From an uncultured Desulfobacteraceae bacterium (GTDB lineage Bacteria > Desulfobacterota > DSM-4660 > Desulfatiglandales > HGW-15), in NCBI GenBank assembly GCA_964520425.1, contig CAZFMX010000001.1:48764-112763 (forward strand): a DNA stretch of 64,000 nucleotides, given 5' to 3'. The notes under the pieces are model-generated. The model did not search any database, was not told the origin of the DNA, and worked only from the letters and a program-made list of their open reading frames with translations. The position numbers and the translations under genes were made by a program. Below, piece after piece: positions 1-64,000 of this stretch (position 1 is its first letter; the number at the start of each line of letters is the position of its first letter).

Positions 1-142
1 CCATCACCGGAGATGCCCCCATGGCCAATAAGGCATTGGCCGTATAATTCATCACCACATAATTCGTGATGTTATGAATCAGCGGTTTCCTCTCCCTGAC
101 AGCTTCCAAATTCTGTCCCGCTTTTTCAGACCAACCTGTCAC
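1..142 (-). CDS. thiM: hydroxyethylthiazole kinase ThiM, N-terminal part only (gene runs off the window start)
   Basis: My translation of the minus strand from GTG at 140-142 gives [47 protein letters not shown]. This matches the conserved ThiM N-terminus (HNITNxVxxNxxANxLLAxGASPxM). GGAGGAGG RBS just upstream (about 150-157). Absent from the ORF track because it is truncated. Confidence 0.8.
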
Positions 143-526
143 TGTTTCCTCCTCCTTATTCGCTCTGTTCAGTCAAAGGGATGAACCTTCCATACAAGGA
201 TTTCGGGGACCCAATTGTCTGATTGAGACTCAATCTTTTAGCTAATGTATGATGAGCCCCTAAGATACTCTCCTGATAATAAACCGATTTATGCCCTCAG
301 GCAACCACTAAAGTTTCATTTGAGTGTACTGGCCCACCAAAAGAGAGATGCAGAACTATATAACGTTGCCTCAAATTAAAACGACGATATGCATAAACTT
401 TTGATTGATTCCCTGATAAATTTACATATCTTCCTCAAAGGTGATATTGTAACGTCTGACTTATTCACATTGAATGAAGAACGCAGACTCTGTAAATATT
501 CATGCAGATTCAAACGGAGGCCATTT

Positions 527-805
527 ATGGAATACAAGACGCTGTTCACGACCTTTGCAATGATCTTCTTGGCTGAATTGGGTGACAAAACCCAACTGGC
601 GACCCTTGCCTTCGCCGCCGAAAGCAAATCCAAGGCAGCAGTATTTCTCGGCTCTGCCGGCGCGCTCTTATTGACTTCCCTGTTGGCTGTCGTCTTCGGA
701 TCTGCCCTGAGTAGGTTGATTCCTGCAGCCTATATGAAGACGGGGGCCGGAGTGCTCTTCGTCTTGCTGGGCCTGTGGATGATATTCTTTCAGGGAGGAA
801 AATAA
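527..805 (+). CDS. UPF0016/GDT1 (TMEM165) family single-domain membrane protein, putative Mn2+/Ca2+ transporter subunit
   Basis: Signature E-x-G-D-K-T motif (FLAELGDKTQLATL) and three hydrophobic segments. ATG at 527 is preceded by GGAGG at 516-520. The ORF-track start at 389 is judged too early. Confidence 0.75.
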   Translation: MEYKTLFTTFAMIFLAELGDKTQLATLAFAAESKSKAAVFLGSAGALLLTSLLAVVFGSALSRLIPAAYMKTGAGVLFVLLGLWMIFFQGGK

Positions 806-877
806 TCGATAAACAGAAGATGCAGCACTTCCCATGTTTTAGTGGGCAATAAAGACTAACTAAAACGAAGGGAGAAA

Positions 878-1036
878 ATGCCAAGACGAATACATGCCAA
901 GAAGGCAAACAGGTATAAATCCGTTGTATGCCAGGAGGACGCCTACCTGCTGGAATTGGTTCGATACATCCATTTATATCCCCCAAGAGCTAAGATTGTG
1001 GTTGACTTGTGCAAGTACACTAGGGTTAGATCTTAA
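878..1036 (+). pseudogene. C-terminal remnant of an IS200/REP-associated tyrosine transposase-like (COG1943/Y1_Tnp) gene
   Basis: My translation gives MPRRIHAKKANRYKSVVCQEDAYLLELVRYIHLYPPRAKIVVDLCKYTRVRS (52 aa). This matches the conserved C-terminal block GRYKSxxVxxDxYLLELxRYIHLNPVRAxLV of that family. The roughly 120 aa catalytic N-terminal part is absent, since only about 70 nt separate it from the upstream gene. Confidence 0.55.
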
Positions 1037-1445
1037 TTGTTAATTTTTGTTTGACGTAGAGATTGGCAAAAAGGAGAGTGTTTATTCGTGCATTAAATAA
1101 GAAGGATCAATGCACTTTCCAACTGATTTATGAGCCGCTGCATTATCCCATGATGGCCATATACTGAGTGATAGATTTCGATTTGCAATCCTAAAGGTTC
1201 GAGCAAAAATTACTTCACTTTTTTAGCGTTTAGATTTTAATAAGTTAAGTTTGGTAGTTTTTAGAAAGCAAAAGGCACGGTAATAGTGGACTATTTCTAT
1301 TTTTTACTCTCTAGAACCTGCCAAAAATGACCTGAAAACGAGATATCAAAATGTAAAATTATTTTTGTGAAACCCTTTGGGTATTGGGTAACCCCAAGAG
1401 AGTTGTTGGCTTAAATTGCACTTATGTACAGGAGGAACTTTAAAT

Positions 1446-2252
1446 ATGGCAATTATAACAATATCGAGGGGGTGTTACAGCAAGGGCAACGAAGTGGCTG
1501 AAAAGCTGGCTCAGAGGCTTGGATACGAGTGTATTTCGCGGGACGTAATTCTGGAGGCTTCCAGAGAATTTAATATTCCGGAGATTAAACTTGTCCGTGC
1601 GATCCATGATGCTCCGTCTATTTTGGATCGAATTGGCTATAGGAAAGAAAAATATATTGCCTTTATTCAGGCTGAAATCCTCAAGCACTTTCGGAAAGAT
1701 AATGTTGTCTATTCCGGTCTTGCAGGGCACTTTTTTGTGAACGATATTTCTCACGCACTTAAGGTGAGGATAATTGCCGACCTTAATGAACGAATTAAGA
1801 ACGAGGCACAAAGTGAGGGCATCTCCAGGAAAGAGGCTCTTCGTATTCTACAAAGTGATGATGAAGAGCGCCGGAAATGGAGTATTCACCTCTATGGAGT
1901 AGACACCCATAATCCCGAGCTTTACGATCTGTTTATCCATATCAAAAAGATCACGACTGATGATGCCGTCCACATTATCTCCGAAGCACTGGCGCTTGAT
2001 CTTTTTAAAACGAGCCATGAATCACAGCAACAAATGGAAGATCTGGCCCTTGCAGCCCAGGTAAAAGCTGCCATTGTGGATCTTGAGCCCGACGTCGATG
2101 TTGTCGCCTCTGAGGGTGAGGTCCAAATACATACAGCCGCACTGTTGACACGCGAGAGGGGTGTTGCTAATGAGATTGAAGTTGTCGCCAAATCTATTAA
2201 GGGCGTAACGAAAGTCACGGTGGGTGCGAAGCCTAAAAGCCATTTGGACTGA
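1446..2252 (+). CDS. cytidylate kinase-like family (PF13189-type) protein with C-terminal BON-like domain, paralog 1
   Basis: N-terminus MAIITISRGCYSKGNEVAEKLAQRLGYECISRD has the family-typical IxISR....G.E.A..LA..LG layout with a degenerate P-loop. The C-terminal about 70 aa (VDVVASEGEVQIHTAAL...IKGVTKVTV) looks BON-like. GGAGG at 1431-1435 precedes ATG 1446. Confidence 0.65.
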   Translation: MAIITISRGCYSKGNEVAEKLAQRLGYECISRDVILEASREFNIPEIKLVRAIHDAPSILDRIGYRKEKYIAFIQAEILKHFRKDNVVYSGLAGHFFVNDISHALKVRIIADLNERIKNEAQSEGISRKEALRILQSDDEERRKWSIHLYGVDTHNPELYDLFIHIKKITTDDAVHIISEALALDLFKTSHESQQQMEDLALAAQVKAAIVDLEPDVDVVASEGEVQIHTAALLTRERGVANEIEVVAKSIKGVTKVTVGAKPKSHLD

Positions 2253-2401
2253 AGACCATTACGGTATTATGGCCGCGCCTCCTGACGTCGATAATGTCCG
2301 CCTGTCCGCAACTTCCGCAGTGTACATATTTTTCGGTAAGACGATTTTTCGCATTCTATTCTATTTGTTTGGGTTCATTCTGAACCGGGGAGTCGCTTAA
2401 T

Positions 2402-3496
2402 ATGGAAGATGAACACTCGCAATCTGATGTTACCCGGAAATATACATCCAGCGGAGCGCATAGAAAGAGAGCCAAAAAGAAGGGCAGACTGCGGGCCCTC
2501 GTCCTCAGGGTTCCGGAACTAAGCATACTTATCATTTTGATTGCCTGCGGTTATATTGTGATAGCGATATTTTCAAAGGTTCAGGCTACGCAAACCCTCA
2601 CGCCATTTTCTATGTGGCTTATCATCACCGGATCCTTCTTTATCAGTATGGTCATAGCCATTATCGCAGTCATCGCCGGTATAGGCGGCGGAGTAATGTT
2701 TACGCCTATCATGCTGGGCTTTACCTCTATAGACAGCCTGGTGATAAGGGCTACTGGCCTAGTGGTCGCCATGTTCGGCGGTTTGATTTCATCCGGACCC
2801 TTTATGAAGACGAAACTGGCCAACTTGAGAGTGACTTTTTATTGCGCGGTTCCCATCACTATTGGAGCACTCACCGGCAGTATCAGTGCCATCTACTTAC
2901 ACCACGTTTTGGGGACCAGAGGTGACGGTGCAGTCCGCCTCTCCCTCGGGATTCTTATGCTTGTTATTGCCTTTTTTTTATTTACCGGTGGAGGCAAAAC
3001 CGAGTATCCGGAACCAAAGTTCATCGATCGATTTTCCATCAAGCTGGGACTAAAGGGCTCCTATTGGGAGGAATCACTTGGGCAGGTGGTCGAATACCAG
3101 ATGGTAAAAGCCCTGCTGGGGGGATTTCTTTTTATCCTTCTCGGCTTTATTGGCGGCTTCTTTGGTATGGGAGGAGGCGCATTTCTCACCGGGACACTAA
3201 ACCTTGTCATGTTGGCACCGGTTAAGGTTGCAGCGGCTTCCAGCGGCGTCTTGCTGGCCATAAGCGATGCTACCGCAATCTGGACATACATAAGATATGG
3301 AGCCCTCATTTCCATTCTTGCTGCTCCATGGATGTTGGGACACGTCGTCGGCGGAATTGTGGGAGCACACCTGTTAATCAGAATCAGGGCCGGTTTCGTG
3401 AGGAAAATTTTGATTATTATTCTTCTGGTTTCATCGGCGAAACTGATTGCGCGCGGGTTGGAGGCGATTTTAGGGATACATATACCCATTTTGTAG
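2402..3496 (+). CDS. TSUP (TauE/SafE, DUF81) family anion permease with N-terminal extension
   Basis: Polytopic membrane protein with the family-typical IAGIGGGVMFTPIMLGF and FGMGGGAFL glycine-rich motifs in its two halves. Confidence 0.75.
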   Translation: MEDEHSQSDVTRKYTSSGAHRKRAKKKGRLRALVLRVPELSILIILIACGYIVIAIFSKVQATQTLTPFSMWLIITGSFFISMVIAIIAVIAGIGGGVMFTPIMLGFTSIDSLVIRATGLVVAMFGGLISSGPFMKTKLANLRVTFYCAVPITIGALTGSISAIYLHHVLGTRGDGAVRLSLGILMLVIAFFLFTGGGKTEYPEPKFIDRFSIKLGLKGSYWEESLGQVVEYQMVKALLGGFLFILLGFIGGFFGMGGGAFLTGTLNLVMLAPVKVAAASSGVLLAISDATAIWTYIRYGALISILAAPWMLGHVVGGIVGAHLLIRIRAGFVRKILIIILLVSSAKLIARGLEAILGIHIPIL

Positions 3497-3505
3497 GAGC
3501 GTTTT

Positions 3506-3925
3506 ATGAAAAAAGGCCAATTGAAGCCACCTCTTGCCGGGGTAATATATGGCGGGATCGTTTATTGGGGGGTGTTAGTGGGCTCTCTCATTGTCATTAT
3601 TGGATCGGTATTGTCATTTTTGGGAGATAACTTTGTGCCGGCCTCTTACTGGTTGTCCACGGTATGGGAGGGTGAGTCTGTCTCTCAAATTTGGCAAGGC
3701 GCCACGGGTTCGCTCCCCATGGGGCACTGGTACCTTTCTCACCTGGCAACCGGTGATGGTTTGACTGCCATGGGAATTTCTTTGGCTGTTTTTTCAGTGG
3801 TACCAGCACTTTTTTTATCCTCAGCGGCTCTTTTCAGGGAGCGCGACTGGATATACGGCTCGCTTGCCTGTATTGCCGGAGTGATTGTGATGATAGGAGT
3901 CCTGGGCCTGTTTTCCGTAGGTTAA
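3506..3925 (+). CDS. small polytopic membrane protein (possibly DUF1634-like partner of TSUP permeases)
   Basis: 139 aa with about four hydrophobic segments, starting 10 nt after the TSUP stop. The DUF1634 assignment is from memory of gene neighbourhoods only. Confidence 0.5.
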   Translation: MKKGQLKPPLAGVIYGGIVYWGVLVGSLIVIIGSVLSFLGDNFVPASYWLSTVWEGESVSQIWQGATGSLPMGHWYLSHLATGDGLTAMGISLAVFSVVPALFLSSAALFRERDWIYGSLACIAGVIVMIGVLGLFSVG

Positions 3926-4019
3926 CTCCCATAACACCGGAAAGTCCGAGGGGGTGCGCGAACTGCAGGGCTGCCCAGAGGCTCCCACTTCTCCGGTAAT
4001 CTGGATAAAGGAGGTAGAT

Positions 4020-4817
4020 ATGTCTATCATTGCGATTGGCAGAGCTTCTTATAGCCATGGCAAGGAGATCGCTGAAAGGGTGGCGCGAGAGCTGAATTAT
4101 GATTGTATCTCTAAGGAAATTATCAGCCTTGCCTCCCAGGAATATGATATTCCGGAAAATTGGTTGAAGAAGGCTGTTGAAAACACCCCCACCATTCGTG
4201 ACCGATTCAGTTATGGAAAAAAGAAATACGTCGCTTACATCCGTGCTGCCCTGTTAGAGTATGCCGCCAAAGACAATCTGGTGTATCATGGGCTTGCAGG
4301 ACAATTTCTTCTTGAAGGCATTCCAAATATCCTCAAAGTCCTCATTTCCGCCACTACCGAGGAGCGATTAAACCTCATCATGCAAAGAGAAAATGTCTCA
4401 AAGACAGAGGCACTGAAAACCATTAAGAAGTTTGATAATGAACGGAGAAAGTGGACAATGTATTTCCATAACCAGGACCCCTGGGACTTGAGTTTATATG
4501 ATCTTGGTTTGGTTATTGGGAGACTGTCTATTGATGATGCCGTTGATAAAATCCTCGCTACGGTAACCTTGCCTTCTTTTCAAACCACTGCCGAGTCTCG
4601 CAGAATTCTTGCAAACGAAAGCCTGGCTGCCAGGGTAAAGTCGGATTTGATGAATTTTTACGCCGATGTTGAGGTCTCTGTAGAGGATCATACGGTGGTT
4701 GTACACATAAAGCGCAGTATGGCCCAGAAAGAAGCCCTTACGGACGATATCCGCGCAATCCTACAGGAAATACCGGGTGTAAAGGAGTTTCGGATTAATG
4801 TAATCCCCGTATATTAG
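4020..4817 (+). CDS. cytidylate kinase-like family (PF13189-type) protein with C-terminal BON-like domain, paralog 2
   Basis: MSIIAIGRASYSHGKEIAERVARELNYDCISKE... is collinear with the 1446..2252 product along its whole length, including NERRKW and the C-terminal VEVSVEDHTVVVHI...IPGVKEFRINV. AGGAGG at about 4008-4013 precedes ATG 4020. Confidence 0.65.
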   Translation: MSIIAIGRASYSHGKEIAERVARELNYDCISKEIISLASQEYDIPENWLKKAVENTPTIRDRFSYGKKKYVAYIRAALLEYAAKDNLVYHGLAGQFLLEGIPNILKVLISATTEERLNLIMQRENVSKTEALKTIKKFDNERRKWTMYFHNQDPWDLSLYDLGLVIGRLSIDDAVDKILATVTLPSFQTTAESRRILANESLAARVKSDLMNFYADVEVSVEDHTVVVHIKRSMAQKEALTDDIRAILQEIPGVKEFRINVIPVY

Positions 4818-4827
4818 AGAAAAAATT

Positions 4828-6237
4828 ATGAAGCTGGTACAGAAAATAACACTTGGCAATACCCTCGGCATTATCTCTATCATCCTGATAGGCGCTTTTT
4901 CCTATCATGAAATTGATCTAATTCTTGCCAAGTTACGTTTTGTTGAAATAGCCGACAGTCTTAACGCCTCTTTTCTAAGGATGAGGCTTTCAGAAAAGAA
5001 TTATTTTCTCTATAAAGATCGCTCCGAACTTTCATCGATAAAAAATGATCTGGAAGTAAGCCGTGTAACGGCTGAGAAACTGAGTCCAGATATAATCAAA
5101 GCCATCGGCGAGCAAAACTGGAATAAACTTGAATTATATCTCAACAAATATGAGCAAGAAATTGACGAGTTGGGAGAGAATAATAAAACGGCGCTGGATA
5201 TGCAAATGAAAGTCCGGGACTCTGGACGGAACTTGAGGCTCTTTTCGGAGAATATGATCAGCCTTGAGAGAAAAAGGATTAATGAAATTCTGTCTGCTTC
5301 AAAAAAGACATTACTGGTTTTCTCCTGCTTTATTATTTTTGTGGCCATAACGATCTCCTATCTTTTTTCTTCAAGAATGTTCAAGAATCTTCACCGCATA
5401 GGAAAAACGGCAAAAGCAATATCTGCCGGGAACTTCATGAAAATACAACGGAATATACCCGACAATGAGCTGGGCTCCGTCATGAAGGCAATCAATACTA
5501 TGTGTGAAGAACTTGAGACTCGCCATGAGCAACTTATTCAATCAAAGAAACTGGCATCTTTAGGCATACTCACCTCCGGCGTAGCACACGAGCTTGGCAA
5601 CCCGCTAAATAACATATCCATGGTTGCCGAGACTTACTTAGAGCTCTATGATCGTATTCCAAACGAAGATAAAATAGAATATATGAAAACGATCCAGGAG
5701 GAAAGTGAGAGAATCAGGAAGATTGTTCAGGATCTTCTGGACTTCTCAAGACCCAAAAAGGCTAATTTCAAAGTTGCGAATATTAATAGCGTCATAAAAA
5801 ATTCTCTCAAACTGGTCCAGGGTACGCTTGACATTTCAAGAATCAAGACTCAACTGGATCTTAAAGAAAACCTTCCTACCGTTTTTATCGATGAAGACAG
5901 GATCATGGAAGTAATGGTTAATTTACTAAACAATGCCATTCAGGCCATGCCTTCAGGGGGAACTTGTTTCATTCGTACGAAGCTCCCAAATAATCAAAAG
6001 AATATCATCATAGAAGTCAAAGATACCGGCGAAGGAATTCCCCAAGAGCTAATCTCTCATATCTTTGACCCTTTTTTCAGCACCAAGGAGGCGGAGGGAA
6101 CGGGATTGGGTCTGTCTATCAGTTACGGTATTGTAAGAACACATAAAGGAAAAATGGAAGTGAGGAGTAAAGTGGGAGTCGGAACAACTTTTATTATAGA
6201 ATTACCTATTCATAGGAAAAGGGGGGAACGGAGATGA
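4828..6237 (+). CDS. sensor histidine kinase (helical periplasmic sensor, HAMP, HisKA, HATPase_c)
   Basis: Two TM segments flank an about 150 aa helical domain. H-box SGVAHELGNPLNNI is present. N and G boxes are LLNNAIQA, DTGEGIP and GTGLGLSI. Confidence 0.9.
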   Translation: MKLVQKITLGNTLGIISIILIGAFSYHEIDLILAKLRFVEIADSLNASFLRMRLSEKNYFLYKDRSELSSIKNDLEVSRVTAEKLSPDIIKAIGEQNWNKLELYLNKYEQEIDELGENNKTALDMQMKVRDSGRNLRLFSENMISLERKRINEILSASKKTLLVFSCFIIFVAITISYLFSSRMFKNLHRIGKTAKAISAGNFMKIQRNIPDNELGSVMKAINTMCEELETRHEQLIQSKKLASLGILTSGVAHELGNPLNNISMVAETYLELYDRIPNEDKIEYMKTIQEESERIRKIVQDLLDFSRPKKANFKVANINSVIKNSLKLVQGTLDISRIKTQLDLKENLPTVFIDEDRIMEVMVNLLNNAIQAMPSGGTCFIRTKLPNNQKNIIIEVKDTGEGIPQELISHIFDPFFSTKEAEGTGLGLSISYGIVRTHKGKMEVRSKVGVGTTFIIELPIHRKRGERR

Positions 6238-6599
6238 ATGAATATAGAATCATGGTGATCGATGATGAAAACATTGTCGGCAAGATGATCAAGACTGTTT
6301 TTGAACCGGACGGATATACCGTGGAGACTTTTCTGGATGCAAAACCGGCGCTCGCAAGATTAAAGGAAGAAAAATTTGATGTCGTCATTACAGATCTGAA
6401 AATGAAGGATATTGACGGCATGGAGGTCCTGAGAATCATCAAAAAGGAATTACCGAAAGTCAAAGTGATAATGATTACCGCTTTTGCAAGTATGGATGCC
6501 TCCATCGAAGCATTTAGAGCGCATGTAGATGATTTTTTTCCAAAGCCGGTAAAAATATCAGAATTGAAAGCCTGTGTTAAGAAACTACTGACTGGTTGA
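6234..6599 (+). CDS. single-domain response regulator (CheY-like receiver)
   Basis: IMVIDDE acidic pocket, phospho-acceptor in VVITDLKMKDIDG, and the conserved K in FPKP. Its ATGA start overlaps the kinase stop, which suggests translational coupling. Confidence 0.9.
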   Translation: MNEYRIMVIDDENIVGKMIKTVFEPDGYTVETFLDAKPALARLKEEKFDVVITDLKMKDIDGMEVLRIIKKELPKVKVIMITAFASMDASIEAFRAHVDDFFPKPVKISELKACVKKLLTG

Positions 6600-6736
6600 C
6601 AATAAATATTACAAACATCGGGATCAGGCATTCATTCTTGACAGAATTGAAGAAACAAGTGAAAGCGACTTTACAGGGCCACAAAATGTACAGGGCGCCA
6701 AACTGCTGGCGGTTTCATTTCTATGTTTGAAAGACA

Positions 6737-7246
6737 ATGAAAGTAAAGAAAGGATTTCCTCCCATAGCTGAAGAAACAGCAACGGTACTGATTTTGGGCT
6801 CAATGCCTGGTGAGGAATCGTTGAGGAAGAAGGAATATTACGGACACCCAAGAAATGCTTTCTGGAGAATTATGGCTACTCTGTTTGGATTTGATTCTTC
6901 GATGAAATACGAAGAAAGAATAAAAGTTTTGTTGAAGAACAGAATAGCACTATGGGATGTAATGCGATTTTGCGAAAGGAAAGGCAGTCTTGATATCAAT
7001 ATAAAGAATAAAACGGTAATTGAAAATGACTTTGATTCTTTCTTCAATAGTCATCCAAATATAGTGCATGTTTATTTTAATGGTGTAAAGGCAGAAAAGG
7101 AATACTTTAAAAGGGTATTACCCAAGCTATCAAGATCAAAACGTAATATAAATTATGGCCGGCTTCCATCAACAAGTCCTGCTATGACTCAATTATCGCT
7201 CAAGGCCAAGATATTAGAATGGTCAAAGATTAAGAAAAAAACATAA
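6737..7246 (+). CDS. DNA-deoxyinosine (hypoxanthine) glycosylase, UDG family 6-like
   Basis: The N-terminal motif VLILGSMPGEESLRKKEYYGHPRNAFWRIM is typical of this UDG-superfamily branch. Confidence 0.7.
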   Translation: MKVKKGFPPIAEETATVLILGSMPGEESLRKKEYYGHPRNAFWRIMATLFGFDSSMKYEERIKVLLKNRIALWDVMRFCERKGSLDINIKNKTVIENDFDSFFNSHPNIVHVYFNGVKAEKEYFKRVLPKLSRSKRNINYGRLPSTSPAMTQLSLKAKILEWSKIKKKT

Positions 7247-7319
7247 CGTCGTTGTTTCACACAGACCGCTTGTACTTCACGTCCTATGAGCAACCCGTTA
7301 GGCTAGGAGGGTAACTATT

Positions 7320-7502
7320 ATGATTACAACCATTCGTGAAACCGACTACGTACTCAACAAGGTTGATGGTAGCGTAAGTATCAAAAAAATTCTCGATTAT
7401 GCGCAGTGCAATGTGGGTAAATGGCTCTCAGATCCAGTTCTCTTCGATCTATCAAATGCTACTATCTCGCCTAATCGGTCTTTCAAGGTTCGCCACATTT
7501 AA
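7320..7502 (+). CDS. hypothetical 60 aa protein (possibly a gene fragment)
   Basis: Strong RBS TAGGAGGG 8 nt upstream of the ATG. No recognisable family. It sits in an AT-rich about 600 bp stretch with no other convincing gene. Confidence 0.3.
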   Translation: MITTIRETDYVLNKVDGSVSIKKILDYAQCNVGKWLSDPVLFDLSNATISPNRSFKVRHI

Positions 7503-7875
7503 TCTGTTAGTAAACCTTAATGGCATGCATTGCATGCCCGTTCATTTCTCGTTATTATCGGAACACCCACTTCCCTCCTTTCCCAGACACTGCGTTTGAC
7601 AAAAGGAGCATCGTTCCGTATGTCAAAAAAGAATGACCAGAGAATAGCCAACAACCTCAGATACTTATATCCGTTTGAATTCGGCAGTTTTCTGCCAAAT
7701 CTCAGATTGCAGAATAAGTGATACTCTACTGCCAATGCCTTGAATTCCTTCCAGTTTTTCCTTGAATTGAATGACACAATGTGGCACTTATATCAAATCG
7801 TGTTTATGTTAGGATGACTTTTAGGAAGGAAGGCTTCATTAGCGGCTTAAAGTTTTTCTTTTGTTCGGAGTTTCC

Positions 7876-9591
7876 ATGAAAATACTCCAATTGAAAAAGC
7901 TGTATGTACCTGCCTATTCCATTGTCGCCGTAGTGCTTCTGTTGTTCGTGCTTATCAGCGTGTCCACATACCGCAATCTGAATCGGGACAAAACGAGGGC
8001 CCTGGAATTCGTCCATCGCCAGGCGCTGTCGTTGATACGCACACTGGAAATCGGTGTAAAGGTTGGAATGAATCAGTCTTATAACAAAGAGGATCCCGAA
8101 CTTATAGGAAGACTGATTCATGAAGAGGGAAAGGATGAAGAGATTGACTATATCTATTTAACGGATGACCAAGGCAACATTCTTTATCATTCCGATCCCT
8201 CACAGGAAGGAAGACGTTCCGATCTTAACTCGCCATTAGAAAGCAAGGATCAAATTCAAAGCCGATTCAGAGAGTTTACAAATGGCTCCAGCGTGTATGA
8301 ATTGACCAAGTGTTTTTTACCTTTTAATAAATCTGCTCCTCAGTCAAAATGCGACCATACTCTTGTTCTAGCTATGAAGATGAACGCCTATGAAGAGGCG
8401 CGCCAAACTGATTTCCATCATGCCTTGATTATGGCTGGTATTGTTGTGACCTTGGGTTCTGCAGTACTCTTTTTTGTGTTCGTTATCCAGAACTATTATC
8501 TGGTGAGGGGGACACTTAAAGAGACTCAAGACTATACCAGGCAAGTCGTGGCCAACATGGCCAACGGTCTGCTGAGCATTAATCCTCAGGGAAGGGTCGT
8601 CTCTTACAATCTCTTGGCCTTGGAGTTGCTCGGTATTGAAGAATCTGAGGCCCGGGGAATGGACTTGAACAAGTATCTTGATTTCCAGATGAGCGGCATT
8701 GATGAAACCCTTACTCAATGTTACTCCGTTCTGGAGCGGGAGATCCATCATCAAAAAGGATCAGGTGAAGTGGTTCCCTTGGCATTAAGCGTATCACCGA
8801 TCTTGGATGAGAACGAGAAGTGTAAAGCGGCCGTGATCGTGCTTCGGGATTTGAGGGAAATCAAAAGATTGGAGGAAAAGGTCAAGCGTACGGAAAAACT
8901 TGCTGCGATCGGAAAACTCGCAGCCGGTGTAGCCCATGAGATTCGAAATCCCTTAGGTTCGGTCCGGGGTTTTGCACAGTTTTTGAGCCATTCCCTGAAA
9001 GACCATCCACAAGAACGAGAATACTCTGAGACCATGGTCAAAGAAGTGGATAGAATCGACAGGGTCGTCACAGACCTTCTCACCTTTGCCCGGCCTTTAG
9101 AAGCACGATTGGCTCCTGTGGATGTAAACGGATTGGTGGAGCACACATTACGATTGGTGCACGCAGATGCCCAGAATCGAGGGATCGAAATACGCAGAGC
9201 CATTTCATCTGGTCTAAGAGAGATTCTTTTGGATGATACACAGATGACACAAGCCCTCCTCAACCTTTTACTCAATGCCATACAAGCCATAGAGACCGAA
9301 GGCAACATCGAAGTGGGCGCGAACCTGGATGAACATGGCACACACCTCAATATCTGGGTCGAAAGCGATGGCCCCAGTATCCCACCTGGGCAAAGGGAGA
9401 GAATCTTCGATCCTTTTTTCACGACCCGAAAAAAAGGAACGGGACTGGGATTGGCCATTGTCCACAAGATCGCGGAAAATCATGGGGGTGAAATCTTGTT
9501 AGAGAGCCCTCTTTCTGATAAAGATCGTGGATGCCGCTTTACCATCGCCATCCCGATAGACGCAGATATCACGGATTCTCAAACATCTTAA
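7876..9591 (+). CDS. sensor histidine kinase, ZraS/AtoS-like (periplasmic domain, PAS, HisKA, HATPase_c)
   Basis: Two TM segments bracket an about 150 aa periplasmic region. A PAS-like segment follows. H-box AGVAHEIRNPLGSV; N and G boxes LLLNAIQA and GTGLGLAI. ATG 7876 is preferred over the TTG at 7861. Confidence 0.9.
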   Translation: MKILQLKKLYVPAYSIVAVVLLLFVLISVSTYRNLNRDKTRALEFVHRQALSLIRTLEIGVKVGMNQSYNKEDPELIGRLIHEEGKDEEIDYIYLTDDQGNILYHSDPSQEGRRSDLNSPLESKDQIQSRFREFTNGSSVYELTKCFLPFNKSAPQSKCDHTLVLAMKMNAYEEARQTDFHHALIMAGIVVTLGSAVLFFVFVIQNYYLVRGTLKETQDYTRQVVANMANGLLSINPQGRVVSYNLLALELLGIEESEARGMDLNKYLDFQMSGIDETLTQCYSVLEREIHHQKGSGEVVPLALSVSPILDENEKCKAAVIVLRDLREIKRLEEKVKRTEKLAAIGKLAAGVAHEIRNPLGSVRGFAQFLSHSLKDHPQEREYSETMVKEVDRIDRVVTDLLTFARPLEARLAPVDVNGLVEHTLRLVHADAQNRGIEIRRAISSGLREILLDDTQMTQALLNLLLNAIQAIETEGNIEVGANLDEHGTHLNIWVESDGPSIPPGQRERIFDPFFTTRKKGTGLGLAIVHKIAENHGGEILLESPLSDKDRGCRFTIAIPIDADITDSQTS

Positions 9592-9617
9592 ACCAGGAAA
9601 TGGACGCCGGAGAGCAA

Positions 9618-10973
9618 ATGAAAAAGAAGATTCTGGTCGTAGACGATGAACTCGCACACAGGCAAATGCTTGACGCCGTCCTCTCTAAAGAGGGGTATGA
9701 GGTCCGTAAGGCTGATGACGGGGAGTCGGCCATTGCCGCAGTGGAAGAGCAGTTTTATGACCTTATTCTTATGGATATCCGTATGAGCCGTGTTGGGGGC
9801 ATAGAGGCCCTGGAGAAAATCAAAGAAATCAGCCCGGGAATCCCTATTATTATCATGACCGCCTATGCATCCGTGAGTACGGCCATTGACGCCTTAAAGA
9901 AAGGAGCCTTCGATTATCTGACAAAGCCGCTCGATATTGAAGAGCTGAAGATTCTGGTCAACAAGGCCCTGCGGCACCATCAACTGGAGCAAGAGAATCT
10001 GATTCTCAAAGAACAATTGGGCAACCGATTTGATTTCTCAAACATCATCGGCAGAAGCGCTGCCATGCGGGAACTATTTGAGACTATAGCACTGGTAGCA
10101 CCGACAGATGCTACTGTGCTGATCACCGGTGGGAGCGGGACGGGAAAGGAACTTATTGCCAATGCCATCCATCAGAACAGCCCGCGGCGGGATCGGCCCT
10201 TTATCAAGGTAAACTGCGCAACCCTGCCTGAAACCCTTCTGGAAAGCGAACTTTTCGGTCACGAAAAAGGGGCCTTCACTGGCGCGGTTGCTCGAAAAAG
10301 GGGTCGTTTTCATTTAGCCCATACCGGTTCCATCTTCTTGGACGAAATCGCCGAGATGACAACGGTGACCCAAGCAAAGATCCTTCGCGTGCTTCAGGAA
10401 CGCCAGTTTGAATCCCTGGGGAGTTCGCATACCGTGGAGGTCGACACTCGGGTGATTGCGGCTACAAATAGAAACCTTGAAGAAGATATTCGTGAAGGTC
10501 GGTTTCGAGAGGACCTCTATTACCGACTGAATGTCGTCACCCTAGAAATTCCGCCACTTCATGAACGCCGAGAGGATATCCCCTTGCTGTCGGAGTTCTT
10601 TCGAAAACAATACGCGGAAAAGAACCAGCGCCTTATCAAGGGATTTAATCCGCGTGCCATGGACCTGCTCATGCGCTACGAATGGCCCGGTAATGTCCGG
10701 GAATTAGAGAATGTGGTGGAGCGAGCCGTGATTATGGCTCGGGGCGACATGATCACTCCTACAGAATTCCCGGATGTCTTGAAAGACCTGGATCCCGAAA
10801 TTTCAGAGATTGAGGTCGATTTAACACCCGGCAGATCTCTCAAAGAGGTTGAAAAAGAGATGATCATCAGGACTCTTGAGGAGACGGGTGGCAACCGTAC
10901 TCACGCGGCTGAAATCCTTGGCATTAGCCGCCGTACACTACAGCTTAAACTCAAAGACTATCAGATCAAATGA
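9618..10973 (+). CDS. sigma-54-dependent response regulator (NtrC/ZraR family bEBP)
   Basis: Receiver (ILVVDDE, LILMDIRM), AAA+ Walker A GGSGTGKE, the ESELFGHEKGAFTGA GAFTGA motif, and a C-terminal Fis-type HTH (NRTHAAEILGISRRTLQLKLK). Confidence 0.95.
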   Translation: MKKKILVVDDELAHRQMLDAVLSKEGYEVRKADDGESAIAAVEEQFYDLILMDIRMSRVGGIEALEKIKEISPGIPIIIMTAYASVSTAIDALKKGAFDYLTKPLDIEELKILVNKALRHHQLEQENLILKEQLGNRFDFSNIIGRSAAMRELFETIALVAPTDATVLITGGSGTGKELIANAIHQNSPRRDRPFIKVNCATLPETLLESELFGHEKGAFTGAVARKRGRFHLAHTGSIFLDEIAEMTTVTQAKILRVLQERQFESLGSSHTVEVDTRVIAATNRNLEEDIREGRFREDLYYRLNVVTLEIPPLHERREDIPLLSEFFRKQYAEKNQRLIKGFNPRAMDLLMRYEWPGNVRELENVVERAVIMARGDMITPTEFPDVLKDLDPEISEIEVDLTPGRSLKEVEKEMIIRTLEETGGNRTHAAEILGISRRTLQLKLKDYQIK

Positions 10974-11032
10974 TTGCCCATTCTCTCATCGTTTACCATT
11001 CAATAATCTTCTCATAGACCATTCCCGACAAG

Positions 11033-11093
11033 TGCAAAAAATTTTCGCATCCAGTTCCAATCTGATCGGATACAAGCGCGAAATAATTTTGCG
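11033..11093. promoter_or_regulatory. pair of similar imperfect palindromes, candidate bEBP upstream activating sites
   Basis: TGCAAAAAATTTTCGCA (11033-11049) and CGCGAAATAATTTTGCG (11077-11093) share GC(A/G)AAA-N-TTT(T/C)GC half sites. Their centres are about 44 bp apart and lie 140-200 bp upstream of the sigma-54 promoter at 11234. Confidence 0.35.
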
Positions 11094-11233
11094 GCTGAGA
11101 AAAAAGCACAAGAGAATGTGATTCAATGCCTTACGCCGGTGACAAAAGGGATTTCCGATGAGTCTAGTGAATTCAAAGGGTTACGTTAGATAAGCCAATG
11201 GTATCCAGATGCAAAATATCCTTCAATTGATCC

Positions 11234-11249
11234 TGGCACACGCCTTGCT
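11234..11249 (+). promoter_or_regulatory. sigma-54 (-24/-12) promoter
   Basis: TGGCACACGCCTTGCT matches TGGCAC-N5-TTGCW exactly in spacing and in the core GG/GC. It lies about 65 nt upstream of ATG 11314 and directly downstream of a sigma-54 activator gene. Confidence 0.8.
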
Positions 11250-11313
11250 TTGAAACATTCACAGAACACATTACCCGCTGTATATCAAGATTATTATTCA
11301 AGGGAGAAATTTG

Positions 11314-12576
11314 ATGAAAACAAGACGATTGGGCATGGGACAGTCTCATGTAAAAAAGGCAATGAAGCACGAGAAGATTACACGGGATTTTCATCTGAAA
11401 ACTATGTTGGGATTAATGCTGGTCACCCTATTGGTGGTTGGATGCAGTGGTGAGGGCGGTGGCCTCGTCGGTGGCGACGGGAGTTCTTCGGAAGCCTTAC
11501 TCCAGGGGATATTTATGGACAGTGCGGTCGAGGGGCTGGAGTATGAGACTGAAACCCAATTCGGTGTGACCGATCATGACGGGACTTTCATGTACATGGA
11601 AGGAGAAACCGTCATGTTTCACGTTGGAGATATCGTATTGGGAGAGGCTCATGCTCAATCCATGATGACACCGATCGATCTGGTAAATGGCGCCATGGAT
11701 GAAACCCATCCCATGGTCATCAACATGGCCCGGTTTATTCAGACCCTGGATGAGGACATGGATCCTGAAAACGGGATTACCATTACCGAAGAGATGAGGA
11801 CCGCAATGATCGGCCACATGATAGATTTCAATATGGACCCAGACTTATTTGAGTATGATCCTGATGTTCAGATGTTCATGCATACGCTCAACGGGATGCA
11901 TTCATCGGGTTCCATGAGAATGATGGTGTCCGCCGAAAACGCGAAGTGGCACCTCCATATTACGATAATGGGGATGATGGACTTTGTGACGGCTGGAAGG
12001 TTTTTGGACAGTTCAGTTGAGGGACTTGAATATCAGACTCAAATGCATTTTGGTGTGACGGATCAAAACGGTACCTTTATATACATGGAAGGAGAGACTG
12101 TCATGTTTCACGTCGGGGATATTGTATTGGGAGAGGCCCATGCTCAATCCATAATGACGCCGATCGATCTGGTGGATGGCGCCACGGATGAAACCCATCC
12201 CATGGTCATCAACATGGCCCGGTTCCTTCAGACCCTGGATGAGGACATGGATTCCGAAAACGGGATTACTATTACCGACGAAGTGAGGGCCGTGATGGTC
12301 GGTCACATGATTGATTTTGATATGGCCCCGGACCTTTTTGAGTATGATCCTGATGTTCAGCTGTTTTTGGATACGCTCAATGGAGTCTTTTCATCGGGTC
12401 CCATGAGAATGATGGTGTCCGCTGAAGATGCTCAGGATCACTTGCGTAAGACAATGGAGGAGATGATGTCGGACGATTCTGGGATGATGGACGATGAAAA
12501 CATGATGGATGGTAACAGCGGCATGACTACGAGTGATACCGATTCAATGGCGGGTGACATGAATCTGATGGGTTAA
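11314..12576 (+). CDS. Met-rich lipoprotein with internal tandem duplication and Met/Asp-rich tail (putative periplasmic Cu(I)/Ag(I)-binding protein)
   Basis: Lipobox LLVVGCSG. About 50 Met in about 420 aa by my count. Two about 163 aa repeats. C-terminal tail MMSDDSGMMDDENMMDGNSGM...MAGDMNLMG. AGGGAG RBS precedes ATG 11314. The N-region is unusually long, so a later Met start is possible. Confidence 0.7.
   Translation: MKTRRLGMGQSHVKKAMKHEKITRDFHLKTMLGLMLVTLLVVGCSGEGGGLVGGDGSSSEALLQGIFMDSAVEGLEYETETQFGVTDHDGTFMYMEGETVMFHVGDIVLGEAHAQSMMTPIDLVNGAMDETHPMVINMARFIQTLDEDMDPENGITITEEMRTAMIGHMIDFNMDPDLFEYDPDVQMFMHTLNGMHSSGSMRMMVSAENAKWHLHITIMGMMDFVTAGRFLDSSVEGLEYQTQMHFGVTDQNGTFIYMEGETVMFHVGDIVLGEAHAQSIMTPIDLVDGATDETHPMVINMARFLQTLDEDMDSENGITITDEVRAVMVGHMIDFDMAPDLFEYDPDVQLFLDTLNGVFSSGPMRMMVSAEDAQDHLRKTMEEMMSDDSGMMDDENMMDGNSGMTTSDTDSMAGDMNLMG
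11497..12474 (+). repeat. in-gene tandem duplication, 2 x 489 bp (163 aa)
   Basis: GGAC at 11517 aligns with GGAC at 12006, giving a period of 489 bp. Long near-identical blocks are present, for example ATGGAAGGAGA.ACCGTCATGTTTCACGT and GATGAAACCCATCCCATGGTCATCAACATGGCCCGGTT. Confidence 0.9.
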
Positions 12577-12667
12577 AAGGCGGATATATTCAACTGTTTC
12601 CTACTAAAACTCGTTCTTGTATACCCACAATAATAAAACTAAACATGAGAAAAAGGAGGTTTTTAAG

Positions 12668-13141
12668 ATGAAAAAGACATTGGGAATCATATGTGGCGGA
12701 GTGCTTATTCTTCTCGTCCTTTCCGGTATCTCATTCGCCGGAACGAACGGAGATCATATGGGAGATGGGATGACGGGGGGCAGTTCCCCGCGAATGGACC
12801 AAATCAGTGGAAACGGGGAAGGCGACCATTCTCATGGCGCCCATCAGCAACACCAGATGCAAACCATGGGTCAGAACATGTCTGATCCCGATATTCACAA
12901 TGAAATCATGGACCGGAAGATGAAGGAATCGGATTTAATGAATAAAGAGATCGATTTAAAACCACAAACCGTTTGCCCAGTCATGGGGGGCAAAATAGAT
13001 AAGAATGTTTACGTTGATTACCAAGGGCAGCGAGTCTATTTCTGTTGTTCGAGCTGCAAGGCAGCATTTCTTAAAGAACCGGAAAAATACATGAAGAAAC
13101 TTGCGGAAGAGAAGGTGTTATTGGAGAAGTCCACGCAGTAG
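12668..13141 (+). CDS. secreted YHS/TRASH-domain protein with His/Met-rich linker (putative periplasmic metallochaperone)
   Basis: Signal peptide MKKTLGIICGGVLILLVLSGISFA. His/Met-rich stretch GDHSHGAHQQHQMQTMGQNM. YHS-type motif CPVMGGKIDKNVYVDYQGQRVYFCCSSCKAAFLKEPEKY. AAAGGAGG RBS precedes ATG 12668. Confidence 0.8.
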   Translation: MKKTLGIICGGVLILLVLSGISFAGTNGDHMGDGMTGGSSPRMDQISGNGEGDHSHGAHQQHQMQTMGQNMSDPDIHNEIMDRKMKESDLMNKEIDLKPQTVCPVMGGKIDKNVYVDYQGQRVYFCCSSCKAAFLKEPEKYMKKLAEEKVLLEKSTQ

Positions 13142-13346
13142 GACTGTCCCGCAGTGTGAAGAGGAATGTGCCCTTATTCATCTTTGAGAGCACTTCATAT
13201 TCCAATGAGTTGATGAATGGTGTACTTGCTATCACCTCCCATGGTGAGTGGAGGCACAAAGGGAAAGAACCGGATACCTACCATCTCAGCCTTGCGTGGT
13301 TTCTTGGCCCCTGACTCGAAAGCATTAGGCGATCAATCCTGATTTT

Positions 13347-13931
13347 CTATTCCTCTTTCAACCGATCCTCCATTTCCTGAGCGATATCGATCATTTTTAC
13401 ATCACCACTTGTGGTATAATCGCCTATTTTTATTTCGGTTATCTCACGCAAAGATTTGATAACGGCGTCTATCTTTCGGCCCTGTTCTTCTATCACCTCC
13501 AAGGCCTCCAGGATATCTCCATTTGAGGTGGCTTTTTGGGAATGCCTGGTTTTCCCGCCAATGATCATATTGGCATTAAGAAGGTGATGGGATAGGGTGA
13601 CCATAAGCTTTCTAATGGTCTCTAATGCGAGTCTCTTTTTCTCGTTTTCATACTCGGAGGCGATCAGCCTCTTTTTTCTGTCAATAATTGTGGCTGAAAG
13701 AAGTCCAATAAAGCCACCGAAAACGGTAAAGGCGATGGCCATAGGAAACATCGACGGCTCTAAAGCCAAAATCGAATATATGCTCAGATCATCCCAATAT
13801 GCATGAATTCCGTTATATTCATGCCCAGGCATAAAAGTGTACACCAGCATGGTGAAGGGATGAAGAATGAGAAAGCCGCCAGCCATTCCCAAGAGAACAA
13901 ACAATACTTTTCCTTTGTTGATTTTCGACAT
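13347..13931 (-). CDS. membrane protein with DHp (HisKA)-like helical domain but no ATPase domain
   Basis: Two or three TM segments are followed by ALETIRKLMVTLSHHLLNANMIIGG, which resembles an H-box. The protein ends about 70 aa later with no N/G boxes. Start taken at MSKINKGK (ATG complement at 13929-13931). Confidence 0.45.
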   Translation of the reverse strand: MSKINKGKVLFVLLGMAGGFLILHPFTMLVYTFMPGHEYNGIHAYWDDLSIYSILALEPSMFPMAIAFTVFGGFIGLLSATIIDRKKRLIASEYENEKKRLALETIRKLMVTLSHHLLNANMIIGGKTRHSQKATSNGDILEALEVIEEQGRKIDAVIKSLREITEIKIGDYTTSGDVKMIDIAQEMEDRLKEE

Positions 13932-14113
13932 AAGGTTTCTCTGGTGGTAAATGTTAAGGAATATCAACGTATTATATCTTAAAATGACGAAGCCTGAAAG
14001 GCTTGGCAAGGCAATTGAGCGCATTGTATGCTAAAATCGGCATGAAGTACATTTCAAATGACTGAAATTCCAAAGATAGATAAATATTTCCATGTGAGGG
14101 AGGACTATTAACC

Positions 14114-14440
14114 ATGAAAGAGAAAAGTCTCAGAATATTACATCGCCGAATGGGCATTATACTCGCCCTGTTCATTATTCTCCAGGCAGGGAGCGGCTTA
14201 TTAATCAGCTTTGGAGAAATAGAAACACCACACAGCCACGCATATAGTGACGGTGCGGCTCATTCTGAAATTCACCACCGGGGAGAGTCCATTCTTGAAA
14301 CATCAATTTCATTCATTCATCATGGTGCAGGTACAACCGGAGATATTTACCGCATCCTATTGGGAATAGGAATACTTGGAATGGTTGTTACAGGAACAAT
14401 GATCCACTTCAAAATCAGGGCCCGCGCCAAAAGAGAGTGA
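14114..14440 (+). CDS. small His-rich membrane protein (PepSY-TM-like N-terminal helix)
   Basis: LHRRMGIILALFIILQAGSGLLI resembles the PepSY-associated TM helix. A His-rich loop (ETPHSHAYSDGAAHSEIHHRGE, FIHHGAG) and a second TM helix follow. Confidence 0.5.
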   Translation: MKEKSLRILHRRMGIILALFIILQAGSGLLISFGEIETPHSHAYSDGAAHSEIHHRGESILETSISFIHHGAGTTGDIYRILLGIGILGMVVTGTMIHFKIRARAKRE

Positions 14441-14458
14441 AGGGAGAGGGAACTAAGG

Positions 14459-14860
14459 TTATGAGCATGTGTTCGCAAGGGCGCTATCTTCTACATCCAG
14501 AACGGCTCTTGCTGCCCAGCATAAACCCTGTATATCAATAGGTAGGTCAAGGACATATTCTATGCTAAACTGCTCTGCAACATTATGCAAAATGCTTGTG
14601 CCGTCATTCAGAGCAATAGTTTTGATGAATGGGTTCCCTTTTTTGGCCAACATATGTATTCCAAAACCGCTGACCTCATCAACAATGAGATCTGTGATGA
14701 GAAGTTGATAAGGGGAACGCTCATGAATCAACCGAAGTGCTTCCAAACCTTCGTTGGCAACATCTACAGTGCAGTAAAGGGGCTCAAGAAGATTCTTCAA
14801 CATTTCGGCCCTCAGATAATCTTTGAACACTATAAGTACTCTGTCCGTGATCTTTGCCAT
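14459..14860 (-). CDS. stand-alone receiver-domain protein with atypical acidic pocket
   Basis: CheY-like fold pattern. A phospho-acceptor-like Asp is present in QLLITDLIVDE. The usual N-terminal DD pair is replaced (VLIVFKDY). Confidence 0.55.
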   Translation of the reverse strand: MAKITDRVLIVFKDYLRAEMLKNLLEPLYCTVDVANEGLEALRLIHERSPYQLLITDLIVDEVSGFGIHMLAKKGNPFIKTIALNDGTSILHNVAEQFSIEYVLDLPIDIQGLCWAARAVLDVEDSALANTCS

Positions 14861-15037
14861 TCCCTGGATTTCCTCTATTACGGGTACTGTCTTTGTCAGT
14901 CTATTATGCCCTTAAAAGATGGGGCTTTTTCTTAAGGTTTGTCCCTGATCGGAAATCCTCGATCCATTCCAACATGAGACTCCGCCAGTTGATAGAGGTT
15001 ATAGTTGGTTTCAGATTCGAAGGAAGCCGCTCGCACG

Positions 15038-15553
15038 CTAACAAGCCCAGTCATAAAGGGCTATATTATAAGAATCTCTTATGTTTGGATAAACCTTCGA
15101 GACTGCGTTCAAGATCAGCTCAACGTCAATTTCTTGAGGTGTTTTTTCAAGTTCCTTTACAACCTTGTCAGCATCTGTCTTTTCCATGGCATGTTGAATC
15201 AACTCAAAGCTGAGTCGCGCCTGGAGAAGCTTTATGCCCGCTGTTTCCGTGTTGTCACATTCTCTTACATGATTGGCTTGTGCCATCTTATTAACGAAGG
15301 ACTCCACGAAAAGTTTGTCCATCGCATTCACAATTCTCTTATCCAATGCCTGGCTAGCCTCTTCCGCAATTTCCGAAAAAACGTCCTGATAAACCTCTTC
15401 CGACAGTATATCTGATTTTGGCAAAGCCTCCTGACCTATGGTTTTGTCTTCCGCAAGAAGTCCTTCTCCAAAGTTGGTATCCTGGGCCATTCCCGGGCCT
15501 GCAATACCGGCAACCAGTACCAAAATCCCTAAAATCATCGTTAACTTTTTCAT
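15038..15553 (-). CDS. secreted hypothetical protein
   Basis: Signal peptide MKKLTMILGILVLVAGIAGPGMA, then an acidic helical protein. No family recognised. Confidence 0.5.
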   Translation of the reverse strand: MKKLTMILGILVLVAGIAGPGMAQDTNFGEGLLAEDKTIGQEALPKSDILSEEVYQDVFSEIAEEASQALDKRIVNAMDKLFVESFVNKMAQANHVRECDNTETAGIKLLQARLSFELIQHAMEKTDADKVVKELEKTPQEIDVELILNAVSKVYPNIRDSYNIALYDWAC

Positions 15554-15953
15554 GACTTCACCTCGATAGTTATATTTTTTGATTTGCCCTTTTTATACAG
15601 CAAAATCTATGCCACATTGTGGTACTATAATCTAACCCTTTGAATTCATATGGAATATTGTTTCCAGCTCTTTGTGCCTCTCATTCTTAAATCAATTGGA
15701 CTACCAGCTGATGAGTAAAAACGATCCAGTTAACCTTGAGAAACACGTCCAGGAGGATCGAAATTACCCACCTCAGAGTTTACGTGGCACCTTTGAACTA
15801 TAGCGATTTCAATCTGCTCAATCCATACAGATATATTACATGGTATTTTGATTGAATATACAGGATTCACCTTATTGCAATCAACCTCCTCTCCAGCTCA
15901 ATATAATAGAAAATTCATAAGTCCTATAACCATCCATATGGGAGGGACATTTT

Positions 15954-16298
15954 ATGAAAGAAGTCAAGGCATACATCCGGCCCAACTTTCTTGACACCAC
16001 CATTGAACAATTAGAAAAGGAAGGAGCCAAAGATATTACCGTCATCAGAGTTGATGCGATCGGTGTATTGGCTGATTACGAGCACGATAGACAGCACATT
16101 ATACGGAAATACGCGGAAAAATATTCTAAGATTGCTAAATTGGAAATCGTCTGCCAGGACGATGAGGCGGAGAAATTTATGCGAATCATTCAACAACACG
16201 CTTATTTTGGAGAACACGGGGATGGAGGTGTATTTGTGTCTGATATCCTGCGTGCGATCAACATCCGTACAGGGGACCAGGATGAAGAGGCGCTGTGA
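15954..16298 (+). CDS. PII (GlnB)-like signal transduction family protein with non-canonical T-loop
   Basis: MKEVKAYIRP...ITVIRVDAIG...KLEIVCQDDEAEKFMRII...GDGGVFVSDILRAINIRTGDQDEEAL is collinear with PII (MKKIEAIIRP...GDGKIFV...IRIRTGE). The T-loop region differs from the canonical sequence. Confidence 0.7.
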   Translation: MKEVKAYIRPNFLDTTIEQLEKEGAKDITVIRVDAIGVLADYEHDRQHIIRKYAEKYSKIAKLEIVCQDDEAEKFMRIIQQHAYFGEHGDGGVFVSDILRAINIRTGDQDEEAL

Positions 16299-16365
16299 AA
16301 ATAAACTGTCATTATTTTTGATGGCAGAATTTTAATCAACAACCAAAAAGATAAGGAGAAGAAAC

Positions 16366-16758
16366 ATGAAAAAGATTGCATTAATCGGTATGACAATTTT
16401 GCTACTTTCAGGGGGGATTGTTTTGGCACAAATGAGCCACAGCGGCGGAATGATGGGCAGTGAGGGAAAAGGCATGATGATGGGCGGCAATATGATGAAT
16501 ATGCCGATGATGTCAGGGATGCCCATGTCCGGAATGATGGGCATCAGAGTGATCGCGACCTCGGATGGAGGAGTCGTCGTAATGGTTGCTAACAAGTTAT
16601 ATAAATACGACAAGAAATTGGACCTGGTTAAAGAAGCAGAAGTCCCGATTGATCTGGAACATATGAAAAATATGATGATGAACATGCAGAAGATGGGAAT
16701 GATGGGTGGAATGATGGGCGGAATGAAAGGACCGGAGTCGACAGAATCCCAAAAGTAA
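16366..16758 (+). CDS. secreted, extremely Met/Gly-rich protein (putative Cu(I)/Ag(I) binder)
   Basis: Signal peptide MKKIALIGMTILLLSGGIVLA. 29 Met in 130 aa by my count, clustered as GGMMGSEGKGMMMGGNMMNMPMMSGMPMSGMMG and MKNMMMNMQKMGMMGGMMGGM around a short beta-like core. AAGGAG RBS. Confidence 0.75.
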   Translation: MKKIALIGMTILLLSGGIVLAQMSHSGGMMGSEGKGMMMGGNMMNMPMMSGMPMSGMMGIRVIATSDGGVVVMVANKLYKYDKKLDLVKEAEVPIDLEHMKNMMMNMQKMGMMGGMMGGMKGPESTESQK

Positions 16759-16823
16759 TGAAGTTCAAAGATATTGTATTCTCTTAGATCCATTATTTAC
16801 GGGTCATCCGATCATATGTCTTT

Positions 16824-16860
16824 CCCTGACATAAATAGTCCTATTCTGTTTATGTCAGGG
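16824..16860. other. perfect 12 bp stem hairpin (13 nt loop)
   Basis: CCCTGACATAAA (16824-16835) pairs perfectly with TTTATGTCAGGG (16849-16860). No flanking T-run on either strand. Confidence 0.6.
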
Positions 16861-16947
16861 AACCATATATGTAATAAATAATATGAAAGAAAATTATCCA
16901 TTGTTCGATGAAAAGGATCACAATGGGGAATCAAAAGGAGAAATATT

Positions 16948-17175
16948 ATGCACTGGGATCATGCCATGATGGGATGGGGAGGTGGCTTTGAAATGATATT
17001 CTTTTGGATTGTATTGGTGATAGTGATAATTGTACTTATTCGATTGTTTATGACAAAAACAGATGGAAGAATAGAACACAAAGATACTCCATTGGAAATA
17101 CTTAAACGTCGATATGCAAACGGAGAAATTGATAAGGCAGAATACGACGAAAAGAGAAAAGATTTACAGATTTAA
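16948..17175 (+). CDS. SHOCT-domain small membrane protein
   Basis: One TM helix (IFFWIVLVIVIIVLIRLF) followed by LEILKRRYANGEIDKAEYDEKRKDL, the typical SHOCT motif. AAAGGAG RBS. Confidence 0.8.
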   Translation: MHWDHAMMGWGGGFEMIFFWIVLVIVIIVLIRLFMTKTDGRIEHKDTPLEILKRRYANGEIDKAEYDEKRKDLQI

Positions 17176-17466
17176 GATATAATGGGTTCTTCCGGCAAAA
17201 AACAAAAAAACACGCTGTGCGCCTTTCCACAATCTCATGCGTTTTAGACATGATTCTCACGCTTTCACCGGATCAAAGCCGCGCGGTGATAAGCTATATT
17301 AATAAAAACCATCTGATTACTGACAGATACATGCTGAACTGTGATACGCTGTTCTGTGGAATGATGCTCGCCATCGCCGATGGGATGGATAAATACCTGA
17401 GAATTCAAGACAAGCTGATTAGCCGGTGAGGAATTGCTTAACTATGATTTAAGGGGAGGTTGGACA

Positions 17467-19932
17467 ATGCACAATAATGAACATTCCGGTCATCAAACCA
17501 TGGGTCATGATGAATTCACTGACCCTGTTTGCGGCATGAAGACCGACAAAGTAGGCAAGTTCCTCCAGTACGAACATGATGGAAAAAACTACTATTTTTG
17601 CAGCAGTCATTGCCTTGAAAAATTTAAAGATGATCCCCAGAAATATATCCATGCAATGCCTTCCGAAACTGTTGAATCCCGATCAAATGGGGATACAGGG
17701 AGACTTTACATCTGTCCCATGGACCCCGAAGTAGAGCAATACGGTCCCGGAACGTGCCCCAAATGCGGTATGGCGCTCGAGCCGGCAACAACTGTGCCTC
17801 CTGCTTCTCATACGGAATATGTCTGCCCCATGCATCCGGAAGTGGTTCAGGATCAGCCGGGGAATTGCCCAAAATGCGGCATGGCGCTCGAGGCTCGCGT
17901 CACTTCCCTTGATGAGGAAGAAAAAAATCCTGAATACGAGGATATGCGGAAACGATTTATCATCGGCGGCATACTCACCTTGCCGCTGGTGATAATCGCC
18001 ATGCGCGAGCTCATTCCGGGGGGCCGTATTCTTGACTCGATTGCCTCGGCCAGGATCTATGAATGGCTGGAATTAATTCTCGCGACCCCTGTGGTGCTCT
18101 GGGCCGGATGGCCCTTTTTTATCAGAGGGGTGCAATCCGTGATCAACCGGAGCCTCAACATGTTCACACTCATCGGCCTTGGGGTCTCGGTAGCCTATAT
18201 ATACAGCCTGGTGGCCGTCTTTTTCCCTGAATTATTTCCAGAGGCTATGCGATCAGCCGAGGGCAATGTCGGCGTTTATTTTGAGGCATCGGCTGTAATT
18301 GTTACTCTCATCCTGATGGGCCAGGTTTTAGAATTGCGGGCCCGGAGCCGCACTGGTGCAGCTATCAAGGCGCTTTTAGGCCTTGCCCCGAAGACGGCCA
18401 GAAAAATCAGTGAAACAGGTGAAGAGACGGATATCCCCCTCGACCAAGTCGAGGCGGGAGATAAGCTGAGAGTGCGTCCGGGTGAAAAAATCCCGGTAGA
18501 TGGTATCGTGCTGGAGGGATCGAGCAGTGTAGATGAATCCATGATCACCGGCGAACCTATCCCTGTGGAAAAAAATGCTGGCGACAGGGTAATCGGGGCC
18601 ACGGTAAACGGTACCGGCACGATTATTATGCGGGCGGAAAAGGTGGGCACTGAAACAGTTCTGTCGCAAATCGTCAGGATGGTAGCGGAAGCCCAGAGAA
18701 GTAGGGCCCCAATTCAGAAACTGGCGGATATTGTCGCCGGTTATTTTGTTCCTACCGTTATCGCCGTTGCCGTCTTATCCTTTGTGATCTGGTTTATTGT
18801 CGGTCCTGCTCCGAGGTTAGCCGCTGCTCTCATAGCGGCGGTATCGGTGCTCATTATTGCATGCCCCTGCGCTCTGGGTCTCGCCACTCCAATGTCTATA
18901 ATGGTTGCGACCGGTAAAGGTGCTACCATGGGTGTGTTGTTTAGAAACGCGGAGGCTATAGAGACCCTCCGTAAGATCGATACGCTTGTCGTCGATAAAA
19001 CCGGCACACTTACAGAAGGGAGTCCAAAATTAACAAAGGTCATTGGGGTGAATGATTTTGATGAAAACAGGGTCCTTTCCCTTGCCGCGACGCTGGAGAA
19101 GGGAAGCGAACATCCCCTAGCCGCAGCCATACTTTCGGGGGCGATGGATAGAGGTGTGACGCTCGGCGTTGCGAACGATTTTACATCTCACACCGGAATG
19201 GGTGTTTCCGGCAATGTGGACAATCATCAGGTCGCATTGGGCAATATGAAGTTGATGCAGGATTTCGGGGCGGACCCCGGCAGCATACAGGACCGGGCCG
19301 GAAATTTGCGGGACGAAGGCGAGACCGTCATGTTTGTGGCAATAGACGGAAAAGTTGCGGGCCTGGTTGGAGTGGCCGACCCTATTAAAAAAACAACGCC
19401 TGAGGCGATTAAACAACTGCATCGGGAAAATATCAGGATTGTTATGCTTACAGGTGACAGCCGGGCCACCGCTGAGGCTGTTGCCCGAAAACTCAATATC
19501 GATGAAGTCGTGGCGGAGGTCTTGCCCGATGAAAAGGCAGCGGCAGTCAAACGGTTTCAGGAGGCAGGGTACATGGTGGCTATGGCAGGAGACGGCATCA
19601 ATGATGCCCCGGCCCTTGCCCAGGCAGAGGTGGGAATCGCCATGGGAACCGGTACGGATGTGGCCATGGAAAGTGCGGGTGTCACCCTTGTTAAAGGGGA
19701 CCTCCTTGGCATTCTAAAGGCAAGGCTTCTGAGCCGGGCCACCATGCGCAATATCAAACAGAACCTCTTTTTCGCTTTTATTTACAATAGCATTGGTGTA
19801 CCGATTGCTGCCGGAGTATTGTATCCATTTTTTGGCATATTATTGAGCCCTATGATCGCCGCACTGGCCATGAGCTTCAGCTCTGTTTCGGTGGTCGGCA
19901 ATGCCTTGCGCTTACGGACCGTGAAGATCTAA
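17467..19932 (+). CDS. copA: copper/silver-translocating P1B-type ATPase with N-terminal YHS plus two HMBD-type Cys4 metal-binding modules
   Basis: CPC motif ([12 protein letters not shown]), DKTGTLT, SEHPLA, MLTGD and [10 protein letters not shown]. The N-terminus carries DPVCGMKTD...[12 protein letters not shown] (YHS) and two [18 protein letters not shown] repeats. GGGGAGG RBS precedes ATG 17467. Confidence 0.95.
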
Positions 19933-20586
19933 AAGGCCGAACAAATTAGAGGGAGAAAGGAATCAAATTCTGAATACCGGCAATTCCTAAAGAAGTTTAA
20001 CAATCCTATGGAAAGCAGGCTTCCTGCCGACATATTTACTTGGGGAAATGTCATAGCATGGAATGCTAAACTGAAATATTATGTAACATGCTAAAACAAG
20101 TCGACTTTTTCGCAAGACATGTCAGGACGTCTTCCCGGTGCGCATTAATTTCGCACCTGGGATATTTTTCATAGCTGAAACTGCGCATTTCTTTTGCATC
20201 GCCTTAGCGACGCCTCCAATCTTAGCGCTAGACGGTCATGGGGGAATAGTGGAAGAAACGAGGCTATAGAGAGAAGGTGATTCTTCTTGATAACCTCTTG
20301 AAAACATGCAGTAAACACCAGCTTGAATAACCAGCTCCGGTCCCCAATAACCAAAAAAAGGAGCTTTGATGATTCAAGGAAAAGCGACTCAGGCATTGAT
20401 CTTGCGAAATGATCAGTTGAATAGTAAAAATGACGCTCTTATATTGAAAGCGTCGTGAGGAGTTCAGGGTATTATCGTTTGCGATGTCACTTGGTTTGAG
20501 AACGCTTCTTGAGAATCATGATTCAAGAGTAGAATCGAGTTGTGAAGCGACCGATACGCTTCTATTCGAAATGGGGAGGCGAAACG

Positions 20587-21969
20587 ATGACAATCATACG
20601 AAACTCATTAGTACTGATTGGTGTCTTTGTTCTTGTAACGGCTTGTGCAACGGTTCAGGAAAAGCAGGCTTTTTCGGATTGGAACAAGGAGGCTCGGAAA
20701 TGGAGTAGAACTGTCGAGGAAGATGTGGATCTACCTGAGCTGGATGAAAAAGCCTCACTTGATGACTACGTGCTCTACGCCATGCTCAACAACCCAGGAC
20801 TACGGGCAGCCTTTGACCGCTGGAAAGCGGCACTCGACAAAGTAGGTCCCGCTCAGACCCTTCCTGACCCTCGTTTTACTTATGCCAACTATGTTCGTGA
20901 AGTGGAGACCCGCGTCGGCGCTCAGGAGCAAAAATTCGGCCTAGCCCAGACCTTCCCATGGTTTGGCAAGCTGGATCTTCAGGGCGACATCGCGCTTCAG
21001 GCGGCTCATGCCGAACAGCAGCGTTATGAAGCCGCCAAATTGGGTTTGATGTACCGGGTCAAAAACATCTATTACGAATACGCGTATCTGGCAGAGGCCA
21101 TTGAGATCACAAAAAATAATCTGACCCTCCTCACTTATTTGGAAGGGGTTGCACGAACAAAATACAAGAGCGGAGAAGGACTTCAGAGCGCTGTGATTAA
21201 GGCCCAGGTGGAGTTGGGCAAATTGGAGGATCGTTTGCACTCCCTTCAGGATTTGATGAGGCCTATGGTGACAAAACTGAACATGGCACTGAACCGTCCT
21301 TCGAATATGCCTCTTCCCATGCCAAAAGGCCTGCCTCAAGAAAAACCTGCTTTCGATGATGATGCCCTGTTCGCTTTACTGCATGAGAATAATCCGAATC
21401 TCAAGGCCTTTGATTACATGACAACCAAAGAGGATCTGGCAATCCGACTTGCAGAAAAAAACCATTTCCCCGATGTGACTCTTGGTGTGGATTACATCGA
21501 TACCGCCTCCCGTACTGATGCAAATCCCGTTGACAATGGCAAGGATCCTGTCGTTGCTATGTTATCTTTCAACCTGCCCATATGGCAGCAGAAATATGAC
21601 GCCGTCACATCCGAAGCCAGAGCGCGTCGTCGAGCAGTCGTGCGTGAAAAAAAGGAAAAAGAGAATCTACTCATTGCAGACCTTGAGGTAGCCCTCTTCG
21701 GGCTACGTGACGCGGATCGAAAAATCGACCTGTATCGGGATACCCTGCTCCCAAAGGTAGAGCAAAGCTTAAAGATCACGGAACTGGCATTTACGGCAGA
21801 AAAGGCGACTTTTCTCGACCTGATTGATTCACAACGAATCCTTCTTGGATTCCAGCTTGAACACAAACGAGCCCTCGCCGATCGCGCCCAGCGAGTGGCA
21901 GAGATCGAGATGCTCACGGGTGGGAGTATGGGTCAGAAGCTTCTTGAACGAAGCAATGAGGAGAAATGA
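20587..21969 (+). CDS. cusC: TolC-family outer membrane efflux lipoprotein (CusC-like)
   Basis: Lipobox VLVTAC and two OEP-type repeats. It lies directly upstream of, and overlapping, the adaptor gene. GGGGAGG RBS precedes ATG 20587. Confidence 0.85.
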   Translation: MTIIRNSLVLIGVFVLVTACATVQEKQAFSDWNKEARKWSRTVEEDVDLPELDEKASLDDYVLYAMLNNPGLRAAFDRWKAALDKVGPAQTLPDPRFTYANYVREVETRVGAQEQKFGLAQTFPWFGKLDLQGDIALQAAHAEQQRYEAAKLGLMYRVKNIYYEYAYLAEAIEITKNNLTLLTYLEGVARTKYKSGEGLQSAVIKAQVELGKLEDRLHSLQDLMRPMVTKLNMALNRPSNMPLPMPKGLPQEKPAFDDDALFALLHENNPNLKAFDYMTTKEDLAIRLAEKNHFPDVTLGVDYIDTASRTDANPVDNGKDPVVAMLSFNLPIWQQKYDAVTSEARARRRAVVREKKEKENLLIADLEVALFGLRDADRKIDLYRDTLLPKVEQSLKITELAFTAEKATFLDLIDSQRILLGFQLEHKRALADRAQRVAEIEMLTGGSMGQKLLERSNEEK

Positions 21970-23996
21970 TCATGAAAAAAATCATAACGAGAATGATGGA
22001 AAAGAACAGAATGAGACGATTTGTCTTCCCTCTCATTCTAGTGGTTATCGCCTTTCTTTTTGGGTTTATGCTCCGGGGCGGTGGAACGGAAATAGCTATG
22101 GAGCCTGAAGTCCATGAACATGCCTCCGAAGAGACCCAAGCACAGATATGGACCTGTTCCATGCACCCGCAGATCCGCATGTCTCATCCGGGAAAATGCC
22201 CCATTTGCGGCATGGACCTTATACCGGTTGCCAGCGGTAATCATGCTGAAAAAATGGGCGATCGTGAGTTGAAACTCTCACCATTGGCCATGAAGCTGGC
22301 CGACATACAAACCGTCCCTGTAGAGCGAAAATATGTTTCAGTGTCCATCCGAATGGTGGGTAAGGTGGATTATGATGAAACCCGTGTGGGGCACATTACA
22401 GCGTGGGTGCCCGGACGGCTCGACCGCCTTTATGTGGATTATACCGGCATCTCTGTGAGAAAGGGCGACCATATGGTCTATCTATACAGCCCCGAACTCC
22501 TAACCGCCCAGGAGGAATTGATTCAGGCTATTCGGGCATTGGGCGAACTCAAGGAAAGCGGAATGAAAATCATGCGCGAGACTGCCTCGCAGACAGTTGA
22601 AGCCTCCAGAGAGAAACTCCGTTTGTGGGGACTGACCGAAAAGCAGATCACCGAGATTGAGAAGAGCGGAGAGGCTTCTGATCACATCACGATCTACTCC
22701 CCCATGGGAGGTGTAGTTATTGAAAAGCATGTGGAGGAAGGAGAGTACGTTAAAACCGGTACGCGTCTTTACACTATCGCTGACCTTTCACACTTATGGA
22801 TAAGACTGGACGCCTACGAATCAGATCTTGTATGGCTCCGGTATGGCCAAGAGGTCCAGATTGAAACTGAGGCCTATCCGGGTGAGGTATTCAAAGGGAC
22901 CATTGCATTTATTGATCCGGTCCTTGATACAAAAACCAGAACAGTAAAGGTGCGTGTCAACGTCCCCAATACCGACGGCCGGCTGAAGCCGGAGATGTTT
23001 GTCCACACCACGGTCCATGCCCGTGTGGCCGCATCCGGCAAGGTGATGGATGAAGCCTTGGCAGGCAAGTGGATCTGCCCTATGCATCCGGATATCATTA
23101 AGGATCAAGCCGGTTCCTGTGACATCTGCGGCATGCCGTTGGCGCGTACGGAATCACTGGGATATGCCTCTGTCTCAGGCGATGAGGAAGATACCGCTCC
23201 GCTCGTGATTCCCGCATCCGCCCCTCTTATCACGGGTAAGCGAGCCGTTGTGTACGTGGCTCATTCCGAGAAAGAAGGGATTTTTGAAGGACGTGAAATC
23301 GTTTTGGGTTCCAGGGCCGGAGATTATTATCTCGTCAGTGATGGTCTTGAGCAGGGTGAAAGAGTGGTCGTGAACGGCAATTTCAAGATTGATAGCGCCC
23401 TTCAAATCCTTGCAAAGCCCAGCATGATGAGTCCTGAGGGAGGCGTACCGATGACAGGCCATGCCCTTCACGGGGATATGGTGATGCCCCAGAAGGAGGC
23501 CAAGGATACTCCAAAAACCGCAAAGCAGGAGACACAAGCGCCCCTGGCATTTAGGGAACAGATCGATGGGGTTTTGATCGCCTATTTTGAGATTCAAAAG
23601 GAACTCTATCGGGATGAGGCAAAGGAGGTCAGAAAGGGGAGTAAGAGCCTGCTGAACGCCCTCAGAACAGTCGATATGGAACTATTAAGTGGGAATGCCC
23701 ATATGGCTTGGATGAAGGAACTCAAAGATCTTAACGAACAAGCTTCAGCTCTGGAGAAGACTTCGGATATCAACAAGCAACGAGAAGCCTTTTACCTGGT
23801 TTCCGAGACCCTCACATCGGTCGTCAAACAATTCGGAACCAGCGGGAAACGGGCTGTCCTGCAATTCCATTGTCCCATGGCATTCGAAGGCAGAGGAGCC
23901 GATTGGTTGCAGAACGAATCCGAAGTACAAAACCCCTATTTTGGACAGGCTATGCCCCGGTGCGGAGAAGAGATCGCGACTTTGGTGCAACCTTAG
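21966..23996 (+). CDS. cusB: efflux RND periplasmic adaptor (CusB-like) with two HMBD Cys4 modules and DUF3347-like C-terminus
   Basis: HlyD/MFP core (ITAWVPGRLDRLYVDYTG...). CSMHPQIRMSHPGKCPICGMDL and CPMHPDIIKDQAGSCDICGMPL are present. The helical C-terminal region is similar to DUF3347. ATGA overlap with the cusC stop. Confidence 0.9.
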   Translation: MIMKKIITRMMEKNRMRRFVFPLILVVIAFLFGFMLRGGGTEIAMEPEVHEHASEETQAQIWTCSMHPQIRMSHPGKCPICGMDLIPVASGNHAEKMGDRELKLSPLAMKLADIQTVPVERKYVSVSIRMVGKVDYDETRVGHITAWVPGRLDRLYVDYTGISVRKGDHMVYLYSPELLTAQEELIQAIRALGELKESGMKIMRETASQTVEASREKLRLWGLTEKQITEIEKSGEASDHITIYSPMGGVVIEKHVEEGEYVKTGTRLYTIADLSHLWIRLDAYESDLVWLRYGQEVQIETEAYPGEVFKGTIAFIDPVLDTKTRTVKVRVNVPNTDGRLKPEMFVHTTVHARVAASGKVMDEALAGKWICPMHPDIIKDQAGSCDICGMPLARTESLGYASVSGDEEDTAPLVIPASAPLITGKRAVVYVAHSEKEGIFEGREIVLGSRAGDYYLVSDGLEQGERVVVNGNFKIDSALQILAKPSMMSPEGGVPMTGHALHGDMVMPQKEAKDTPKTAKQETQAPLAFREQIDGVLIAYFEIQKELYRDEAKEVRKGSKSLLNALRTVDMELLSGNAHMAWMKELKDLNEQASALEKTSDINKQREAFYLVSETLTSVVKQFGTSGKRAVLQFHCPMAFEGRGADWLQNESEVQNPYFGQAMPRCGEEIATLVQP

Positions 23997-24028
23997 CTAC
24001 CTTCGCTTTGGCAACATAGGAGAATACC

Positions 24029-27000
24029 ATGGCAGATGATGTTCGCACAGATAAAGGAACCACACCTTCCATTCTGGACCGGGTGATACGGTTTTTTCTG
24101 GAAAATAAACTCGTCGTGATCCTGATGATACTCCTTGTTGTGACATGGGGAATCATGGTTGCGCCATTTGATTGGGACACAGGATCCCTGCCACGCGATC
24201 CGGTGCCTGTGGACGCGATCCCCGACATCGGAGAGAACCAACAGATCGTTTTTACTCAGTGGATGGGGCGTTCTCCTCAGGACGTGGAAGATCAGGTGTC
24301 CTATCCATTGACTGTGGCACTGTTGGGCGTCCCCAAGGTCAAGACCATCCGCAGTTATTCCATGTTCGGATTCTCGATCGTTTATGTCATCTTCAAGGAA
24401 GATGCTGAATTTTATTGGTCCAGATCCCGGGTGCTCGAAAAGCTGAACAGCCTGCCGCCCGAAACCCTGCCGGAAGGGGTTCAGCCCATGCTGGGGCCGG
24501 ATGCCACGGCCTTGGGCCAGATATACTGGTATACACTGGAAGGCCGTGATTCCAAAGGCCACCCAACGGGCGGGTGGGATCTGCAAGAACTCCGTTCCAT
24601 ACAGGATTGGACCGTGCGCTATGCCCTGATGGGGGCGGAGGGCGTGAGTGAAGTGGCCTCTGTGGGCGGTTTTGTGAAGGAATATCAGATTGACGTGGAC
24701 CCCGATGCCATGCGGGCCTGGAACGTGAAACTGGAGGAGGTTTTCCGTGCCGTCAAGATGTCCAATAAAGATGTCGGGGCCAGGACTATCGAGATCAACC
24801 GCGCCGAGTACATCATCCGTGGAATCGGTTTTGTGAAAAGCCTATCCGACCTGGAAAACGCCGTCATCAAAGTCAATGACAATGTGCCGGTCTACGTCAA
24901 GAACGTGGCCCATGTCAGCCTGGGACCGGCATTACGGCGGGGGGCTCTGGACAAGGAAGGCGCTGAGGTGGTTGGCGGTGTCGTTGTGGTGCGTTATGGA
25001 GAAAACCCGCTGGCCGCCATCAAGAATGTCAAAAAAAAGATTGCCGAAATCGCGCCGGGACTCCCCAAAAAGACACTTCCGGACGGGACTGTGAGTCAGG
25101 TAACCATTGTCCCTTTTTACGACCGCACTACCCTGATCAACGAGACATTGGGAACGCTCAATACCGCCTTGACAGAAGAAATCCTGGTCACCATCATTGT
25201 CATCCTGTTCATGTTAATGCATTTGAGGAGTTCCATACTTGTGGCAGGCCTGCTTCCCCTGGCCGTTCTCATGTGTTTTGTCGCCATGAAGCTTTTTGGC
25301 GTGGATGCCAACATTGTGGCCTTATCAGGTATTGCCATAGCCATCGGCACCATGGTGGACATGGGCATTGTCTTATGTGAGAATATCGTGAGGCGGCTGG
25401 AGGAGGCCGGGCCGGACCAGAGCCGCCTCGAGGTCATCTATAGCGCTTCTATTGAGGTGGGGAGCGCCGTACTCACGGCCGTGTCCACCACCGTAATCGG
25501 GTTTCTGCCGGTCTTCACCATGCAAGCGGCCGAAGGCAAGCTGTTTAAACCTCTGGCATTTACTAAGACATTCGCCCTCATTTCCTCGGTCATCGTCGCC
25601 CTGACCATCATCCCGGCTCTGGCCCATCTACTCTTTTCCAGTAGCTTCAAGGTCAAAAGACTAAGGGGCATCACCCACTGGGCTTTGATTGTGTTGGGCA
25701 TCATTGTGGCCTTTATCCTAAATGTATTTTTAGGTGTTTTACTTGCTCTTGTTGGCGCCTTTCACCTGGTTGAATCACGAGTTCCGCAGATCATCAAACG
25801 TGCTGTTCCCTATTTGCTGGTAGCCGCTGTGCTCCTGTTTTTTATCATTGTGTTGAGTGAGCACTGGCTGCCCATGGGACCGGAACAGGGCATTGTCCGT
25901 AATTTCATCTTTGTTGTTATGGTCATTGGCGGGTTGTTGCTGTCCATCCAGTTCTTTATTCGTGTGTACCGACCGATCCTGGCCTGGTGTCTGGACCACA
26001 AGACACTTTTTTCAATGATCCCCCTGGCCATTCTTCTTTTTGGAGGGATGACCTGGCTGGGCTTTGACAGTTTCTTCGGATGGCTTCCTGACGGGATTAA
26101 AAACAGCCGGATTGTGTCACCCATCGCGAATCGATTCCCCGGGTTGGGCAAGGAATTCATGCCGCCGCTGGATGAGGGGTCATTTCTCTATATGCCCACC
26201 ACCATGCCCCATGCTTCCATCGGTGAGGCCCTGGACGTATTGCAGAAACAGGACATGTCTTTCCGTGATATTCCAGAAATCGAATCCGTTGTGGGCAAAC
26301 TGGGGCGCGCTGACACACCGCTTGATCCTGCCCCCATTTCAATGATTGAAACCGTCATCAATTATAAGAGTAAGTATGTTGTCGATAAAAAAGGACGACG
26401 GGTCACGTTCAAATTCGACGAAGATCAAACAGATCTCTTCCGCGACGTCAACGGAGTGCCTCTATCCGCCCCTGACGGGGAACCCTTTTTCGTGCGGGGG
26501 TTATACCCAAGGGATAATTCAGGTCGTCTCATCCCGGACAAGGACGGCAAACCTTTTCGCTTATGGCGGCCGGTCCTGGATCCCGATCTTAAAGGCCGTT
26601 TAGAAGATGGTACTGTGTCGGATCTCAACTCCGGTCGCGAGGCGTGGAAAGGGATTCAAAGTCCGGATGACATATGGGACGGGATCGTGAAGGCTGGAGA
26701 AATTCCGGGGACCACTTCAGCACCGAGACTCCAACCCATTGCAGCGCGTATCGTGATGCTCCAGAGCGGCATGCGGGCCCCCATGGGAATCAAGGTGAAG
26801 GGTCCCAGCCTGGAGATCATTGAGAAGGTGGGTCTCCAACTGGAACGGTTTCTCAAGGAGGTCCCATCCGTGGAGCCTTCTGCTGTGATCGCGGACCGCA
26901 TCGTGGGCAAGCCCTACCTGGAGATAAAGATTGATCGTGAAGCCATCGCCCGCTACGGTATCATGCTGGAAAAGGTCCAGGATGTCATTGAAATCGCCAT

Positions 27001-27946
27001 CGGAGGCAGGCCAATTACCACAACCGTGGAAGGGCGTGAACGCTATCCGGTCCGGGTCCGCTACCTGCGGGAGTTGCGTGACAGCATCGAGGACATCGGG
27101 CGTATCCTTGTGCCGGCAGCAGGCGGGGCGCAGATCCCCTTAGCACAATTGGCTGAAATCAAATATGTCCGCGGCCCACAGGTCATCAAGAGTGAGGACA
27201 CTTTCTTGATAGGCTATGTGCTTTTTGACAAACGGGAAGGCTGGGCCGAGGTGGATGTAGTGGAGCAGGCAGGGGCCTATCTAAATGAAAAGATCAAGAA
27301 TGGTGAATTTGAATTGCCGGCAGGTGTCAGCTACACCTTTGCCGGGAGTTATGAAAATCAGGTCCGATCGGAGAAGAAACTGATGGTCGTCCTTCCTTTG
27401 GCGCTTTTTGCCATTTTTCTCATTCTCTATTTTCAATTCCATTCCGTATCAACAACATTACTCGTTTTCTCCGGTATCTTTGTGGCCTGGGCAGGCGGCT
27501 TTATGCTCATCTGGCTCTACGCCCAGCCCTGGTTTATGAATTTTTCGGTCTTCGGTAGCCATATGCGGGATTTTTTTCAGGTCCATCCCATCAACCTGAG
27601 TGTCGCCGTATGGGTGGGTTTCCTCGCCCTTTTCGGCATTGCCTCGGATAACGGCGTGATCATGGCGACCTATCTCAATCAGACTTTTGATCGGACCAAA
27701 CCTGAATCGGTCAAAACCATCCGCGAAGCCACCATCGAAGCCGGTATGCGGAGGGTGAGGCCGTGTCTCATGACTACAGCCACAACCATCCTGGCGCTTG
27801 TGCCGGTACTCGCGTCTACGGGTCGCGGTTCCGATATCATGGTGCCCATGGCCATCCCGTCGTTCGGCGGGATGCTTGTCGTGATCGTGAGTATCTTTAT
27901 CGTACCGGTCCTCTACTGTGCTATCAGAGAGTATAGGTTAAAGTAA
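24029..27946 (+). CDS. cusA: CusA/CzcA-family heavy-metal RND permease, long (1305 aa) variant
   Basis: Collinear with E. coli CusA as I recall it. This includes the contexts of the Met triad (LYMPTT, SMIETV, IVMLQSG). It carries extra hydrophobic and periplasmic insertions. Confidence 0.9.
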   Translation: MADDVRTDKGTTPSILDRVIRFFLENKLVVILMILLVVTWGIMVAPFDWDTGSLPRDPVPVDAIPDIGENQQIVFTQWMGRSPQDVEDQVSYPLTVALLGVPKVKTIRSYSMFGFSIVYVIFKEDAEFYWSRSRVLEKLNSLPPETLPEGVQPMLGPDATALGQIYWYTLEGRDSKGHPTGGWDLQELRSIQDWTVRYALMGAEGVSEVASVGGFVKEYQIDVDPDAMRAWNVKLEEVFRAVKMSNKDVGARTIEINRAEYIIRGIGFVKSLSDLENAVIKVNDNVPVYVKNVAHVSLGPALRRGALDKEGAEVVGGVVVVRYGENPLAAIKNVKKKIAEIAPGLPKKTLPDGTVSQVTIVPFYDRTTLINETLGTLNTALTEEILVTIIVILFMLMHLRSSILVAGLLPLAVLMCFVAMKLFGVDANIVALSGIAIAIGTMVDMGIVLCENIVRRLEEAGPDQSRLEVIYSASIEVGSAVLTAVSTTVIGFLPVFTMQAAEGKLFKPLAFTKTFALISSVIVALTIIPALAHLLFSSSFKVKRLRGITHWALIVLGIIVAFILNVFLGVLLALVGAFHLVESRVPQIIKRAVPYLLVAAVLLFFIIVLSEHWLPMGPEQGIVRNFIFVVMVIGGLLLSIQFFIRVYRPILAWCLDHKTLFSMIPLAILLFGGMTWLGFDSFFGWLPDGIKNSRIVSPIANRFPGLGKEFMPPLDEGSFLYMPTTMPHASIGEALDVLQKQDMSFRDIPEIESVVGKLGRADTPLDPAPISMIETVINYKSKYVVDKKGRRVTFKFDEDQTDLFRDVNGVPLSAPDGEPFFVRGLYPRDNSGRLIPDKDGKPFRLWRPVLDPDLKGRLEDGTVSDLNSGREAWKGIQSPDDIWDGIVKAGEIPGTTSAPRLQPIAARIVMLQSGMRAPMGIKVKGPSLEIIEKVGLQLERFLKEVPSVEPSAVIADRIVGKPYLEIKIDREAIARYGIMLEKVQDVIEIAIGGRPITTTVEGRERYPVRVRYLRELRDSIEDIGRILVPAAGGAQIPLAQLAEIKYVRGPQVIKSEDTFLIGYVLFDKREGWAEVDVVEQAGAYLNEKIKNGEFELPAGVSYTFAGSYENQVRSEKKLMVVLPLALFAIFLILYFQFHSVSTTLLVFSGIFVAWAGGFMLIWLYAQPWFMNFSVFGSHMRDFFQVHPINLSVAVWVGFLALFGIASDNGVIMATYLNQTFDRTKPESVKTIREATIEAGMRRVRPCLMTTATTILALVPVLASTGRGSDIMVPMAIPSFGGMLVVIVSIFIVPVLYCAIREYRLK

Positions 27947-28023
27947 CACTCATGAATTCTATCGACTTTAGGTGCCGATTGAGCCATCATTTTTATGTCG
28001 AAGAAAAAGTTGAGAAAGGAAGT

Positions 28024-29319
28024 ATGAATGTGAATGAAGCGAAGAACTTGAGTGACTTGAAAGGTGAATTCAGGGAGAAGGTCAGAGAATTGCTGCCTGA
28101 AGGCATTCTGGACGTCTGTCTCACGTGTGAGGTTTGCGCGAGTGAATGCCCGGCCACCGGGCTCGAAGATATGGACCCCAAAAAGTTTGTCAGGATGGTT
28201 GCTCTTGGAATGGATGAGGAGGTTTTGACCACTCCCTGGGTGTGGATGTGCAGTATGTGCCAGCGGTGTCTCCATGCCTGCCCCAAGAAGGCGGATATCC
28301 CTCAGATAGTCAGTTTGGTTCGAAAGAATTGGCCCAGAGAGGAGGTCCCTAAAGGTATCTTGGGATCGTGTAATATGGCCCTCAAACACGACACCTGTAG
28401 TGCGATGGGAGTCAGTGAAGAAGAATTCCAATCTTTGGTTGAGGATTTGGTTGAGGAAGTTCGCGAGGATCAACCGGGCTGGGAGGATCTACAGGCCCCG
28501 GTCAATAAAGAAGGAGCGGAATTCTTCCTTAATCAAAACTCAAGGGAGCCGGTAACCGAACCTGATGAGATGGTTCCCCTATGGAAGATACTGCATCTTG
28601 TCGGGGCTGATTGGACTTACGGCACAAAAGGATGGGCAGCAGAAAACTATTGCATGTTTATGGAAGATTGGGATTCGTGGGAACATATTGTTAGGGTCAA
28701 AGCAAAGGCCGTTGACGACCTGGGCTGCAAGTATTGGCTCAACACGGAATGAGGCCACGAGTTCTTTGCGGTCCGGGACGGACTGGAGAAATTCAATATT
28801 CCTCATAAATTTGAGATTATTTCGATCATTCAGTGTTATGCCAAATGGATCAGGGAAGGAAAACTGAGGGTCAACTCTGATTGGAACAAGAATCTCAAGG
28901 TGAAGTTCACGGTTCATGACCCCTGCCAATTGGTGAGAAAGACCCTTGGTGATCCAGTTGCGGAAGATCTAAGGTTTGTCGTCAAATCGGTTGTGGGTGA
29001 AGAGCATTTCATTGACATGCATCCCAACAGATCCAACAATTACTGTTGCGGCGGCGGCGGAGGTTATTTGCAGTCTGGACTCACTGAAGCCAGACGTCAC
29101 TTTGGAAAACTGAAATTCAATCAGATCAAGGACACGGGGGCTGATTATTGTATTACGCCATGCCATAACTGCCATACGCAAATTCGCGATCTGAGCACGC
29201 ATTTTAAAGGGGGCTACCATACCGTTCACTTATGGACCCTTATCTGCCTTTCACTGGGATGTCTCGGAGAGAATGAAAGAGCCTATCTCGGACCTGACCT
29301 CGCAGAGGTGGGATTGTGA
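28024..29319 (+). CDS. HdrD/DsrK-like (Fe-S)-binding CCG-domain protein, predicted selenoprotein (TGA at 28750-28752 read as Sec)
   Basis: ORF-track entries 27952..28752 and 28900..29319 are in the same frame, and the 147 nt between them are open. Two CxxCxxCxxxCP motifs (CLTCEVCASECP, CSMCQRCLHACP) are present. A complete CCG domain lies downstream of the TGA (DPCQLV...NYCCGGGGG...PCHNCH). A SECIS-like hairpin follows the TGA. Confidence 0.7.
28769..28785 (+). promoter_or_regulatory. SECIS-like hairpin downstream of in-frame UGA
   Basis: CGGUCCG-GGA-CGGACUG forms a 7 bp GC-rich stem (one G-U pair) with a G-rich apical loop. It starts 16 nt after the UGA. A weak lower-stem extension (UUU/AGA) is possible. 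Confidence 0.5.
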
Positions 29320-29562
29320 TCTATTTAGTGCCCATCCATAAACGGCCCTTTTGGCCAATCTCTGCGTCACTCTTCAGATTGTAATCCTCGAAATACTCTA
29401 ATGTATTCCTGTGGTTACAATCCTTGCGTTCCTTGACCTTGACCAAAAAACCTCGTTTTTGGATGGACACTATTTAATAAAAAGGCCATATAGAATATAC
29501 TTTCTTCAGTCCCTCGCTTCAGTCTTTAGCCTTCGACCTTCAACCTAGTTTGAGGAAACACT

Positions 29563-30588
29563 ATGCCCATTCCCGGAAACCTTCTCACTACGGCCATGGC
29601 CGTTATGCCCCATACAGACGTGGACAAGGCCATTGAAGTGGCCCTTTCAATGGATATCCCTTTCTGGCCGCAATTACCTCACTACAATTATTATGAAGAC
29701 ATGTATGTTCAAGCCTCGGAACACTTTCCAGGCATTCTACTCAACATGGAAGCAAAGACTCTCAGATTCTCTACAGATAAATTCCTGGAAGAACTGGAAG
29801 AGACCATGAGCCATTTTAATGATCCTGAATACTTTGACATAAGCGACACATACTCCGTTGTGTACCATCGTTTTTTGAATCTGGATCTCGCCAAGAGACC
29901 CGCCATACGTGGTCAACTGGAAGGTCCGATCAGCTTTGGATTTAATGTTGTGGATGAAAACGATCGTCCCATTCTGTTCAACGATACTGTCAGGATGGTC
30001 ATGCTCGATTTTATGGCCAGGAGAGTGAATGTTCAGTTGAAAAGGCTGAAGGAGAAAAATCCCAATGCCTTTATGTTTATTGATGAACCCGGGCTTCAGT
30101 TCCTCTGGAGTGCCATGTCGGGTTACGGAGACCAAGCGGCCAGAGAAGACATGGATTCGTTTTTTACCATGATTGAAAGGCCGCGAGGAGTGCATCTATG
30201 TGGAAATCCGGATTGGGATTTCCTCTTGGGGATGGATCTGGATATTCTATCCCTTGATATTTATACGAACAACGAGATCTTTGTGTCCTACGCCAAGTCC
30301 GTACAGAGGTTCCTGGATCGTGGCGGAACCCTCGTTTGGGGCATCGTCCCCACCAATTTCGAGCCCTTTGAAAAAGAAGACATCCCTTCCCTGATTTCAA
30401 GGCTAGAGGATGTGTGGTCGGTCCTTGATCATAAGGGCATTGACAGGGAGTTCCTCTTGTCTCGGAGCCTGCTTTCCCCGGCCACTTGCTGTCTGATCAA
30501 TCCGGACGGGGAAACAACCGTGGAAAAGGCCTTTGAGGTAGTCAGGGAATTGTCGGGTACCCTTCGAGATCGGTATGGACTGAAGTAA
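29563..30588 (+). CDS. MetE C-terminal/UROD-fold (TIM-barrel) methyltransferase-like protein
   Basis: 341 aa with GVHLCGNPDW and SPATCCLINP, reminiscent of the His/Cys Zn site of cobalamin-independent methionine-synthase-like proteins. The assignment is tentative. Confidence 0.4.
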   Translation: MPIPGNLLTTAMAVMPHTDVDKAIEVALSMDIPFWPQLPHYNYYEDMYVQASEHFPGILLNMEAKTLRFSTDKFLEELEETMSHFNDPEYFDISDTYSVVYHRFLNLDLAKRPAIRGQLEGPISFGFNVVDENDRPILFNDTVRMVMLDFMARRVNVQLKRLKEKNPNAFMFIDEPGLQFLWSAMSGYGDQAAREDMDSFFTMIERPRGVHLCGNPDWDFLLGMDLDILSLDIYTNNEIFVSYAKSVQRFLDRGGTLVWGIVPTNFEPFEKEDIPSLISRLEDVWSVLDHKGIDREFLLSRSLLSPATCCLINPDGETTVEKAFEVVRELSGTLRDRYGLK

Positions 30589-30890
30589 AAAACCGTATCA
30601 TCATTTCTGAGACTAATACTCAAAGTCCTTGATAGAATTCTCAATTATTCTGACGTGTGATAAGGCATGGACTATTTCCCCAAGACGATACTTCTCTTCT
30701 TAATGTCCCATTCTGGGAATGGGAGAAAATCCCTCGCCTTTAGGCGAAGACTTCAGTTCGATTTTATTTAGACAGTCAGGATTCAAGGGAAACCATAATC
30801 GTTTTTTCACTTGGCCCCTTGACCTCTTGACTCCTTGGCCCCTCAAGCCTTCGGCTTCAGCCGAAGGTGGTTGACTTCTTATTCACGGTA

Positions 30891-31478
30891 CTAGTTTCCC
30901 AACAATCCCTTTCGTATCTTTTTGTTGGCCTTTTCTCCAAAGTTGTAACGGTAATACATTTCGATGAATTCCTTGTTGGCTATAGTCCCCCTTTCCTCAC
31001 CCTGGTACTCCAAGGTCAGGCCCTTGCCCGGCACATAGGTGGAAACGGATGTCAGCCCCGGGTGCATATCTTTGTCGAGCCAGGATGCATAAAGCAGAAT
31101 ATCCTCTTCATTGCGTTCATACATTTCCGCAGGGTTGCATTCTTTCATCAAGTCAAGATACCCCTCTCTCAACTTCTTGGCCGTTGCCTTATCGGTAAGG
31201 TAATGAAAGTACAACTGCTTGATTTGTTCAGATGTGATAACCTCCTGAGGATCTCCGGTGATTTTTTCCAAATAGAGTCCCACTACGTAGACTTTGACCA
31301 ACCCCAGGGCCTTTCGATAGGCCACGCCGTTGAGTTTGAGAGTTTTCCCTTGCACCACCTTTTCGGCTGGGAAACATACCCCTAGAATCTCCACATCCTC
31401 TTCAACTAACGCGGGAACAGCCGTGATCAGAAGGCAAGCTGCGAAAAGGAAAACAACCACGGATCTCATCCAAGTCAT
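30891..31478 (-). CDS. chalcone isomerase-like (Chalcone_3) family secreted protein
   Basis: GKTLKLNGVAYRKALGLVKVYVVGLYLEK is the family hallmark, and a signal peptide is present. The start is set at MTWMRS because AAAGGAG lies 7 nt upstream. The ORF-track start at 31505 is judged too early. Confidence 0.7.
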   Translation of the reverse strand: MTWMRSVVVFLFAACLLITAVPALVEEDVEILGVCFPAEKVVQGKTLKLNGVAYRKALGLVKVYVVGLYLEKITGDPQEVITSEQIKQLYFHYLTDKATAKKLREGYLDLMKECNPAEMYERNEEDILLYASWLDKDMHPGLTSVSTYVPGKGLTLEYQGEERGTIANKEFIEMYYRYNFGEKANKKIRKGLLGN

Positions 31479-31713
31479 ATTTTCTCCTTTCTTTGCCATT
31501 ATCATTCTCCCTTTATGTTGAAAATTCCATAGATCTGCAAGGATCGTCCTCGTGCCTTAGATTATACTCTTTGATGATTTTTCTTGCAGCCTGATTCTTA
31601 CAGCCCCCTTGTCTTACATGACTCAAAAAGCAGCACATGTGCCGGAACATAAGCCAGATATTTGAAGGTTCATAACCACAGAAACAGTGAATACAGAGAT
31701 CCCGATCAGGTCT

Positions 31714-32562
31714 TCAAGTTTTCCCAACAAACATGTCCTCGAGTCTCTCGAAACTCACCCGGCCCAGCTTTCCGGCTCGTAATTCGCGTAGAAAGATCTC
31801 TGAGGACCTTTGAACATCGATTCCTCCACCACTGATCAAGCAACCGCGCCGGCGACCGATTTCCTCGATGGTTTCGCTGGCGGTCTTGGGCATTGTTTTG
31901 AACTTGTAACGGCGCATGACTTGTTCCGGATACCGAATGGCCATAAATTCCGCTGCAAACAGGGCCAGATCAACATCATCGACGGCCTTGTCTCCTATGG
32001 CGCCGCTGACCGCCAACCGATAGGCCCCGTTCTGGTCGTCCAGACGCGGCCAGAGAAGACCAGGTGTATCGGATAGGAGAATATGGTTATGGAGATCAAT
32101 CTGTTGTGGACAAGTGGTCAAAGCGGGTCTATTTCCAACCCGGGCAACGCGTTTTCCTGCCAGTGTGTTGATCAGGGTCGATTTTCCGACATTGGGAATG
32201 CCGACCACCATAGTACGTACAGGCTTTCCCGGCTTGCCGCGACGGGGTGCCAGGTTTCGGCAAAGTCTGGGGATACGCGCCACACTAAGGGGTTCTTTGG
32301 CTTCCAATGGCAAGGCGCGAATCCCGTCCTCCTTTTCAAAATGAACTACCCATTCTTGGGTCACATCGGGATCGGCCAAATCGTTTTTGTTCAGGACTTT
32401 GATACAGGGCTTGTCCCGATTCAACTCTCTTAGAACCGGATTGGCGCTGCCCATCGGCAGACGAGCGTCAAGGACCTCGATGACGACATCAATTCTCGGC
32501 AGCATTTCACCAATCTGTCGACGCGCCCTTTTCATATGTCCTGGATACCAATTGATTTTCAT
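31714..32562 (-). CDS. rbgA: ribosome biogenesis GTPase A (YlqF/RbgA)
   Basis: MKINWYPGHMKRARRQI, circularly permuted G motifs (NKNDL ... GIPNVGKSTLINTL ... DTPG). Confidence 0.9.
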   Translation of the reverse strand: MKINWYPGHMKRARRQIGEMLPRIDVVIEVLDARLPMGSANPVLRELNRDKPCIKVLNKNDLADPDVTQEWVVHFEKEDGIRALPLEAKEPLSVARIPRLCRNLAPRRGKPGKPVRTMVVGIPNVGKSTLINTLAGKRVARVGNRPALTTCPQQIDLHNHILLSDTPGLLWPRLDDQNGAYRLAVSGAIGDKAVDDVDLALFAAEFMAIRYPEQVMRRYKFKTMPKTASETIEEIGRRRGCLISGGGIDVQRSSEIFLRELRAGKLGRVSFERLEDMFVGKT

Positions 32563-32929
32563 CTCTTTTTCGCTTTCTCAAAATGAGTTCATCCCATCCG
32601 AAAACCCGATAAAAGCTTTTATCCTTCCTGTTTGGATTAGTCAACCGGAAGCCTTCTCCCTGATCCTACATCGAGGCGTCATCTGCCACAATTTCAATCC
32701 ACACAGAGAACAGTAAAAACTGAGAAGCAAGAGGAGATTTCACATACTATGACGATACTCAAGTATTTGACCGAAGCAGGATATCATATACTATGATCCA
32801 AGGGTAAAAATATGCCACCTATTCCATGATTCAAGTGATTAAGGATAATGACAAATCATCTTGATTTCTGTATTTTATTATGAGTATGTCTTATTCGTTG
32901 TTCGCAACGCATCATAGAGGAGAGGAAAG

Positions 32930-33496
32930 ATGACTACGATTATTGGTATATCAGGCAGCCTGAGAAAAGGTTCCTACAATGCGGGCCTGCTCCGTGCCGC
33001 GGTGGAGGCGGCGCCAGAGGGTTGTATGGTGGATGTGGTATCCATCAGAGGGATTCCCTTTTATGATGGAGATGTAGAGGAGAATGAAGGTATTCCGGAG
33101 GTCGTCGAGGAAATTAAGGGCCGCATCGAGAAGGCGGACGCTTTGCTGCTGGTCACTCCTGAGTACAACAACTCCATTCCAGGCGTCTTCAAGAACGCTA
33201 TTGATTGGCTCTCCAGACCACCTCAAGATCGAGCCAGAGTATTTGGAGAAAAACCCGTAGGTCTCATGGGCGCGGGTCTTGGTTTTTATGGGACCATTAA
33301 TGCCCAAACTGCCTGGCTGCCCGTCTTTAGAGTCCTCAACATGCGGGTCTGGTTTGGAAAGCAGGTATACGTGGGCGGAGCCATGAACCTTTTTGACGAA
33401 TCAGGGAATCTGTTGGATGAGAACACGAGAAAGCGTGTGACATCCTATATGACGGCTTTTGCAGAACATGTGGCCACCCAGAAGCGCCACGGTTAG
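32930..33496 (+). CDS. NAD(P)H-dependent FMN reductase family oxidoreductase
   Basis: IGISGSLRKGSYNAGLLRAA and LLLVTPEYNNSIPGVFKNAIDWLSR motifs. Confidence 0.85.
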   Translation: MTTIIGISGSLRKGSYNAGLLRAAVEAAPEGCMVDVVSIRGIPFYDGDVEENEGIPEVVEEIKGRIEKADALLLVTPEYNNSIPGVFKNAIDWLSRPPQDRARVFGEKPVGLMGAGLGFYGTINAQTAWLPVFRVLNMRVWFGKQVYVGGAMNLFDESGNLLDENTRKRVTSYMTAFAEHVATQKRHG

Positions 33497-33619
33497 GAGC
33501 GTTTTTATGCCGTCTGCGTCGATCAATAGAAGAGGTTGATCTCTGCGAGATGCCATGTGATGTCCCTCTGAGGAGTCACCTGCCTCTGGCAGGTCCACCC
33601 GCGAGAGACTTGTAAACCT

Positions 33620-33955
33620 TTATACTCTCTTACTATCCTTCTTATGGTAGAGGTCAAAAAAGATTACACTCTGATCAGGGAGAGACTCACAATGTTCGCA
33701 AGCAGATTCCAACCGTCTGTTTTCCTTTTTGCATAACTCACACCAGTCATAGATCAACCGATAGTCCTTGCGACCCACGTATTTCTTCAGTTTACCGTGA
33801 TATTGGCCATGCATCTTACCGTCGGCATCGCCAGGATTGACAAGCAACCGGTCTATGACTCGCAGAATTCGGGTATAACCCTTTGGATCGGTTTTTCTAA
33901 TATCATCCAGTTTACCCACAAAGGCCTCGGAGGGCTTGTAAAGGTATTTCTCCAT
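33620..33955 (-). CDS. RelE/ParE-superfamily toxin-like protein with inserted CxxC...CxxC module, no adjacent antitoxin ORF seen
   Basis: ILRVIDRLLVNPGD...LHGKLKKYVGRKDYRLIYDW...VIFFDLYHKKD follows the RelE/ParE pattern. The insert is CELCKKENRRLESACEHC. Confidence 0.45.
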   Translation of the reverse strand: MEKYLYKPSEAFVGKLDDIRKTDPKGYTRILRVIDRLLVNPGDADGKMHGQYHGKLKKYVGRKDYRLIYDWCELCKKENRRLESACEHCESLPDQSVIFFDLYHKKDSKRV

Positions 33956-34219
33956 AAAGTTTTCCTGTCATTATGGGCCCGATTGAGTTAAAAATTCATA
34001 GGGCTTCTTACATCACGTGGATGTTGACACAAAATGAATAGGTGATCCACTAAAATGTGTATGGAGCGGCAACTAAAAGGAATGACGGATCGTTGAGTCT
34101 TCCATGGACAATTCAATTTTCCTCAAACGATAAGAAGGTGCTTCAAATCAAATGAAACGTAGATGAGATGGAACACGCCTCTACCGCTGCCATGTGTTGA
34201 CGAGAAGAAGGAGAGTGAT

Positions 34220-34711
34220 ATGAACATCTTCGTCCTGGACTATGATATAAGAAAGTGCGCGAGGTATCACGCGGATCAACACGTGGTTAAAATGATCCTT
34301 GAAGGGACTCAAATGCTCTGTACTGTTCTGAATGAAAATGGCGTAAAAACACCCTACAAATCAACCCACTTGAATCACCCCTGCACCCTCTGGGTTGCGC
34401 ATTCTCTTTCAAATTGGATATGGCTGCGCAAACTTACGCTGCAGTTAAATGAGGAGTTCTTGTTTCGATATCAAAGGCTTATGGACCATCAATCGGTGAT
34501 CGTTGCTCGTGAACTCTTACCCCCACCCATTGCCGATATAGGTCTCACCGAATTTGTTCAGGCCATGCCCGATGCCTACAAGGTGCCGGGCGCGCCTGTT
34601 GAAGCCTATCGAAAATTCTATGTGGGTGAGAAGCGGCACTTTGTGAAATGGACAAGACGAAGGCCTCCGAAGTGGTTCATAGAAGGGGTCAAAGCACTGG
34701 AAAGAAAATGA
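34220..34711 (+). CDS. conserved hypothetical protein (family with DxHVVKM and NHPC motifs seen in phages and diverse bacteria)
   Basis: MNIFVLDYDIRKCARYHADQHVVKMILEGTQML...THLNHPCTLWV...AYRKFYVGEK..FVKWTRRRPPKWF. I recognise this as a recurrent uncharacterised family. AAGGAG RBS precedes ATG 34220. Confidence 0.5.
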   Translation: MNIFVLDYDIRKCARYHADQHVVKMILEGTQMLCTVLNENGVKTPYKSTHLNHPCTLWVAHSLSNWIWLRKLTLQLNEEFLFRYQRLMDHQSVIVARELLPPPIADIGLTEFVQAMPDAYKVPGAPVEAYRKFYVGEKRHFVKWTRRRPPKWFIEGVKALERK

Positions 34712-34726
34712 CAGTAGGAGATCTCT

Positions 34727-35116
34727 ATGAACGCTTGGTATGAAGGAATGAAAAAACCTCCACTGACTCCACCCAACTGGTTATTTGGTCCTGTTTGGAC
34801 CATGATCTATCTCATGATCGCTTCTTCCCTCTATTTGTATTTGCGGACCAAGTCCAAACATCACCCCGAAACGACAGTAACTCTACTCGTTATTCATTTG
34901 ATCAGCAATTTTATATGGACAGCTCTATTCTTTAGTCTTCAATCCCCTCTTCTCGCATTGTTTGATATCTTTGTTCTGGACCTGTCGTTGGCGGCAATCA
35001 TCTTCCTTTTCCGAAAGACAAACAAAATCGCAGCCGCCCTTCTTCTCCCTTATGGGCTGTGGGTAGGATTCGCGACTTACTTGAATATGGGATTTTTCCT
35101 ATTGAATAGGACGTAA
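34727..35116 (+). CDS. tspO: TspO/MBR family protein, short form lacking the usual first TM helix
   Basis: WYEGMKKPPLTPPNWLFGPVWTMIYLMI is the TspO loop1/TM2 signature but sits at residues 4-30. There are four rather than five hydrophobic segments. Confidence 0.65.
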   Translation: MNAWYEGMKKPPLTPPNWLFGPVWTMIYLMIASSLYLYLRTKSKHHPETTVTLLVIHLISNFIWTALFFSLQSPLLALFDIFVLDLSLAAIIFLFRKTNKIAAALLLPYGLWVGFATYLNMGFFLLNRT

Positions 35117-35206
35117 ATCATTTCTGAGAACTAAAGATAGGACCATCTCTAGGAAATAGTGCAACAGCATTCTTGAATATCAGTATCATATGAAGGAGTT
35201 TTGATA

Positions 35207-36157
35207 ATGGAAACCCTCATAAAAATCGGTATCAGTCGATGTCTGCTTGGCGATAGAGTTCGTTATGACGGGGGCCACAAGAAAGATCCCTTCCTGACAG
35301 ATACTCTTTCGATGTATGTGGACTATATTCCTGTCTGCCCCGAGGTCGAGGCCGGCTTTCCCATACCTCGCGAAGCATTCCGGTTGGTGGGAGATTCGGA
35401 AAATCCTGTCATGATCACTTCAAAGACCAGAAAGGATGTCACGAATGTCATGAAAAAATGGGCTCAAAAGCGGGTCAGAGAACTTGAAAAAGAGTCCCTT
35501 TGCGGTTTTATTTTTAAAAAGGACTCTCCCAGTAGCGGCATGGAAAGGGTTAAGGTCTACAATGATAAAGGCATGGCGTATAAAAAAGGAGTCGGCATAT
35601 TCGCCGGAATCTTCATGAACCATTTCCCTCTTGTCCCTGTTGAAGAGGAGGGAAGACTCCACGATCCGATATTGCGGGAGAATTTTATAGAAAGGATCTT
35701 CTCTCTCAAGAGTTGGAGGGAGACTTTGAGTCTGAGAAAGAGTATGGTCAATATGATAGACTTTCACACTCGACATAAACTTCTGATCATGGCTCACAGT
35801 GTGAAGCATTACGAGCTGATGGGCCGCCTTGTCGCCGTTGGTAAAAAACGTCTGTTATCCGAAGTATATCATGAATACGAAGCATTATTGATGGAATCTC
35901 TTAAACTCAAGGCTACCGTGAAAAAGAATACCAATGTCCTGCAACATATGATGGGATATTTCAAAAGAGACCTTTCCACACACGAAAAAAAAGAATTGAA
36001 TGACATCATTGATCAGTACCGCAGGGAGTATATTCCATTAGTCGTACCAATCACGCTGATTAATCACTATGTGAACAAATATAGGCAGGAATACCTTCGC
36101 AAACAGGTTTACCTGAACCCCCATCCCATCGCTCTAAAACTCAGAAACCATTCATGA
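35207..36157 (+). CDS. DUF523 (TudS-like) - DUF1722 fusion protein
   Basis: IGISRCLLGDRVRYDGG...PVCPEVEAGFPIPRE is the DUF523 Cys motif. The C-terminal half resembles YbgA/DUF1722. GAAGGAG RBS precedes ATG 35207. Confidence 0.7.
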   Translation: METLIKIGISRCLLGDRVRYDGGHKKDPFLTDTLSMYVDYIPVCPEVEAGFPIPREAFRLVGDSENPVMITSKTRKDVTNVMKKWAQKRVRELEKESLCGFIFKKDSPSSGMERVKVYNDKGMAYKKGVGIFAGIFMNHFPLVPVEEEGRLHDPILRENFIERIFSLKSWRETLSLRKSMVNMIDFHTRHKLLIMAHSVKHYELMGRLVAVGKKRLLSEVYHEYEALLMESLKLKATVKKNTNVLQHMMGYFKRDLSTHEKKELNDIIDQYRREYIPLVVPITLINHYVNKYRQEYLRKQVYLNPHPIALKLRNHS

Positions 36158-37213
36158 CTGTTCCTGAATAATTCCATCTCTCAAGGACTTTGAAGATGGC
36201 ACTGGTATGGGTGAACAGTAGTCTTTTTCAGGGTTATACATAAGTCTGTATGAAACCCCTCTGATCCCTTCTTTATTCATATGATCCCAACCCCTTACAT
36301 AATACCGGCAGCTGTCGTTAAAACATATATACATAAAATCATTATCCCAAGTGCACGAAAAAGGATTATCAGGAACAGCCCATTTTTTCATTTTTTCTCC
36401 ACAATAGGGACATTTCAGGGTTTCTTTTACTCTCTTCTTTTTTCTTTCAACTTCTTCAGGTATCAACGCATCAACATACTCATTTATAATCGCAGGCCTT
36501 TTCACCCTTAAAAAATTCCTCCCTTTTTTATCGGAATAAACGGCATAAATAGGATCACTGGGCAAACCGGTTTCCGCGTACTTATCGTCTTTTGGACGGG
36601 GTCTTCCCTTTGACACAAAAACTGATGGGTTTTCAAAGATCCCAGCCTCATCAAAAAACTCCTGAACCAGAATCACTCTTTCGTCTTCACTTGATTCCCG
36701 CCAAACCTTTACAGCCTTTTCAGGGAACATTCTATTGGAAAAGATCACAAGAAAAAGTCCACCCGGTTTTAAGACTCTTCCAACTTCCCTAAAGAGATCT
36801 ATGGGGCGTGTTATATAATCAATTGATACAGTATTTAAAACAATATCGAAGTATTCGGACTGAAAAGGAAGGTGAAATTCATGATTGATATCATGCAAAA
36901 CCCATTCTGTGAGGTCTTTATTTCTCTCAAGCTCGTTCCTGTTAAGCCCGAGACCGACGACCTTGGCAGGAGTCAGAGTTCCGGGAATGTGTGAATTCCA
37001 CCCTGCCATTAGATCCAAAATAACAGGTTCTTCTTCGATTACTAATGAACCGATGATTTTTTCAACAGTTGATAAAGCGAGCGAATCAAGGTGATTCACA
37101 AATCTGTCTAGGGAATAAAATATCATATCATCCTCCTCGTTTTCTCGCGTAAAAGCATCTTTGCGATGGATCGGATTGATATTCCTGTATATTCTTTTTT
37201 CTTGAGTATCCAT
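36152..37213 (-). CDS. class I SAM-dependent methyltransferase with C-terminal zinc-ribbon-like domain
   Basis: ILDLMAGWNSH and VLKPGGLFLVIFSN (Methyltransf_11-like). C-terminal CPYCGEKM...CFNDSCRYY. AAGGAGG RBS precedes the MDTQEK start. Confidence 0.7.
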   Translation of the reverse strand: MDTQEKRIYRNINPIHRKDAFTRENEEDDMIFYSLDRFVNHLDSLALSTVEKIIGSLVIEEEPVILDLMAGWNSHIPGTLTPAKVVGLGLNRNELERNKDLTEWVLHDINHEFHLPFQSEYFDIVLNTVSIDYITRPIDLFREVGRVLKPGGLFLVIFSNRMFPEKAVKVWRESSEDERVILVQEFFDEAGIFENPSVFVSKGRPRPKDDKYAETGLPSDPIYAVYSDKKGRNFLRVKRPAIINEYVDALIPEEVERKKKRVKETLKCPYCGEKMKKWAVPDNPFSCTWDNDFMYICFNDSCRYYVRGWDHMNKEGIRGVSYRLMYNPEKDYCSPIPVPSSKSLRDGIIQEQS

Positions 37214-37463
37214 TTTCGCCTCCTTAATCGATGACAAAAAAGCCAGGATAAGATGATGATCTCAACCCGGCTCGTTGCCCCAGTCAATTGGGCAGGTTGT
37301 TTTGTTGCATTGTTTTAATAAAAAACTAAGAATTATAAGATGGTTGTCAACAATAGAGTTGTTGAAATTCACTTAATGAGACTTAAATTGTAAACATTCG
37401 ATGAACTGCAGATACGATATGACTCATTATGATGAGAATATGTTCGAGATAGGAGGATTCAAG

Positions 37464-37850
37464 ATGGACCTCAAAGCATACTTTGAAAATCATGAAGGCA
37501 AAGGCATCCTGGCTACATCAGACGATGCCGGTAAGGTTGATCTAGCCCTTTTTTCCAGGCCGCACGTGATGGATCCTGAGACCATCGCTTTTATCATGGC
37601 GGATCGCCTGACCCATCATAATCTGACTCTGAATGCAGGGGCGGCCTATATGTTTATGGAAAAAGGCGAAGGTTATAGAGGGGTGAGGCTTTTTTTGACC
37701 AAGATTCGTGAAGAACAGGACACAGATCTCCTTTATTCTCTGAGGAGTAAGAAATACCCCTCTGAAAAAGAGGAAGGAAAGACACGTTTTCTTGTTTTCT
37801 TCAGGGTTGAAAAGGTACTATCGCTTATCGGGGCAGGAGAGGATGAATAA
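37464..37850 (+). CDS. pyridoxamine 5'-phosphate oxidase-like FMN-binding split-barrel protein
   Basis: GILATSDDAGKVDLALFSRPHV...AAYMFMEKGEGYRGVRLFL pattern. AGGAGG RBS precedes ATG 37464. Confidence 0.55.
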   Translation: MDLKAYFENHEGKGILATSDDAGKVDLALFSRPHVMDPETIAFIMADRLTHHNLTLNAGAAYMFMEKGEGYRGVRLFLTKIREEQDTDLLYSLRSKKYPSEKEEGKTRFLVFFRVEKVLSLIGAGEDE

Positions 37851-38117
37851 TGCGTTGAAATGTCCTCGAGTCTTCTTAACCCACGATTTCTCATAGAAAG
37901 ACTATGGTACCCAAGGAGGGCTGTTCTAGCCAAAGAAGCCTGCCATTCAGTAAAAATTAAGGAAATAAACTCTTCAAATCAAGATCAGGCAGATCGTGGT
38001 CCAGCTTGTTCAGCAGGTGGCACTATCAGTAGAACAAGTACCGATAAGAGATTCGATATCACTCTAGCTCGGGTTGAGAAGAAAGGCTTGTATTGAGGGA
38101 GTGTGGTCGAAAGCACC

Positions 38118-38993
38118 TTAGTCATAAAAAACTTCGGATTCACCCACCTCTGCGACCCGATCCTCAAGGAGTTTGATGAGTAATTCACGTCTCACAAAGA
38201 ATGCGTCCACTTCTGCTTCACTCAGAAGGGACACCAGGGCTTCTCTCACTAATCCTTCGTCCATCTGCTTGAGGGCATTGTAGAGGTTCCTGGAGCATCG
38301 GGACACCTTTTCGGGCGTCGGGAGAGACTCATCCATGGCAAAGGAACGGGTGTGGTCGATAAACCAAAGGTTCCAATCTTTGTCAATGAGGATGTTGTTC
38401 TGATTTCGGTCAATATTGTTGATGAGGTTATCAAAGACCCGCATGTCGTGGGATTGCCGGTTCCAACTGGTGGCATCAGGGGGATCTGTACCCTTCCTTC
38501 TTCGGTCCACCTCTTTGGTGGTATTTTCCATCCAGAGCTGCACGGACCCTGACCTACCCTCAACCTCTCGATAGACTGTGGGCGGGATGTTGTTTAGACC
38601 GAGGATCTCGTTGATCTTGTATGCCGCCAGCTCGCTTTCATAGCTGTCACGAAAGTGCCTGTTTTGTCCGCCAAATGATGCTGAGTTGAAGTCCGGACGC
38701 TTAACCACGTTTTCCCAACGAAAAATACTGTTCACCCAGACTCCGTCTTTGTCCAACACGACTTTCTTGTACTTGTTAAGACCGTCCCTATGCGTTTTTG
38801 ATCGGGCCACCTCGGAATCGGTTAGAAACTTCTCCGCGTCTTTAAAACTCTCGAAGGGCAAAGGATCACCGGTAGGACCGACCCATGTATAATCATCTGC
38901 TGGTCGCGCGATTACGGAAGATGATATGGCATGACCGGGCAGAAGCGTGTAAAGTAACATGAGTCCGCATATTATAATGATGTTCTTTTTCAT
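38118..38993 (-). CDS. secreted PI3/PI4-kinase-like (protein-kinase-superfamily) protein
   Basis: Signal peptide MKKNIIIICGLMLLYTLLPGHA. Catalytic-loop-like IDRNQNNILID and activation-segment-like WFIDHTRSF (compare GDRHxxNILx and IDFGxxF). GGAGG RBS. Confidence 0.5.
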   Translation of the reverse strand: MKKNIIIICGLMLLYTLLPGHAISSSVIARPADDYTWVGPTGDPLPFESFKDAEKFLTDSEVARSKTHRDGLNKYKKVVLDKDGVWVNSIFRWENVVKRPDFNSASFGGQNRHFRDSYESELAAYKINEILGLNNIPPTVYREVEGRSGSVQLWMENTTKEVDRRRKGTDPPDATSWNRQSHDMRVFDNLINNIDRNQNNILIDKDWNLWFIDHTRSFAMDESLPTPEKVSRCSRNLYNALKQMDEGLVREALVSLLSEAEVDAFFVRRELLIKLLEDRVAEVGESEVFYD

Positions 38994-39513
38994 CTTATGA
39001 ATACCTCCTTTGGACCTGACGAAAGCGAAAAAGGCTGCTTGGAGTATCCAACACGGTAACTCTGCAGGAAATCCGGATTCGTTCCACGGCCATGATTAAG
39101 ATAGACCTAAAAAAAAGACCCCACCTCTTAAAACAAGAAACGGGATCTCAATAGCCTCCCCACAGTCAAGTGTGAGAGAATGGGCACTCAGCGCGCCCTT
39201 TGAAGCCATGAATCATCTACTTAGCGACAAGCCTGGACATTCTCCCCGTCCCTTAGGTCGAGTCGAAAACTTTTTCATTTAAACTGCTGTTCAATCCTCT
39301 GGATTGAACCGGACCATTCTGTCTTCAAATGGTTCCATTGTCACATGATACTAGATGGTAATCATTTCTTAAGATGAACTTATTTTAGCAAAAACAACGA
39401 ATTATGTCAATCTCTAGATTGATCAAAACTGCTCATACCTGGAGCCTCAATGACACGGTTTTCGCCAACAAGGATAAGCGTACTGAACACCATATGTAGT
39501 GGTTTCTTTTCCC

Positions 39514-39543
39514 TTGACATACATCCTCTTGGCCTCTTATACT
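39514..39543 (+). promoter_or_regulatory. sigma-70-type promoter candidate
   Basis: TTGACA (39514-39519), 18 nt spacer, TATACT (39538-39543). About 130 nt upstream of ATG 39676. Confidence 0.45.
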
Positions 39544-39675
39544 CGCTTGAGTCTAATAATAGCATTCTGAGAGAAGCATGCGGGGCGTAAGCACCGACCG
39601 CCGAAAAAGAAACGATCAAGAATAATCAAATATAGGTACCCATACGAACTGCCCTTCGGCCTGAGCGAGAGGAAA

Positions 39676-40335
39676 ATGAAAGACAAAGAGAAAAAGAGAA
39701 TTATTGATGGAATCATCAAAATTAATAATGAACTCGTAACAGAGAGGATCAACGAGATCTTCAGAACAAGACCGGAGTATTACCGGACCGAACTGGCCAT
39801 GTTAGGATTTGAATGGATTGATGATCACCCGGATGAAGTGGAAGAGGAAAACAATGCCATTCCTGAGAACAAAGATCAAGAGCTTCTTGTCGCCTATTTT
39901 GATGGAGAGGTTGAGTTTTCGGATGAAGTAATGGAAGTCTTCCTAAGAGAGAAATGGAGCGACAAACCCAATTATGCATTGCTCCGTCGATACTTCAGAC
40001 AAGGGAATGATCATTTGAAGATCCTCATCAACTACGGTCTTGAAATAGATCCGACCGACGATGGTTTTCTAAATGATCTTTCCCTGATTCATGAGTTTCA
40101 TCCCATGCTTGGGGAGTTGATAGAACGCTACACTGAAGCATGCAGAATTCAGGAAGACCTGGATTCCTTTAGTGAACTGGCTCAGGATTTCTTTTACAAT
40201 ACAACGCTTGATGGGTATGAGGCCTATAATGCCTTAAAAGAAATCTATAGCTCAGACACTCCAAAAGGAAAGATCATCGACTCTCTCGTTTACATGGAAG
40301 AGGCTTTGAGTGGACAACCCTATGTAGAGCATTAG
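39676..40335 (+). CDS. acidic cytoplasmic hypothetical protein
   Basis: 219 aa ORF with GAGAGGA RBS. No family recognised. Confidence 0.5.
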   Translation: MKDKEKKRIIDGIIKINNELVTERINEIFRTRPEYYRTELAMLGFEWIDDHPDEVEEENNAIPENKDQELLVAYFDGEVEFSDEVMEVFLREKWSDKPNYALLRRYFRQGNDHLKILINYGLEIDPTDDGFLNDLSLIHEFHPMLGELIERYTEACRIQEDLDSFSELAQDFFYNTTLDGYEAYNALKEIYSSDTPKGKIIDSLVYMEEALSGQPYVEH

Positions 40336-40587
40336 CCTCTCGATATTGCGTGTTGAGGGCAAAGCAGCGTGAGTAGTACACCAAGTACCCACCAGAGGTT
40401 CAAAAAATTGAACATGAAATTGGTTAACAAATTAAAGTAGTTATAAGACCTTGTGAATAAGCTACATTTTTCCGGTCAAAAGATTTGTACTTTAAAGATG
40501 AAGTAAAAAATAGGCCAGAAATCGTAATATCGAGGAATAGACAACAATACCCAATAGTTACAATTTCTTATCAAAGCATGTTTGTTT

Positions 40588-40603
40588 TGGCAAGAATCAT
40601 GCA
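40588..40603 (+). promoter_or_regulatory. sigma-54-like promoter candidate
   Basis: TGGCAAGAATCATGCA has the GG and GC cores at the correct 12 nt offset and matches the consensus at 14 of 16 positions. No protein-coding gene follows it. Confidence 0.35.
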
Positions 40604-40613
40604 GTAAATATAA

Positions 40614-40691
40614 ATGCCTTATGTAAGTGGAAGAATTGCTTTTTCCTCCTTTCTAAAGAAACCAATCTCTAAAGAGGTTGGTTTCTTTTTT
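40614..40691 (+). ncRNA. candidate small RNA (about 78 nt) with CCUCCU anti-Shine-Dalgarno-like stretch
   Basis: Bounded by the sigma-54-like promoter at 40588-40603 and the strong terminator at 40658-40691. Contains UUUUCCUCCUUUC (40641-40653). No RBS-preceded ORF. Confidence 0.25.
40658..40691 (+). terminator. rho-independent terminator
   Basis: GAAACCAATCTC-TAAA-GAGGTTGGTTTC forms a 12 bp stem (one G-U pair) followed by TTTTTT. It lies 320 nt downstream of the nearest upstream CDS. Confidence 0.75.
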
Positions 40692-41008
40692 CGTCCTCTA
40701 CTCTTCGGCAATCTCTATCAGACTTTGAAAATACACAGCCCGCCCCATTAAATTACGCTTCGCGAACCCGAAGGGATTTAACGGGGCAAGCGCATTCCCC
40801 GTTGCTTGTCCATCCTCCGTTGTCTTTTTTTATGCCGAGGTTTCCTTTGATGTTTGAACGGCTTTTGAAGCTGTCCAGATACTCAGCTTCCCAGACCGTC
40901 CGGTTTCCACGCTCATTTTCTGGTGGATTATGCGGCAGCCAAACCTATACTAAAGGTGAGGCTTCCAAAAGAAGATGTGATTTTTTATCGATCTGAAGCT
41001 GAGCCCTT

Positions 41009-41392
41009 TCATGCAATCATTCGACGTTCTTTGCCAATCCTCCGATCTGTACCACTCCGTTGTCCATGGCTCATATACCCCATGGGAACACCCTCCTCAG
41101 AATAGATCAGTATGACATCCTTGGCAGGGAGCTGAAAAGGAAGCTCCCCAATGTCGATCTTCCTCCTTCGGTCCTTGTTTTGTCTTCGATCCCTGCCATT
41201 TCGTCTCTCAAAATAGCTTTGAAGAAAAGCTGTTGCACTAGTCTTCTCATCTCTTTTGGGGTGCTCTTGTCCTAATTGGACATAGAAAACAGCCTGACAT
41301 CCTGAGCATTTAGCCCTCTTTCTGGTTTTGTAATCAGCTTCAGAACCATCAACCACATATACAGTGCTGCATTCGGGACAACGGACTCTCAT
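41009..41392 (-). CDS. MJ0042-type zinc-ribbon protein with Arg-rich DRR-repeat tail
   Basis: MRVRCPECSTVYVVD...KCSGCQAVFYV zinc ribbon. Repeated DRR motifs (GRDRRQNKDRRRK, GTDRRIGKERR). Confidence 0.6.
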   Translation of the reverse strand: MRVRCPECSTVYVVDGSEADYKTRKRAKCSGCQAVFYVQLGQEHPKRDEKTSATAFLQSYFERRNGRDRRQNKDRRRKIDIGELPFQLPAKDVILIYSEEGVPMGYMSHGQRSGTDRRIGKERRMIA

Positions 41393-41836
41393 TTAGATCC
41401 TCTCTTTTGCGGGCATCCGGAAGAAAATGCAATACTTTATTCTTCCCGAAGAAAGTCTAGAAAATCTTGCCTTGTGTGTCAAAAACAAAAACACTAAAAG
41501 ATGTTTTGGGCAAGGATCTTGGTCAGGTATCCCATTTCTCTCCTTCGGACGTGTAATGATAAATCATTGCGGAGCAATCGGGAAAACAAGTCTTAAGATA
41601 AGAAGGATAGACGCTAGGCCAAGGATTATCGTCAATAAAAACAGCCCTTTGAACCCATATATTATTGACTTCTTTCTGTCAGTTGATCTACCATCCGTGG
41701 AGTTTCCGGGGAAGGGTTGGCAGAAAAGGCATGGCATCTTGAAAAAGAGGAGAAGTATGACTAATCTGTGAGGAAATAAGTCTTCAAAAAAGGACGGCAA
41801 ATACTAAATACTTGCCCCATAGAGAAGGAGAATGAA

Positions 41837-42490
41837 ATGGAGAAACCCATAGAGCATTACTGGATGAAACGCTTGCAGGATCTCAAAGAGAGTCTGGAGC
41901 TCAATCATTTTGAGGTCTTTATAGCCGACAATCGGGCAGAGGCTCAGAAGATTGTAATGGAAGAGATTCTTCCCAAGACTGGTGCAAAGAGCGTCTCATG
42001 GGGAGGATCCATGACCTTCATGGACACAGGACTTTACCAGGTCCTCAAGGATAATCCGAAACTGGAGGTGCTGGATACCTTTAACAAGAATCTTCCCCGT
42101 GAGGAGAGTATGGAATTGCGTAGAAAAGCACTCCTCTGCGATCTTTTTGTTACGGGGACAAATGCTGTCACAGAAGATGGGCAACTTGTCAATCTGGACA
42201 TGATCGGCAATCGAGTCGGAGGCATTACCTTTGGACCCAAGCATGTCGTGATTCTTATGGGACGCAACAAGATCGTGGGCGATTTGGATACGGCGATGGA
42301 CCGTATTAAGGATTATGTAGCGCCTACCAATGCCATGAGGTTGGGTAAGGAGACCCCTTGTGTGAAGACCTCCTTTTGTGAAGAATGCAGCAGTCCCAGT
42401 CGAATCTGTAACATCTGGACCATCACGGAAAAGTGCTTTCCAAAGAGAAGAGTTAAAATCGTCCTGATTAACGAAGACATGGGGCTGTAG
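41837..42490 (+). CDS. LUD-domain (LutC/YkgG-like, DUF162) protein
   Basis: FVTGTNAVTEDGQLVNLDMIGNRVGGITFGPKHVVILMGRNKIV is typical of LUD-domain proteins. C-terminal Cys cluster CVKTSFCEECSSPSRIC. Confidence 0.7.
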   Translation: MEKPIEHYWMKRLQDLKESLELNHFEVFIADNRAEAQKIVMEEILPKTGAKSVSWGGSMTFMDTGLYQVLKDNPKLEVLDTFNKNLPREESMELRRKALLCDLFVTGTNAVTEDGQLVNLDMIGNRVGGITFGPKHVVILMGRNKIVGDLDTAMDRIKDYVAPTNAMRLGKETPCVKTSFCEECSSPSRICNIWTITEKCFPKRRVKIVLINEDMGL

Positions 42491-42589
42491 CACTGATCAT
42501 CGAGCACTGATCATTTGTCGTTGAACATTGATGAATAAAAAAATGGCTGAGGATCAATATAAATATTATAAAAAAGAGCAGAAAACAAC

Positions 42590-44386
42590 ATGTCAAAAAT
42601 TCGCAACTTTAGCATTATCGCTCATATCGATCATGGGAAATCAACCCTTGCCGATCGTTTGATCCAATACGCGGGACTGGTGAGTGATCGTCAGTTCCGC
42701 GATCAGATCCTGGACACCATGGACATTGAACGAGAAAGGGGAATCACCATCAAGAGCAATAGCATTACCCTCCCTTATACCGGCAAAGCGGGAGAAGAAT
42801 ATGTCCTCAACCTGATAGACACCCCCGGACATGTGGACTTCTCCTACGAGGTTTCCAGATCTCTCTCCTCTTGTGAAGGTGCGCTGCTTTTGGTAGACGC
42901 GGCCCAAGGCGTACAGGCACAAACCGTATCCAATGTCTATATGGCCATGGAGCATGATCTCACCATTATCCCCGTGATCAACAAGATCGATCTCCCGTCT
43001 GCGGATGTGGAGCGAACAAAGGAACAGATCGAAACCGAGCTGGGATTGGATTCGGAGTCGTGCATTCTCTGTTCAGCCAAAGAAGGAATTGGTATTGAAG
43101 AGATCCTTGAGGGAATCGTGGCACGTATCCCCGGACCTGATGGGAAAGAGGAAAGCCCTCTTAAGGCCCTGCTCTTTGACGCCTACTATGATTCTTTTCG
43201 GGGCGTCATTATCAGTTGCCGTCTGTTTGATGGTAGGGTCCGGACCGGAGACATCATTCGGTTTATGTCCAATGATGCCACCTATAAGGTAGAAGAAGTT
43301 GGGGCTTTTCGTCTTCGAAGAGAACCGAGGGATGGACTCTATGCCGGCGAGGTAGGCTATATCATCTCTGGTATCAAGACAGTGAGTGACACGAGCATCG
43401 GGGATACTATCACGCTGGACGTCCACCCCGCCTTAGTCCCTTTGCCCGGCTTCAAAGAGGTTAAACCAGTGGTTTTTTCATCTCTCTACCCTATTTCCTC
43501 TGACGATTATCCCTCCATCGTGGAGGCTCTCGAGAAATACAAGCTCAATGATGCGGCACTGGTCTATCAGAAGGATTCCTCTGCGGCTCTTGGACAGGGA
43601 TTCCGATGTGGATTCCTGGGTCTCCTTCATTTGGAGATCGTGCAAAAGAGGCTGGAGACGGAATACGATCAATCCTTTATCATGACAGTACCCAGTGTTC
43701 AGTATCAGTTCACTCTCCAGGACGGTACAACGGTTACAGTGGATAATCCACAGTACTATCCGGATCCCGGCTCTATCACAAGTACGGCAGAACCCTTTAT
43801 CAAGGCGAATATACTGATCCCTGAACGCTATATGGGGGCGGTGATGAAACTGTGCATAGGCCGTCGCGGGGTCAATTCCCGATTCAATTACCCTACGCCG
43901 GGTCGGATCGAGATATTTTTTGATATACCTCTGGCCGAAGTGATTGTTGATTTTTACGATGAGCTGAAGACCATCACCCAAGGGTATGGCTCATTTGATT
44001 ATGAGATGATCGGCTATCGCGAGAGCAACCTGGTAAAGCTGGACATCCTTGTCAATGGTGAACCCGTGGATGCACTCTCGATCATTGTTCACGCTGATCG
44101 CGCAAGGGAATGGGGCGTACGAATGTGTGACCGGCTCAAGGATGAGATCCCCAGACATCAGTTCAAGATCGCCATTCAAGGAGCCATAGGGGGAAAGATC
44201 ATCTCCCGTTCAACCATTTCCCCCTTTCGAAAGGATGTTACAGCCAAGTGCTATGGGGGTGATGTGACACGTAAGCGAAAACTTCTCGAAAAACAGAAGA
44301 AAGGGAAGAAGAGGATGAAGATGGTCGGCTCTGTGATGATCCCCCAAAACGCCTTTGTGGCTGTCTTGAAGTCTGACAAGGATTAA
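42590..44386 (+). CDS. lepA: elongation factor 4 (LepA)
   Basis: IRNFSIIAHIDHGKSTLADRL, DTPGHVDF, NKIDL, and the conserved LepA C-terminal domain. Confidence 0.97.
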   Translation: MSKIRNFSIIAHIDHGKSTLADRLIQYAGLVSDRQFRDQILDTMDIERERGITIKSNSITLPYTGKAGEEYVLNLIDTPGHVDFSYEVSRSLSSCEGALLLVDAAQGVQAQTVSNVYMAMEHDLTIIPVINKIDLPSADVERTKEQIETELGLDSESCILCSAKEGIGIEEILEGIVARIPGPDGKEESPLKALLFDAYYDSFRGVIISCRLFDGRVRTGDIIRFMSNDATYKVEEVGAFRLRREPRDGLYAGEVGYIISGIKTVSDTSIGDTITLDVHPALVPLPGFKEVKPVVFSSLYPISSDDYPSIVEALEKYKLNDAALVYQKDSSAALGQGFRCGFLGLLHLEIVQKRLETEYDQSFIMTVPSVQYQFTLQDGTTVTVDNPQYYPDPGSITSTAEPFIKANILIPERYMGAVMKLCIGRRGVNSRFNYPTPGRIEIFFDIPLAEVIVDFYDELKTITQGYGSFDYEMIGYRESNLVKLDILVNGEPVDALSIIVHADRAREWGVRMCDRLKDEIPRHQFKIAIQGAIGGKIISRSTISPFRKDVTAKCYGGDVTRKRKLLEKQKKGKKRMKMVGSVMIPQNAFVAVLKSDKD

Positions 44387-44390
44387 GCCC

Positions 44391-45500
44391 ATGAACTCAG
44401 GTCTCTATATCCATATCCCTTTCTGTCGGACAAAGTGCCTCTACTGCGACTTTTACTCGATTCCTTCTCTTTCCCTTGTTCCTAAATGGTTAGAAGCCGT
44501 TAAAAAGGAGACTTTTCTCTACAAAGGGCTTTTCCCCATCTTTGATTCCCTCTACCTGGGAGGGGGCACTCCAACGGTCTTAAGCCGAAGCCAATGGTCA
44601 GGATTGATGGAGATCCTTTTCACCCACTTTGCTTTTTCGCCTTTAGCCGAGGTGACCGTAGAGGTTAATCCCGATGACGTGACCGAAGGTCTTATGGGGC
44701 ATTTGCTCGGTCTGGGAGTGAATCGCATTAGTCTCGGAGTCCAGTCCTTTGATGACCAAGAACTCCATGGCTTGGGAAGACGCCATACTTCCTATAACGC
44801 CATGGAAGCGATCCGATGTATCAGAGACCTTGGTTTCAGCAATATGGGATTAGACCTGATGTATGGACTTCCGGGACAGACTCAAGCCCAATGGTTCAAA
44901 ACCCTGAAAAAGGCTGTTGATTTTTCACCGGAACATCTCTCCTGCTACCAACTAACCATCGAAGAAGAAACCCCATTTGGGAAGATGCGGGACAAAGGGG
45001 ATATTCATCTCCCGGATGAAGAAGCGCAGAGGGCATTGTTCATTCTCACCTCCAGCTTCCTTGAGCAGGAAGGGTATTTACAATATGAGATTTCAAATTT
45101 TGCCAAAGGGAGGGAATTCATCTGCTACCATAACATGAAATACTGGCAGCATGTCCCCTACCTGGGGCTTGGTCCTTCGGCCCATTCCTTCCTGAGGAAT
45201 CGACGATGGTGGAACTTCAAATCTGTGGAGGATTATTGTGAAGCTCTTGCTGGCAGAAGGAGGCCTGTGGCCGATGAGGAGATTCTTACTAGGGAACAGC
45301 AGGATCTGGAGTCTCTTATGCTCGGGTTGAGAACCATGGAGGGGATTGAGCTGGATCGGCTTGGTGACCGATCAAGAAGCGAAAAGGTCCTGAGAGATTT
45401 GGAGGGAACGGGGCTGGTGAGGATCGAAGAAGGACGGGTCATACCCACGCGAGAGGGATTTCTGGTAGCGGATAGCCTTCCGCTTCTTTTCTCTCTGTGA
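44391..45500 (+). CDS. hemW: radical SAM heme chaperone HemW (HemN-like)
   Basis: LYIHIPFCRTKCLYCDF radical SAM CxxxCxxC, GGGTP, and a HemN_C-like C-terminus. The position after lepA is typical. Confidence 0.9.
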   Translation: MNSGLYIHIPFCRTKCLYCDFYSIPSLSLVPKWLEAVKKETFLYKGLFPIFDSLYLGGGTPTVLSRSQWSGLMEILFTHFAFSPLAEVTVEVNPDDVTEGLMGHLLGLGVNRISLGVQSFDDQELHGLGRRHTSYNAMEAIRCIRDLGFSNMGLDLMYGLPGQTQAQWFKTLKKAVDFSPEHLSCYQLTIEEETPFGKMRDKGDIHLPDEEAQRALFILTSSFLEQEGYLQYEISNFAKGREFICYHNMKYWQHVPYLGLGPSAHSFLRNRRWWNFKSVEDYCEALAGRRRPVADEEILTREQQDLESLMLGLRTMEGIELDRLGDRSRSEKVLRDLEGTGLVRIEEGRVIPTREGFLVADSLPLLFSL

Positions 45501-45910
45501 CTCGGGCATGAAGATTCGATATGGGGATGTCTCGTGTCGTGTCCCAGAAATACCTTCCATAATTTTTGCAGGTTCTATGATACGTTGGGGGCATGGGGAT
45601 CTCTTTTCAGTTTCACCACCATCTATCCAGAGGTCGTGGAACGGCACCATAATTTTGCATATTATGAAGCAGCCCCACGAACAATGTACCCACAGCGATG
45701 GGCATTCTTTGTGCCTGTTCACCAAACGTTGTCCTCTTTGGGGGGGCGGTTAAGGACTCAGGCGTCTTTTGGGTGGTGGAACTGAAAAGAGACCTCCATG
45801 CCCCCTTTGAAGCTGTGCAGTATGTATTTATTATTCAAGGTATTTCTAAGACACGATACTCGTTTATGCCTTTTATTATCGTTTTTGAATAAATGTGAAA
45901 GAGGAAACAA

Positions 45911-46978
45911 ATGAAAATAGGATTAATGGGATTATCCCATTCAGGAAAAACAACGATCTTCAAAGCACTGACCAGTGTTGAAGCGGATGTTCAGGCCTAC
46001 GCAACAGAAAAGGCCGAGCCGAACCTGGCTATTGTGGCTGTCGCGGATGAAAGGGTGACGCGTCTTTCGCAGATGTATGAGCCGAGGAAGACCATCCATG
46101 CGACCATTGAGATGATGGATTTGGTGGGTGTGAGTCGCGACCCGGTCAAGGACTCAGCCCTGTCCGATCAGTCCATTACTCTGTTGAAGAATACGGACGC
46201 GTTGGCCTTGGTGGTTCGTAACTACAGAGACGATTTGATGGGGCCGCCAAATCCCCTGGCCGATATGAGCAGGGTGGAGGAGGAGTTGTTGTTTTCGGAT
46301 CTCGCCCTTTGCGAGGGACGCTTGGAACGCATTGAGAAGAGCTATCAACGCGGCAAGAAGACACCACAATTACAGAGGGAAGAAAAGATCGTGCGAAGGA
46401 TCTTGGAGCAGTTGAACAATGAGAAGCCTGTTCGAAAGCTCCCCATAACTAAAGATGAGCAGAAGATCATTCGCGGATTTCAATTACTCACCGAGAAACC
46501 GATGATGGTGGTTCTGAACTCCAACGAAGTGAATTTCGGAGACAATCAAACCCTAATGGACAAGATAGAGAAAGAATATAGCATCATCGAGTTTGCGGGA
46601 AAGTTTGAGATGGAGTTGTCCCGACTGGATGAAGAGGAAATGGCACTCTTCATGGAAGACATGGGGGTGACAGAGTCTGCCCGTGATCGTCTGTCTCGCA
46701 TGGCCTACGGGACATTGGAGTACATCAGTTTTTTTACAGTGGGCTCTGATGAGGTGCGTGCCTGGACCCTAAAAAGGGGTGAGACTGCTCTGGACGCGGC
46801 CGGAACCGTCCACACGGATTTGGCCCGAGGGTTTATACGGGCCGAGTGTTTTTCCTATGATGACCTCATGGAATGTGGGTCTGAAAAGGGTGTCAGAGAA
46901 AAGGGGCGGTTGCGTTTGGAGGGAAAGAACTACGTGGTTCAGGATGGGGATATTCTGAATATAAGGTATAACATTTAA
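45911..46978 (+). CDS. ychF: YchF/OLA1-family ATPase/GTPase
   Basis: G1 GLSHSGKTT. The C-terminus FFTVGSDEVRAWTLKRGETALDAAGTVHTDLARGFIRAE...EGKNYVVQDGDILNIRYN matches the YchF DUF933/TGS region. Confidence 0.85.
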   Translation: MKIGLMGLSHSGKTTIFKALTSVEADVQAYATEKAEPNLAIVAVADERVTRLSQMYEPRKTIHATIEMMDLVGVSRDPVKDSALSDQSITLLKNTDALALVVRNYRDDLMGPPNPLADMSRVEEELLFSDLALCEGRLERIEKSYQRGKKTPQLQREEKIVRRILEQLNNEKPVRKLPITKDEQKIIRGFQLLTEKPMMVVLNSNEVNFGDNQTLMDKIEKEYSIIEFAGKFEMELSRLDEEEMALFMEDMGVTESARDRLSRMAYGTLEYISFFTVGSDEVRAWTLKRGETALDAAGTVHTDLARGFIRAECFSYDDLMECGSEKGVREKGRLRLEGKNYVVQDGDILNIRYNI

Positions 46979-47091
46979 GGGCAAGGTTTACGGGACACGG
47001 TGTAAGGTACAAGGCGTATGGCGCGGGGCGCAAGGAATAAAATCCAGGTATTCTGTACCTTCAGCATTCAGTCTTTAGCCTTCCGCCTTCC

Positions 47092-47838
47092 TCACTCAAC
47101 TGTCTCCATGGCCGCGAATTTGGGTTCGTGAAGCGGAATCAGGATGTCGGTCATCCCTTTGATCTTGATCATGATGTCATAGGCCTCATAGGGATTGACA
47201 CAGGTGCCCGGGGGAATGACTTCCATCTCCATAGCCGTGATCTGCTTTGGGGGATAGAAATTTTCCATGATCACACAAAAACCGGTAATGGCGGCTTTAC
47301 CCTTTTCGGTCTCCACCAGGACAGTAAGTCCTCCCGGCGTGTGGGCCGGGGTATGGATCACTTCAACGCCCGGGACAATCTCTGTGTTCCCTATGAGGGA
47401 TTTGATCTGGCCCCTTTCTTCCACCTCTTCGATGTAGTCCTCCAAATAACGAATATCCAGAGGATGGGGATTATGGATCTGCTCAAGTTCCTTTTCATGG
47501 ACATAAATCGTCGCGTTTTCACACTTGTAGTCATTTTCGCAGTGGTCGTTGTGGAGATGGGTATGAATCACTATGTCAATATCCTTTGGTGAAAGACCCC
47601 ACCGCCTTAGCCCCTCCTCAAAGGTATAGATTTTTCCTCCAATGTCTTTTTCCCTCTCCTCGGACTGAATTGGACTCATCTCTCCGGTGTCCACTAGAAT
47701 TTTCTGATCACCCCCTTCCAGATACCAGGAGTAGATGGGGATGGTGTATGATTCACCATAACCGTATTGATAGGTCATCATACCTTTATCAAAGACCTTT
47801 GTGCCCATCACAATGGGATGAATTCTGAACAATGCCAT
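47092..47838 (-). CDS. MBL-fold metallo-hydrolase (AHL-lactonase-like)
   Basis: HTHLHNDHCEN (HxHxDH motif) and a later HTPAHTPGG. Confidence 0.8.
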   Translation of the reverse strand: MALFRIHPIVMGTKVFDKGMMTYQYGYGESYTIPIYSWYLEGGDQKILVDTGEMSPIQSEEREKDIGGKIYTFEEGLRRWGLSPKDIDIVIHTHLHNDHCENDYKCENATIYVHEKELEQIHNPHPLDIRYLEDYIEEVEERGQIKSLIGNTEIVPGVEVIHTPAHTPGGLTVLVETEKGKAAITGFCVIMENFYPPKQITAMEMEVIPPGTCVNPYEAYDIMIKIKGMTDILIPLHEPKFAAMETVE

Positions 47839-48160
47839 GATCTGAGGTCTCTTTGTGCGAGGTTCAGGGGTTTGGGTTGGGAAACGCGATATCTATGAAC
47901 AAGGTTAACATATTCTTGTTAAATCTATAACCCGTTATCAGATTTTTTTGGTTTTTTCTGTTGGAAGAAGCCTGAGCATTTTCTGGAGGCCTCCTTTTCT
48001 TTGGGTCGGTCTCCATTATTTTTCATTAGGTTCGTCCATCCATAGCCTGTCCTCCGCAGAGCTTATATGGATTGCGGGCTGCGGAGGATGGATCGGAAAG
48101 TAACTGATTTGGGTAATTCAGTCATAGATCCCGTCCATTGTGGCCACCTGGAGTTTCAAT

Positions 48161-48355
48161 TTATCTTACTTGGAAACCGGACTCAGTGAACAAAATGGTC
48201 CCAATGAGAACCAGACTCACTCCAATGGCCATGGATGCAGGACAAGCCCAAGCGCCGGAGACAATCGTTCCCAGGGAGAAGAGTGTGAAAAAGTAATTCT
48301 TAAAGACAGAATTTCTGCTAGTTGCCTTTTTTGTCGATGTATAGATGCTTTTCAT
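48161..48355 (-). CDS. small two-TM membrane protein
   Basis: 64 aa from MKSIY. GGAGG lies 5 nt upstream of that ATG. Divergent from the pspA region. Confidence 0.4.
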   Translation of the reverse strand: MKSIYTSTKKATSRNSVFKNYFFTLFSLGTIVSGAWACPASMAIGVSLVLIGTILFTESGFQVR

Positions 48356-48900
48356 TTTTTCCTCCATTTGCTCATTGTTGTGTCATTCCATCTTTCTTGT
48401 TTGCGGTTAGGTTGAATCATTGGCTCTGTTATCCTGTTTGGAGGTTGAAGTATTCAACCTTATTTACTTGTCCTTTAGATGAGAGGTTACAGGTTATTCG
48501 TTTCTCTCCAGTATATATTTGACTTCATGAAATAGCATGAAGTGTGCCAAAAACTATTTTTCCTGAATAATCAACATGTTGATGGCAATCGGGAAATGGA
48601 TGGAGAAAAAAGAGATGGCAAAGAGAGGCCATGTCTGATGAAAAAACACTAATTAGTGGCGAAATTGACCATACGCCGAAGAGGGGGCGTGTGAGTGTTG
48701 AACACTCGAAAAAAGAAAGCGGTTCGGTGGATTAATAGTCGACTATCAGAATAGGGTTATGTCGACAGATGCGAAAATGGCAAAAAACGCCAGTGATTGG
48801 TTTTTTTTGCCAAATGAGGGTCTTTCTTGCTATATGCGGCTTTTTTAAACAAAGCGTCTAACATGCTGTCTTTACGGCATTGTTTTGATAATTGGATGAG

Positions 48901-48916
48901 TGGCACGATTCCTGCC
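48901..48916 (+). promoter_or_regulatory. sigma-54 promoter of pspA copy 1
   Basis: TGGCACGATTCCTGCC with correct GG/GC spacing, about 40 nt upstream of ATG 48955. E. coli pspA is also sigma-54 dependent. Confidence 0.8.
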
Positions 48917-48954
48917 TTTAATCTTGGCAAATAGGGAATAGAAGGAGGTCAGCT

Positions 48955-49638
48955 ATGGGAATCTTTACACGGTTTCGTGACATCGTAAGTGCAAATATCA
49001 ATTCCATGCTGGATAAGGCAGAAGACCCGGAGAAGATGCTTAAAATGATGATTCGTGAAATGGAGGACACTCTAGTTGAGATCAAATCGGCATGCGCCGG
49101 TGTGATGGCGGCCGGGAAGAGGATTGAACGTGAACTGGAGGGAACCCAGTCTCGTATAGACTACTGGAATGGGAAGGCGACTCTTGCCGTGAGTAAAGGC
49201 CGAGACGATCTGGCTCGGGACGCACTTATTGAAAAGAGACGATACACGGAAAAAGCGGAAAGCCTTCATAGGGAACTCAAAGAACATCAGGTTCTGGTGG
49301 CGCAGTATCAAGATGATATGGTCCAACTGGAGCAGAAACTGGGTGGGGTACGTGAAAAGCAGCGCACCCTCGTCCAGCGCCATATATATGCCCGACGTCA
49401 AAGACAGGCCCAGGAAGAAATCCGGAGAATCGATAATTCCGAGGCCCTTTTCAAATTTGAAGAGTACGAAAACCGCATCGAGAGAATGGAGGCGGAGGCT
49501 GATCTGGTGAATTTCGGTAGAAAAGAGACCATTGAACAGGAGCTGGACGCCCTCATTGTGGATGAGGATATTGAAAATGAACTACAAAATATCAAATCCT
49601 CTCTCTCAAAGGACTCACAACAAACGACTGAATCGTAG
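48955..49638 (+). CDS. pspA: phage shock protein A (PspA/IM30 family), copy 1
   Basis: MGIFTRFRDIVSANINSMLDKAEDPEKMLKMMIREMEDTLVEIK is the canonical PspA N-terminus. Coiled coil throughout. Confidence 0.95.
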   Translation: MGIFTRFRDIVSANINSMLDKAEDPEKMLKMMIREMEDTLVEIKSACAGVMAAGKRIERELEGTQSRIDYWNGKATLAVSKGRDDLARDALIEKRRYTEKAESLHRELKEHQVLVAQYQDDMVQLEQKLGGVREKQRTLVQRHIYARRQRQAQEEIRRIDNSEALFKFEEYENRIERMEAEADLVNFGRKETIEQELDALIVDEDIENELQNIKSSLSKDSQQTTES

Positions 49639-49657
49639 TATAGAGAGGAGAAACATC

Positions 49658-50044
49658 ATGAGACGGTTTCACAATATCTGTTATGATCGAGGACTTTATC
49701 GATCCAGAAAAGGGATCATAATGGGGGTTTGCAGGGGTATTGGGGATTACTTCGATTTTTCTGTCTTCTGGATTCGGGTCATCCTGATTATTCTGTTCTT
49801 GATCAGCGGATTCTGGCCCGTAGTTGTCCTCTACTTCGTGGCTGGTTCTATCATGAAACCTGAACCTGTGATACGTCCCCGACAACATTATGAGGAGGAG
49901 TTTTGTGATGGCTATGCCCATACAAGAAGACCTGACTCTGATTACATAAAGAGACGCCAAAAGACACTTGAACGGCGAATACGTAATCTGGAAAGCACCG
50001 TGACATCAAAAGAGTACGACTGGGATCAGCGGTTGAGGGCATAA
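49658..50044 (+). CDS. pspC: envelope stress response membrane protein PspC, copy 1
   Basis: LYRSRKGIIMGVCRGIGDYFDFSVFWIRVILIILFL (PspC domain plus TM helix) and the C-terminal LERRIRNLESTVTSKEYDW, as in E. coli PspC. GAGAGGAG RBS. Confidence 0.9.
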   Translation: MRRFHNICYDRGLYRSRKGIIMGVCRGIGDYFDFSVFWIRVILIILFLISGFWPVVVLYFVAGSIMKPEPVIRPRQHYEEEFCDGYAHTRRPDSDYIKRRQKTLERRIRNLESTVTSKEYDWDQRLRA

Positions 50045-50201
50045 TCTGACGAGAATACATTGAAGCTCCCTGCAGCAAGCTGCAGGGAATCTCCCAAATG
50101 TAAGGAAGTATTTATTGTAATTCGCTCGCTAACCCCGCAGCCAAGCTACGGGAAATGCGCTCGCTGTGCATTTTCAAGAAAGCAATAACCTGTCTCATAT
50201 G

Positions 50202-50229
50202 AAATCGCGCTACCCGCGCGATTTTCTTT
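50202..50229 (+). terminator. rho-independent terminator after pspA-pspC copy 1
   Basis: AAATCGCGC-TACCC-GCGCGATTT forms a 9 bp stem followed by TCTTT. A further T-run follows nearby. Confidence 0.65.
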
Positions 50230-50242
50230 ACCAATTTTTTCT

Positions 50243-50270
50243 GGCAACCCTTTTGGGTGAGTCAGCGTCT
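50243..50270 (+). promoter_or_regulatory. ECF-type promoter candidate upstream of the ECF sigma gene
   Basis: GGCAAC-N17-CGTCT (AAC ends at 50248, CGTC starts at 50266), fitting the common ECF AAC-N16/17-CGT architecture. It lies 46 nt upstream of the start at 50316. Confidence 0.45.
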
Positions 50271-50315
50271 CTATAATATATCACTCAGAAAAGAACCTGA
50301 CGAACAGCCCTGAAG

Positions 50316-50894
50316 TTGAACTCACAAAATGAAAAAGTAGGTGTCACGACTTTCAACGACTCAAATCGCAAGAAGTCCCTCTTTGACTTAATTAGGTGTT
50401 GTCAGGATGGTGACACGAAGGCCATGGAAGAAATATACAGAGATTACAAATCCTCTCTCTTCAACCTAACTTATCGTTATACAAGAGATTTATCTTCAGC
50501 CGAGGATCTCCTTCAGGACATTTTCATAAAAATCTTCACACATATCCGTAAACTCCGTTCTCCGGAAGCATTTAATGCATGGGTTTACAGGACCGCTATT
50601 AATGCATGTATCAGCTTCACCCGCAGGTCTGGGAGGCGAAAGCATATTCCCCTCAATGAGATAGACAAGCCTGATAAAGCTGAAGAAAATAATACCCATA
50701 TCAAGCTGGATATGGAAAAAGCAGTAAGTACCCTGCCGCCTAAAGAGAAGGCCGTGTTTCTGCTTCACGATGTTCAGGGCTTCACCCACGGTGAGATAGC
50801 GCAGGTCATGAAATGGTCGGAAGGCACATCAAAATCTCAACTCTTTAGAGCGAGGATGAGGATAAGGGATCATCTAAAGGAGAAAAGAAAATGA
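50316..50894 (+). CDS. ECF-type RNA polymerase sigma-70 family factor
   Basis: Region 2 (DLIRCCQDGDTKAMEEIYRDYKSSLFNL...AEDLLQDIFIKIF) and region 4 (LPPKEKAVFLLHDVQGFTHGEIAQVMKWSEGTSKSQLFRAR). TTG at 50316 is the only start that keeps region 2 intact. Confidence 0.85.
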   Translation: MNSQNEKVGVTTFNDSNRKKSLFDLIRCCQDGDTKAMEEIYRDYKSSLFNLTYRYTRDLSSAEDLLQDIFIKIFTHIRKLRSPEAFNAWVYRTAINACISFTRRSGRRKHIPLNEIDKPDKAEENNTHIKLDMEKAVSTLPPKEKAVFLLHDVQGFTHGEIAQVMKWSEGTSKSQLFRARMRIRDHLKEKRK

Positions 50895-51559
50895 GATGCG
50901 CAAAGGCGCAAAGGTATATAAGTGATCACACCGACAAGCTCCTAAGTAGAGAACAGACTCAAGCCCTGGAACGGCATATGAAGGAATGCCCGGCGTGTAA
51001 GGAGCTTCTTGATGAAATGCAGATGATTGCGGGAGAGGCCAAGAACATGAAGTCTGTTCTGCCATCTGATAGCCTGTGGCTAAGCATTGAAGGTCAAATA
51101 CACAGGAGTGGCCGGAAAAGCAGAAGCTGGCCGATTGGAATAGGACAGTTTTTCCGGTTCTCTTTGTATTCCAGAGAGTTGGCCTTTTCAGGGAGTGGCC
51201 TTTTAGCCGGCCTGGTTTTGATGACTCTTTTCTACTACGGTATCCCTTTTATTCAAAATGTTAGGAGTATTCCGGATCAGGTGGCATCGGACCAGTTCGA
51301 AGAAGTGGATCGCCACTACCAAATCGCGATAGCGGCGTTGAATCAGGCGATATCAGAACAAGATGTGGAACTCAGCCCGGAGCTTGCAGCGGTATTTGAA
51401 GAGAATCTAGAGATTATTGATGAGGCGATTCAATCTTTCCGGACAGCAATGAACGAATATCCTGAAGACCAAGAGGTCAATGAATATCTTTTGATTTGCT
51501 ACAAGAAGAAGCTTGAACTCTTGGGGGAAATGAAAGACTTGATGATGCGGTCTGGATAA
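50891..51559 (+). CDS. zf-HC2 anti-sigma factor (single TM)
   Basis: HMKECPACKELL (H-x3-C-x2-C), a central TM segment, and an ATGA overlap with the sigma gene. Confidence 0.8.
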   Translation: MRCAKAQRYISDHTDKLLSREQTQALERHMKECPACKELLDEMQMIAGEAKNMKSVLPSDSLWLSIEGQIHRSGRKSRSWPIGIGQFFRFSLYSRELAFSGSGLLAGLVLMTLFYYGIPFIQNVRSIPDQVASDQFEEVDRHYQIAIAALNQAISEQDVELSPELAAVFEENLEIIDEAIQSFRTAMNEYPEDQEVNEYLLICYKKKLELLGEMKDLMMRSG

Positions 51560-51673
51560 GACCCGTTTTCAGCTGAAGTCAGGCCGAAGGCGTGATTTCC
51601 TTTCGAAATTTGAAAATGCGAAGCGGAAATCCAGCTTGCTGGGCTGCAGGGATCTTCAAATAGAGGACGATTA

Positions 51674-52600
51674 ATGAAAAGATCAAAACGTGACATAGCA
51701 CTGCTGACCATTCTTAGTATCGTGATTTGTTTTCCCTCTCTTGGATTCGCGATGGCAGAAGAGAGGATTGTCGAAACCTATCCTTTGGAGAGCACAGGCA
51801 AGGTGTATCTGGAAAACATATCCGGTGACATCACAGTGAGTAGCTGGGATAAAAACGAAATTGAGATCACGGCGATCAAAAAAGGTCGAAGGGAGAGAGA
51901 TCTTGATGACGCCACTATTCATATTCGTCAAATCGACGGTAATATCCGGATCATTACAAGGCACGACAGAGAATTCAGTCTGTTCCGATCAGGCTCTGTA
52001 TCCATTATTTATGACATCGTTGTCCCTGCCAAAGCGTCGGTGAGGGTGAAAAGCATAAGCGGTGATGTTGAAGTACGAAAGATAGGCGGCCTTCTAAATG
52101 TAGAGACTGTCAGTGGTGAGATACGGGTAAGACTTGCCGAGAGTAACGTGCGATGCAAAAGCACAAGCGGTGATATCGATATGGAATACATTCACGGAGA
52201 TGCTGAGTTAGAAAGCGTATCCGGAGAAATATCTATACAGGAGATTGAGGGCTCCGTAGAAGCAGGAACCGTCAGTGGAGACATTGAGCTGGAGGCATTT
52301 TCTTATTCGGAAGAAATAGAGGTGAGTTCCACCAGCGGGGATGTAAAGTTACGAGGAGAGTTGAGCCCCGGAGGCATCTATAGACTCGATTTATTCAGCG
52401 GAGATACAAAAGTGGTTATACCGTCCGACTCAGACTTTGAGTTTTCAGCAAAAACGTTTAGTGGTTCTATAGAGTCTGACTTTGAGCTTAAGCTGTCAGG
52501 GAGATTCAACCCGAAAAAAATCCGAGGGACTGTCGGCAAAGGCGGGGCCAGCCTTGCCATTTCTTCATTCAGTGGAAATATACGCATTATGAAACGGTAA
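51674..52600 (+). CDS. DUF4097 (toast-rack) beta-repeat protein 1, secreted
   Basis: Signal peptide, then many repeats of the SGDI/SGEI-x-V type (ISGDVEVRKIGG, VSGEIRVRLAE, TSGDIDMEY, VSGEISIQE, VSGDIELE). Confidence 0.8.
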   Translation: MKRSKRDIALLTILSIVICFPSLGFAMAEERIVETYPLESTGKVYLENISGDITVSSWDKNEIEITAIKKGRRERDLDDATIHIRQIDGNIRIITRHDREFSLFRSGSVSIIYDIVVPAKASVRVKSISGDVEVRKIGGLLNVETVSGEIRVRLAESNVRCKSTSGDIDMEYIHGDAELESVSGEISIQEIEGSVEAGTVSGDIELEAFSYSEEIEVSSTSGDVKLRGELSPGGIYRLDLFSGDTKVVIPSDSDFEFSAKTFSGSIESDFELKLSGRFNPKKIRGTVGKGGASLAISSFSGNIRIMKR

Positions 52601-52712
52601 AGCCCTGAGTTTAGTGATGCGTTTACAACAGAGTGTTGTAATGTAGAGACTGGCTATAAGCTGGAAAAAGAATATAGAGACTAAAACATTTTTATCAGCG
52701 GAGGGTGTTGTT

Positions 52713-53084
52713 ATGTATAGCGTGAGACGTGTGTGTGTATGGGTTATGATAATGAGTCTGTGCCTTATTATTAGCGGGTGTTTGATTTCTACGCGACAAT
52801 ATACGAATCAGACATCTCCGGGACGCGAATTATCAAAGAGTCAAATAAAGAAGATCGAGCCGGGAGTAACGACGAAAGAGTGGCTGTTGCAGACATTCGG
52901 AATGCCGACAAGGCAAAGGACCTTTGATAATGGTGAGGAAACATGGGAATATGAGAGAAGTTACAGAACAGAGTCTGAAAGCCATGTATTCTTCATTATC
53001 AACACAGAAACTGTCACCAGGACAAGAGAGACATTGATCATTGACATAAAGGACGGCATTGTCCAGGACTACGTGTTTGAATGA
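52713..53084 (+). CDS. BamE/SmpA_OmlA-like lipoprotein
   Basis: Lipobox LIISGC, and KIEPGVTTKEWLLQTFGMPT...GEETWEY typical of SmpA_OmlA. Confidence 0.65.
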   Translation: MYSVRRVCVWVMIMSLCLIISGCLISTRQYTNQTSPGRELSKSQIKKIEPGVTTKEWLLQTFGMPTRQRTFDNGEETWEYERSYRTESESHVFFIINTETVTRTRETLIIDIKDGIVQDYVFE

Positions 53085-53160
53085 TGGTAAAAAGCCCCTT
53101 TTTTCAGAGATGGGCAAGGCTCGGAACTGGTTCCGGCAACAACCTCTAAAAAGGAGCATC

Positions 53161-53973
53161 ATGATGAAATGTAAACCCTGTTTTATTGCTGCGGTTCTGT
53201 GCGTCCTTTGGGCCGCCTGGACACTGACTGGCTATTCATGGGCTTATTCGGAAGAAAGCCAGTATTTTGAAGAGACCTATCCCGTATCAGGGAGGGGGGC
53301 GCGAGTCAGTCTCGAGAACGTCAACGGAGACGTTCGCATTGAGGTGTGGGATCAGGCAGAGGTTCGGGTGCAGGCAGAAAAATTCGCCAGTTCCCAGGAA
53401 TTGCTGGATGACTTAGAGATCAAGATCATCGCTAGCCAAGACTCTGTCCGTATTGACACCCATTCCCCTGATCATCGTTTCTTCTTTGGTTGGCTTTCCT
53501 CCGGCAGAAACGGGCACTATAGAGTGGAATACACTTTGACCGTGCCGCGTGACGCCGAGCTGGATTCCATTGATCTCGTCAACGGTGATCTTGTTGTCAT
53601 CGGGGTTCAAGGTGGGATGCAGGCTGAGTTGGTCAACGGGGATATCATCGCCAAGGATATAGGCGGAGACCTGCGCCTATCCACAGTCAACGGCTCTATC
53701 AGTCCGGAGTTCGAGGACATGGAGAATGTCGAGCGTATCGAGTTGGAATCGGTAAACGGAGAAATCAGACTCATTTTACCATCGGGGGCGAGTGCCTCGG
53801 TCCGCGCCGAGACGCTCAACGGCTCCCTCCGAAATGACTTCGGGCTCGAGGTCCATAAGCACGAATACGTGGGCGCTGACATGTGCGGCGAGATCGGTGG
53901 TGCTGACGTTGACGTCAGAATCGAGACCGTCAACGGTGGCGTTGAGATAAGCCTGAGTGACAAGGCCAAGTAA
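53161..53973 (+). CDS. DUF4097 (toast-rack) beta-repeat protein 2, secreted
   Basis: Signal peptide and VNGD/VNGS/VNGE repeats (LENVNGDVRIEV, LVNGDLVVIG, LVNGDIIAKD, TVNGSISPE, SVNGEIRLIL, TLNGSLRND, TVNGGVEISL). AAAGGAG RBS precedes ATG 53161. Confidence 0.8.
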   Translation: MMKCKPCFIAAVLCVLWAAWTLTGYSWAYSEESQYFEETYPVSGRGARVSLENVNGDVRIEVWDQAEVRVQAEKFASSQELLDDLEIKIIASQDSVRIDTHSPDHRFFFGWLSSGRNGHYRVEYTLTVPRDAELDSIDLVNGDLVVIGVQGGMQAELVNGDIIAKDIGGDLRLSTVNGSISPEFEDMENVERIELESVNGEIRLILPSGASASVRAETLNGSLRNDFGLEVHKHEYVGADMCGEIGGADVDVRIETVNGGVEISLSDKAK

Positions 53974-54354
53974 GGGGCCAGACAGAGCCTATTGTCTTCG
54001 GATTGTACCTTTTCCCTCCTTTGAGTTATCGGCAGCCTGATTTTCTTCTGCACTGTGAATCTTCAGTGAAAAATGTTCGAAAACGAACAAAATAACCTTA
54101 AAAACGGACAACCCTCAGTTGGGAGATCAAGTTAACTTATTGAAATAAAAAGAATTAAAGCCACGGCACGCTTATTGCTGATATGAAATGACATGGCGTT
54201 TTCATATCGGTTTCATTTTGAAATCTCTTCATTGGCCAAATAGGGCACTTGTTAGTTTCTTTCGCCAGATATGGGCTTTTTAACCAAATCTCGTAATCCT
54301 GGTGAATATATGTAACATGCTGATTTGACAGTAGTTCTTGGACTATATGATCAA

Positions 54355-54370
54355 TGGCACGATTCCTGCG
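54355..54370 (+). promoter_or_regulatory. sigma-54 promoter of pspA copy 2
   Basis: TGGCACGATTCCTGCG, identical to copy 1 over 15 nt, about 38 nt upstream of ATG 54408. Confidence 0.8.
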
Positions 54371-54407
54371 ATTGTATATGGCAAACAGAGAACAAAGGAG
54401 GCCAGCT

Positions 54408-55094
54408 ATGGGAGTCTTTACACGGTTTCGTGACATTGTGAGTTCAAACATCAATGACATACTGGATAAGGCAGAAGACCCGGTTAAAATGCTCAAGCTT
54501 ATGATTCGTGAAATGGAAGATACCCTTGTGGAGATCAAGTCAGACTGTGCCAGTGACATGGCGACCGGCAAAAAAATTGAGCGTGAGTTGCTAGATGCCC
54601 AGTCTCGCGCCGGCTTTTGGGAAAAGAGGGCAGCGGTTGCCGTGAGAAAAGGAAGGGATGATCTGGCTCGGGACGCGCTTGTTGAAAAGAAACGGTACAA
54701 GGAAAAGGCGGAAGTCCTTAAGGGGCAACTTAGAAAACATCAGGTCCTGGTGGTGCAGTATCAAGATGATATGGTCCAAATGGAGCACAAACTGAGTGCC
54801 GCCCGTGAAAAGCAGCGCAATCTCGCCCAGCGCCGTATCCAGGCAAAATGTCAAAGACAGGCCTGGGAGGAGATTCGGATAATCGAAAACTCAGAGGCAC
54901 TCTATAAGTTTGAAGAATTTGAAAATCGCATTGAGAGAATGGAGGCGGAAGCAGGCCTAGTGAATTACGGCAAAGAAGTGATCATTGAGCAGGAATTGGA
55001 CGCCATGATCGTGGACGAGGATATTGAAAGCGAGTTGCATCATATCAAGTCCTCTCTTCCCAAGGATTCACAACAAACAACTCAAGTCGGATGA
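54408..55094 (+). CDS. pspA: phage shock protein A (PspA/IM30 family), copy 2
   Basis: MGVFTRFRDIVSSNINDILDKAEDPVKMLKLMIREMEDTLVEIK. AAAGGAGG RBS. The ORF-track start at 54354 is judged too early. Confidence 0.95.
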   Translation: MGVFTRFRDIVSSNINDILDKAEDPVKMLKLMIREMEDTLVEIKSDCASDMATGKKIERELLDAQSRAGFWEKRAAVAVRKGRDDLARDALVEKKRYKEKAEVLKGQLRKHQVLVVQYQDDMVQMEHKLSAAREKQRNLAQRRIQAKCQRQAWEEIRIIENSEALYKFEEFENRIERMEAEAGLVNYGKEVIIEQELDAMIVDEDIESELHHIKSSLPKDSQQTTQVG

Positions 55095-55105
55095 GGAGAA
55101 ACATC

Positions 55106-55492
55106 ATGAGACAATTTCACAATATGTGTTATGACCGGGGCCTTTATCGATCCAGAAGCGGGATCATCATGGGAGTTTGCAGGGGAGTTGGAGAATATCT
55201 CGATTTCTCTGTCTTCTGGATTCGGGCCATCCTGATTGTTCTGTTCCTGATCAGCGGATTCTGGCCCGTGGTCGTCCTCTACTTCCTGACCGCTATCCTG
55301 ATGAAATCTGAACCCGTAATCCGTCCCCACCAACATTATGAGGAGGGATTTTGTACTACCTATACACAGTCCAGAAGACCCTCGTCGGATCACATAAGAA
55401 GACGTCAACAGACTCTTGAGCGGAGGCTACATAATCTGGAGAGCATTGTGACATCAAAGGAATACGACTGGGAAGAGCGGTTGAGAACTTAA
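55106..55492 (+). CDS. pspC: envelope stress response membrane protein PspC, copy 2
   Basis: LYRSRSGIIMGVCRGVGEYLDFSVFWIRAILIVLFL and LERRLHNLESIVTSKEYDW. GAGGAG RBS. Confidence 0.9.
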   Translation: MRQFHNMCYDRGLYRSRSGIIMGVCRGVGEYLDFSVFWIRAILIVLFLISGFWPVVVLYFLTAILMKSEPVIRPHQHYEEGFCTTYTQSRRPSSDHIRRRQQTLERRLHNLESIVTSKEYDWEERLRT

Positions 55493-55635
55493 TTGCAGGA
55501 GAACATCGCAATATCATTCTTTTGTAACCTTTTCGCAAAGATAGAGTTTTATAGGGGGAATAAGCAGTAATGAACCAGCGAATTCATAACGAAAACCTTC
55601 AGAAGATAACGAAGACCATGAAAGGAGACTGAGTG

Positions 55636-56436
55636 ATGAATAGAAAAGGATGGACCATATTCTTTGTGAGTATGTTTATACTCTATGCAGCGGCATCTTC
55701 TTTCGCCTCGACGGCAACAAAGGACTTTGAGAAGGTCTATGATTTCAGTCCAGGCGGGGATGTTATTGTGAGAGCCGTGAACGGCGGAATCGAAGTCTCC
55801 TCATGGAGTCAAGATAAAGTAGAGATAGTATCTGAAGTAAAGGTGAGAGCCGGAAATCGCCGAGAGGCGGAGGATCTATTAGAGGAAGTGGAAATCGTCA
55901 TAGACTATGATTCAGACAGGATTCATGTCGAAGCAGATTACCCAAAACGCTTCGGCAGAAATGGCTTTTTCAATTGGGCATTTGGCTCCAACGCAGGCGT
56001 ATGGGTGCGTTATTGGATCAAGGTGCCAGAAAAGACGAATATAGATCTGAAATCAGTCAATGGAGGCATAGGGGCGGAAAACGTAGAAGGAAGGGCTGAG
56101 CTAAGGACGACAAATGGGGGCATTGAGGGCTCTGAGATGAAAGGAACCGTTTCTGTTCAAACCACAAACGGTTCTGTTCGTATGAGAGTCGATTCCTTTT
56201 CAGATAGCGATGAAATTACCATACGGACGGTCAATGGCAGCGTTCGGCTGGCGTTGCCTTCAGATGTGAGTGCCGACCTGGAAGCCAGCACGGTGAATGG
56301 ATCGATTCGTACGGATTTCCCTTTAACCGTGCAGGGCAGACTCAGTAAGCGACATCTCGATGGAAAGATCAAGGAAGGAGGAGGCCGCGTCACTCTTGGC
56401 ACAGTAAACGGAAGCGTGACGATTTCAGAAAGATAG
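55636..56436 (+). CDS. DUF4097 (toast-rack) beta-repeat protein 3, secreted
   Basis: Signal peptide and VNGG/TNGS/VNGS repeats (AVNGGIEVSS, SVNGGIGAEN, TTNGGIEGSE, TTNGSVRMRV, TVNGSVRLAL, TVNGSIRTDF, TVNGSVTISE). AAAGGAG RBS. Confidence 0.8.
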   Translation: MNRKGWTIFFVSMFILYAAASSFASTATKDFEKVYDFSPGGDVIVRAVNGGIEVSSWSQDKVEIVSEVKVRAGNRREAEDLLEEVEIVIDYDSDRIHVEADYPKRFGRNGFFNWAFGSNAGVWVRYWIKVPEKTNIDLKSVNGGIGAENVEGRAELRTTNGGIEGSEMKGTVSVQTTNGSVRMRVDSFSDSDEITIRTVNGSVRLALPSDVSADLEASTVNGSIRTDFPLTVQGRLSKRHLDGKIKEGGGRVTLGTVNGSVTISER

Positions 56437-56477
56437 AGAACAACGGCTTTTTATGTGGAGAGATGGAGGAGCAAGAT

Positions 56478-57077
56478 ATGAAACAAAAGGGATTACTTGT
56501 GATACTCGTGCCGATGTTGGCTTTTTTGGCTTTGTTTGTGAGTTCAGTTAGCGCTGGCGAACATCGGGACTGCCCCTTTTCCGGGAGGGATCTGAATAAA
56601 TGGCACGCGGATGGTGTCCAATATGAAATCGATGATCATTCGCTCTTCCTCTCACACCACGGTCTTCATGGCGACAGAGTGGAAATCACCTGGGATGGTC
56701 AACTCTATATCAACGATGAATTTGTAAAACTTGACAGCGATCAACAGAGACTCGTCGCGACCTACTATGCCTTAACAATGGGCATTGTGAGTCAGGCCAA
56801 GGATTTGGGGCATGAAGGGGCAAGAGTCGGTATGGAGGGTGCCGGCCTGGGCTTGAAGGCGGTCGGAGGTGTATTCAAAATGATGTTCACTTCATACGAT
56901 GGAGATGATCTTGATCAGGATATGGAATGGGAGGCCGGGAAATTGGAGAGAAAGGCCGAGCGTCTTGAGGAAAAAGCAGAAGAGATTGAAGATCTGGCCG
57001 AAGATCTGGAACGGGTTGCCGAAAGGATGAATGAGAAGATTCCGGAACTTAGAGAATTAGGCTGGTTTTACCGATAG
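56478..57077 (+). CDS. secreted hypothetical protein with acidic coiled-coil C-terminus
   Basis: Signal peptide MKQKGLLVILVPMLAFLALFVSSVSA. C-terminus KLERKAERLEEKAEEIEDLAEDLERVAERMNE. GGAGGAG RBS. Confidence 0.55.
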   Translation: MKQKGLLVILVPMLAFLALFVSSVSAGEHRDCPFSGRDLNKWHADGVQYEIDDHSLFLSHHGLHGDRVEITWDGQLYINDEFVKLDSDQQRLVATYYALTMGIVSQAKDLGHEGARVGMEGAGLGLKAVGGVFKMMFTSYDGDDLDQDMEWEAGKLERKAERLEEKAEEIEDLAEDLERVAERMNEKIPELRELGWFYR

Positions 57078-57104
57078 GAATAGGGAAGAAAAGGGGAGAG
57101 TAAT

Positions 57105-57130
57105 GAAACAACTCTCGGAGTTATTCGTCT
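57105..57130 (+). promoter_or_regulatory. ECF-type promoter candidate upstream of the ABC efflux operon
   Basis: GAAAC-N16-CGTCT, with the same CGTCT -10 element as at 50266-50270. It lies 56 nt upstream of ATG 57186. Confidence 0.4.
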
Positions 57131-57185
57131 GTATTTATAGCTGCAAAGAGAGTCTGAGAATATTTAAAGGGGATGGAGGTAGGAA

Positions 57186-58295
57186 ATGGCCAAGATATTA
57201 AAGATACTCCTGGTTCTCGTGATCCTGGCTGCAACGGTCGTGGGCGGGTATGCCTGGGTTCAGAACCGGCAGCCGGACGATCGGGGGTTCACCTTTGTAG
57301 ATGTCGCCAGGGGCGACATCACCGAAAAAGCTGTGGCCGTGGGTCAGATCGAACCCCGCCAAAAGTTCCACATCAAGTCGAAGATATCTGGAATCGTCAG
57401 ACGGTGCCCGGTTGATGTGGGTGACCGGGTGAAAGCCGGGGATCCCATCATTGAAATCAGTCCGGACCCCACCCCTACGGAATTGTTGGAGGCTGAACGT
57501 CAGGTTGAAAAGGCCTTATCCGCGCACAATCGCGCCAAGGCGGACTGGGAACGCTCCCAAGACCTTGTGAAGCAGGGCGTTTTAACGAGAGACAGATTGG
57601 ATGCCGATCATGAGGCCTATGATCTAACCCGGATCGAGCTGGATCGTGCCCGGGACCATCTACAGCTCATCCAGGAGGGGCGGGTTGCCGGCCGCGGGGA
57701 AAAAATGGAGACCGTCATTCGCGCTCCTGCAGCAGGAATCCTCCTCGAGCGGCTTGTCGATCCCGGCGATCCGGTTGTTCCCCTCACGAGCTACCAGGCG
57801 GGTACCGAATTAGCTACCTTGGCTGATATGAGCGACCTGATCTTCAAGGGCACGGTGGATGAGATTGACGTGGGCAAGCTGGATATGGGTCTGCCCGTTC
57901 GTCTAAAAATCGGTGCCCTGCCTGATCAACCCATCACCGGCAAATTGACCCGCATTGCCCCGCAGGCGATTGAACGTGATAATGCCAAGCTCTTCGAGGT
58001 GGAGATCGAGTTGGACTCTTTCGAAGGCGTGCTGCTGCGTGCGGGTTATTCAGCCAATGCTGATGTGGTCATCCGGGAGAAGAAAAACATTCTTCTCATC
58101 CCCGAGCGCCTGATCATATTTGAGGATGATGGTGCCCAAACATTCGTAGAGCTGCCAGGTGAGATCCCGGAAGCGGAGCCCCGAAAAGTGACCGTTAAAA
58201 TCGGTCTCTCCGATGGCCTGAACACCGAAGTGATCTCAGGGGTCAAAGAAGGGGACAAACTGGTGCAGCGGCCTCCCAGAGAAATCGAGGGATAG
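57186..58295 (+). CDS. HlyD/MacA-family periplasmic adaptor
   Basis: N-terminal TM anchor, lipoyl/barrel-sandwich motifs (VDVGDRVKAGDPIIEI...IRAPAAGIL), and a coiled-coil hairpin. Confidence 0.85.
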   Translation: MAKILKILLVLVILAATVVGGYAWVQNRQPDDRGFTFVDVARGDITEKAVAVGQIEPRQKFHIKSKISGIVRRCPVDVGDRVKAGDPIIEISPDPTPTELLEAERQVEKALSAHNRAKADWERSQDLVKQGVLTRDRLDADHEAYDLTRIELDRARDHLQLIQEGRVAGRGEKMETVIRAPAAGILLERLVDPGDPVVPLTSYQAGTELATLADMSDLIFKGTVDEIDVGKLDMGLPVRLKIGALPDQPITGKLTRIAPQAIERDNAKLFEVEIELDSFEGVLLRAGYSANADVVIREKKNILLIPERLIIFEDDGAQTFVELPGEIPEAEPRKVTVKIGLSDGLNTEVISGVKEGDKLVQRPPREIEG

Positions 58296-58307
58296 GATTC
58301 ATCTGTC

Positions 58308-59531
58308 ATGATCAACACCATTCGCCAACTCGTACGTGACACACGCAGCCAGAAACTGCGCACTTTGCTGACTCTCTTTGGCATGATCTGGGGGACTACT
58401 GCGGTGAGTCTATTACTGGCGTTTGGCGATGGCTTACATAAGCAGACAGTAAAAAACAACAGGGGCATAGGTAATAATGTGATTATTGGCTGGCCCTCAC
58501 GAACTTCCATGCCCTTTGAAGGATTAGCCAAGGGCCGTTACATACTCATGGATGATGACGATATCCAGCTTCTCCGGCAGAAGGCTTATGGGCTTAAAGC
58601 CATTTCCGTGGAGTATCAGGCCGGGCTTAAACTCCAACGCGCTGCCAAAGTACTTACCGTGTCTGTATCAGGAGTGGAACCTGACTTCGGAGAAATACGC
58701 AATCTGATTCCAGCCGCAGGTGGTCGCTTCATCAATCACCTGGACCAGGAAAAGAGAAGGAGGGTGGCCTTTCTGGGAAATGAACTGGCTGGACAGATCT
58801 TTGGTGAGGAGTTTCCTATAGGGCAGTCTATTCAACTCAATGGATTCCCCTTTCTTGTCATAGGTGTGCTCAACGAAAAGATTCAGAATTCCAATTACGC
58901 AGGACCGGATAACGGGAGAGTTTTTATCCCTGCCTCCACGCTCAAAGTAATGACCGGACTGAGGTTTATCAACAACTTTGTCTTTTCGGCCAGTGATGTG
59001 ACCAAGACCGAAGCATTGATTAATGATGTGCGGCGGATCATGGCCCTTCAACACAGGTTTGATCCCATGGACGATCAAGCGATTGCTCTCTGGGATACCA
59101 CTGAGACATTTCGATTTCTCCATACCTTTATGCTTGCCTTCAAGATCTTCCTTGGAGTGGTCGGATGTTTGACCCTTGTTGTCGGGGGAATCGGTGTTTC
59201 CAATATCATGAATGTGGTGGTTGAAGAGAGGACCCGCGAAATCGGAATCAAAATGGCCCTGGGCGCGAAACCTCGCCTCATCCTTGGACAGTTTGTGTTT
59301 GAAACACTGGCCCTGACCATCGTGGGAGGAATCCTGGGTATATTGATTACCCTGGGAATCTGCGCGATTTTCCCTGCGTTCAATTTGACCGATTATGTGG
59401 GTGATCCTGCTATCTCTCCCGGCGCGGCTGCCGCCACCGCAGTGATGCTCGGTTTGATCGGTCTTGTTTCAGGTTATTTCCCCGCACGCACCGCTTCCAA
59501 CCTGGATCCGGTGGTGGCAATGAAGATGTGA
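58308..59531 (+). CDS. MacB-type (FtsX/MacB_PCD) ABC transporter permease 1
   Basis: Four-TM FtsX topology with a large periplasmic domain. N-terminus RSQKLRTLLTLFGMIWGT. C-terminus GYFPARTASNLDPVVAMK. Confidence 0.85.
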   Translation: MINTIRQLVRDTRSQKLRTLLTLFGMIWGTTAVSLLLAFGDGLHKQTVKNNRGIGNNVIIGWPSRTSMPFEGLAKGRYILMDDDDIQLLRQKAYGLKAISVEYQAGLKLQRAAKVLTVSVSGVEPDFGEIRNLIPAAGGRFINHLDQEKRRRVAFLGNELAGQIFGEEFPIGQSIQLNGFPFLVIGVLNEKIQNSNYAGPDNGRVFIPASTLKVMTGLRFINNFVFSASDVTKTEALINDVRRIMALQHRFDPMDDQAIALWDTTETFRFLHTFMLAFKIFLGVVGCLTLVVGGIGVSNIMNVVVEERTREIGIKMALGAKPRLILGQFVFETLALTIVGGILGILITLGICAIFPAFNLTDYVGDPAISPGAAAATAVMLGLIGLVSGYFPARTASNLDPVVAMKM

Positions 59532-59541
59532 GGTAAGAGAA

Positions 59542-60801
59542 ATGCGTAAACCGAGGCTAGGTCTGGTATTTCAACTCTTTCTGCGTGCGAGTCGTGTGCA
59601 GAAAAAGAGGGCGATCCTCACCGTGGCCTCCATCGCGTGGGGTTCACTCTCTCTGCTCTTGCTTCTGGCTTTTGGTGAAGGGCTCAAAATATCGTTAACC
59701 ACCGCCATGTACGGAATGGGCGAAGATCTGGCCATCTTTTGGCCCGGCACCACCAGCCTGATCTGGCAAGGACTGCCCGCGGGTCGGCCGATTCGGCCTC
59801 GCATAGAGGACATTGCCCTTCTAAGAGAGCGCGTTCCCAATCTGGAAGATGTGGCGGGTGAGATAAAAAGATGGGGTGTAGTCGTCAACCATGGTGAAAC
59901 GTCCACAACAGCTCAGGTCAAAGGTGTCACCCATGGTTTTGGTGAGATACGCAACCACATTCCTGCGCCTGGGGGGCGATTCCTCGATCCTCTGGACGAA
60001 CGACTGAGGCGTCGAGTGGCCTTTCTGGGAGACAAACTCACGGAGAAGCTTTTTTATGGAAAGGATCCAATAGGTAAGCAGATCCTTCTGGATAAAGTTC
60101 CCTATACGGTCATCGGGGTCATGATGCCCAAGATGATGATGGGGAACTATGGTGGAATGGACGAGGATCAAATCTCCATACCCATTACCACATTCAAGGC
60201 CCATTTCGGCCAGGACAGACTGAGTAATATCATAGTCAAACCGAACCAACCCCAGAGTATGGGATTTGTACTTGAAGAACTGCACAAAACCCTGGGGGCC
60301 AAATATGGATTTGATCCGAAGGACAAACGGGTATTCGGTATCTGGAATACGGTAGAGACATTCCAGGTCACCCGCGATATTTTGATGGGGATTCAGCTCT
60401 TTCTGGGTATTATTGGTGGTCTCACCCTGATAGTCGGCGGTGTGGGAGTGGCCAACATTATGTACGCGGTGGTCAAAGAACGCACCAAGGAGATCGGGGT
60501 TAAAATGGCACTGGGCGCGCGTAGGCGTTGGATCACAGGCCCTATTGTTCTCGAATCTTTGCTCTATTCTCTTTTGGGAGGAGCAGCCGGGCTGATCATG
60601 GCCGTGGTTGTTATTATTCTTCTGGAACAGTTGCCCACAGAAGGAAACGATGCCTTGACCATGATTGGCACTCCGACGCTATCTCTATCCATCGGTCTGG
60701 TGTCCGCCTCCATCCTGGGTTTTATCGGACTTATGGCAGGGTATTTTCCCGCGAGGCGTGCCGCGTCCATTAATCCGGCGGAGACGCTTCGTTACGAATG
60801 A
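59542..60801 (+). CDS. MacB-type (FtsX/MacB_PCD) ABC transporter permease 2
   Basis: Paralog of the previous gene (KKRAILTVASIAWGS ... GYFPARRAASINPAETLR). Confidence 0.85.
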   Translation: MRKPRLGLVFQLFLRASRVQKKRAILTVASIAWGSLSLLLLLAFGEGLKISLTTAMYGMGEDLAIFWPGTTSLIWQGLPAGRPIRPRIEDIALLRERVPNLEDVAGEIKRWGVVVNHGETSTTAQVKGVTHGFGEIRNHIPAPGGRFLDPLDERLRRRVAFLGDKLTEKLFYGKDPIGKQILLDKVPYTVIGVMMPKMMMGNYGGMDEDQISIPITTFKAHFGQDRLSNIIVKPNQPQSMGFVLEELHKTLGAKYGFDPKDKRVFGIWNTVETFQVTRDILMGIQLFLGIIGGLTLIVGGVGVANIMYAVVKERTKEIGVKMALGARRRWITGPIVLESLLYSLLGGAAGLIMAVVVIILLEQLPTEGNDALTMIGTPTLSLSIGLVSASILGFIGLMAGYFPARRAASINPAETLRYE

Positions 60802-60808
60802 GGGAGAT

Positions 60809-61543
60809 ATGTTTTTAGACGGGATTTTTAATTCAAAGAAGCATCAATCACCTGTTGAGAACGGTAGGGTGATCGACCTAAAAGGTCTGACCAAGGTCTA
60901 CGATACCGGCAAGATCAAGGTGGAGGCCCTCAAGGGTATTGACCTGGAGGTTCGGGATGGGGATATGGTGGCCATAACCGGTCCCTCCGGATCCGGCAAG
61001 AGCACCCTGATGAACCTCATCGGGTGTCTCGACACGCCCACATCAGGGAGCTACTTCCTACGGGGGGAATCGGTCTCAGGTTTGAGCCGGGAAGAGCTGG
61101 CAGGTATCCGAAACCGTCGGGTGGGCTTCATCTTCCAGAACTTTAACCTGCTTCCGCAGATTTCTGCTTTTGAAAATGTTGAGATGCCTCTTCTCTTCAG
61201 CGGCCTGCCCCGTCGTAAGCGTCGCGAAAGGGTCCATGAGCTTTTTGATCGGGTGGGTCTTGCTGATCGTATGGATCATAAGCCCACTGAACTCTCAGGG
61301 GGACAGATGCAGCGGGTGGCCACGGCCCGTGCCCTGGCCATGGACCCCGACATTATCCTGGCGGACGAGCCGACCGGCAACCTTGACACCAGTTCAGGAA
61401 GCGATATCATGGATCTCTTTCAGGAATTGTGGGAACAGGGTCGTACGGTCCTGGTGATCACACATGATCCGGCCTTGGCCCGTCGTGCCCCACGTCAGGT
61501 GGAGATCCGGGACGGGCTGATCACACGGGATAGTCGAAATTAA
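60809..61543 (+). CDS. ABC transporter ATP-binding protein (MacB/LolD-type NBD)
   Basis: Walker [10 protein letters not shown], signature [10 protein letters not shown], Walker [22 protein letters not shown] precedes ATG 60809. Confidence 0.92.
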
Positions 61544-61802
61544 CCCTAACGTTGCATAAAAAACATGACAAGGATTTGTCAAAAGCAAGGTGTACTTGAA
61601 TAAGAGCATCCACACGAATATGGGCGCAAAATGAGCGATAATCGATTGTCGATCAAATGAAAGATCACATTCGGCTTGGATTGTGATATAAAGAAAGCTG
61701 AAGAAGTCTGATCAAGGGAGTCATGACGAGTCGTGGCTGAAAGTGGAGAATTCGTAATCAGTGAATGATCGGATCAGTACGAGAGGAGGGGAGGAACCCA
61801 AA

Positions 61803-63170
61803 ATGAGATGTATGAGATGGATTGTTGTGTTCAGCATTTTCGTTTTTCTATTACTTGGAATGATGCGAAGTCCTCTATTTGCGCAAGAAGAGAAAGAGTT
61901 CTTCACATTGAGTGAGAGTATTGACACGGCCTTGGATAAGAATTGGTCGCTTAAGGCCAAGAAGGAAGGCGTCAGCCAAGCCACGGCCGTGAAAAACCAG
62001 GCTAGATCCGATTTTCTGCCGTCTCTGAACACCAGGTATGGCTACACTTACAGTAGAGATATAGACCAGAATTACGCCTATATCGAATTTTCCGGATTTC
62101 ACGATACGTTTCAGTGGGTAACAAGTGCGAGTGTTCCGGTGTTTACCGGGTTCGCCTCGATCAGTTCTTATGAGCTTGCGAAACTCGGGATTGACCGGGC
62201 CGAAGTGGAGGTCGCCCTGGAGAAATTGGATCTGGCGTTACGAGTAAAAGAGGCCTATTTCAATATCCTCATCGCGGACAAAGTCGTAGAGGTGGCGGAA
62301 AAGGATGTGGCATCCAGAAAATCCAACGCGGATGTGGCCCGTAACTTCTACGAGGTGGGCATGATTCCGGTGAATGATCTTTTGCAGGCCGAAGTGGAAT
62401 GGGCCGATGCCCAACAGACTCTGGTGAAAGTTCAGAACGGCGCACGGGTTACTCGGTCGACCTTTAATGTGATTTTGGCTAGGGAGGTCAACGCACCGGT
62501 AGATGTGGAAGATATTCTGGATTATAAACCGGAGATCGGGAAATATGAAGACTATCTGAAGCAGGCCCTGAAACAACGACCGGAGATAAAGACCCTTGAA
62601 ATTGCCATTCTCCAGGCGGATCAACAAATCCGATTGGTCAAGAGTGGATATTTCCCGACAGTTTCTCTCTCAGCCCAATACACGAAACTAGGGGATACTT
62701 TCGATGTTAGCGGGAGTGTTCTCAGATTTCCTATCGATAGTGAAGGAAACTATATGGAGTCAGAATATCACAAGTCCCATGATTTCAGGGCCGGGATCGA
62801 CCTTTCTTGGAAGTTGTCGGAGTTGGGATGGGGCAGGACCCGTTCCTCTGTAAGAGAGAAGGAAAGCCTCAAGAGAGAGCTGTTGGAGAACAAGCGCGCC
62901 GTAGAGGATTCCATAAACCTCGAGTTGAAGACGGCTTTAATGGATCTGGAAACCGCAGAGAAAAATATTCCCACCACAAGAAAGGCGGTTGAGCAGGGTG
63001 AGGAGAATCTGAGGGTCAGTGAGGAGAGGTATAAGGCCCAGGTGACGACTATTACGGAAGTACTAGATGCTCAGACCCGCCTGAGCCAGGCAAGAGTAAA
63101 CTATTTCAGGGCCTTCTATGACCATAACTTGGCTAAGGCACGCCTATTACGGGCCATCGGAGAATATTAA
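61803..63170 (+). CDS. TolC-family outer membrane efflux protein
   Basis: Signal peptide MRCMRWIVVFSIFVFLLLGMMRSPLFA and two OEP repeats. Last gene of the efflux operon. Confidence 0.85.
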   Translation: MRCMRWIVVFSIFVFLLLGMMRSPLFAQEEKEFFTLSESIDTALDKNWSLKAKKEGVSQATAVKNQARSDFLPSLNTRYGYTYSRDIDQNYAYIEFSGFHDTFQWVTSASVPVFTGFASISSYELAKLGIDRAEVEVALEKLDLALRVKEAYFNILIADKVVEVAEKDVASRKSNADVARNFYEVGMIPVNDLLQAEVEWADAQQTLVKVQNGARVTRSTFNVILAREVNAPVDVEDILDYKPEIGKYEDYLKQALKQRPEIKTLEIAILQADQQIRLVKSGYFPTVSLSAQYTKLGDTFDVSGSVLRFPIDSEGNYMESEYHKSHDFRAGIDLSWKLSELGWGRTRSSVREKESLKRELLENKRAVEDSINLELKTALMDLETAEKNIPTTRKAVEQGEENLRVSEERYKAQVTTITEVLDAQTRLSQARVNYFRAFYDHNLAKARLLRAIGEY

Positions 63171-63291
63171 AGATGTAGAGAACTGTTGCGGAGTTAGGTT
63201 TGACAGAACGCTCTGGATCGGGTAGATTGGACTAAGGTTTTCAATCCCAATGAACCCGTAATCACGAGGGCGACATGAACTGAATGCCAAG

Positions 63292-63330
63292 AACCCCATT
63301 TCTTTAAAGAAGAGGTGGGGTTTTATTTTT
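63292..63330 (+). terminator. rho-independent terminator after the TolC-family gene
   Basis: AACCCCATTTCTT...AAGAAGAGGTGGGGTT forms an about 13 bp stem followed by TTATTTTT. Confidence 0.7.
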
Positions 63331-63480
63331 CCCTTTGCATGGGAAGTGTTGACCAGTTGACCCAGGATTGAGATTGGTCTCAAACATCTTTGGCGTGGTC
63401 TCACCATTCCCGGGGCGATCTTGAGTTTTGTCGTCTTTTCCCTTGATTGAGCATTCTATGATTGAAACAGGAGGTAAGAC

Positions 63481-64000
63481 ATGGCGGTTATAACCATATC
63501 AAGACAGTTCGGGGCCGGGGGTTGGGTTCTTGGCGAAAGACTGGCAAAAAGGCTCGGGTATCGTTATGTCAATGAGGGAATGATCCAGGAAGTGGCAAAG
63601 AAGGGGAAGATCTCATCAGGACGCGTGCGTGTATTTGAAAAATCTGGAACCAATAAATTGATGAAGTTCCTTGATAGACTGGTCTCTACAGATTCCGTGG
63701 ATCGTTTTGTCTCTGAAAGGCACGGGCATTTGGATGAAAAGGACTATGTGAAGATAGTTCGTGGCATATTCGAGGAGCTTCATGAAAAGGGGAATGCCAT
63801 CATCATAGGGAGGGGCGGTCAATATATTCTCAAGGGTTATTCCAACGTTCATCATGTTTTACTCGTAGCAGACGTGAAGAGTAGAATTCGTTTAATCATG
63901 GACACCCACAAACTAACGGAAGATAAGGCCAAGGCCATGATTAAACAGATGGAAAATCAGCGAGCCCGGGTCTTACGCCTATTTTCAGGACATGAATTCC
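63481..64000 (+). CDS. cytidylate kinase-like family (PF13189-type) protein, paralog 3, truncated by window end
   Basis: My translation gives MAVITISRQFGAGGWVLGERLAKRLGYRYVNEGMIQEVAKKG...IIIGRGGQYILKGYSNVHHVLLVADVKSRI... It stays open to the window edge. AGGAGG RBS at about 63471. Absent from the ORF track because it has no stop. Confidence 0.7.
   Translation, partial: MAVITISRQFGAGGWVLGERLAKRLGYRYVNEGMIQEVAKKGKISSGRVRVFEKSGTNKLMKFLDRLVSTDSVDRFVSERHGHLDEKDYVKIVRGIFEELHEKGNAIIIGRGGQYILKGYSNVHHVLLVADVKSRIRLIMDTHKLTEDKAKAMIKQMENQRARVLRLFSGHEF

Follow-up and report, generated by a model that had tools for sequence, protein, structure and literature searches.

Two copies of a pspA-pspC operon flank a separate ECF sigma/anti-sigma unit in a membrane-stress gene island of an uncultured, sulfate-reducer-like Desulfobacteraceae bacterium (GCA_964520425.1, contig CAZFMX010000001.1, positions 48,764-112,763, forward strand). 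The island raises the question whether these modules form one signalling device or lie side by side as separate systems, and which protein activates the sigma-54 promoters. The whole 64,000-nt stretch analyzed is referred to as the window. The explanation that we favor, with moderate confidence, is a lineage-specific envelope-stress island consisting of two independent known stress circuits and an efflux pump, with PspF encoded elsewhere.

Gene content and transcription units

Every gene listed in an earlier sequence-only reading was found where it had been placed and was confirmed by Pfam profile matches, and the two identical sigma-54 cores, the terminator and the ECF-type promoter were likewise recovered (Table 1). 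The same 15-mer, TGGCACGATTCCTGC, indeed forms the core of both psp promoters, at 48901 and 54355. The proteins of the two modules, estimated in that reading to be about 70-80% identical, share 73% (PspA1/PspA2) and 75% (PspC1/PspC2) of their residues, and homology between the copies at the DNA level starts approximately 170 bp 5' of the ATG and stops at the pspC stop codon. The C-terminal ...LE..V TS.. tail of PspC is retained, while no pspB was found anywhere in the window, including between pspA1 and pspC1. In enterobacteria, signalling normally requires pspB together with PspC. The MITE/REP-like element downstream of pspC1 is no functional part of the system; the terminator that follows it is kept in the relatives L003 and L004, with stem changes.

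The ECF sigma factor reaches the cutoff of the ECF superfamily alone in NCBIfam. Its anti-sigma factor carries a zinc motif (C3, H29-x3-C33-x2-C36) with residues invariant in 22 homologs, and a transmembrane segment at approximately residues 96-122 precedes a predicted helical periplasmic domain of about 100 residues, modeled by AF2 as three helices (pLDDT ~75). Judging from gene order, toast-rack 1, whose best NCBIfam match is LiaG, appears to be the core partner of this pair, and it still adjoins the anti-sigma gene in the 54%-identical relative L013. The exported candidates have one N-terminal hydrophobic segment apiece. The promoter of the ECF operon is presumably autoregulatory, and the triad of ECF sigma factor, zinc anti-sigma factor and toast-rack protein is a self-contained unit, bounded by this promoter and by terminators. 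The boundaries of the at least three transcription units proposed earlier hold, but the count rises to at least four, because a terminator-like hairpin, with its sequence kept in L003, L011 and L014, follows the second toast-rack gene.

Between pspC2 and toast-rack 3 no terminator was found (gap fold z = +0.9). The secreted coiled-coil protein encoded next was correctly recognized as such and belongs to the DUF2884 family; its gene always comes after the second psp module in the relatives compared. The speculative ECF-type motif in front of the pump genes has a CGCCT -10 element in L011 and L014 and a TTCAAC -35 element in L014, and pump synteny is kept in L003, L011 and L014.

Several features had escaped the earlier reading, namely the third sigma-54 promoter with its small membrane-protein gene, the absence of pspB, the hairpin after toast-rack 2 and the invariably linked MacAB-TolC-like pump. 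The small gene has a conserved RBS (GGAGG) and a dN/dS of 0.22-0.29 (three genomes), and its 14 homolog clusters all fall within the same clade. Pfam and NCBIfam searches with the 64-aa product gave no match, nor any detectable similarity to PspG, PspB or PspD. We propose it as an extra member of the sigma-54/PspF regulon.

Table 1. Features of the island, with positions in the window.
Feature	Position	Strand	Remarks
64-aa small membrane protein	48161..48355	-	Polar N-terminus, hydrophobic C-terminal half, ~2 helices
Small-ORF sigma-54 core TGGCACACTTCATGC	48535..48549	-	Divergent from pspA1; conserved in L003, L004, L011, L015, L018
TGG-N9-CCA dyad, putative PspF-type UAS of small ORF	48657..48671		122 bp 5' of sigma-54 core
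Two tandem TGG-N9-CCA dyads (TGGCAAAAAACGCCA, TGGTTTTTTTTGCCA), putative PspF UAS	48778..48812		-123 and -103 from pspA1 core
pspA1-pspC1 sigma-54 core TGGCACGATTCCTGC	48901..48915	+	Identical in L003, L004, L011, L015, L018
pspA1	48955..49638	+	PF04012 (PspA_IM30), E = 2.9e-44; TIGR02977 243.7, just over 242.95 cutoff
pspC1	49658..50044	+	PF04024; TIGR02978 100.8 vs cutoff 104
~118-bp MITE/REP-like insertion	50060..50177		Same element at other intergenic sites in L003, L011
Intrinsic terminator closing pspA1-pspC1 unit	50201..50232	+	Hairpin 50201-50226, -13.9 kcal/mol, z = -4.9
ECF-type promoter GCAAC-N17-CGTC	50244..50269	+	Identical in L003, L004, L011, L014
ECF sigma factor	50316..50894	+	Sigma70_r2, Sigma70_r4_2, Sigma70_ECF
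zf-HC2 anti-sigma factor	50891..51559	+	Single-pass, zinc-binding; start overlaps sigma gene stop
Toast-rack (DUF4097) protein 1	51674..52600	+	Signal peptide; PF13349, E = 1e-23
BamE/SmpA_OmlA-like lipoprotein	52713..53084	+	Borderline, PF04355 23.6 bits vs cutoff 23.2; lipobox ISGC
Toast-rack 2	53161..53973	+	Signal peptide; PF13349; in L011, L014; absent in L003, L004, L018
Terminator-like hairpin and U-rich tail ending ECF operon	54180..54220	+	Weak alone, z = -1.8
pspA2 dyads	54233..54286		-122, -102, -83; match TGG-N9-CCA 5/6, 5/6, 6/6
pspA2-unit sigma-54 core	54355..54369	+	Conserved in L003, L011, L014
pspA2, diverged copy	54408..55094	+	PF04012; TIGR02977 208, under 243 cutoff
pspC2	55106..55492	+	PF04024 (PspC)
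Toast-rack 3	55633..56436	+	Signal peptide; PF13349
Secreted DUF2884 protein	56463..57077	+	C-terminal coiled coil; PF11101, E = 2e-11
Possible second ECF-type promoter TGAAAC-N16-CGTCT, before efflux operon	57104..57130	+	Speculative; conserved in L003
MacAB-TolC-like pump	57186..63170	+	HlyD-family adaptor, two MacB_PCD/FtsX permeases, ABC ATPase, OEP outer-membrane factor

Two proposed circuits and their linkage among relatives

According to the favored explanation, the first circuit would be a Psp regulon of the proteobacterial type, whose three sigma-54 promoters in the island serve pspA1-pspC1, pspA2-pspC2-toast-rack 3-DUF2884 and the divergent gene for the 64-aa membrane protein, respectively; transcription of the pspA2 unit possibly continues into the pump genes. 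A receiver-less PspF from elsewhere in the genome would bind the enhancer dyads some 100-120 bp upstream of each promoter and be kept inactive by PspA, until inner-membrane damage draws PspA to PspC and the membrane and PspF is released. The second circuit would be the autoregulated ECF operon between the psp modules, insulated by terminators and encoding the ECF sigma factor, the single-pass zinc-finger anti-sigma factor, periplasmic toast-rack protein(s) and a small lipoprotein. Stress at the periplasm or outer membrane may inactivate the anti-sigma factor and turn this operon on, and perhaps the downstream pump as well. What was observed are the gene identities, the motifs with their conserved positions, the synteny and the purifying selection; which protein acts as activator, which signals induce the circuits and whether these communicate with each other are matters that we infer.

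At least five related metagenomic lineages share the architecture, which is therefore conserved in the clade and not a one-off rearrangement. Wherever a clade member offers enough sequence (L003, L004, L011, L014 and L018), the modules are interleaved in the same order; promoter cores are conserved across these five and L015, and dN/dS values of 0.2-0.34 indicate purifying selection on all genes tested. Variable among the relatives are the number of toast-rack genes (one to four), the BamE-like gene, pspB and pspA2. For example, L011 lacks the BamE-like gene and retains pspB in copy 1, toast-rack 3 is missing from L011 and L016 and occurs twice in L014, and pspA2 is deleted in L004 and L018. 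In the latter two, a pair of microhomology deletions has put pspC2-toast-rack 3 directly 3' of the ECF operon, without a sigma-54 promoter. The two L011 copies are 92% identical over promoter and pspA, which suggests gene conversion or recent re-duplication.

The tight and conserved linkage of the ECF module to the psp modules may speak against independent circuits. Alternatively, the ECF/anti-sigma/toast-rack and Psp modules could be one integrated device, in which, for example, toast-rack proteins or the anti-sigma factor touch the periplasmic tail of PspC and damage to the periplasm and to the inner membrane is sensed together. We consider this unlikely, although the interleaved order of the five genomes fits it, as does the fact that the deletion arrangement of L004 and L018 is tolerated in nature. 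Furthermore, YvlB, a toast-rack protein of Bacillus subtilis, has PspA and LiaH as interaction partners, and its gene lies with that of the PspC homolog YvlC (PMC9239133), and toast-rack, PspC and PspA are described to "co-migrate" in bacteria (PMC11237479). However, the units of the island are divided by a strong terminator and by distinct promoter types, with a single ECF-type motif inside the cluster proper and none upstream of the psp genes, and the toast-rack proteins carry signal peptides whereas PspA is cytoplasmic. In L013, the most distant relative, the ECF triad lies on a short contig where no psp gene was seen and the upstream gene is a non-psp one. Since all syntenic genomes are close relatives (anti-sigma factor at least 74% identical), the linkage may moreover be inherited rather than selected.

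Sigma-54 promoters and their candidate activator

The pattern TGGCAY-N6-TGC occurs six times in the window (0.9 expected), and the three matches in the island are all intergenic and correctly oriented. All three have a dyad 122-123 bp 5' of TGGCAC, to which the pspA promoters add a second at -102/-103. The dyad of the small ORF lies at -122/-123 in six out of six genomes, and the positions of the pspA1-type dyads are unchanged across all promoters of the clade. TGG-N9-CCA is a low-information motif with six specified bases, and binding by PspF is predicted.

That pspF is missing was correct for the 64-kb window: its sole GAFTGA protein (9531-10973) contains a receiver domain and is encoded next to a histidine kinase. 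Both this absence and that of pspB speak against a PspF-driven Psp circuit. For the activator, which the earlier reading left unnamed, there is an obvious candidate. In L005, L006 and L010, pspA promoters beside a divergent receiver-less bEBP gene have dyads at -119 to -122 and at -99 to -102, while that of L008 has a single dyad at -130; three out of four relatives' promoters adjoining a pspF-type gene thus carry a dyad at about the island distance. With a score of 461, the activator of L005 exceeds the cutoff of the PspF equivalog model TIGR02974 (443.6). The other pspF-type genes were recognized by homology to it, and the source records of several call the product a psp operon activator. 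Homologs that bear the PspF name are frequent in Desulfosarcinaceae and further Deltaproteobacteria. Because of the resemblance in dyad distances, the most likely candidate activator is an ordinary PspF encoded outside the window. In E. coli, the unlinked pspG is likewise driven by PspF (PMC9239133), and the DVU2988-2986 genes of Desulfovibrio vulgaris ("phage shock response") have DVU2989 as their assigned activator (PMC4641369).

Quite improbable, in our judgment, is that a two-component NtrC-type bEBP drives the sigma-54 promoters and that the Psp proteins are effectors without PspA-PspF feedback. This would agree with the lack of PspF in 64 kb and of pspB, with the kinase/receiver-bEBP pair at 7861-10973, and with the two kinases and receiver-bEBP found 3 kb upstream of pspA1 in L011. 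Yet a sigma-54 promoter and target belonging to the bEBP of the window lie immediately 3' of its gene, at 11234, and the protein, only 48% identical to that of L011, is not syntenic with it; moreover, the dyad positions match promoters adjoining a PspF-type gene, and PspA1 passes the PspA equivalog model. Least probable of all is that the second module is a redundant duplicate heading for loss and the architecture functionally meaningless. In favor of this are the long branch of PspA2 (72-73% identity with PspA1) and its score under the PspA equivalog cutoff, the higher dN/dS of its gene compared with pspA1 (0.34 vs 0.22), the deletion of that gene in L004 and L018, and the fluid toast-rack and BamE-like gene content. 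Against it, pspA2 has kept its reading frame, RBS, promoter core and dyads intact in the window and in L003, L011 and L014, a dN/dS of 0.34 still means purifying selection, and the L011 copies are held at 92% identity.

Comparison with known Psp systems

Like the enterobacterial Psp regulon (pspF next to pspABCDE, plus unlinked pspG), the island has PspA and PspC of proteobacterial type, sigma-54 promoters with upstream enhancer sites, more than one promoter and, comparable to pspG, a small membrane protein behind one of these. Unlike it, the island lacks an adjacent pspF as well as pspB, pspD and pspE, and its pspA-pspC is duplicated with the same promoter, the second unit running into toast-rack and DUF2884 genes. 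The Desulfosarcinaceae MAG loci (L005-L008) and D. vulgaris DVU2989-2986 contain the same protein families (PspA 56-63% identical), and L005 and L006 share the sigma-54 promoter with TGG-N9-CCA dyads at about equal distance. These loci are, however, single-copy with pspF and pspB in place (canonical pspF next to pspA-pspB-pspC in L005, L006 and L008), and they have no ECF or toast-rack genes nearby.

In Bacillus subtilis, SigW controls pspA and yvlABCD, and the island resembles that species in having an ECF sigma factor in the same stress network. The co-occurrence of a PspA homolog, a PspC-domain protein and DUF4097 toast-racks is also shared with its Psp network (LiaH, LiaI, LiaG, LiaFSR; yvlABCD), in which the DUF4097 domain of LiaG is described as extracellular (PMC9239133). 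Of the mixture of Psp and Lia features suggested by the sequence-only reading, the Psp side stands, while the Lia side comes down to the shared toast-rack domain. No LiaI-LiaF-TM domain and no LiaRS two-component system occur in the island, its psp genes are probably sigma-54-dependent instead of ECF/LiaR-dependent, and its toast-racks are predicted to be soluble and exported, not membrane-anchored or cytoplasmic. An identification of PspA as LiaH was rejected, as NCBIfam scoring gives proteobacterial PspA.

The toast-rack contexts reported by Ravi et al. 2024 (PMC11237479) include an operonic sigma factor, an ABC ATPase and permease with a DUF2884 lipoprotein, and, in spirochaetes and alphaproteobacteria, operons of pspF. 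The island has the same pairings of toast-rack with a sigma factor, with DUF2884 and an ABC transporter, and with PspA and PspC, but here they are joined in one locus in which pspAC is duplicated, a tripartite pump of MacB type serves as the transporter, and a GntR regulator is absent. The same study predicts toast-racks to be intracellular and finds that PspA paralogs usually lose their context (PMC11237479), whereas those of the island have signal peptides and keep promoter and pspC partner, respectively. Desulfobacteraceae genomes with two or three copies of pspA have been reported, with three in D. autotrophicum HRM2 and two each in D. magnetovallimortis and ellipsoidal magnetoglobules, the latter said to lack PspB and PspC; a duplicated pspA-pspC module that shares its sigma-54 promoters and encloses an ECF unit is not described there (bioRxiv 10.1101/2022.11.08.515611). 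The associations of PspA, PspC, toast-rack, sigma factor and DUF2884-ABC, like the multiple pspA copies in Desulfobacteraceae, are thus already published, and the island is a lineage-specific rearrangement of well-known parts.

Duplicated psp modules and their conservation

A six-frame ORF list and Pfam scans found all genes named in the sequence-only reading of this stretch at the places it had given. They belong to an island in which two pspA-pspC modules flank an ECF sigma/anti-sigma unit; a small membrane-protein gene and an efflux pump, both missed in that reading, are linked to it. The modules, whose proteins had been put at about 70-80% identity, encode PspA proteins that are 73% and PspC proteins that are 75% identical, and their DNA homology runs from about 170 bp 5' of the ATG exactly to the pspC stop codon. 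PspA1 just reaches the PspA equivalog level (TIGR02977 score 243.7, cutoff 242.95); PspA2 scores 208.3, under the same cutoff, and passes Pfam PF04012. Both PspC proteins pass PF04024, with TIGR02978 scores (100.8 and 93.8 for PspC1 and PspC2) slightly below the cutoff of 104. The sequence-only reading had also passed over the absence of pspB, which tblastn with two PspB sequences did not find in the whole window; pspA1 and pspC1 are separated by 19 bp.

Features of the island (window positions; cells are empty where nothing was recorded)
Feature	Position	Strand	Remarks
Small ORF, 64 aa	48161-48355	minus	leader of ~170 nt, GGAGG ribosome-binding site
Third predicted sigma-54 core, TGGCACACTTCATGC	48535-48549	minus	divergent from pspA1
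pspA1	48955-49638		ORF list and Pfam
pspC1	49658-50044		Pfam PF04024
ECF sigma factor	50316-50894		Pfam Sigma70 r2, r4_2, ECF
zf-HC2 anti-sigma factor	50891-51559		start overlaps sigma stop codon
Toast-rack 1	51674-52600		DUF4097
Lipoprotein	52713-53084		ISGC lipobox
Toast-rack 2	53161-53973		DUF4097
pspA2	54408-55094		Pfam PF04012
pspC2	55106-55492		Pfam PF04024
Toast-rack 3	55633-56436		DUF4097
Secreted coiled-coil protein	56463-57077		Pfam DUF2884
MacAB-TolC-like pump	57186-63170		HlyD-family adaptor, two MacB_PCD/FtsX permeases, ABC ATPase, OEP; all four families in order

The closest genomes are MAGs that bear the label Deltaproteobacteria or Desulfobacteraceae. When all island proteins were searched by tblastn against related metagenomic loci (L numbers), the interleaved order recurred, and the arrangement is thus not a one-off, all syntenic genomes being close relatives. 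L003 differs from the window solely by the absence of toast-rack 2, and L014 has all window genes plus a fourth toast-rack. In L011 the first module reads pspA1-pspB-pspC1 and is accompanied by two toast-rack genes, and the lipoprotein, toast-rack 3 and the small ORF are missing. Partial contigs showed the small ORF with its sigma-54 promoter, pspA1-pspC1, ECF sigma and anti-sigma (L015), pspA-pspC followed directly by DUF2884 (L016), and pspA followed by pspB (L017); among these relatives pspB was thus found in L017 and in copy 1 of L011. PspA1 and the small ORF are unchanged in the Logan assemblies of SRR14802572 and SRR14802574.

Two independent assemblies, L004 and L018, share an architecture without toast-rack 2 and pspA2. 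In L004 this traces to two microhomology deletions (9290-9420). The first joined the opening 13 codons of the toast-rack 2 gene to the leader of pspA2, and terminator, dyads and sigma-54 promoter were lost with it. The second joined codon 10 of pspA2 to the start of pspC2, so that pspC2-toast-rack 3 came to lie directly behind the ECF operon. The second module has thus been naturally rewired in L004 and L018.

PspA2 forms a long branch in the window and L003. With dN/dS values of 0.22 for pspA1 and 0.34 for pspA2, both psp copies are kept by selection, which is slightly more relaxed on the second; pspC1, the anti-sigma factor, toast-rack 1 and toast-rack 3 lie at 0.2-0.23. The two copies in L011 share 92% DNA identity over promoter and pspA and 85% over pspC, a similarity suggesting gene conversion or re-duplication in that genome. 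A MITE/REP-like element of about 118 bp with two GC-rich hairpins occupies 50060-50177 and recurs at other intergenic sites in L003 (13585-13711, reverse) and L011 (13087-13207). Two short-read assemblies (L001 and L002) break inside it, which suggests that it is present in many copies per genome.

Predicted sigma-54 promoters and their proposed activator

An identical 15-mer core, TGGCACGATTCCTGC, does precede both pspA copies, at 48901 and 54355, as the sequence-only reading had it; a third predicted core, which that reading had missed, lies 5' of the small ORF. The sigma-54 pattern TGGCAY-N6-TGC has six matches in the window against 0.9 expected by chance, and three of them fall within the island. 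The predicted promoters (-24 GG / -12 GC) 5' of the pspA copies are accordingly enriched over chance, and they are kept in relatives. Further matches were found at 2877-2891 (-) and at 15600-15614 (-), the latter directly 5' of the minus-strand ORF 15038-15553. A sigma-54-like sequence, CGGCACGCTTATTGC, at 54164-54178 stands directly 5' of a terminator-like hairpin and is kept in L003, L011 and L014; it may merely be part of a conserved terminator region.

Promoters of all loci were aligned on the first T of TGGCAC, from which dyad offsets were counted; in a Psp system, PspF enhancer sites would be expected some 80-130 bp before the promoter. A TGG-N9-CCA dyad starts at -122/-123 in the pspA1 promoters of six genomes, the pspA2 promoters of four and the small-ORF promoters of six, and the pspA promoters have a second dyad starting at -102/-103. 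Similar offsets were found in relatives where the promoter adjoins a pspF-type gene, namely -119 and -99 in L005 and L006, and -122 and -102 in L010; just one dyad, at -130, was found in L008. The sequence of the small-ORF promoter shows no homology to the pspA promoters, yet it has at the equal offset a dyad that matches all six specified bases (6/6), which is therefore unlikely to have arisen by chance (about 10^-3 by our rough estimate, with a three-position tolerance). Because all three promoters have dyads at about the same offset as three of the four next to a pspF-type gene, we infer that the three form one PspF-type regulon, with pspF located outside the 64-kb window. There is precedent for an unlinked target in E. 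coli, where pspG is not linked to pspF and yet is driven by its product (PMC9239133). Another palindrome, CCACTAATTAGTGG, was set aside as a shared operator because its spacing differs from that of a similar palindrome in L006.

The window indeed contains no receiver-less bEBP (sigma-54 enhancer-binding protein), and hence no pspF. Its sole bEBP, at 9531-10973, was rejected as the psp activator, since it has a receiver domain and an adjoining partner histidine kinase, and a sigma-54 promoter of its own lies downstream at 11234. The surrounding locus (7861-12576) comprises a PAS histidine kinase and this NtrC-type response regulator, followed by that near-consensus promoter, TGGCACACGCCTTGC, which precedes the gene of a 421-aa protein without a Pfam match. 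The canonical layout of a divergent receiver-less bEBP followed by pspA-pspB-pspC was found in the more distant relatives L005, L006/L007 and L008, whose PspA proteins are 56-63% identical, and a divergent bEBP adjoins pspA also on the short contig L010. The L005 bEBP passes the PspF equivalog cutoff (TIGR02974 score 461, cutoff 443.6). Homologs of this type number in the thousands; many bear the name 'psp operon transcriptional activator', and many belong to Desulfosarcinaceae or Deltaproteobacteria. Two such PspF homologs labelled 'Deltaproteobacteria bacterium' (P0062 and P0096) were discarded as the PspF of the window genome, their genomic contexts belonging to other assemblies.

When metagenomes were scanned for the extended promoter pattern, only five loci came up, every one in the same clade, and no further regulon members were among them. 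On another metagenome contig (L019, 1-1867) the same extended core is divergent from a gene for a BatA/BatB-like VWA-TPR membrane protein, the psp side being off the contig.

The ECF unit, exported proteins and the small membrane protein

An ECF-type promoter had been claimed at 50243, and a GCAAC-N17-CGTC motif was located at 50244, identical in four relatives. The promoter region, TTCTGGCAACCCTTTTGGGTGAGTCAGCGTCTC, is almost invariant over five genomes within otherwise variable intergenic DNA, and no ECF-type motif was found before any psp gene. Upstream of it, the terminator placed at 50202 corresponds to a strong hairpin at 50201-50226 (-13.9 kcal/mol, z = -4.9). A further conserved hairpin with a U-rich tail, overlooked previously, follows toast-rack 2 at 54180-54220 and resembles a terminator. 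No terminator was seen between pspC2, toast-rack 3, DUF2884 and the following genes. The proposed count of at least three transcription units, for which the first terminator and the predicted ECF and second sigma-54 promoters do speak, therefore has to be raised to at least four on account of the third sigma-54 core, the second terminator-like hairpin and the terminator-free run from pspC2 through toast-rack 3 to DUF2884. These are the small ORF with its sigma-54 promoter; pspA1-pspC1, likewise with a sigma-54 promoter and terminated; ecf-antisigma-toast-rack 1-lipoprotein-toast-rack 2, with the ECF promoter and terminated; and pspA2-pspC2-toast-rack 3-DUF2884, which may run on into the genes of the pump.

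In the anti-sigma factor C3, H29, C33 and C36 are invariant, corresponding to the zinc anti-sigma motif (H-x3-C-x2-C), and a single transmembrane segment spans approximately residues 96-122. Its C-terminal domain is modelled with moderate confidence as a three-helix bundle; the model as a whole is weak (pLDDT 54), and Foldseek returned no significant match. The family is narrow, with 31 clusters whose full-length members are 74-94% identical, apart from one at 54%. That member, on the short contig L013, has the order ECF-antisigma-toast-rack 1 preceded by a non-psp gene, and the triad of sigma factor, anti-sigma factor and toast-rack 1 is thus the conserved core of the ECF unit.

The toast-rack proteins, each with one N-terminal hydrophobic segment, are candidates for export and are 24-31% identical to one another, being old paralogs. 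The secreted coiled-coil protein was borne out and, like the lipoprotein, has one such segment too. As for the BamE-like lipoprotein, its lipobox is present and its BamE affiliation borderline in Pfam (23.6 bits against 23.2), with an NCBIfam BamE score of 20.6 against 93, a weak AF2 model (pLDDT 60) and no Foldseek match at E < 0.07. Sequence searches of the PDB with toast-rack 1 and the lipoprotein gave no match. The spacer between these two genes (52620-52660) is unusually conserved (~80%) and holds an inverted repeat, TTACAAC-AGAGT-GTTGTAA, without a T-run, which may act in RNA processing or in attenuation. The pump has two permease genes, and its ATPase is a polypeptide of its own. A weaker ECF-type motif, TGAAAC-N16-CGTCT, precedes the pump operon at 57104-57130. 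L003 shares it unchanged, L011 and L014 both have CGCCT as the -10, and L014 has in addition a different -35, TTCAAC. Speculatively, the pump might be under ECF control.

With dN/dS of 0.22-0.29 in relatives, the small ORF is a real gene. Its protein is polar at the N-terminus and hydrophobic over the C-terminal half, and homologs fall into 14 clusters, all within one narrow clade. An identity as PspB, PspD or PspG was rejected, there being no Pfam or NCBIfam match; the PspB proteins of relatives differ in layout, with an N-terminal transmembrane segment and a coiled coil. The leader was likewise dismissed as a structured RNA (Alifold -4 kcal/mol, no compensatory pairs), and Rfam had no match within 47000-58000. 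In L011 the sigma-54 promoter and conserved leader remain (7056-7400, minus) although the 64-aa ORF is gone, and the leader there adjoins a radical-SAM gene and era; either the promoter or leader serves a function independent of the ORF, or the deletion is recent.

Relation to known systems and proposed function

The arrangement read from the sequence was confirmed, and its interpretation was supported in part. What the analysis shows covers the identity of the genes, the motifs with their conserved positions, terminator insulation, synteny and purifying selection. As in proteobacterial Psp systems, there is a PspA, a pspC encoded with pspA and a predicted sigma-54 promoter, but the window lacks pspB and PspF, the latter normally divergent from pspA. 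A likeness to the Lia system had been proposed as well, and holds for the presence of toast-rack proteins, but not for LiaH, a LiaF-type membrane domain or LiaRS. PspA1 and PspA2 score 82.6 and 69.6 against a LiaH equivalog cutoff of 380, the toast-racks have an N-terminal signal-type segment only, with sub-threshold LiaF_C matches, and the cluster is without kinase or regulator. Since the LiaF-type domain and LiaRS are missing and PspA is far below the LiaH model, this is not a Lia system. Typical ECF sigma/anti-sigma pairs are matched in the restriction to regions 2 and 4, the overlapping zf-HC2 gene and the AAC-N16/17-CGT-type motif expected of an autoregulatory promoter.

The domain partnerships themselves are already known, as they are catalogued in earlier work. 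Ravi et al. 2024 (PMC11237479) reported that toast-rack, PspC and PspA co-migrate, that operons join toast-rack with a sigma factor, that pspF operons of some spirochaetes and alphaproteobacteria contain toast-rack proteins, and that context is usually not kept by PspA paralogs; toast-rack was predicted to be intracellular. Popp et al. 2022 (PMC9239133) described the LiaG DUF4097 domain as extracellular and showed interaction of YvlB with PspA and LiaH. In D. vulgaris the activator DVU2989 has been assigned to the operon DVU2988-2986, 'phage shock response' (Kazakov et al. 2015, PMC4641369), and a 2022 preprint lists Desulfobacteraceae genomes with two or three pspA copies (10.1101/2022.11.08.515611). 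Particular to the present island are the two same-promoter pspAC modules around an insulated ECF/toast-rack unit, in combination with a small membrane protein predicted to be sigma-54-driven, the lack of pspB and of an adjacent pspF, and exported toast-racks.

If the system works like its enterobacterial counterpart, an unlinked PspF would be kept inactive by PspA1, PspA2 or both until inner-membrane damage, with PspC involved in sensing, sets it free. Free PspF would then act from the -122/-102 dyads to switch on the three sigma-54 promoters, and PspA oligomers, PspC, the small membrane protein, toast-rack 3 and DUF2884 might contribute to envelope protection or repair. In an independent ECF circuit, periplasmic or outer-membrane stress would inactivate the anti-sigma factor and induce the ECF operon, and perhaps the pump. 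A more integrated device, in which the exported toast-racks and the zinc anti-sigma factor watch the periplasm and outer membrane, contact the periplasmic tail of PspC and couple the ECF and PspF outputs, with the 64-aa protein replacing PspB, seems to us rather improbable. If true, it would mean extracytoplasmic toast-rack sensing in a Gram-negative Psp response, against the published intracellular prediction.

Current understanding is not overturned by these data, and with the component associations catalogued, a specialist would not be surprised by them. Even so, they offer a candidate PspF operator of Desulfobacterota, TGG-N9-CCA at -122 and -102, that could be used for predicting Psp regulons, and the 64-aa membrane protein as a candidate new regulon member. 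The clade also provides a natural series, in which pspAC occurs in two copies that share a promoter design, pspB and pspA2 may each be present or absent, and toast-rack genes number one to four; this series may tell the purpose of the second PspA/PspC pair, whether PspB is dispensable outside enterobacteria, and the role of periplasmic toast-racks.
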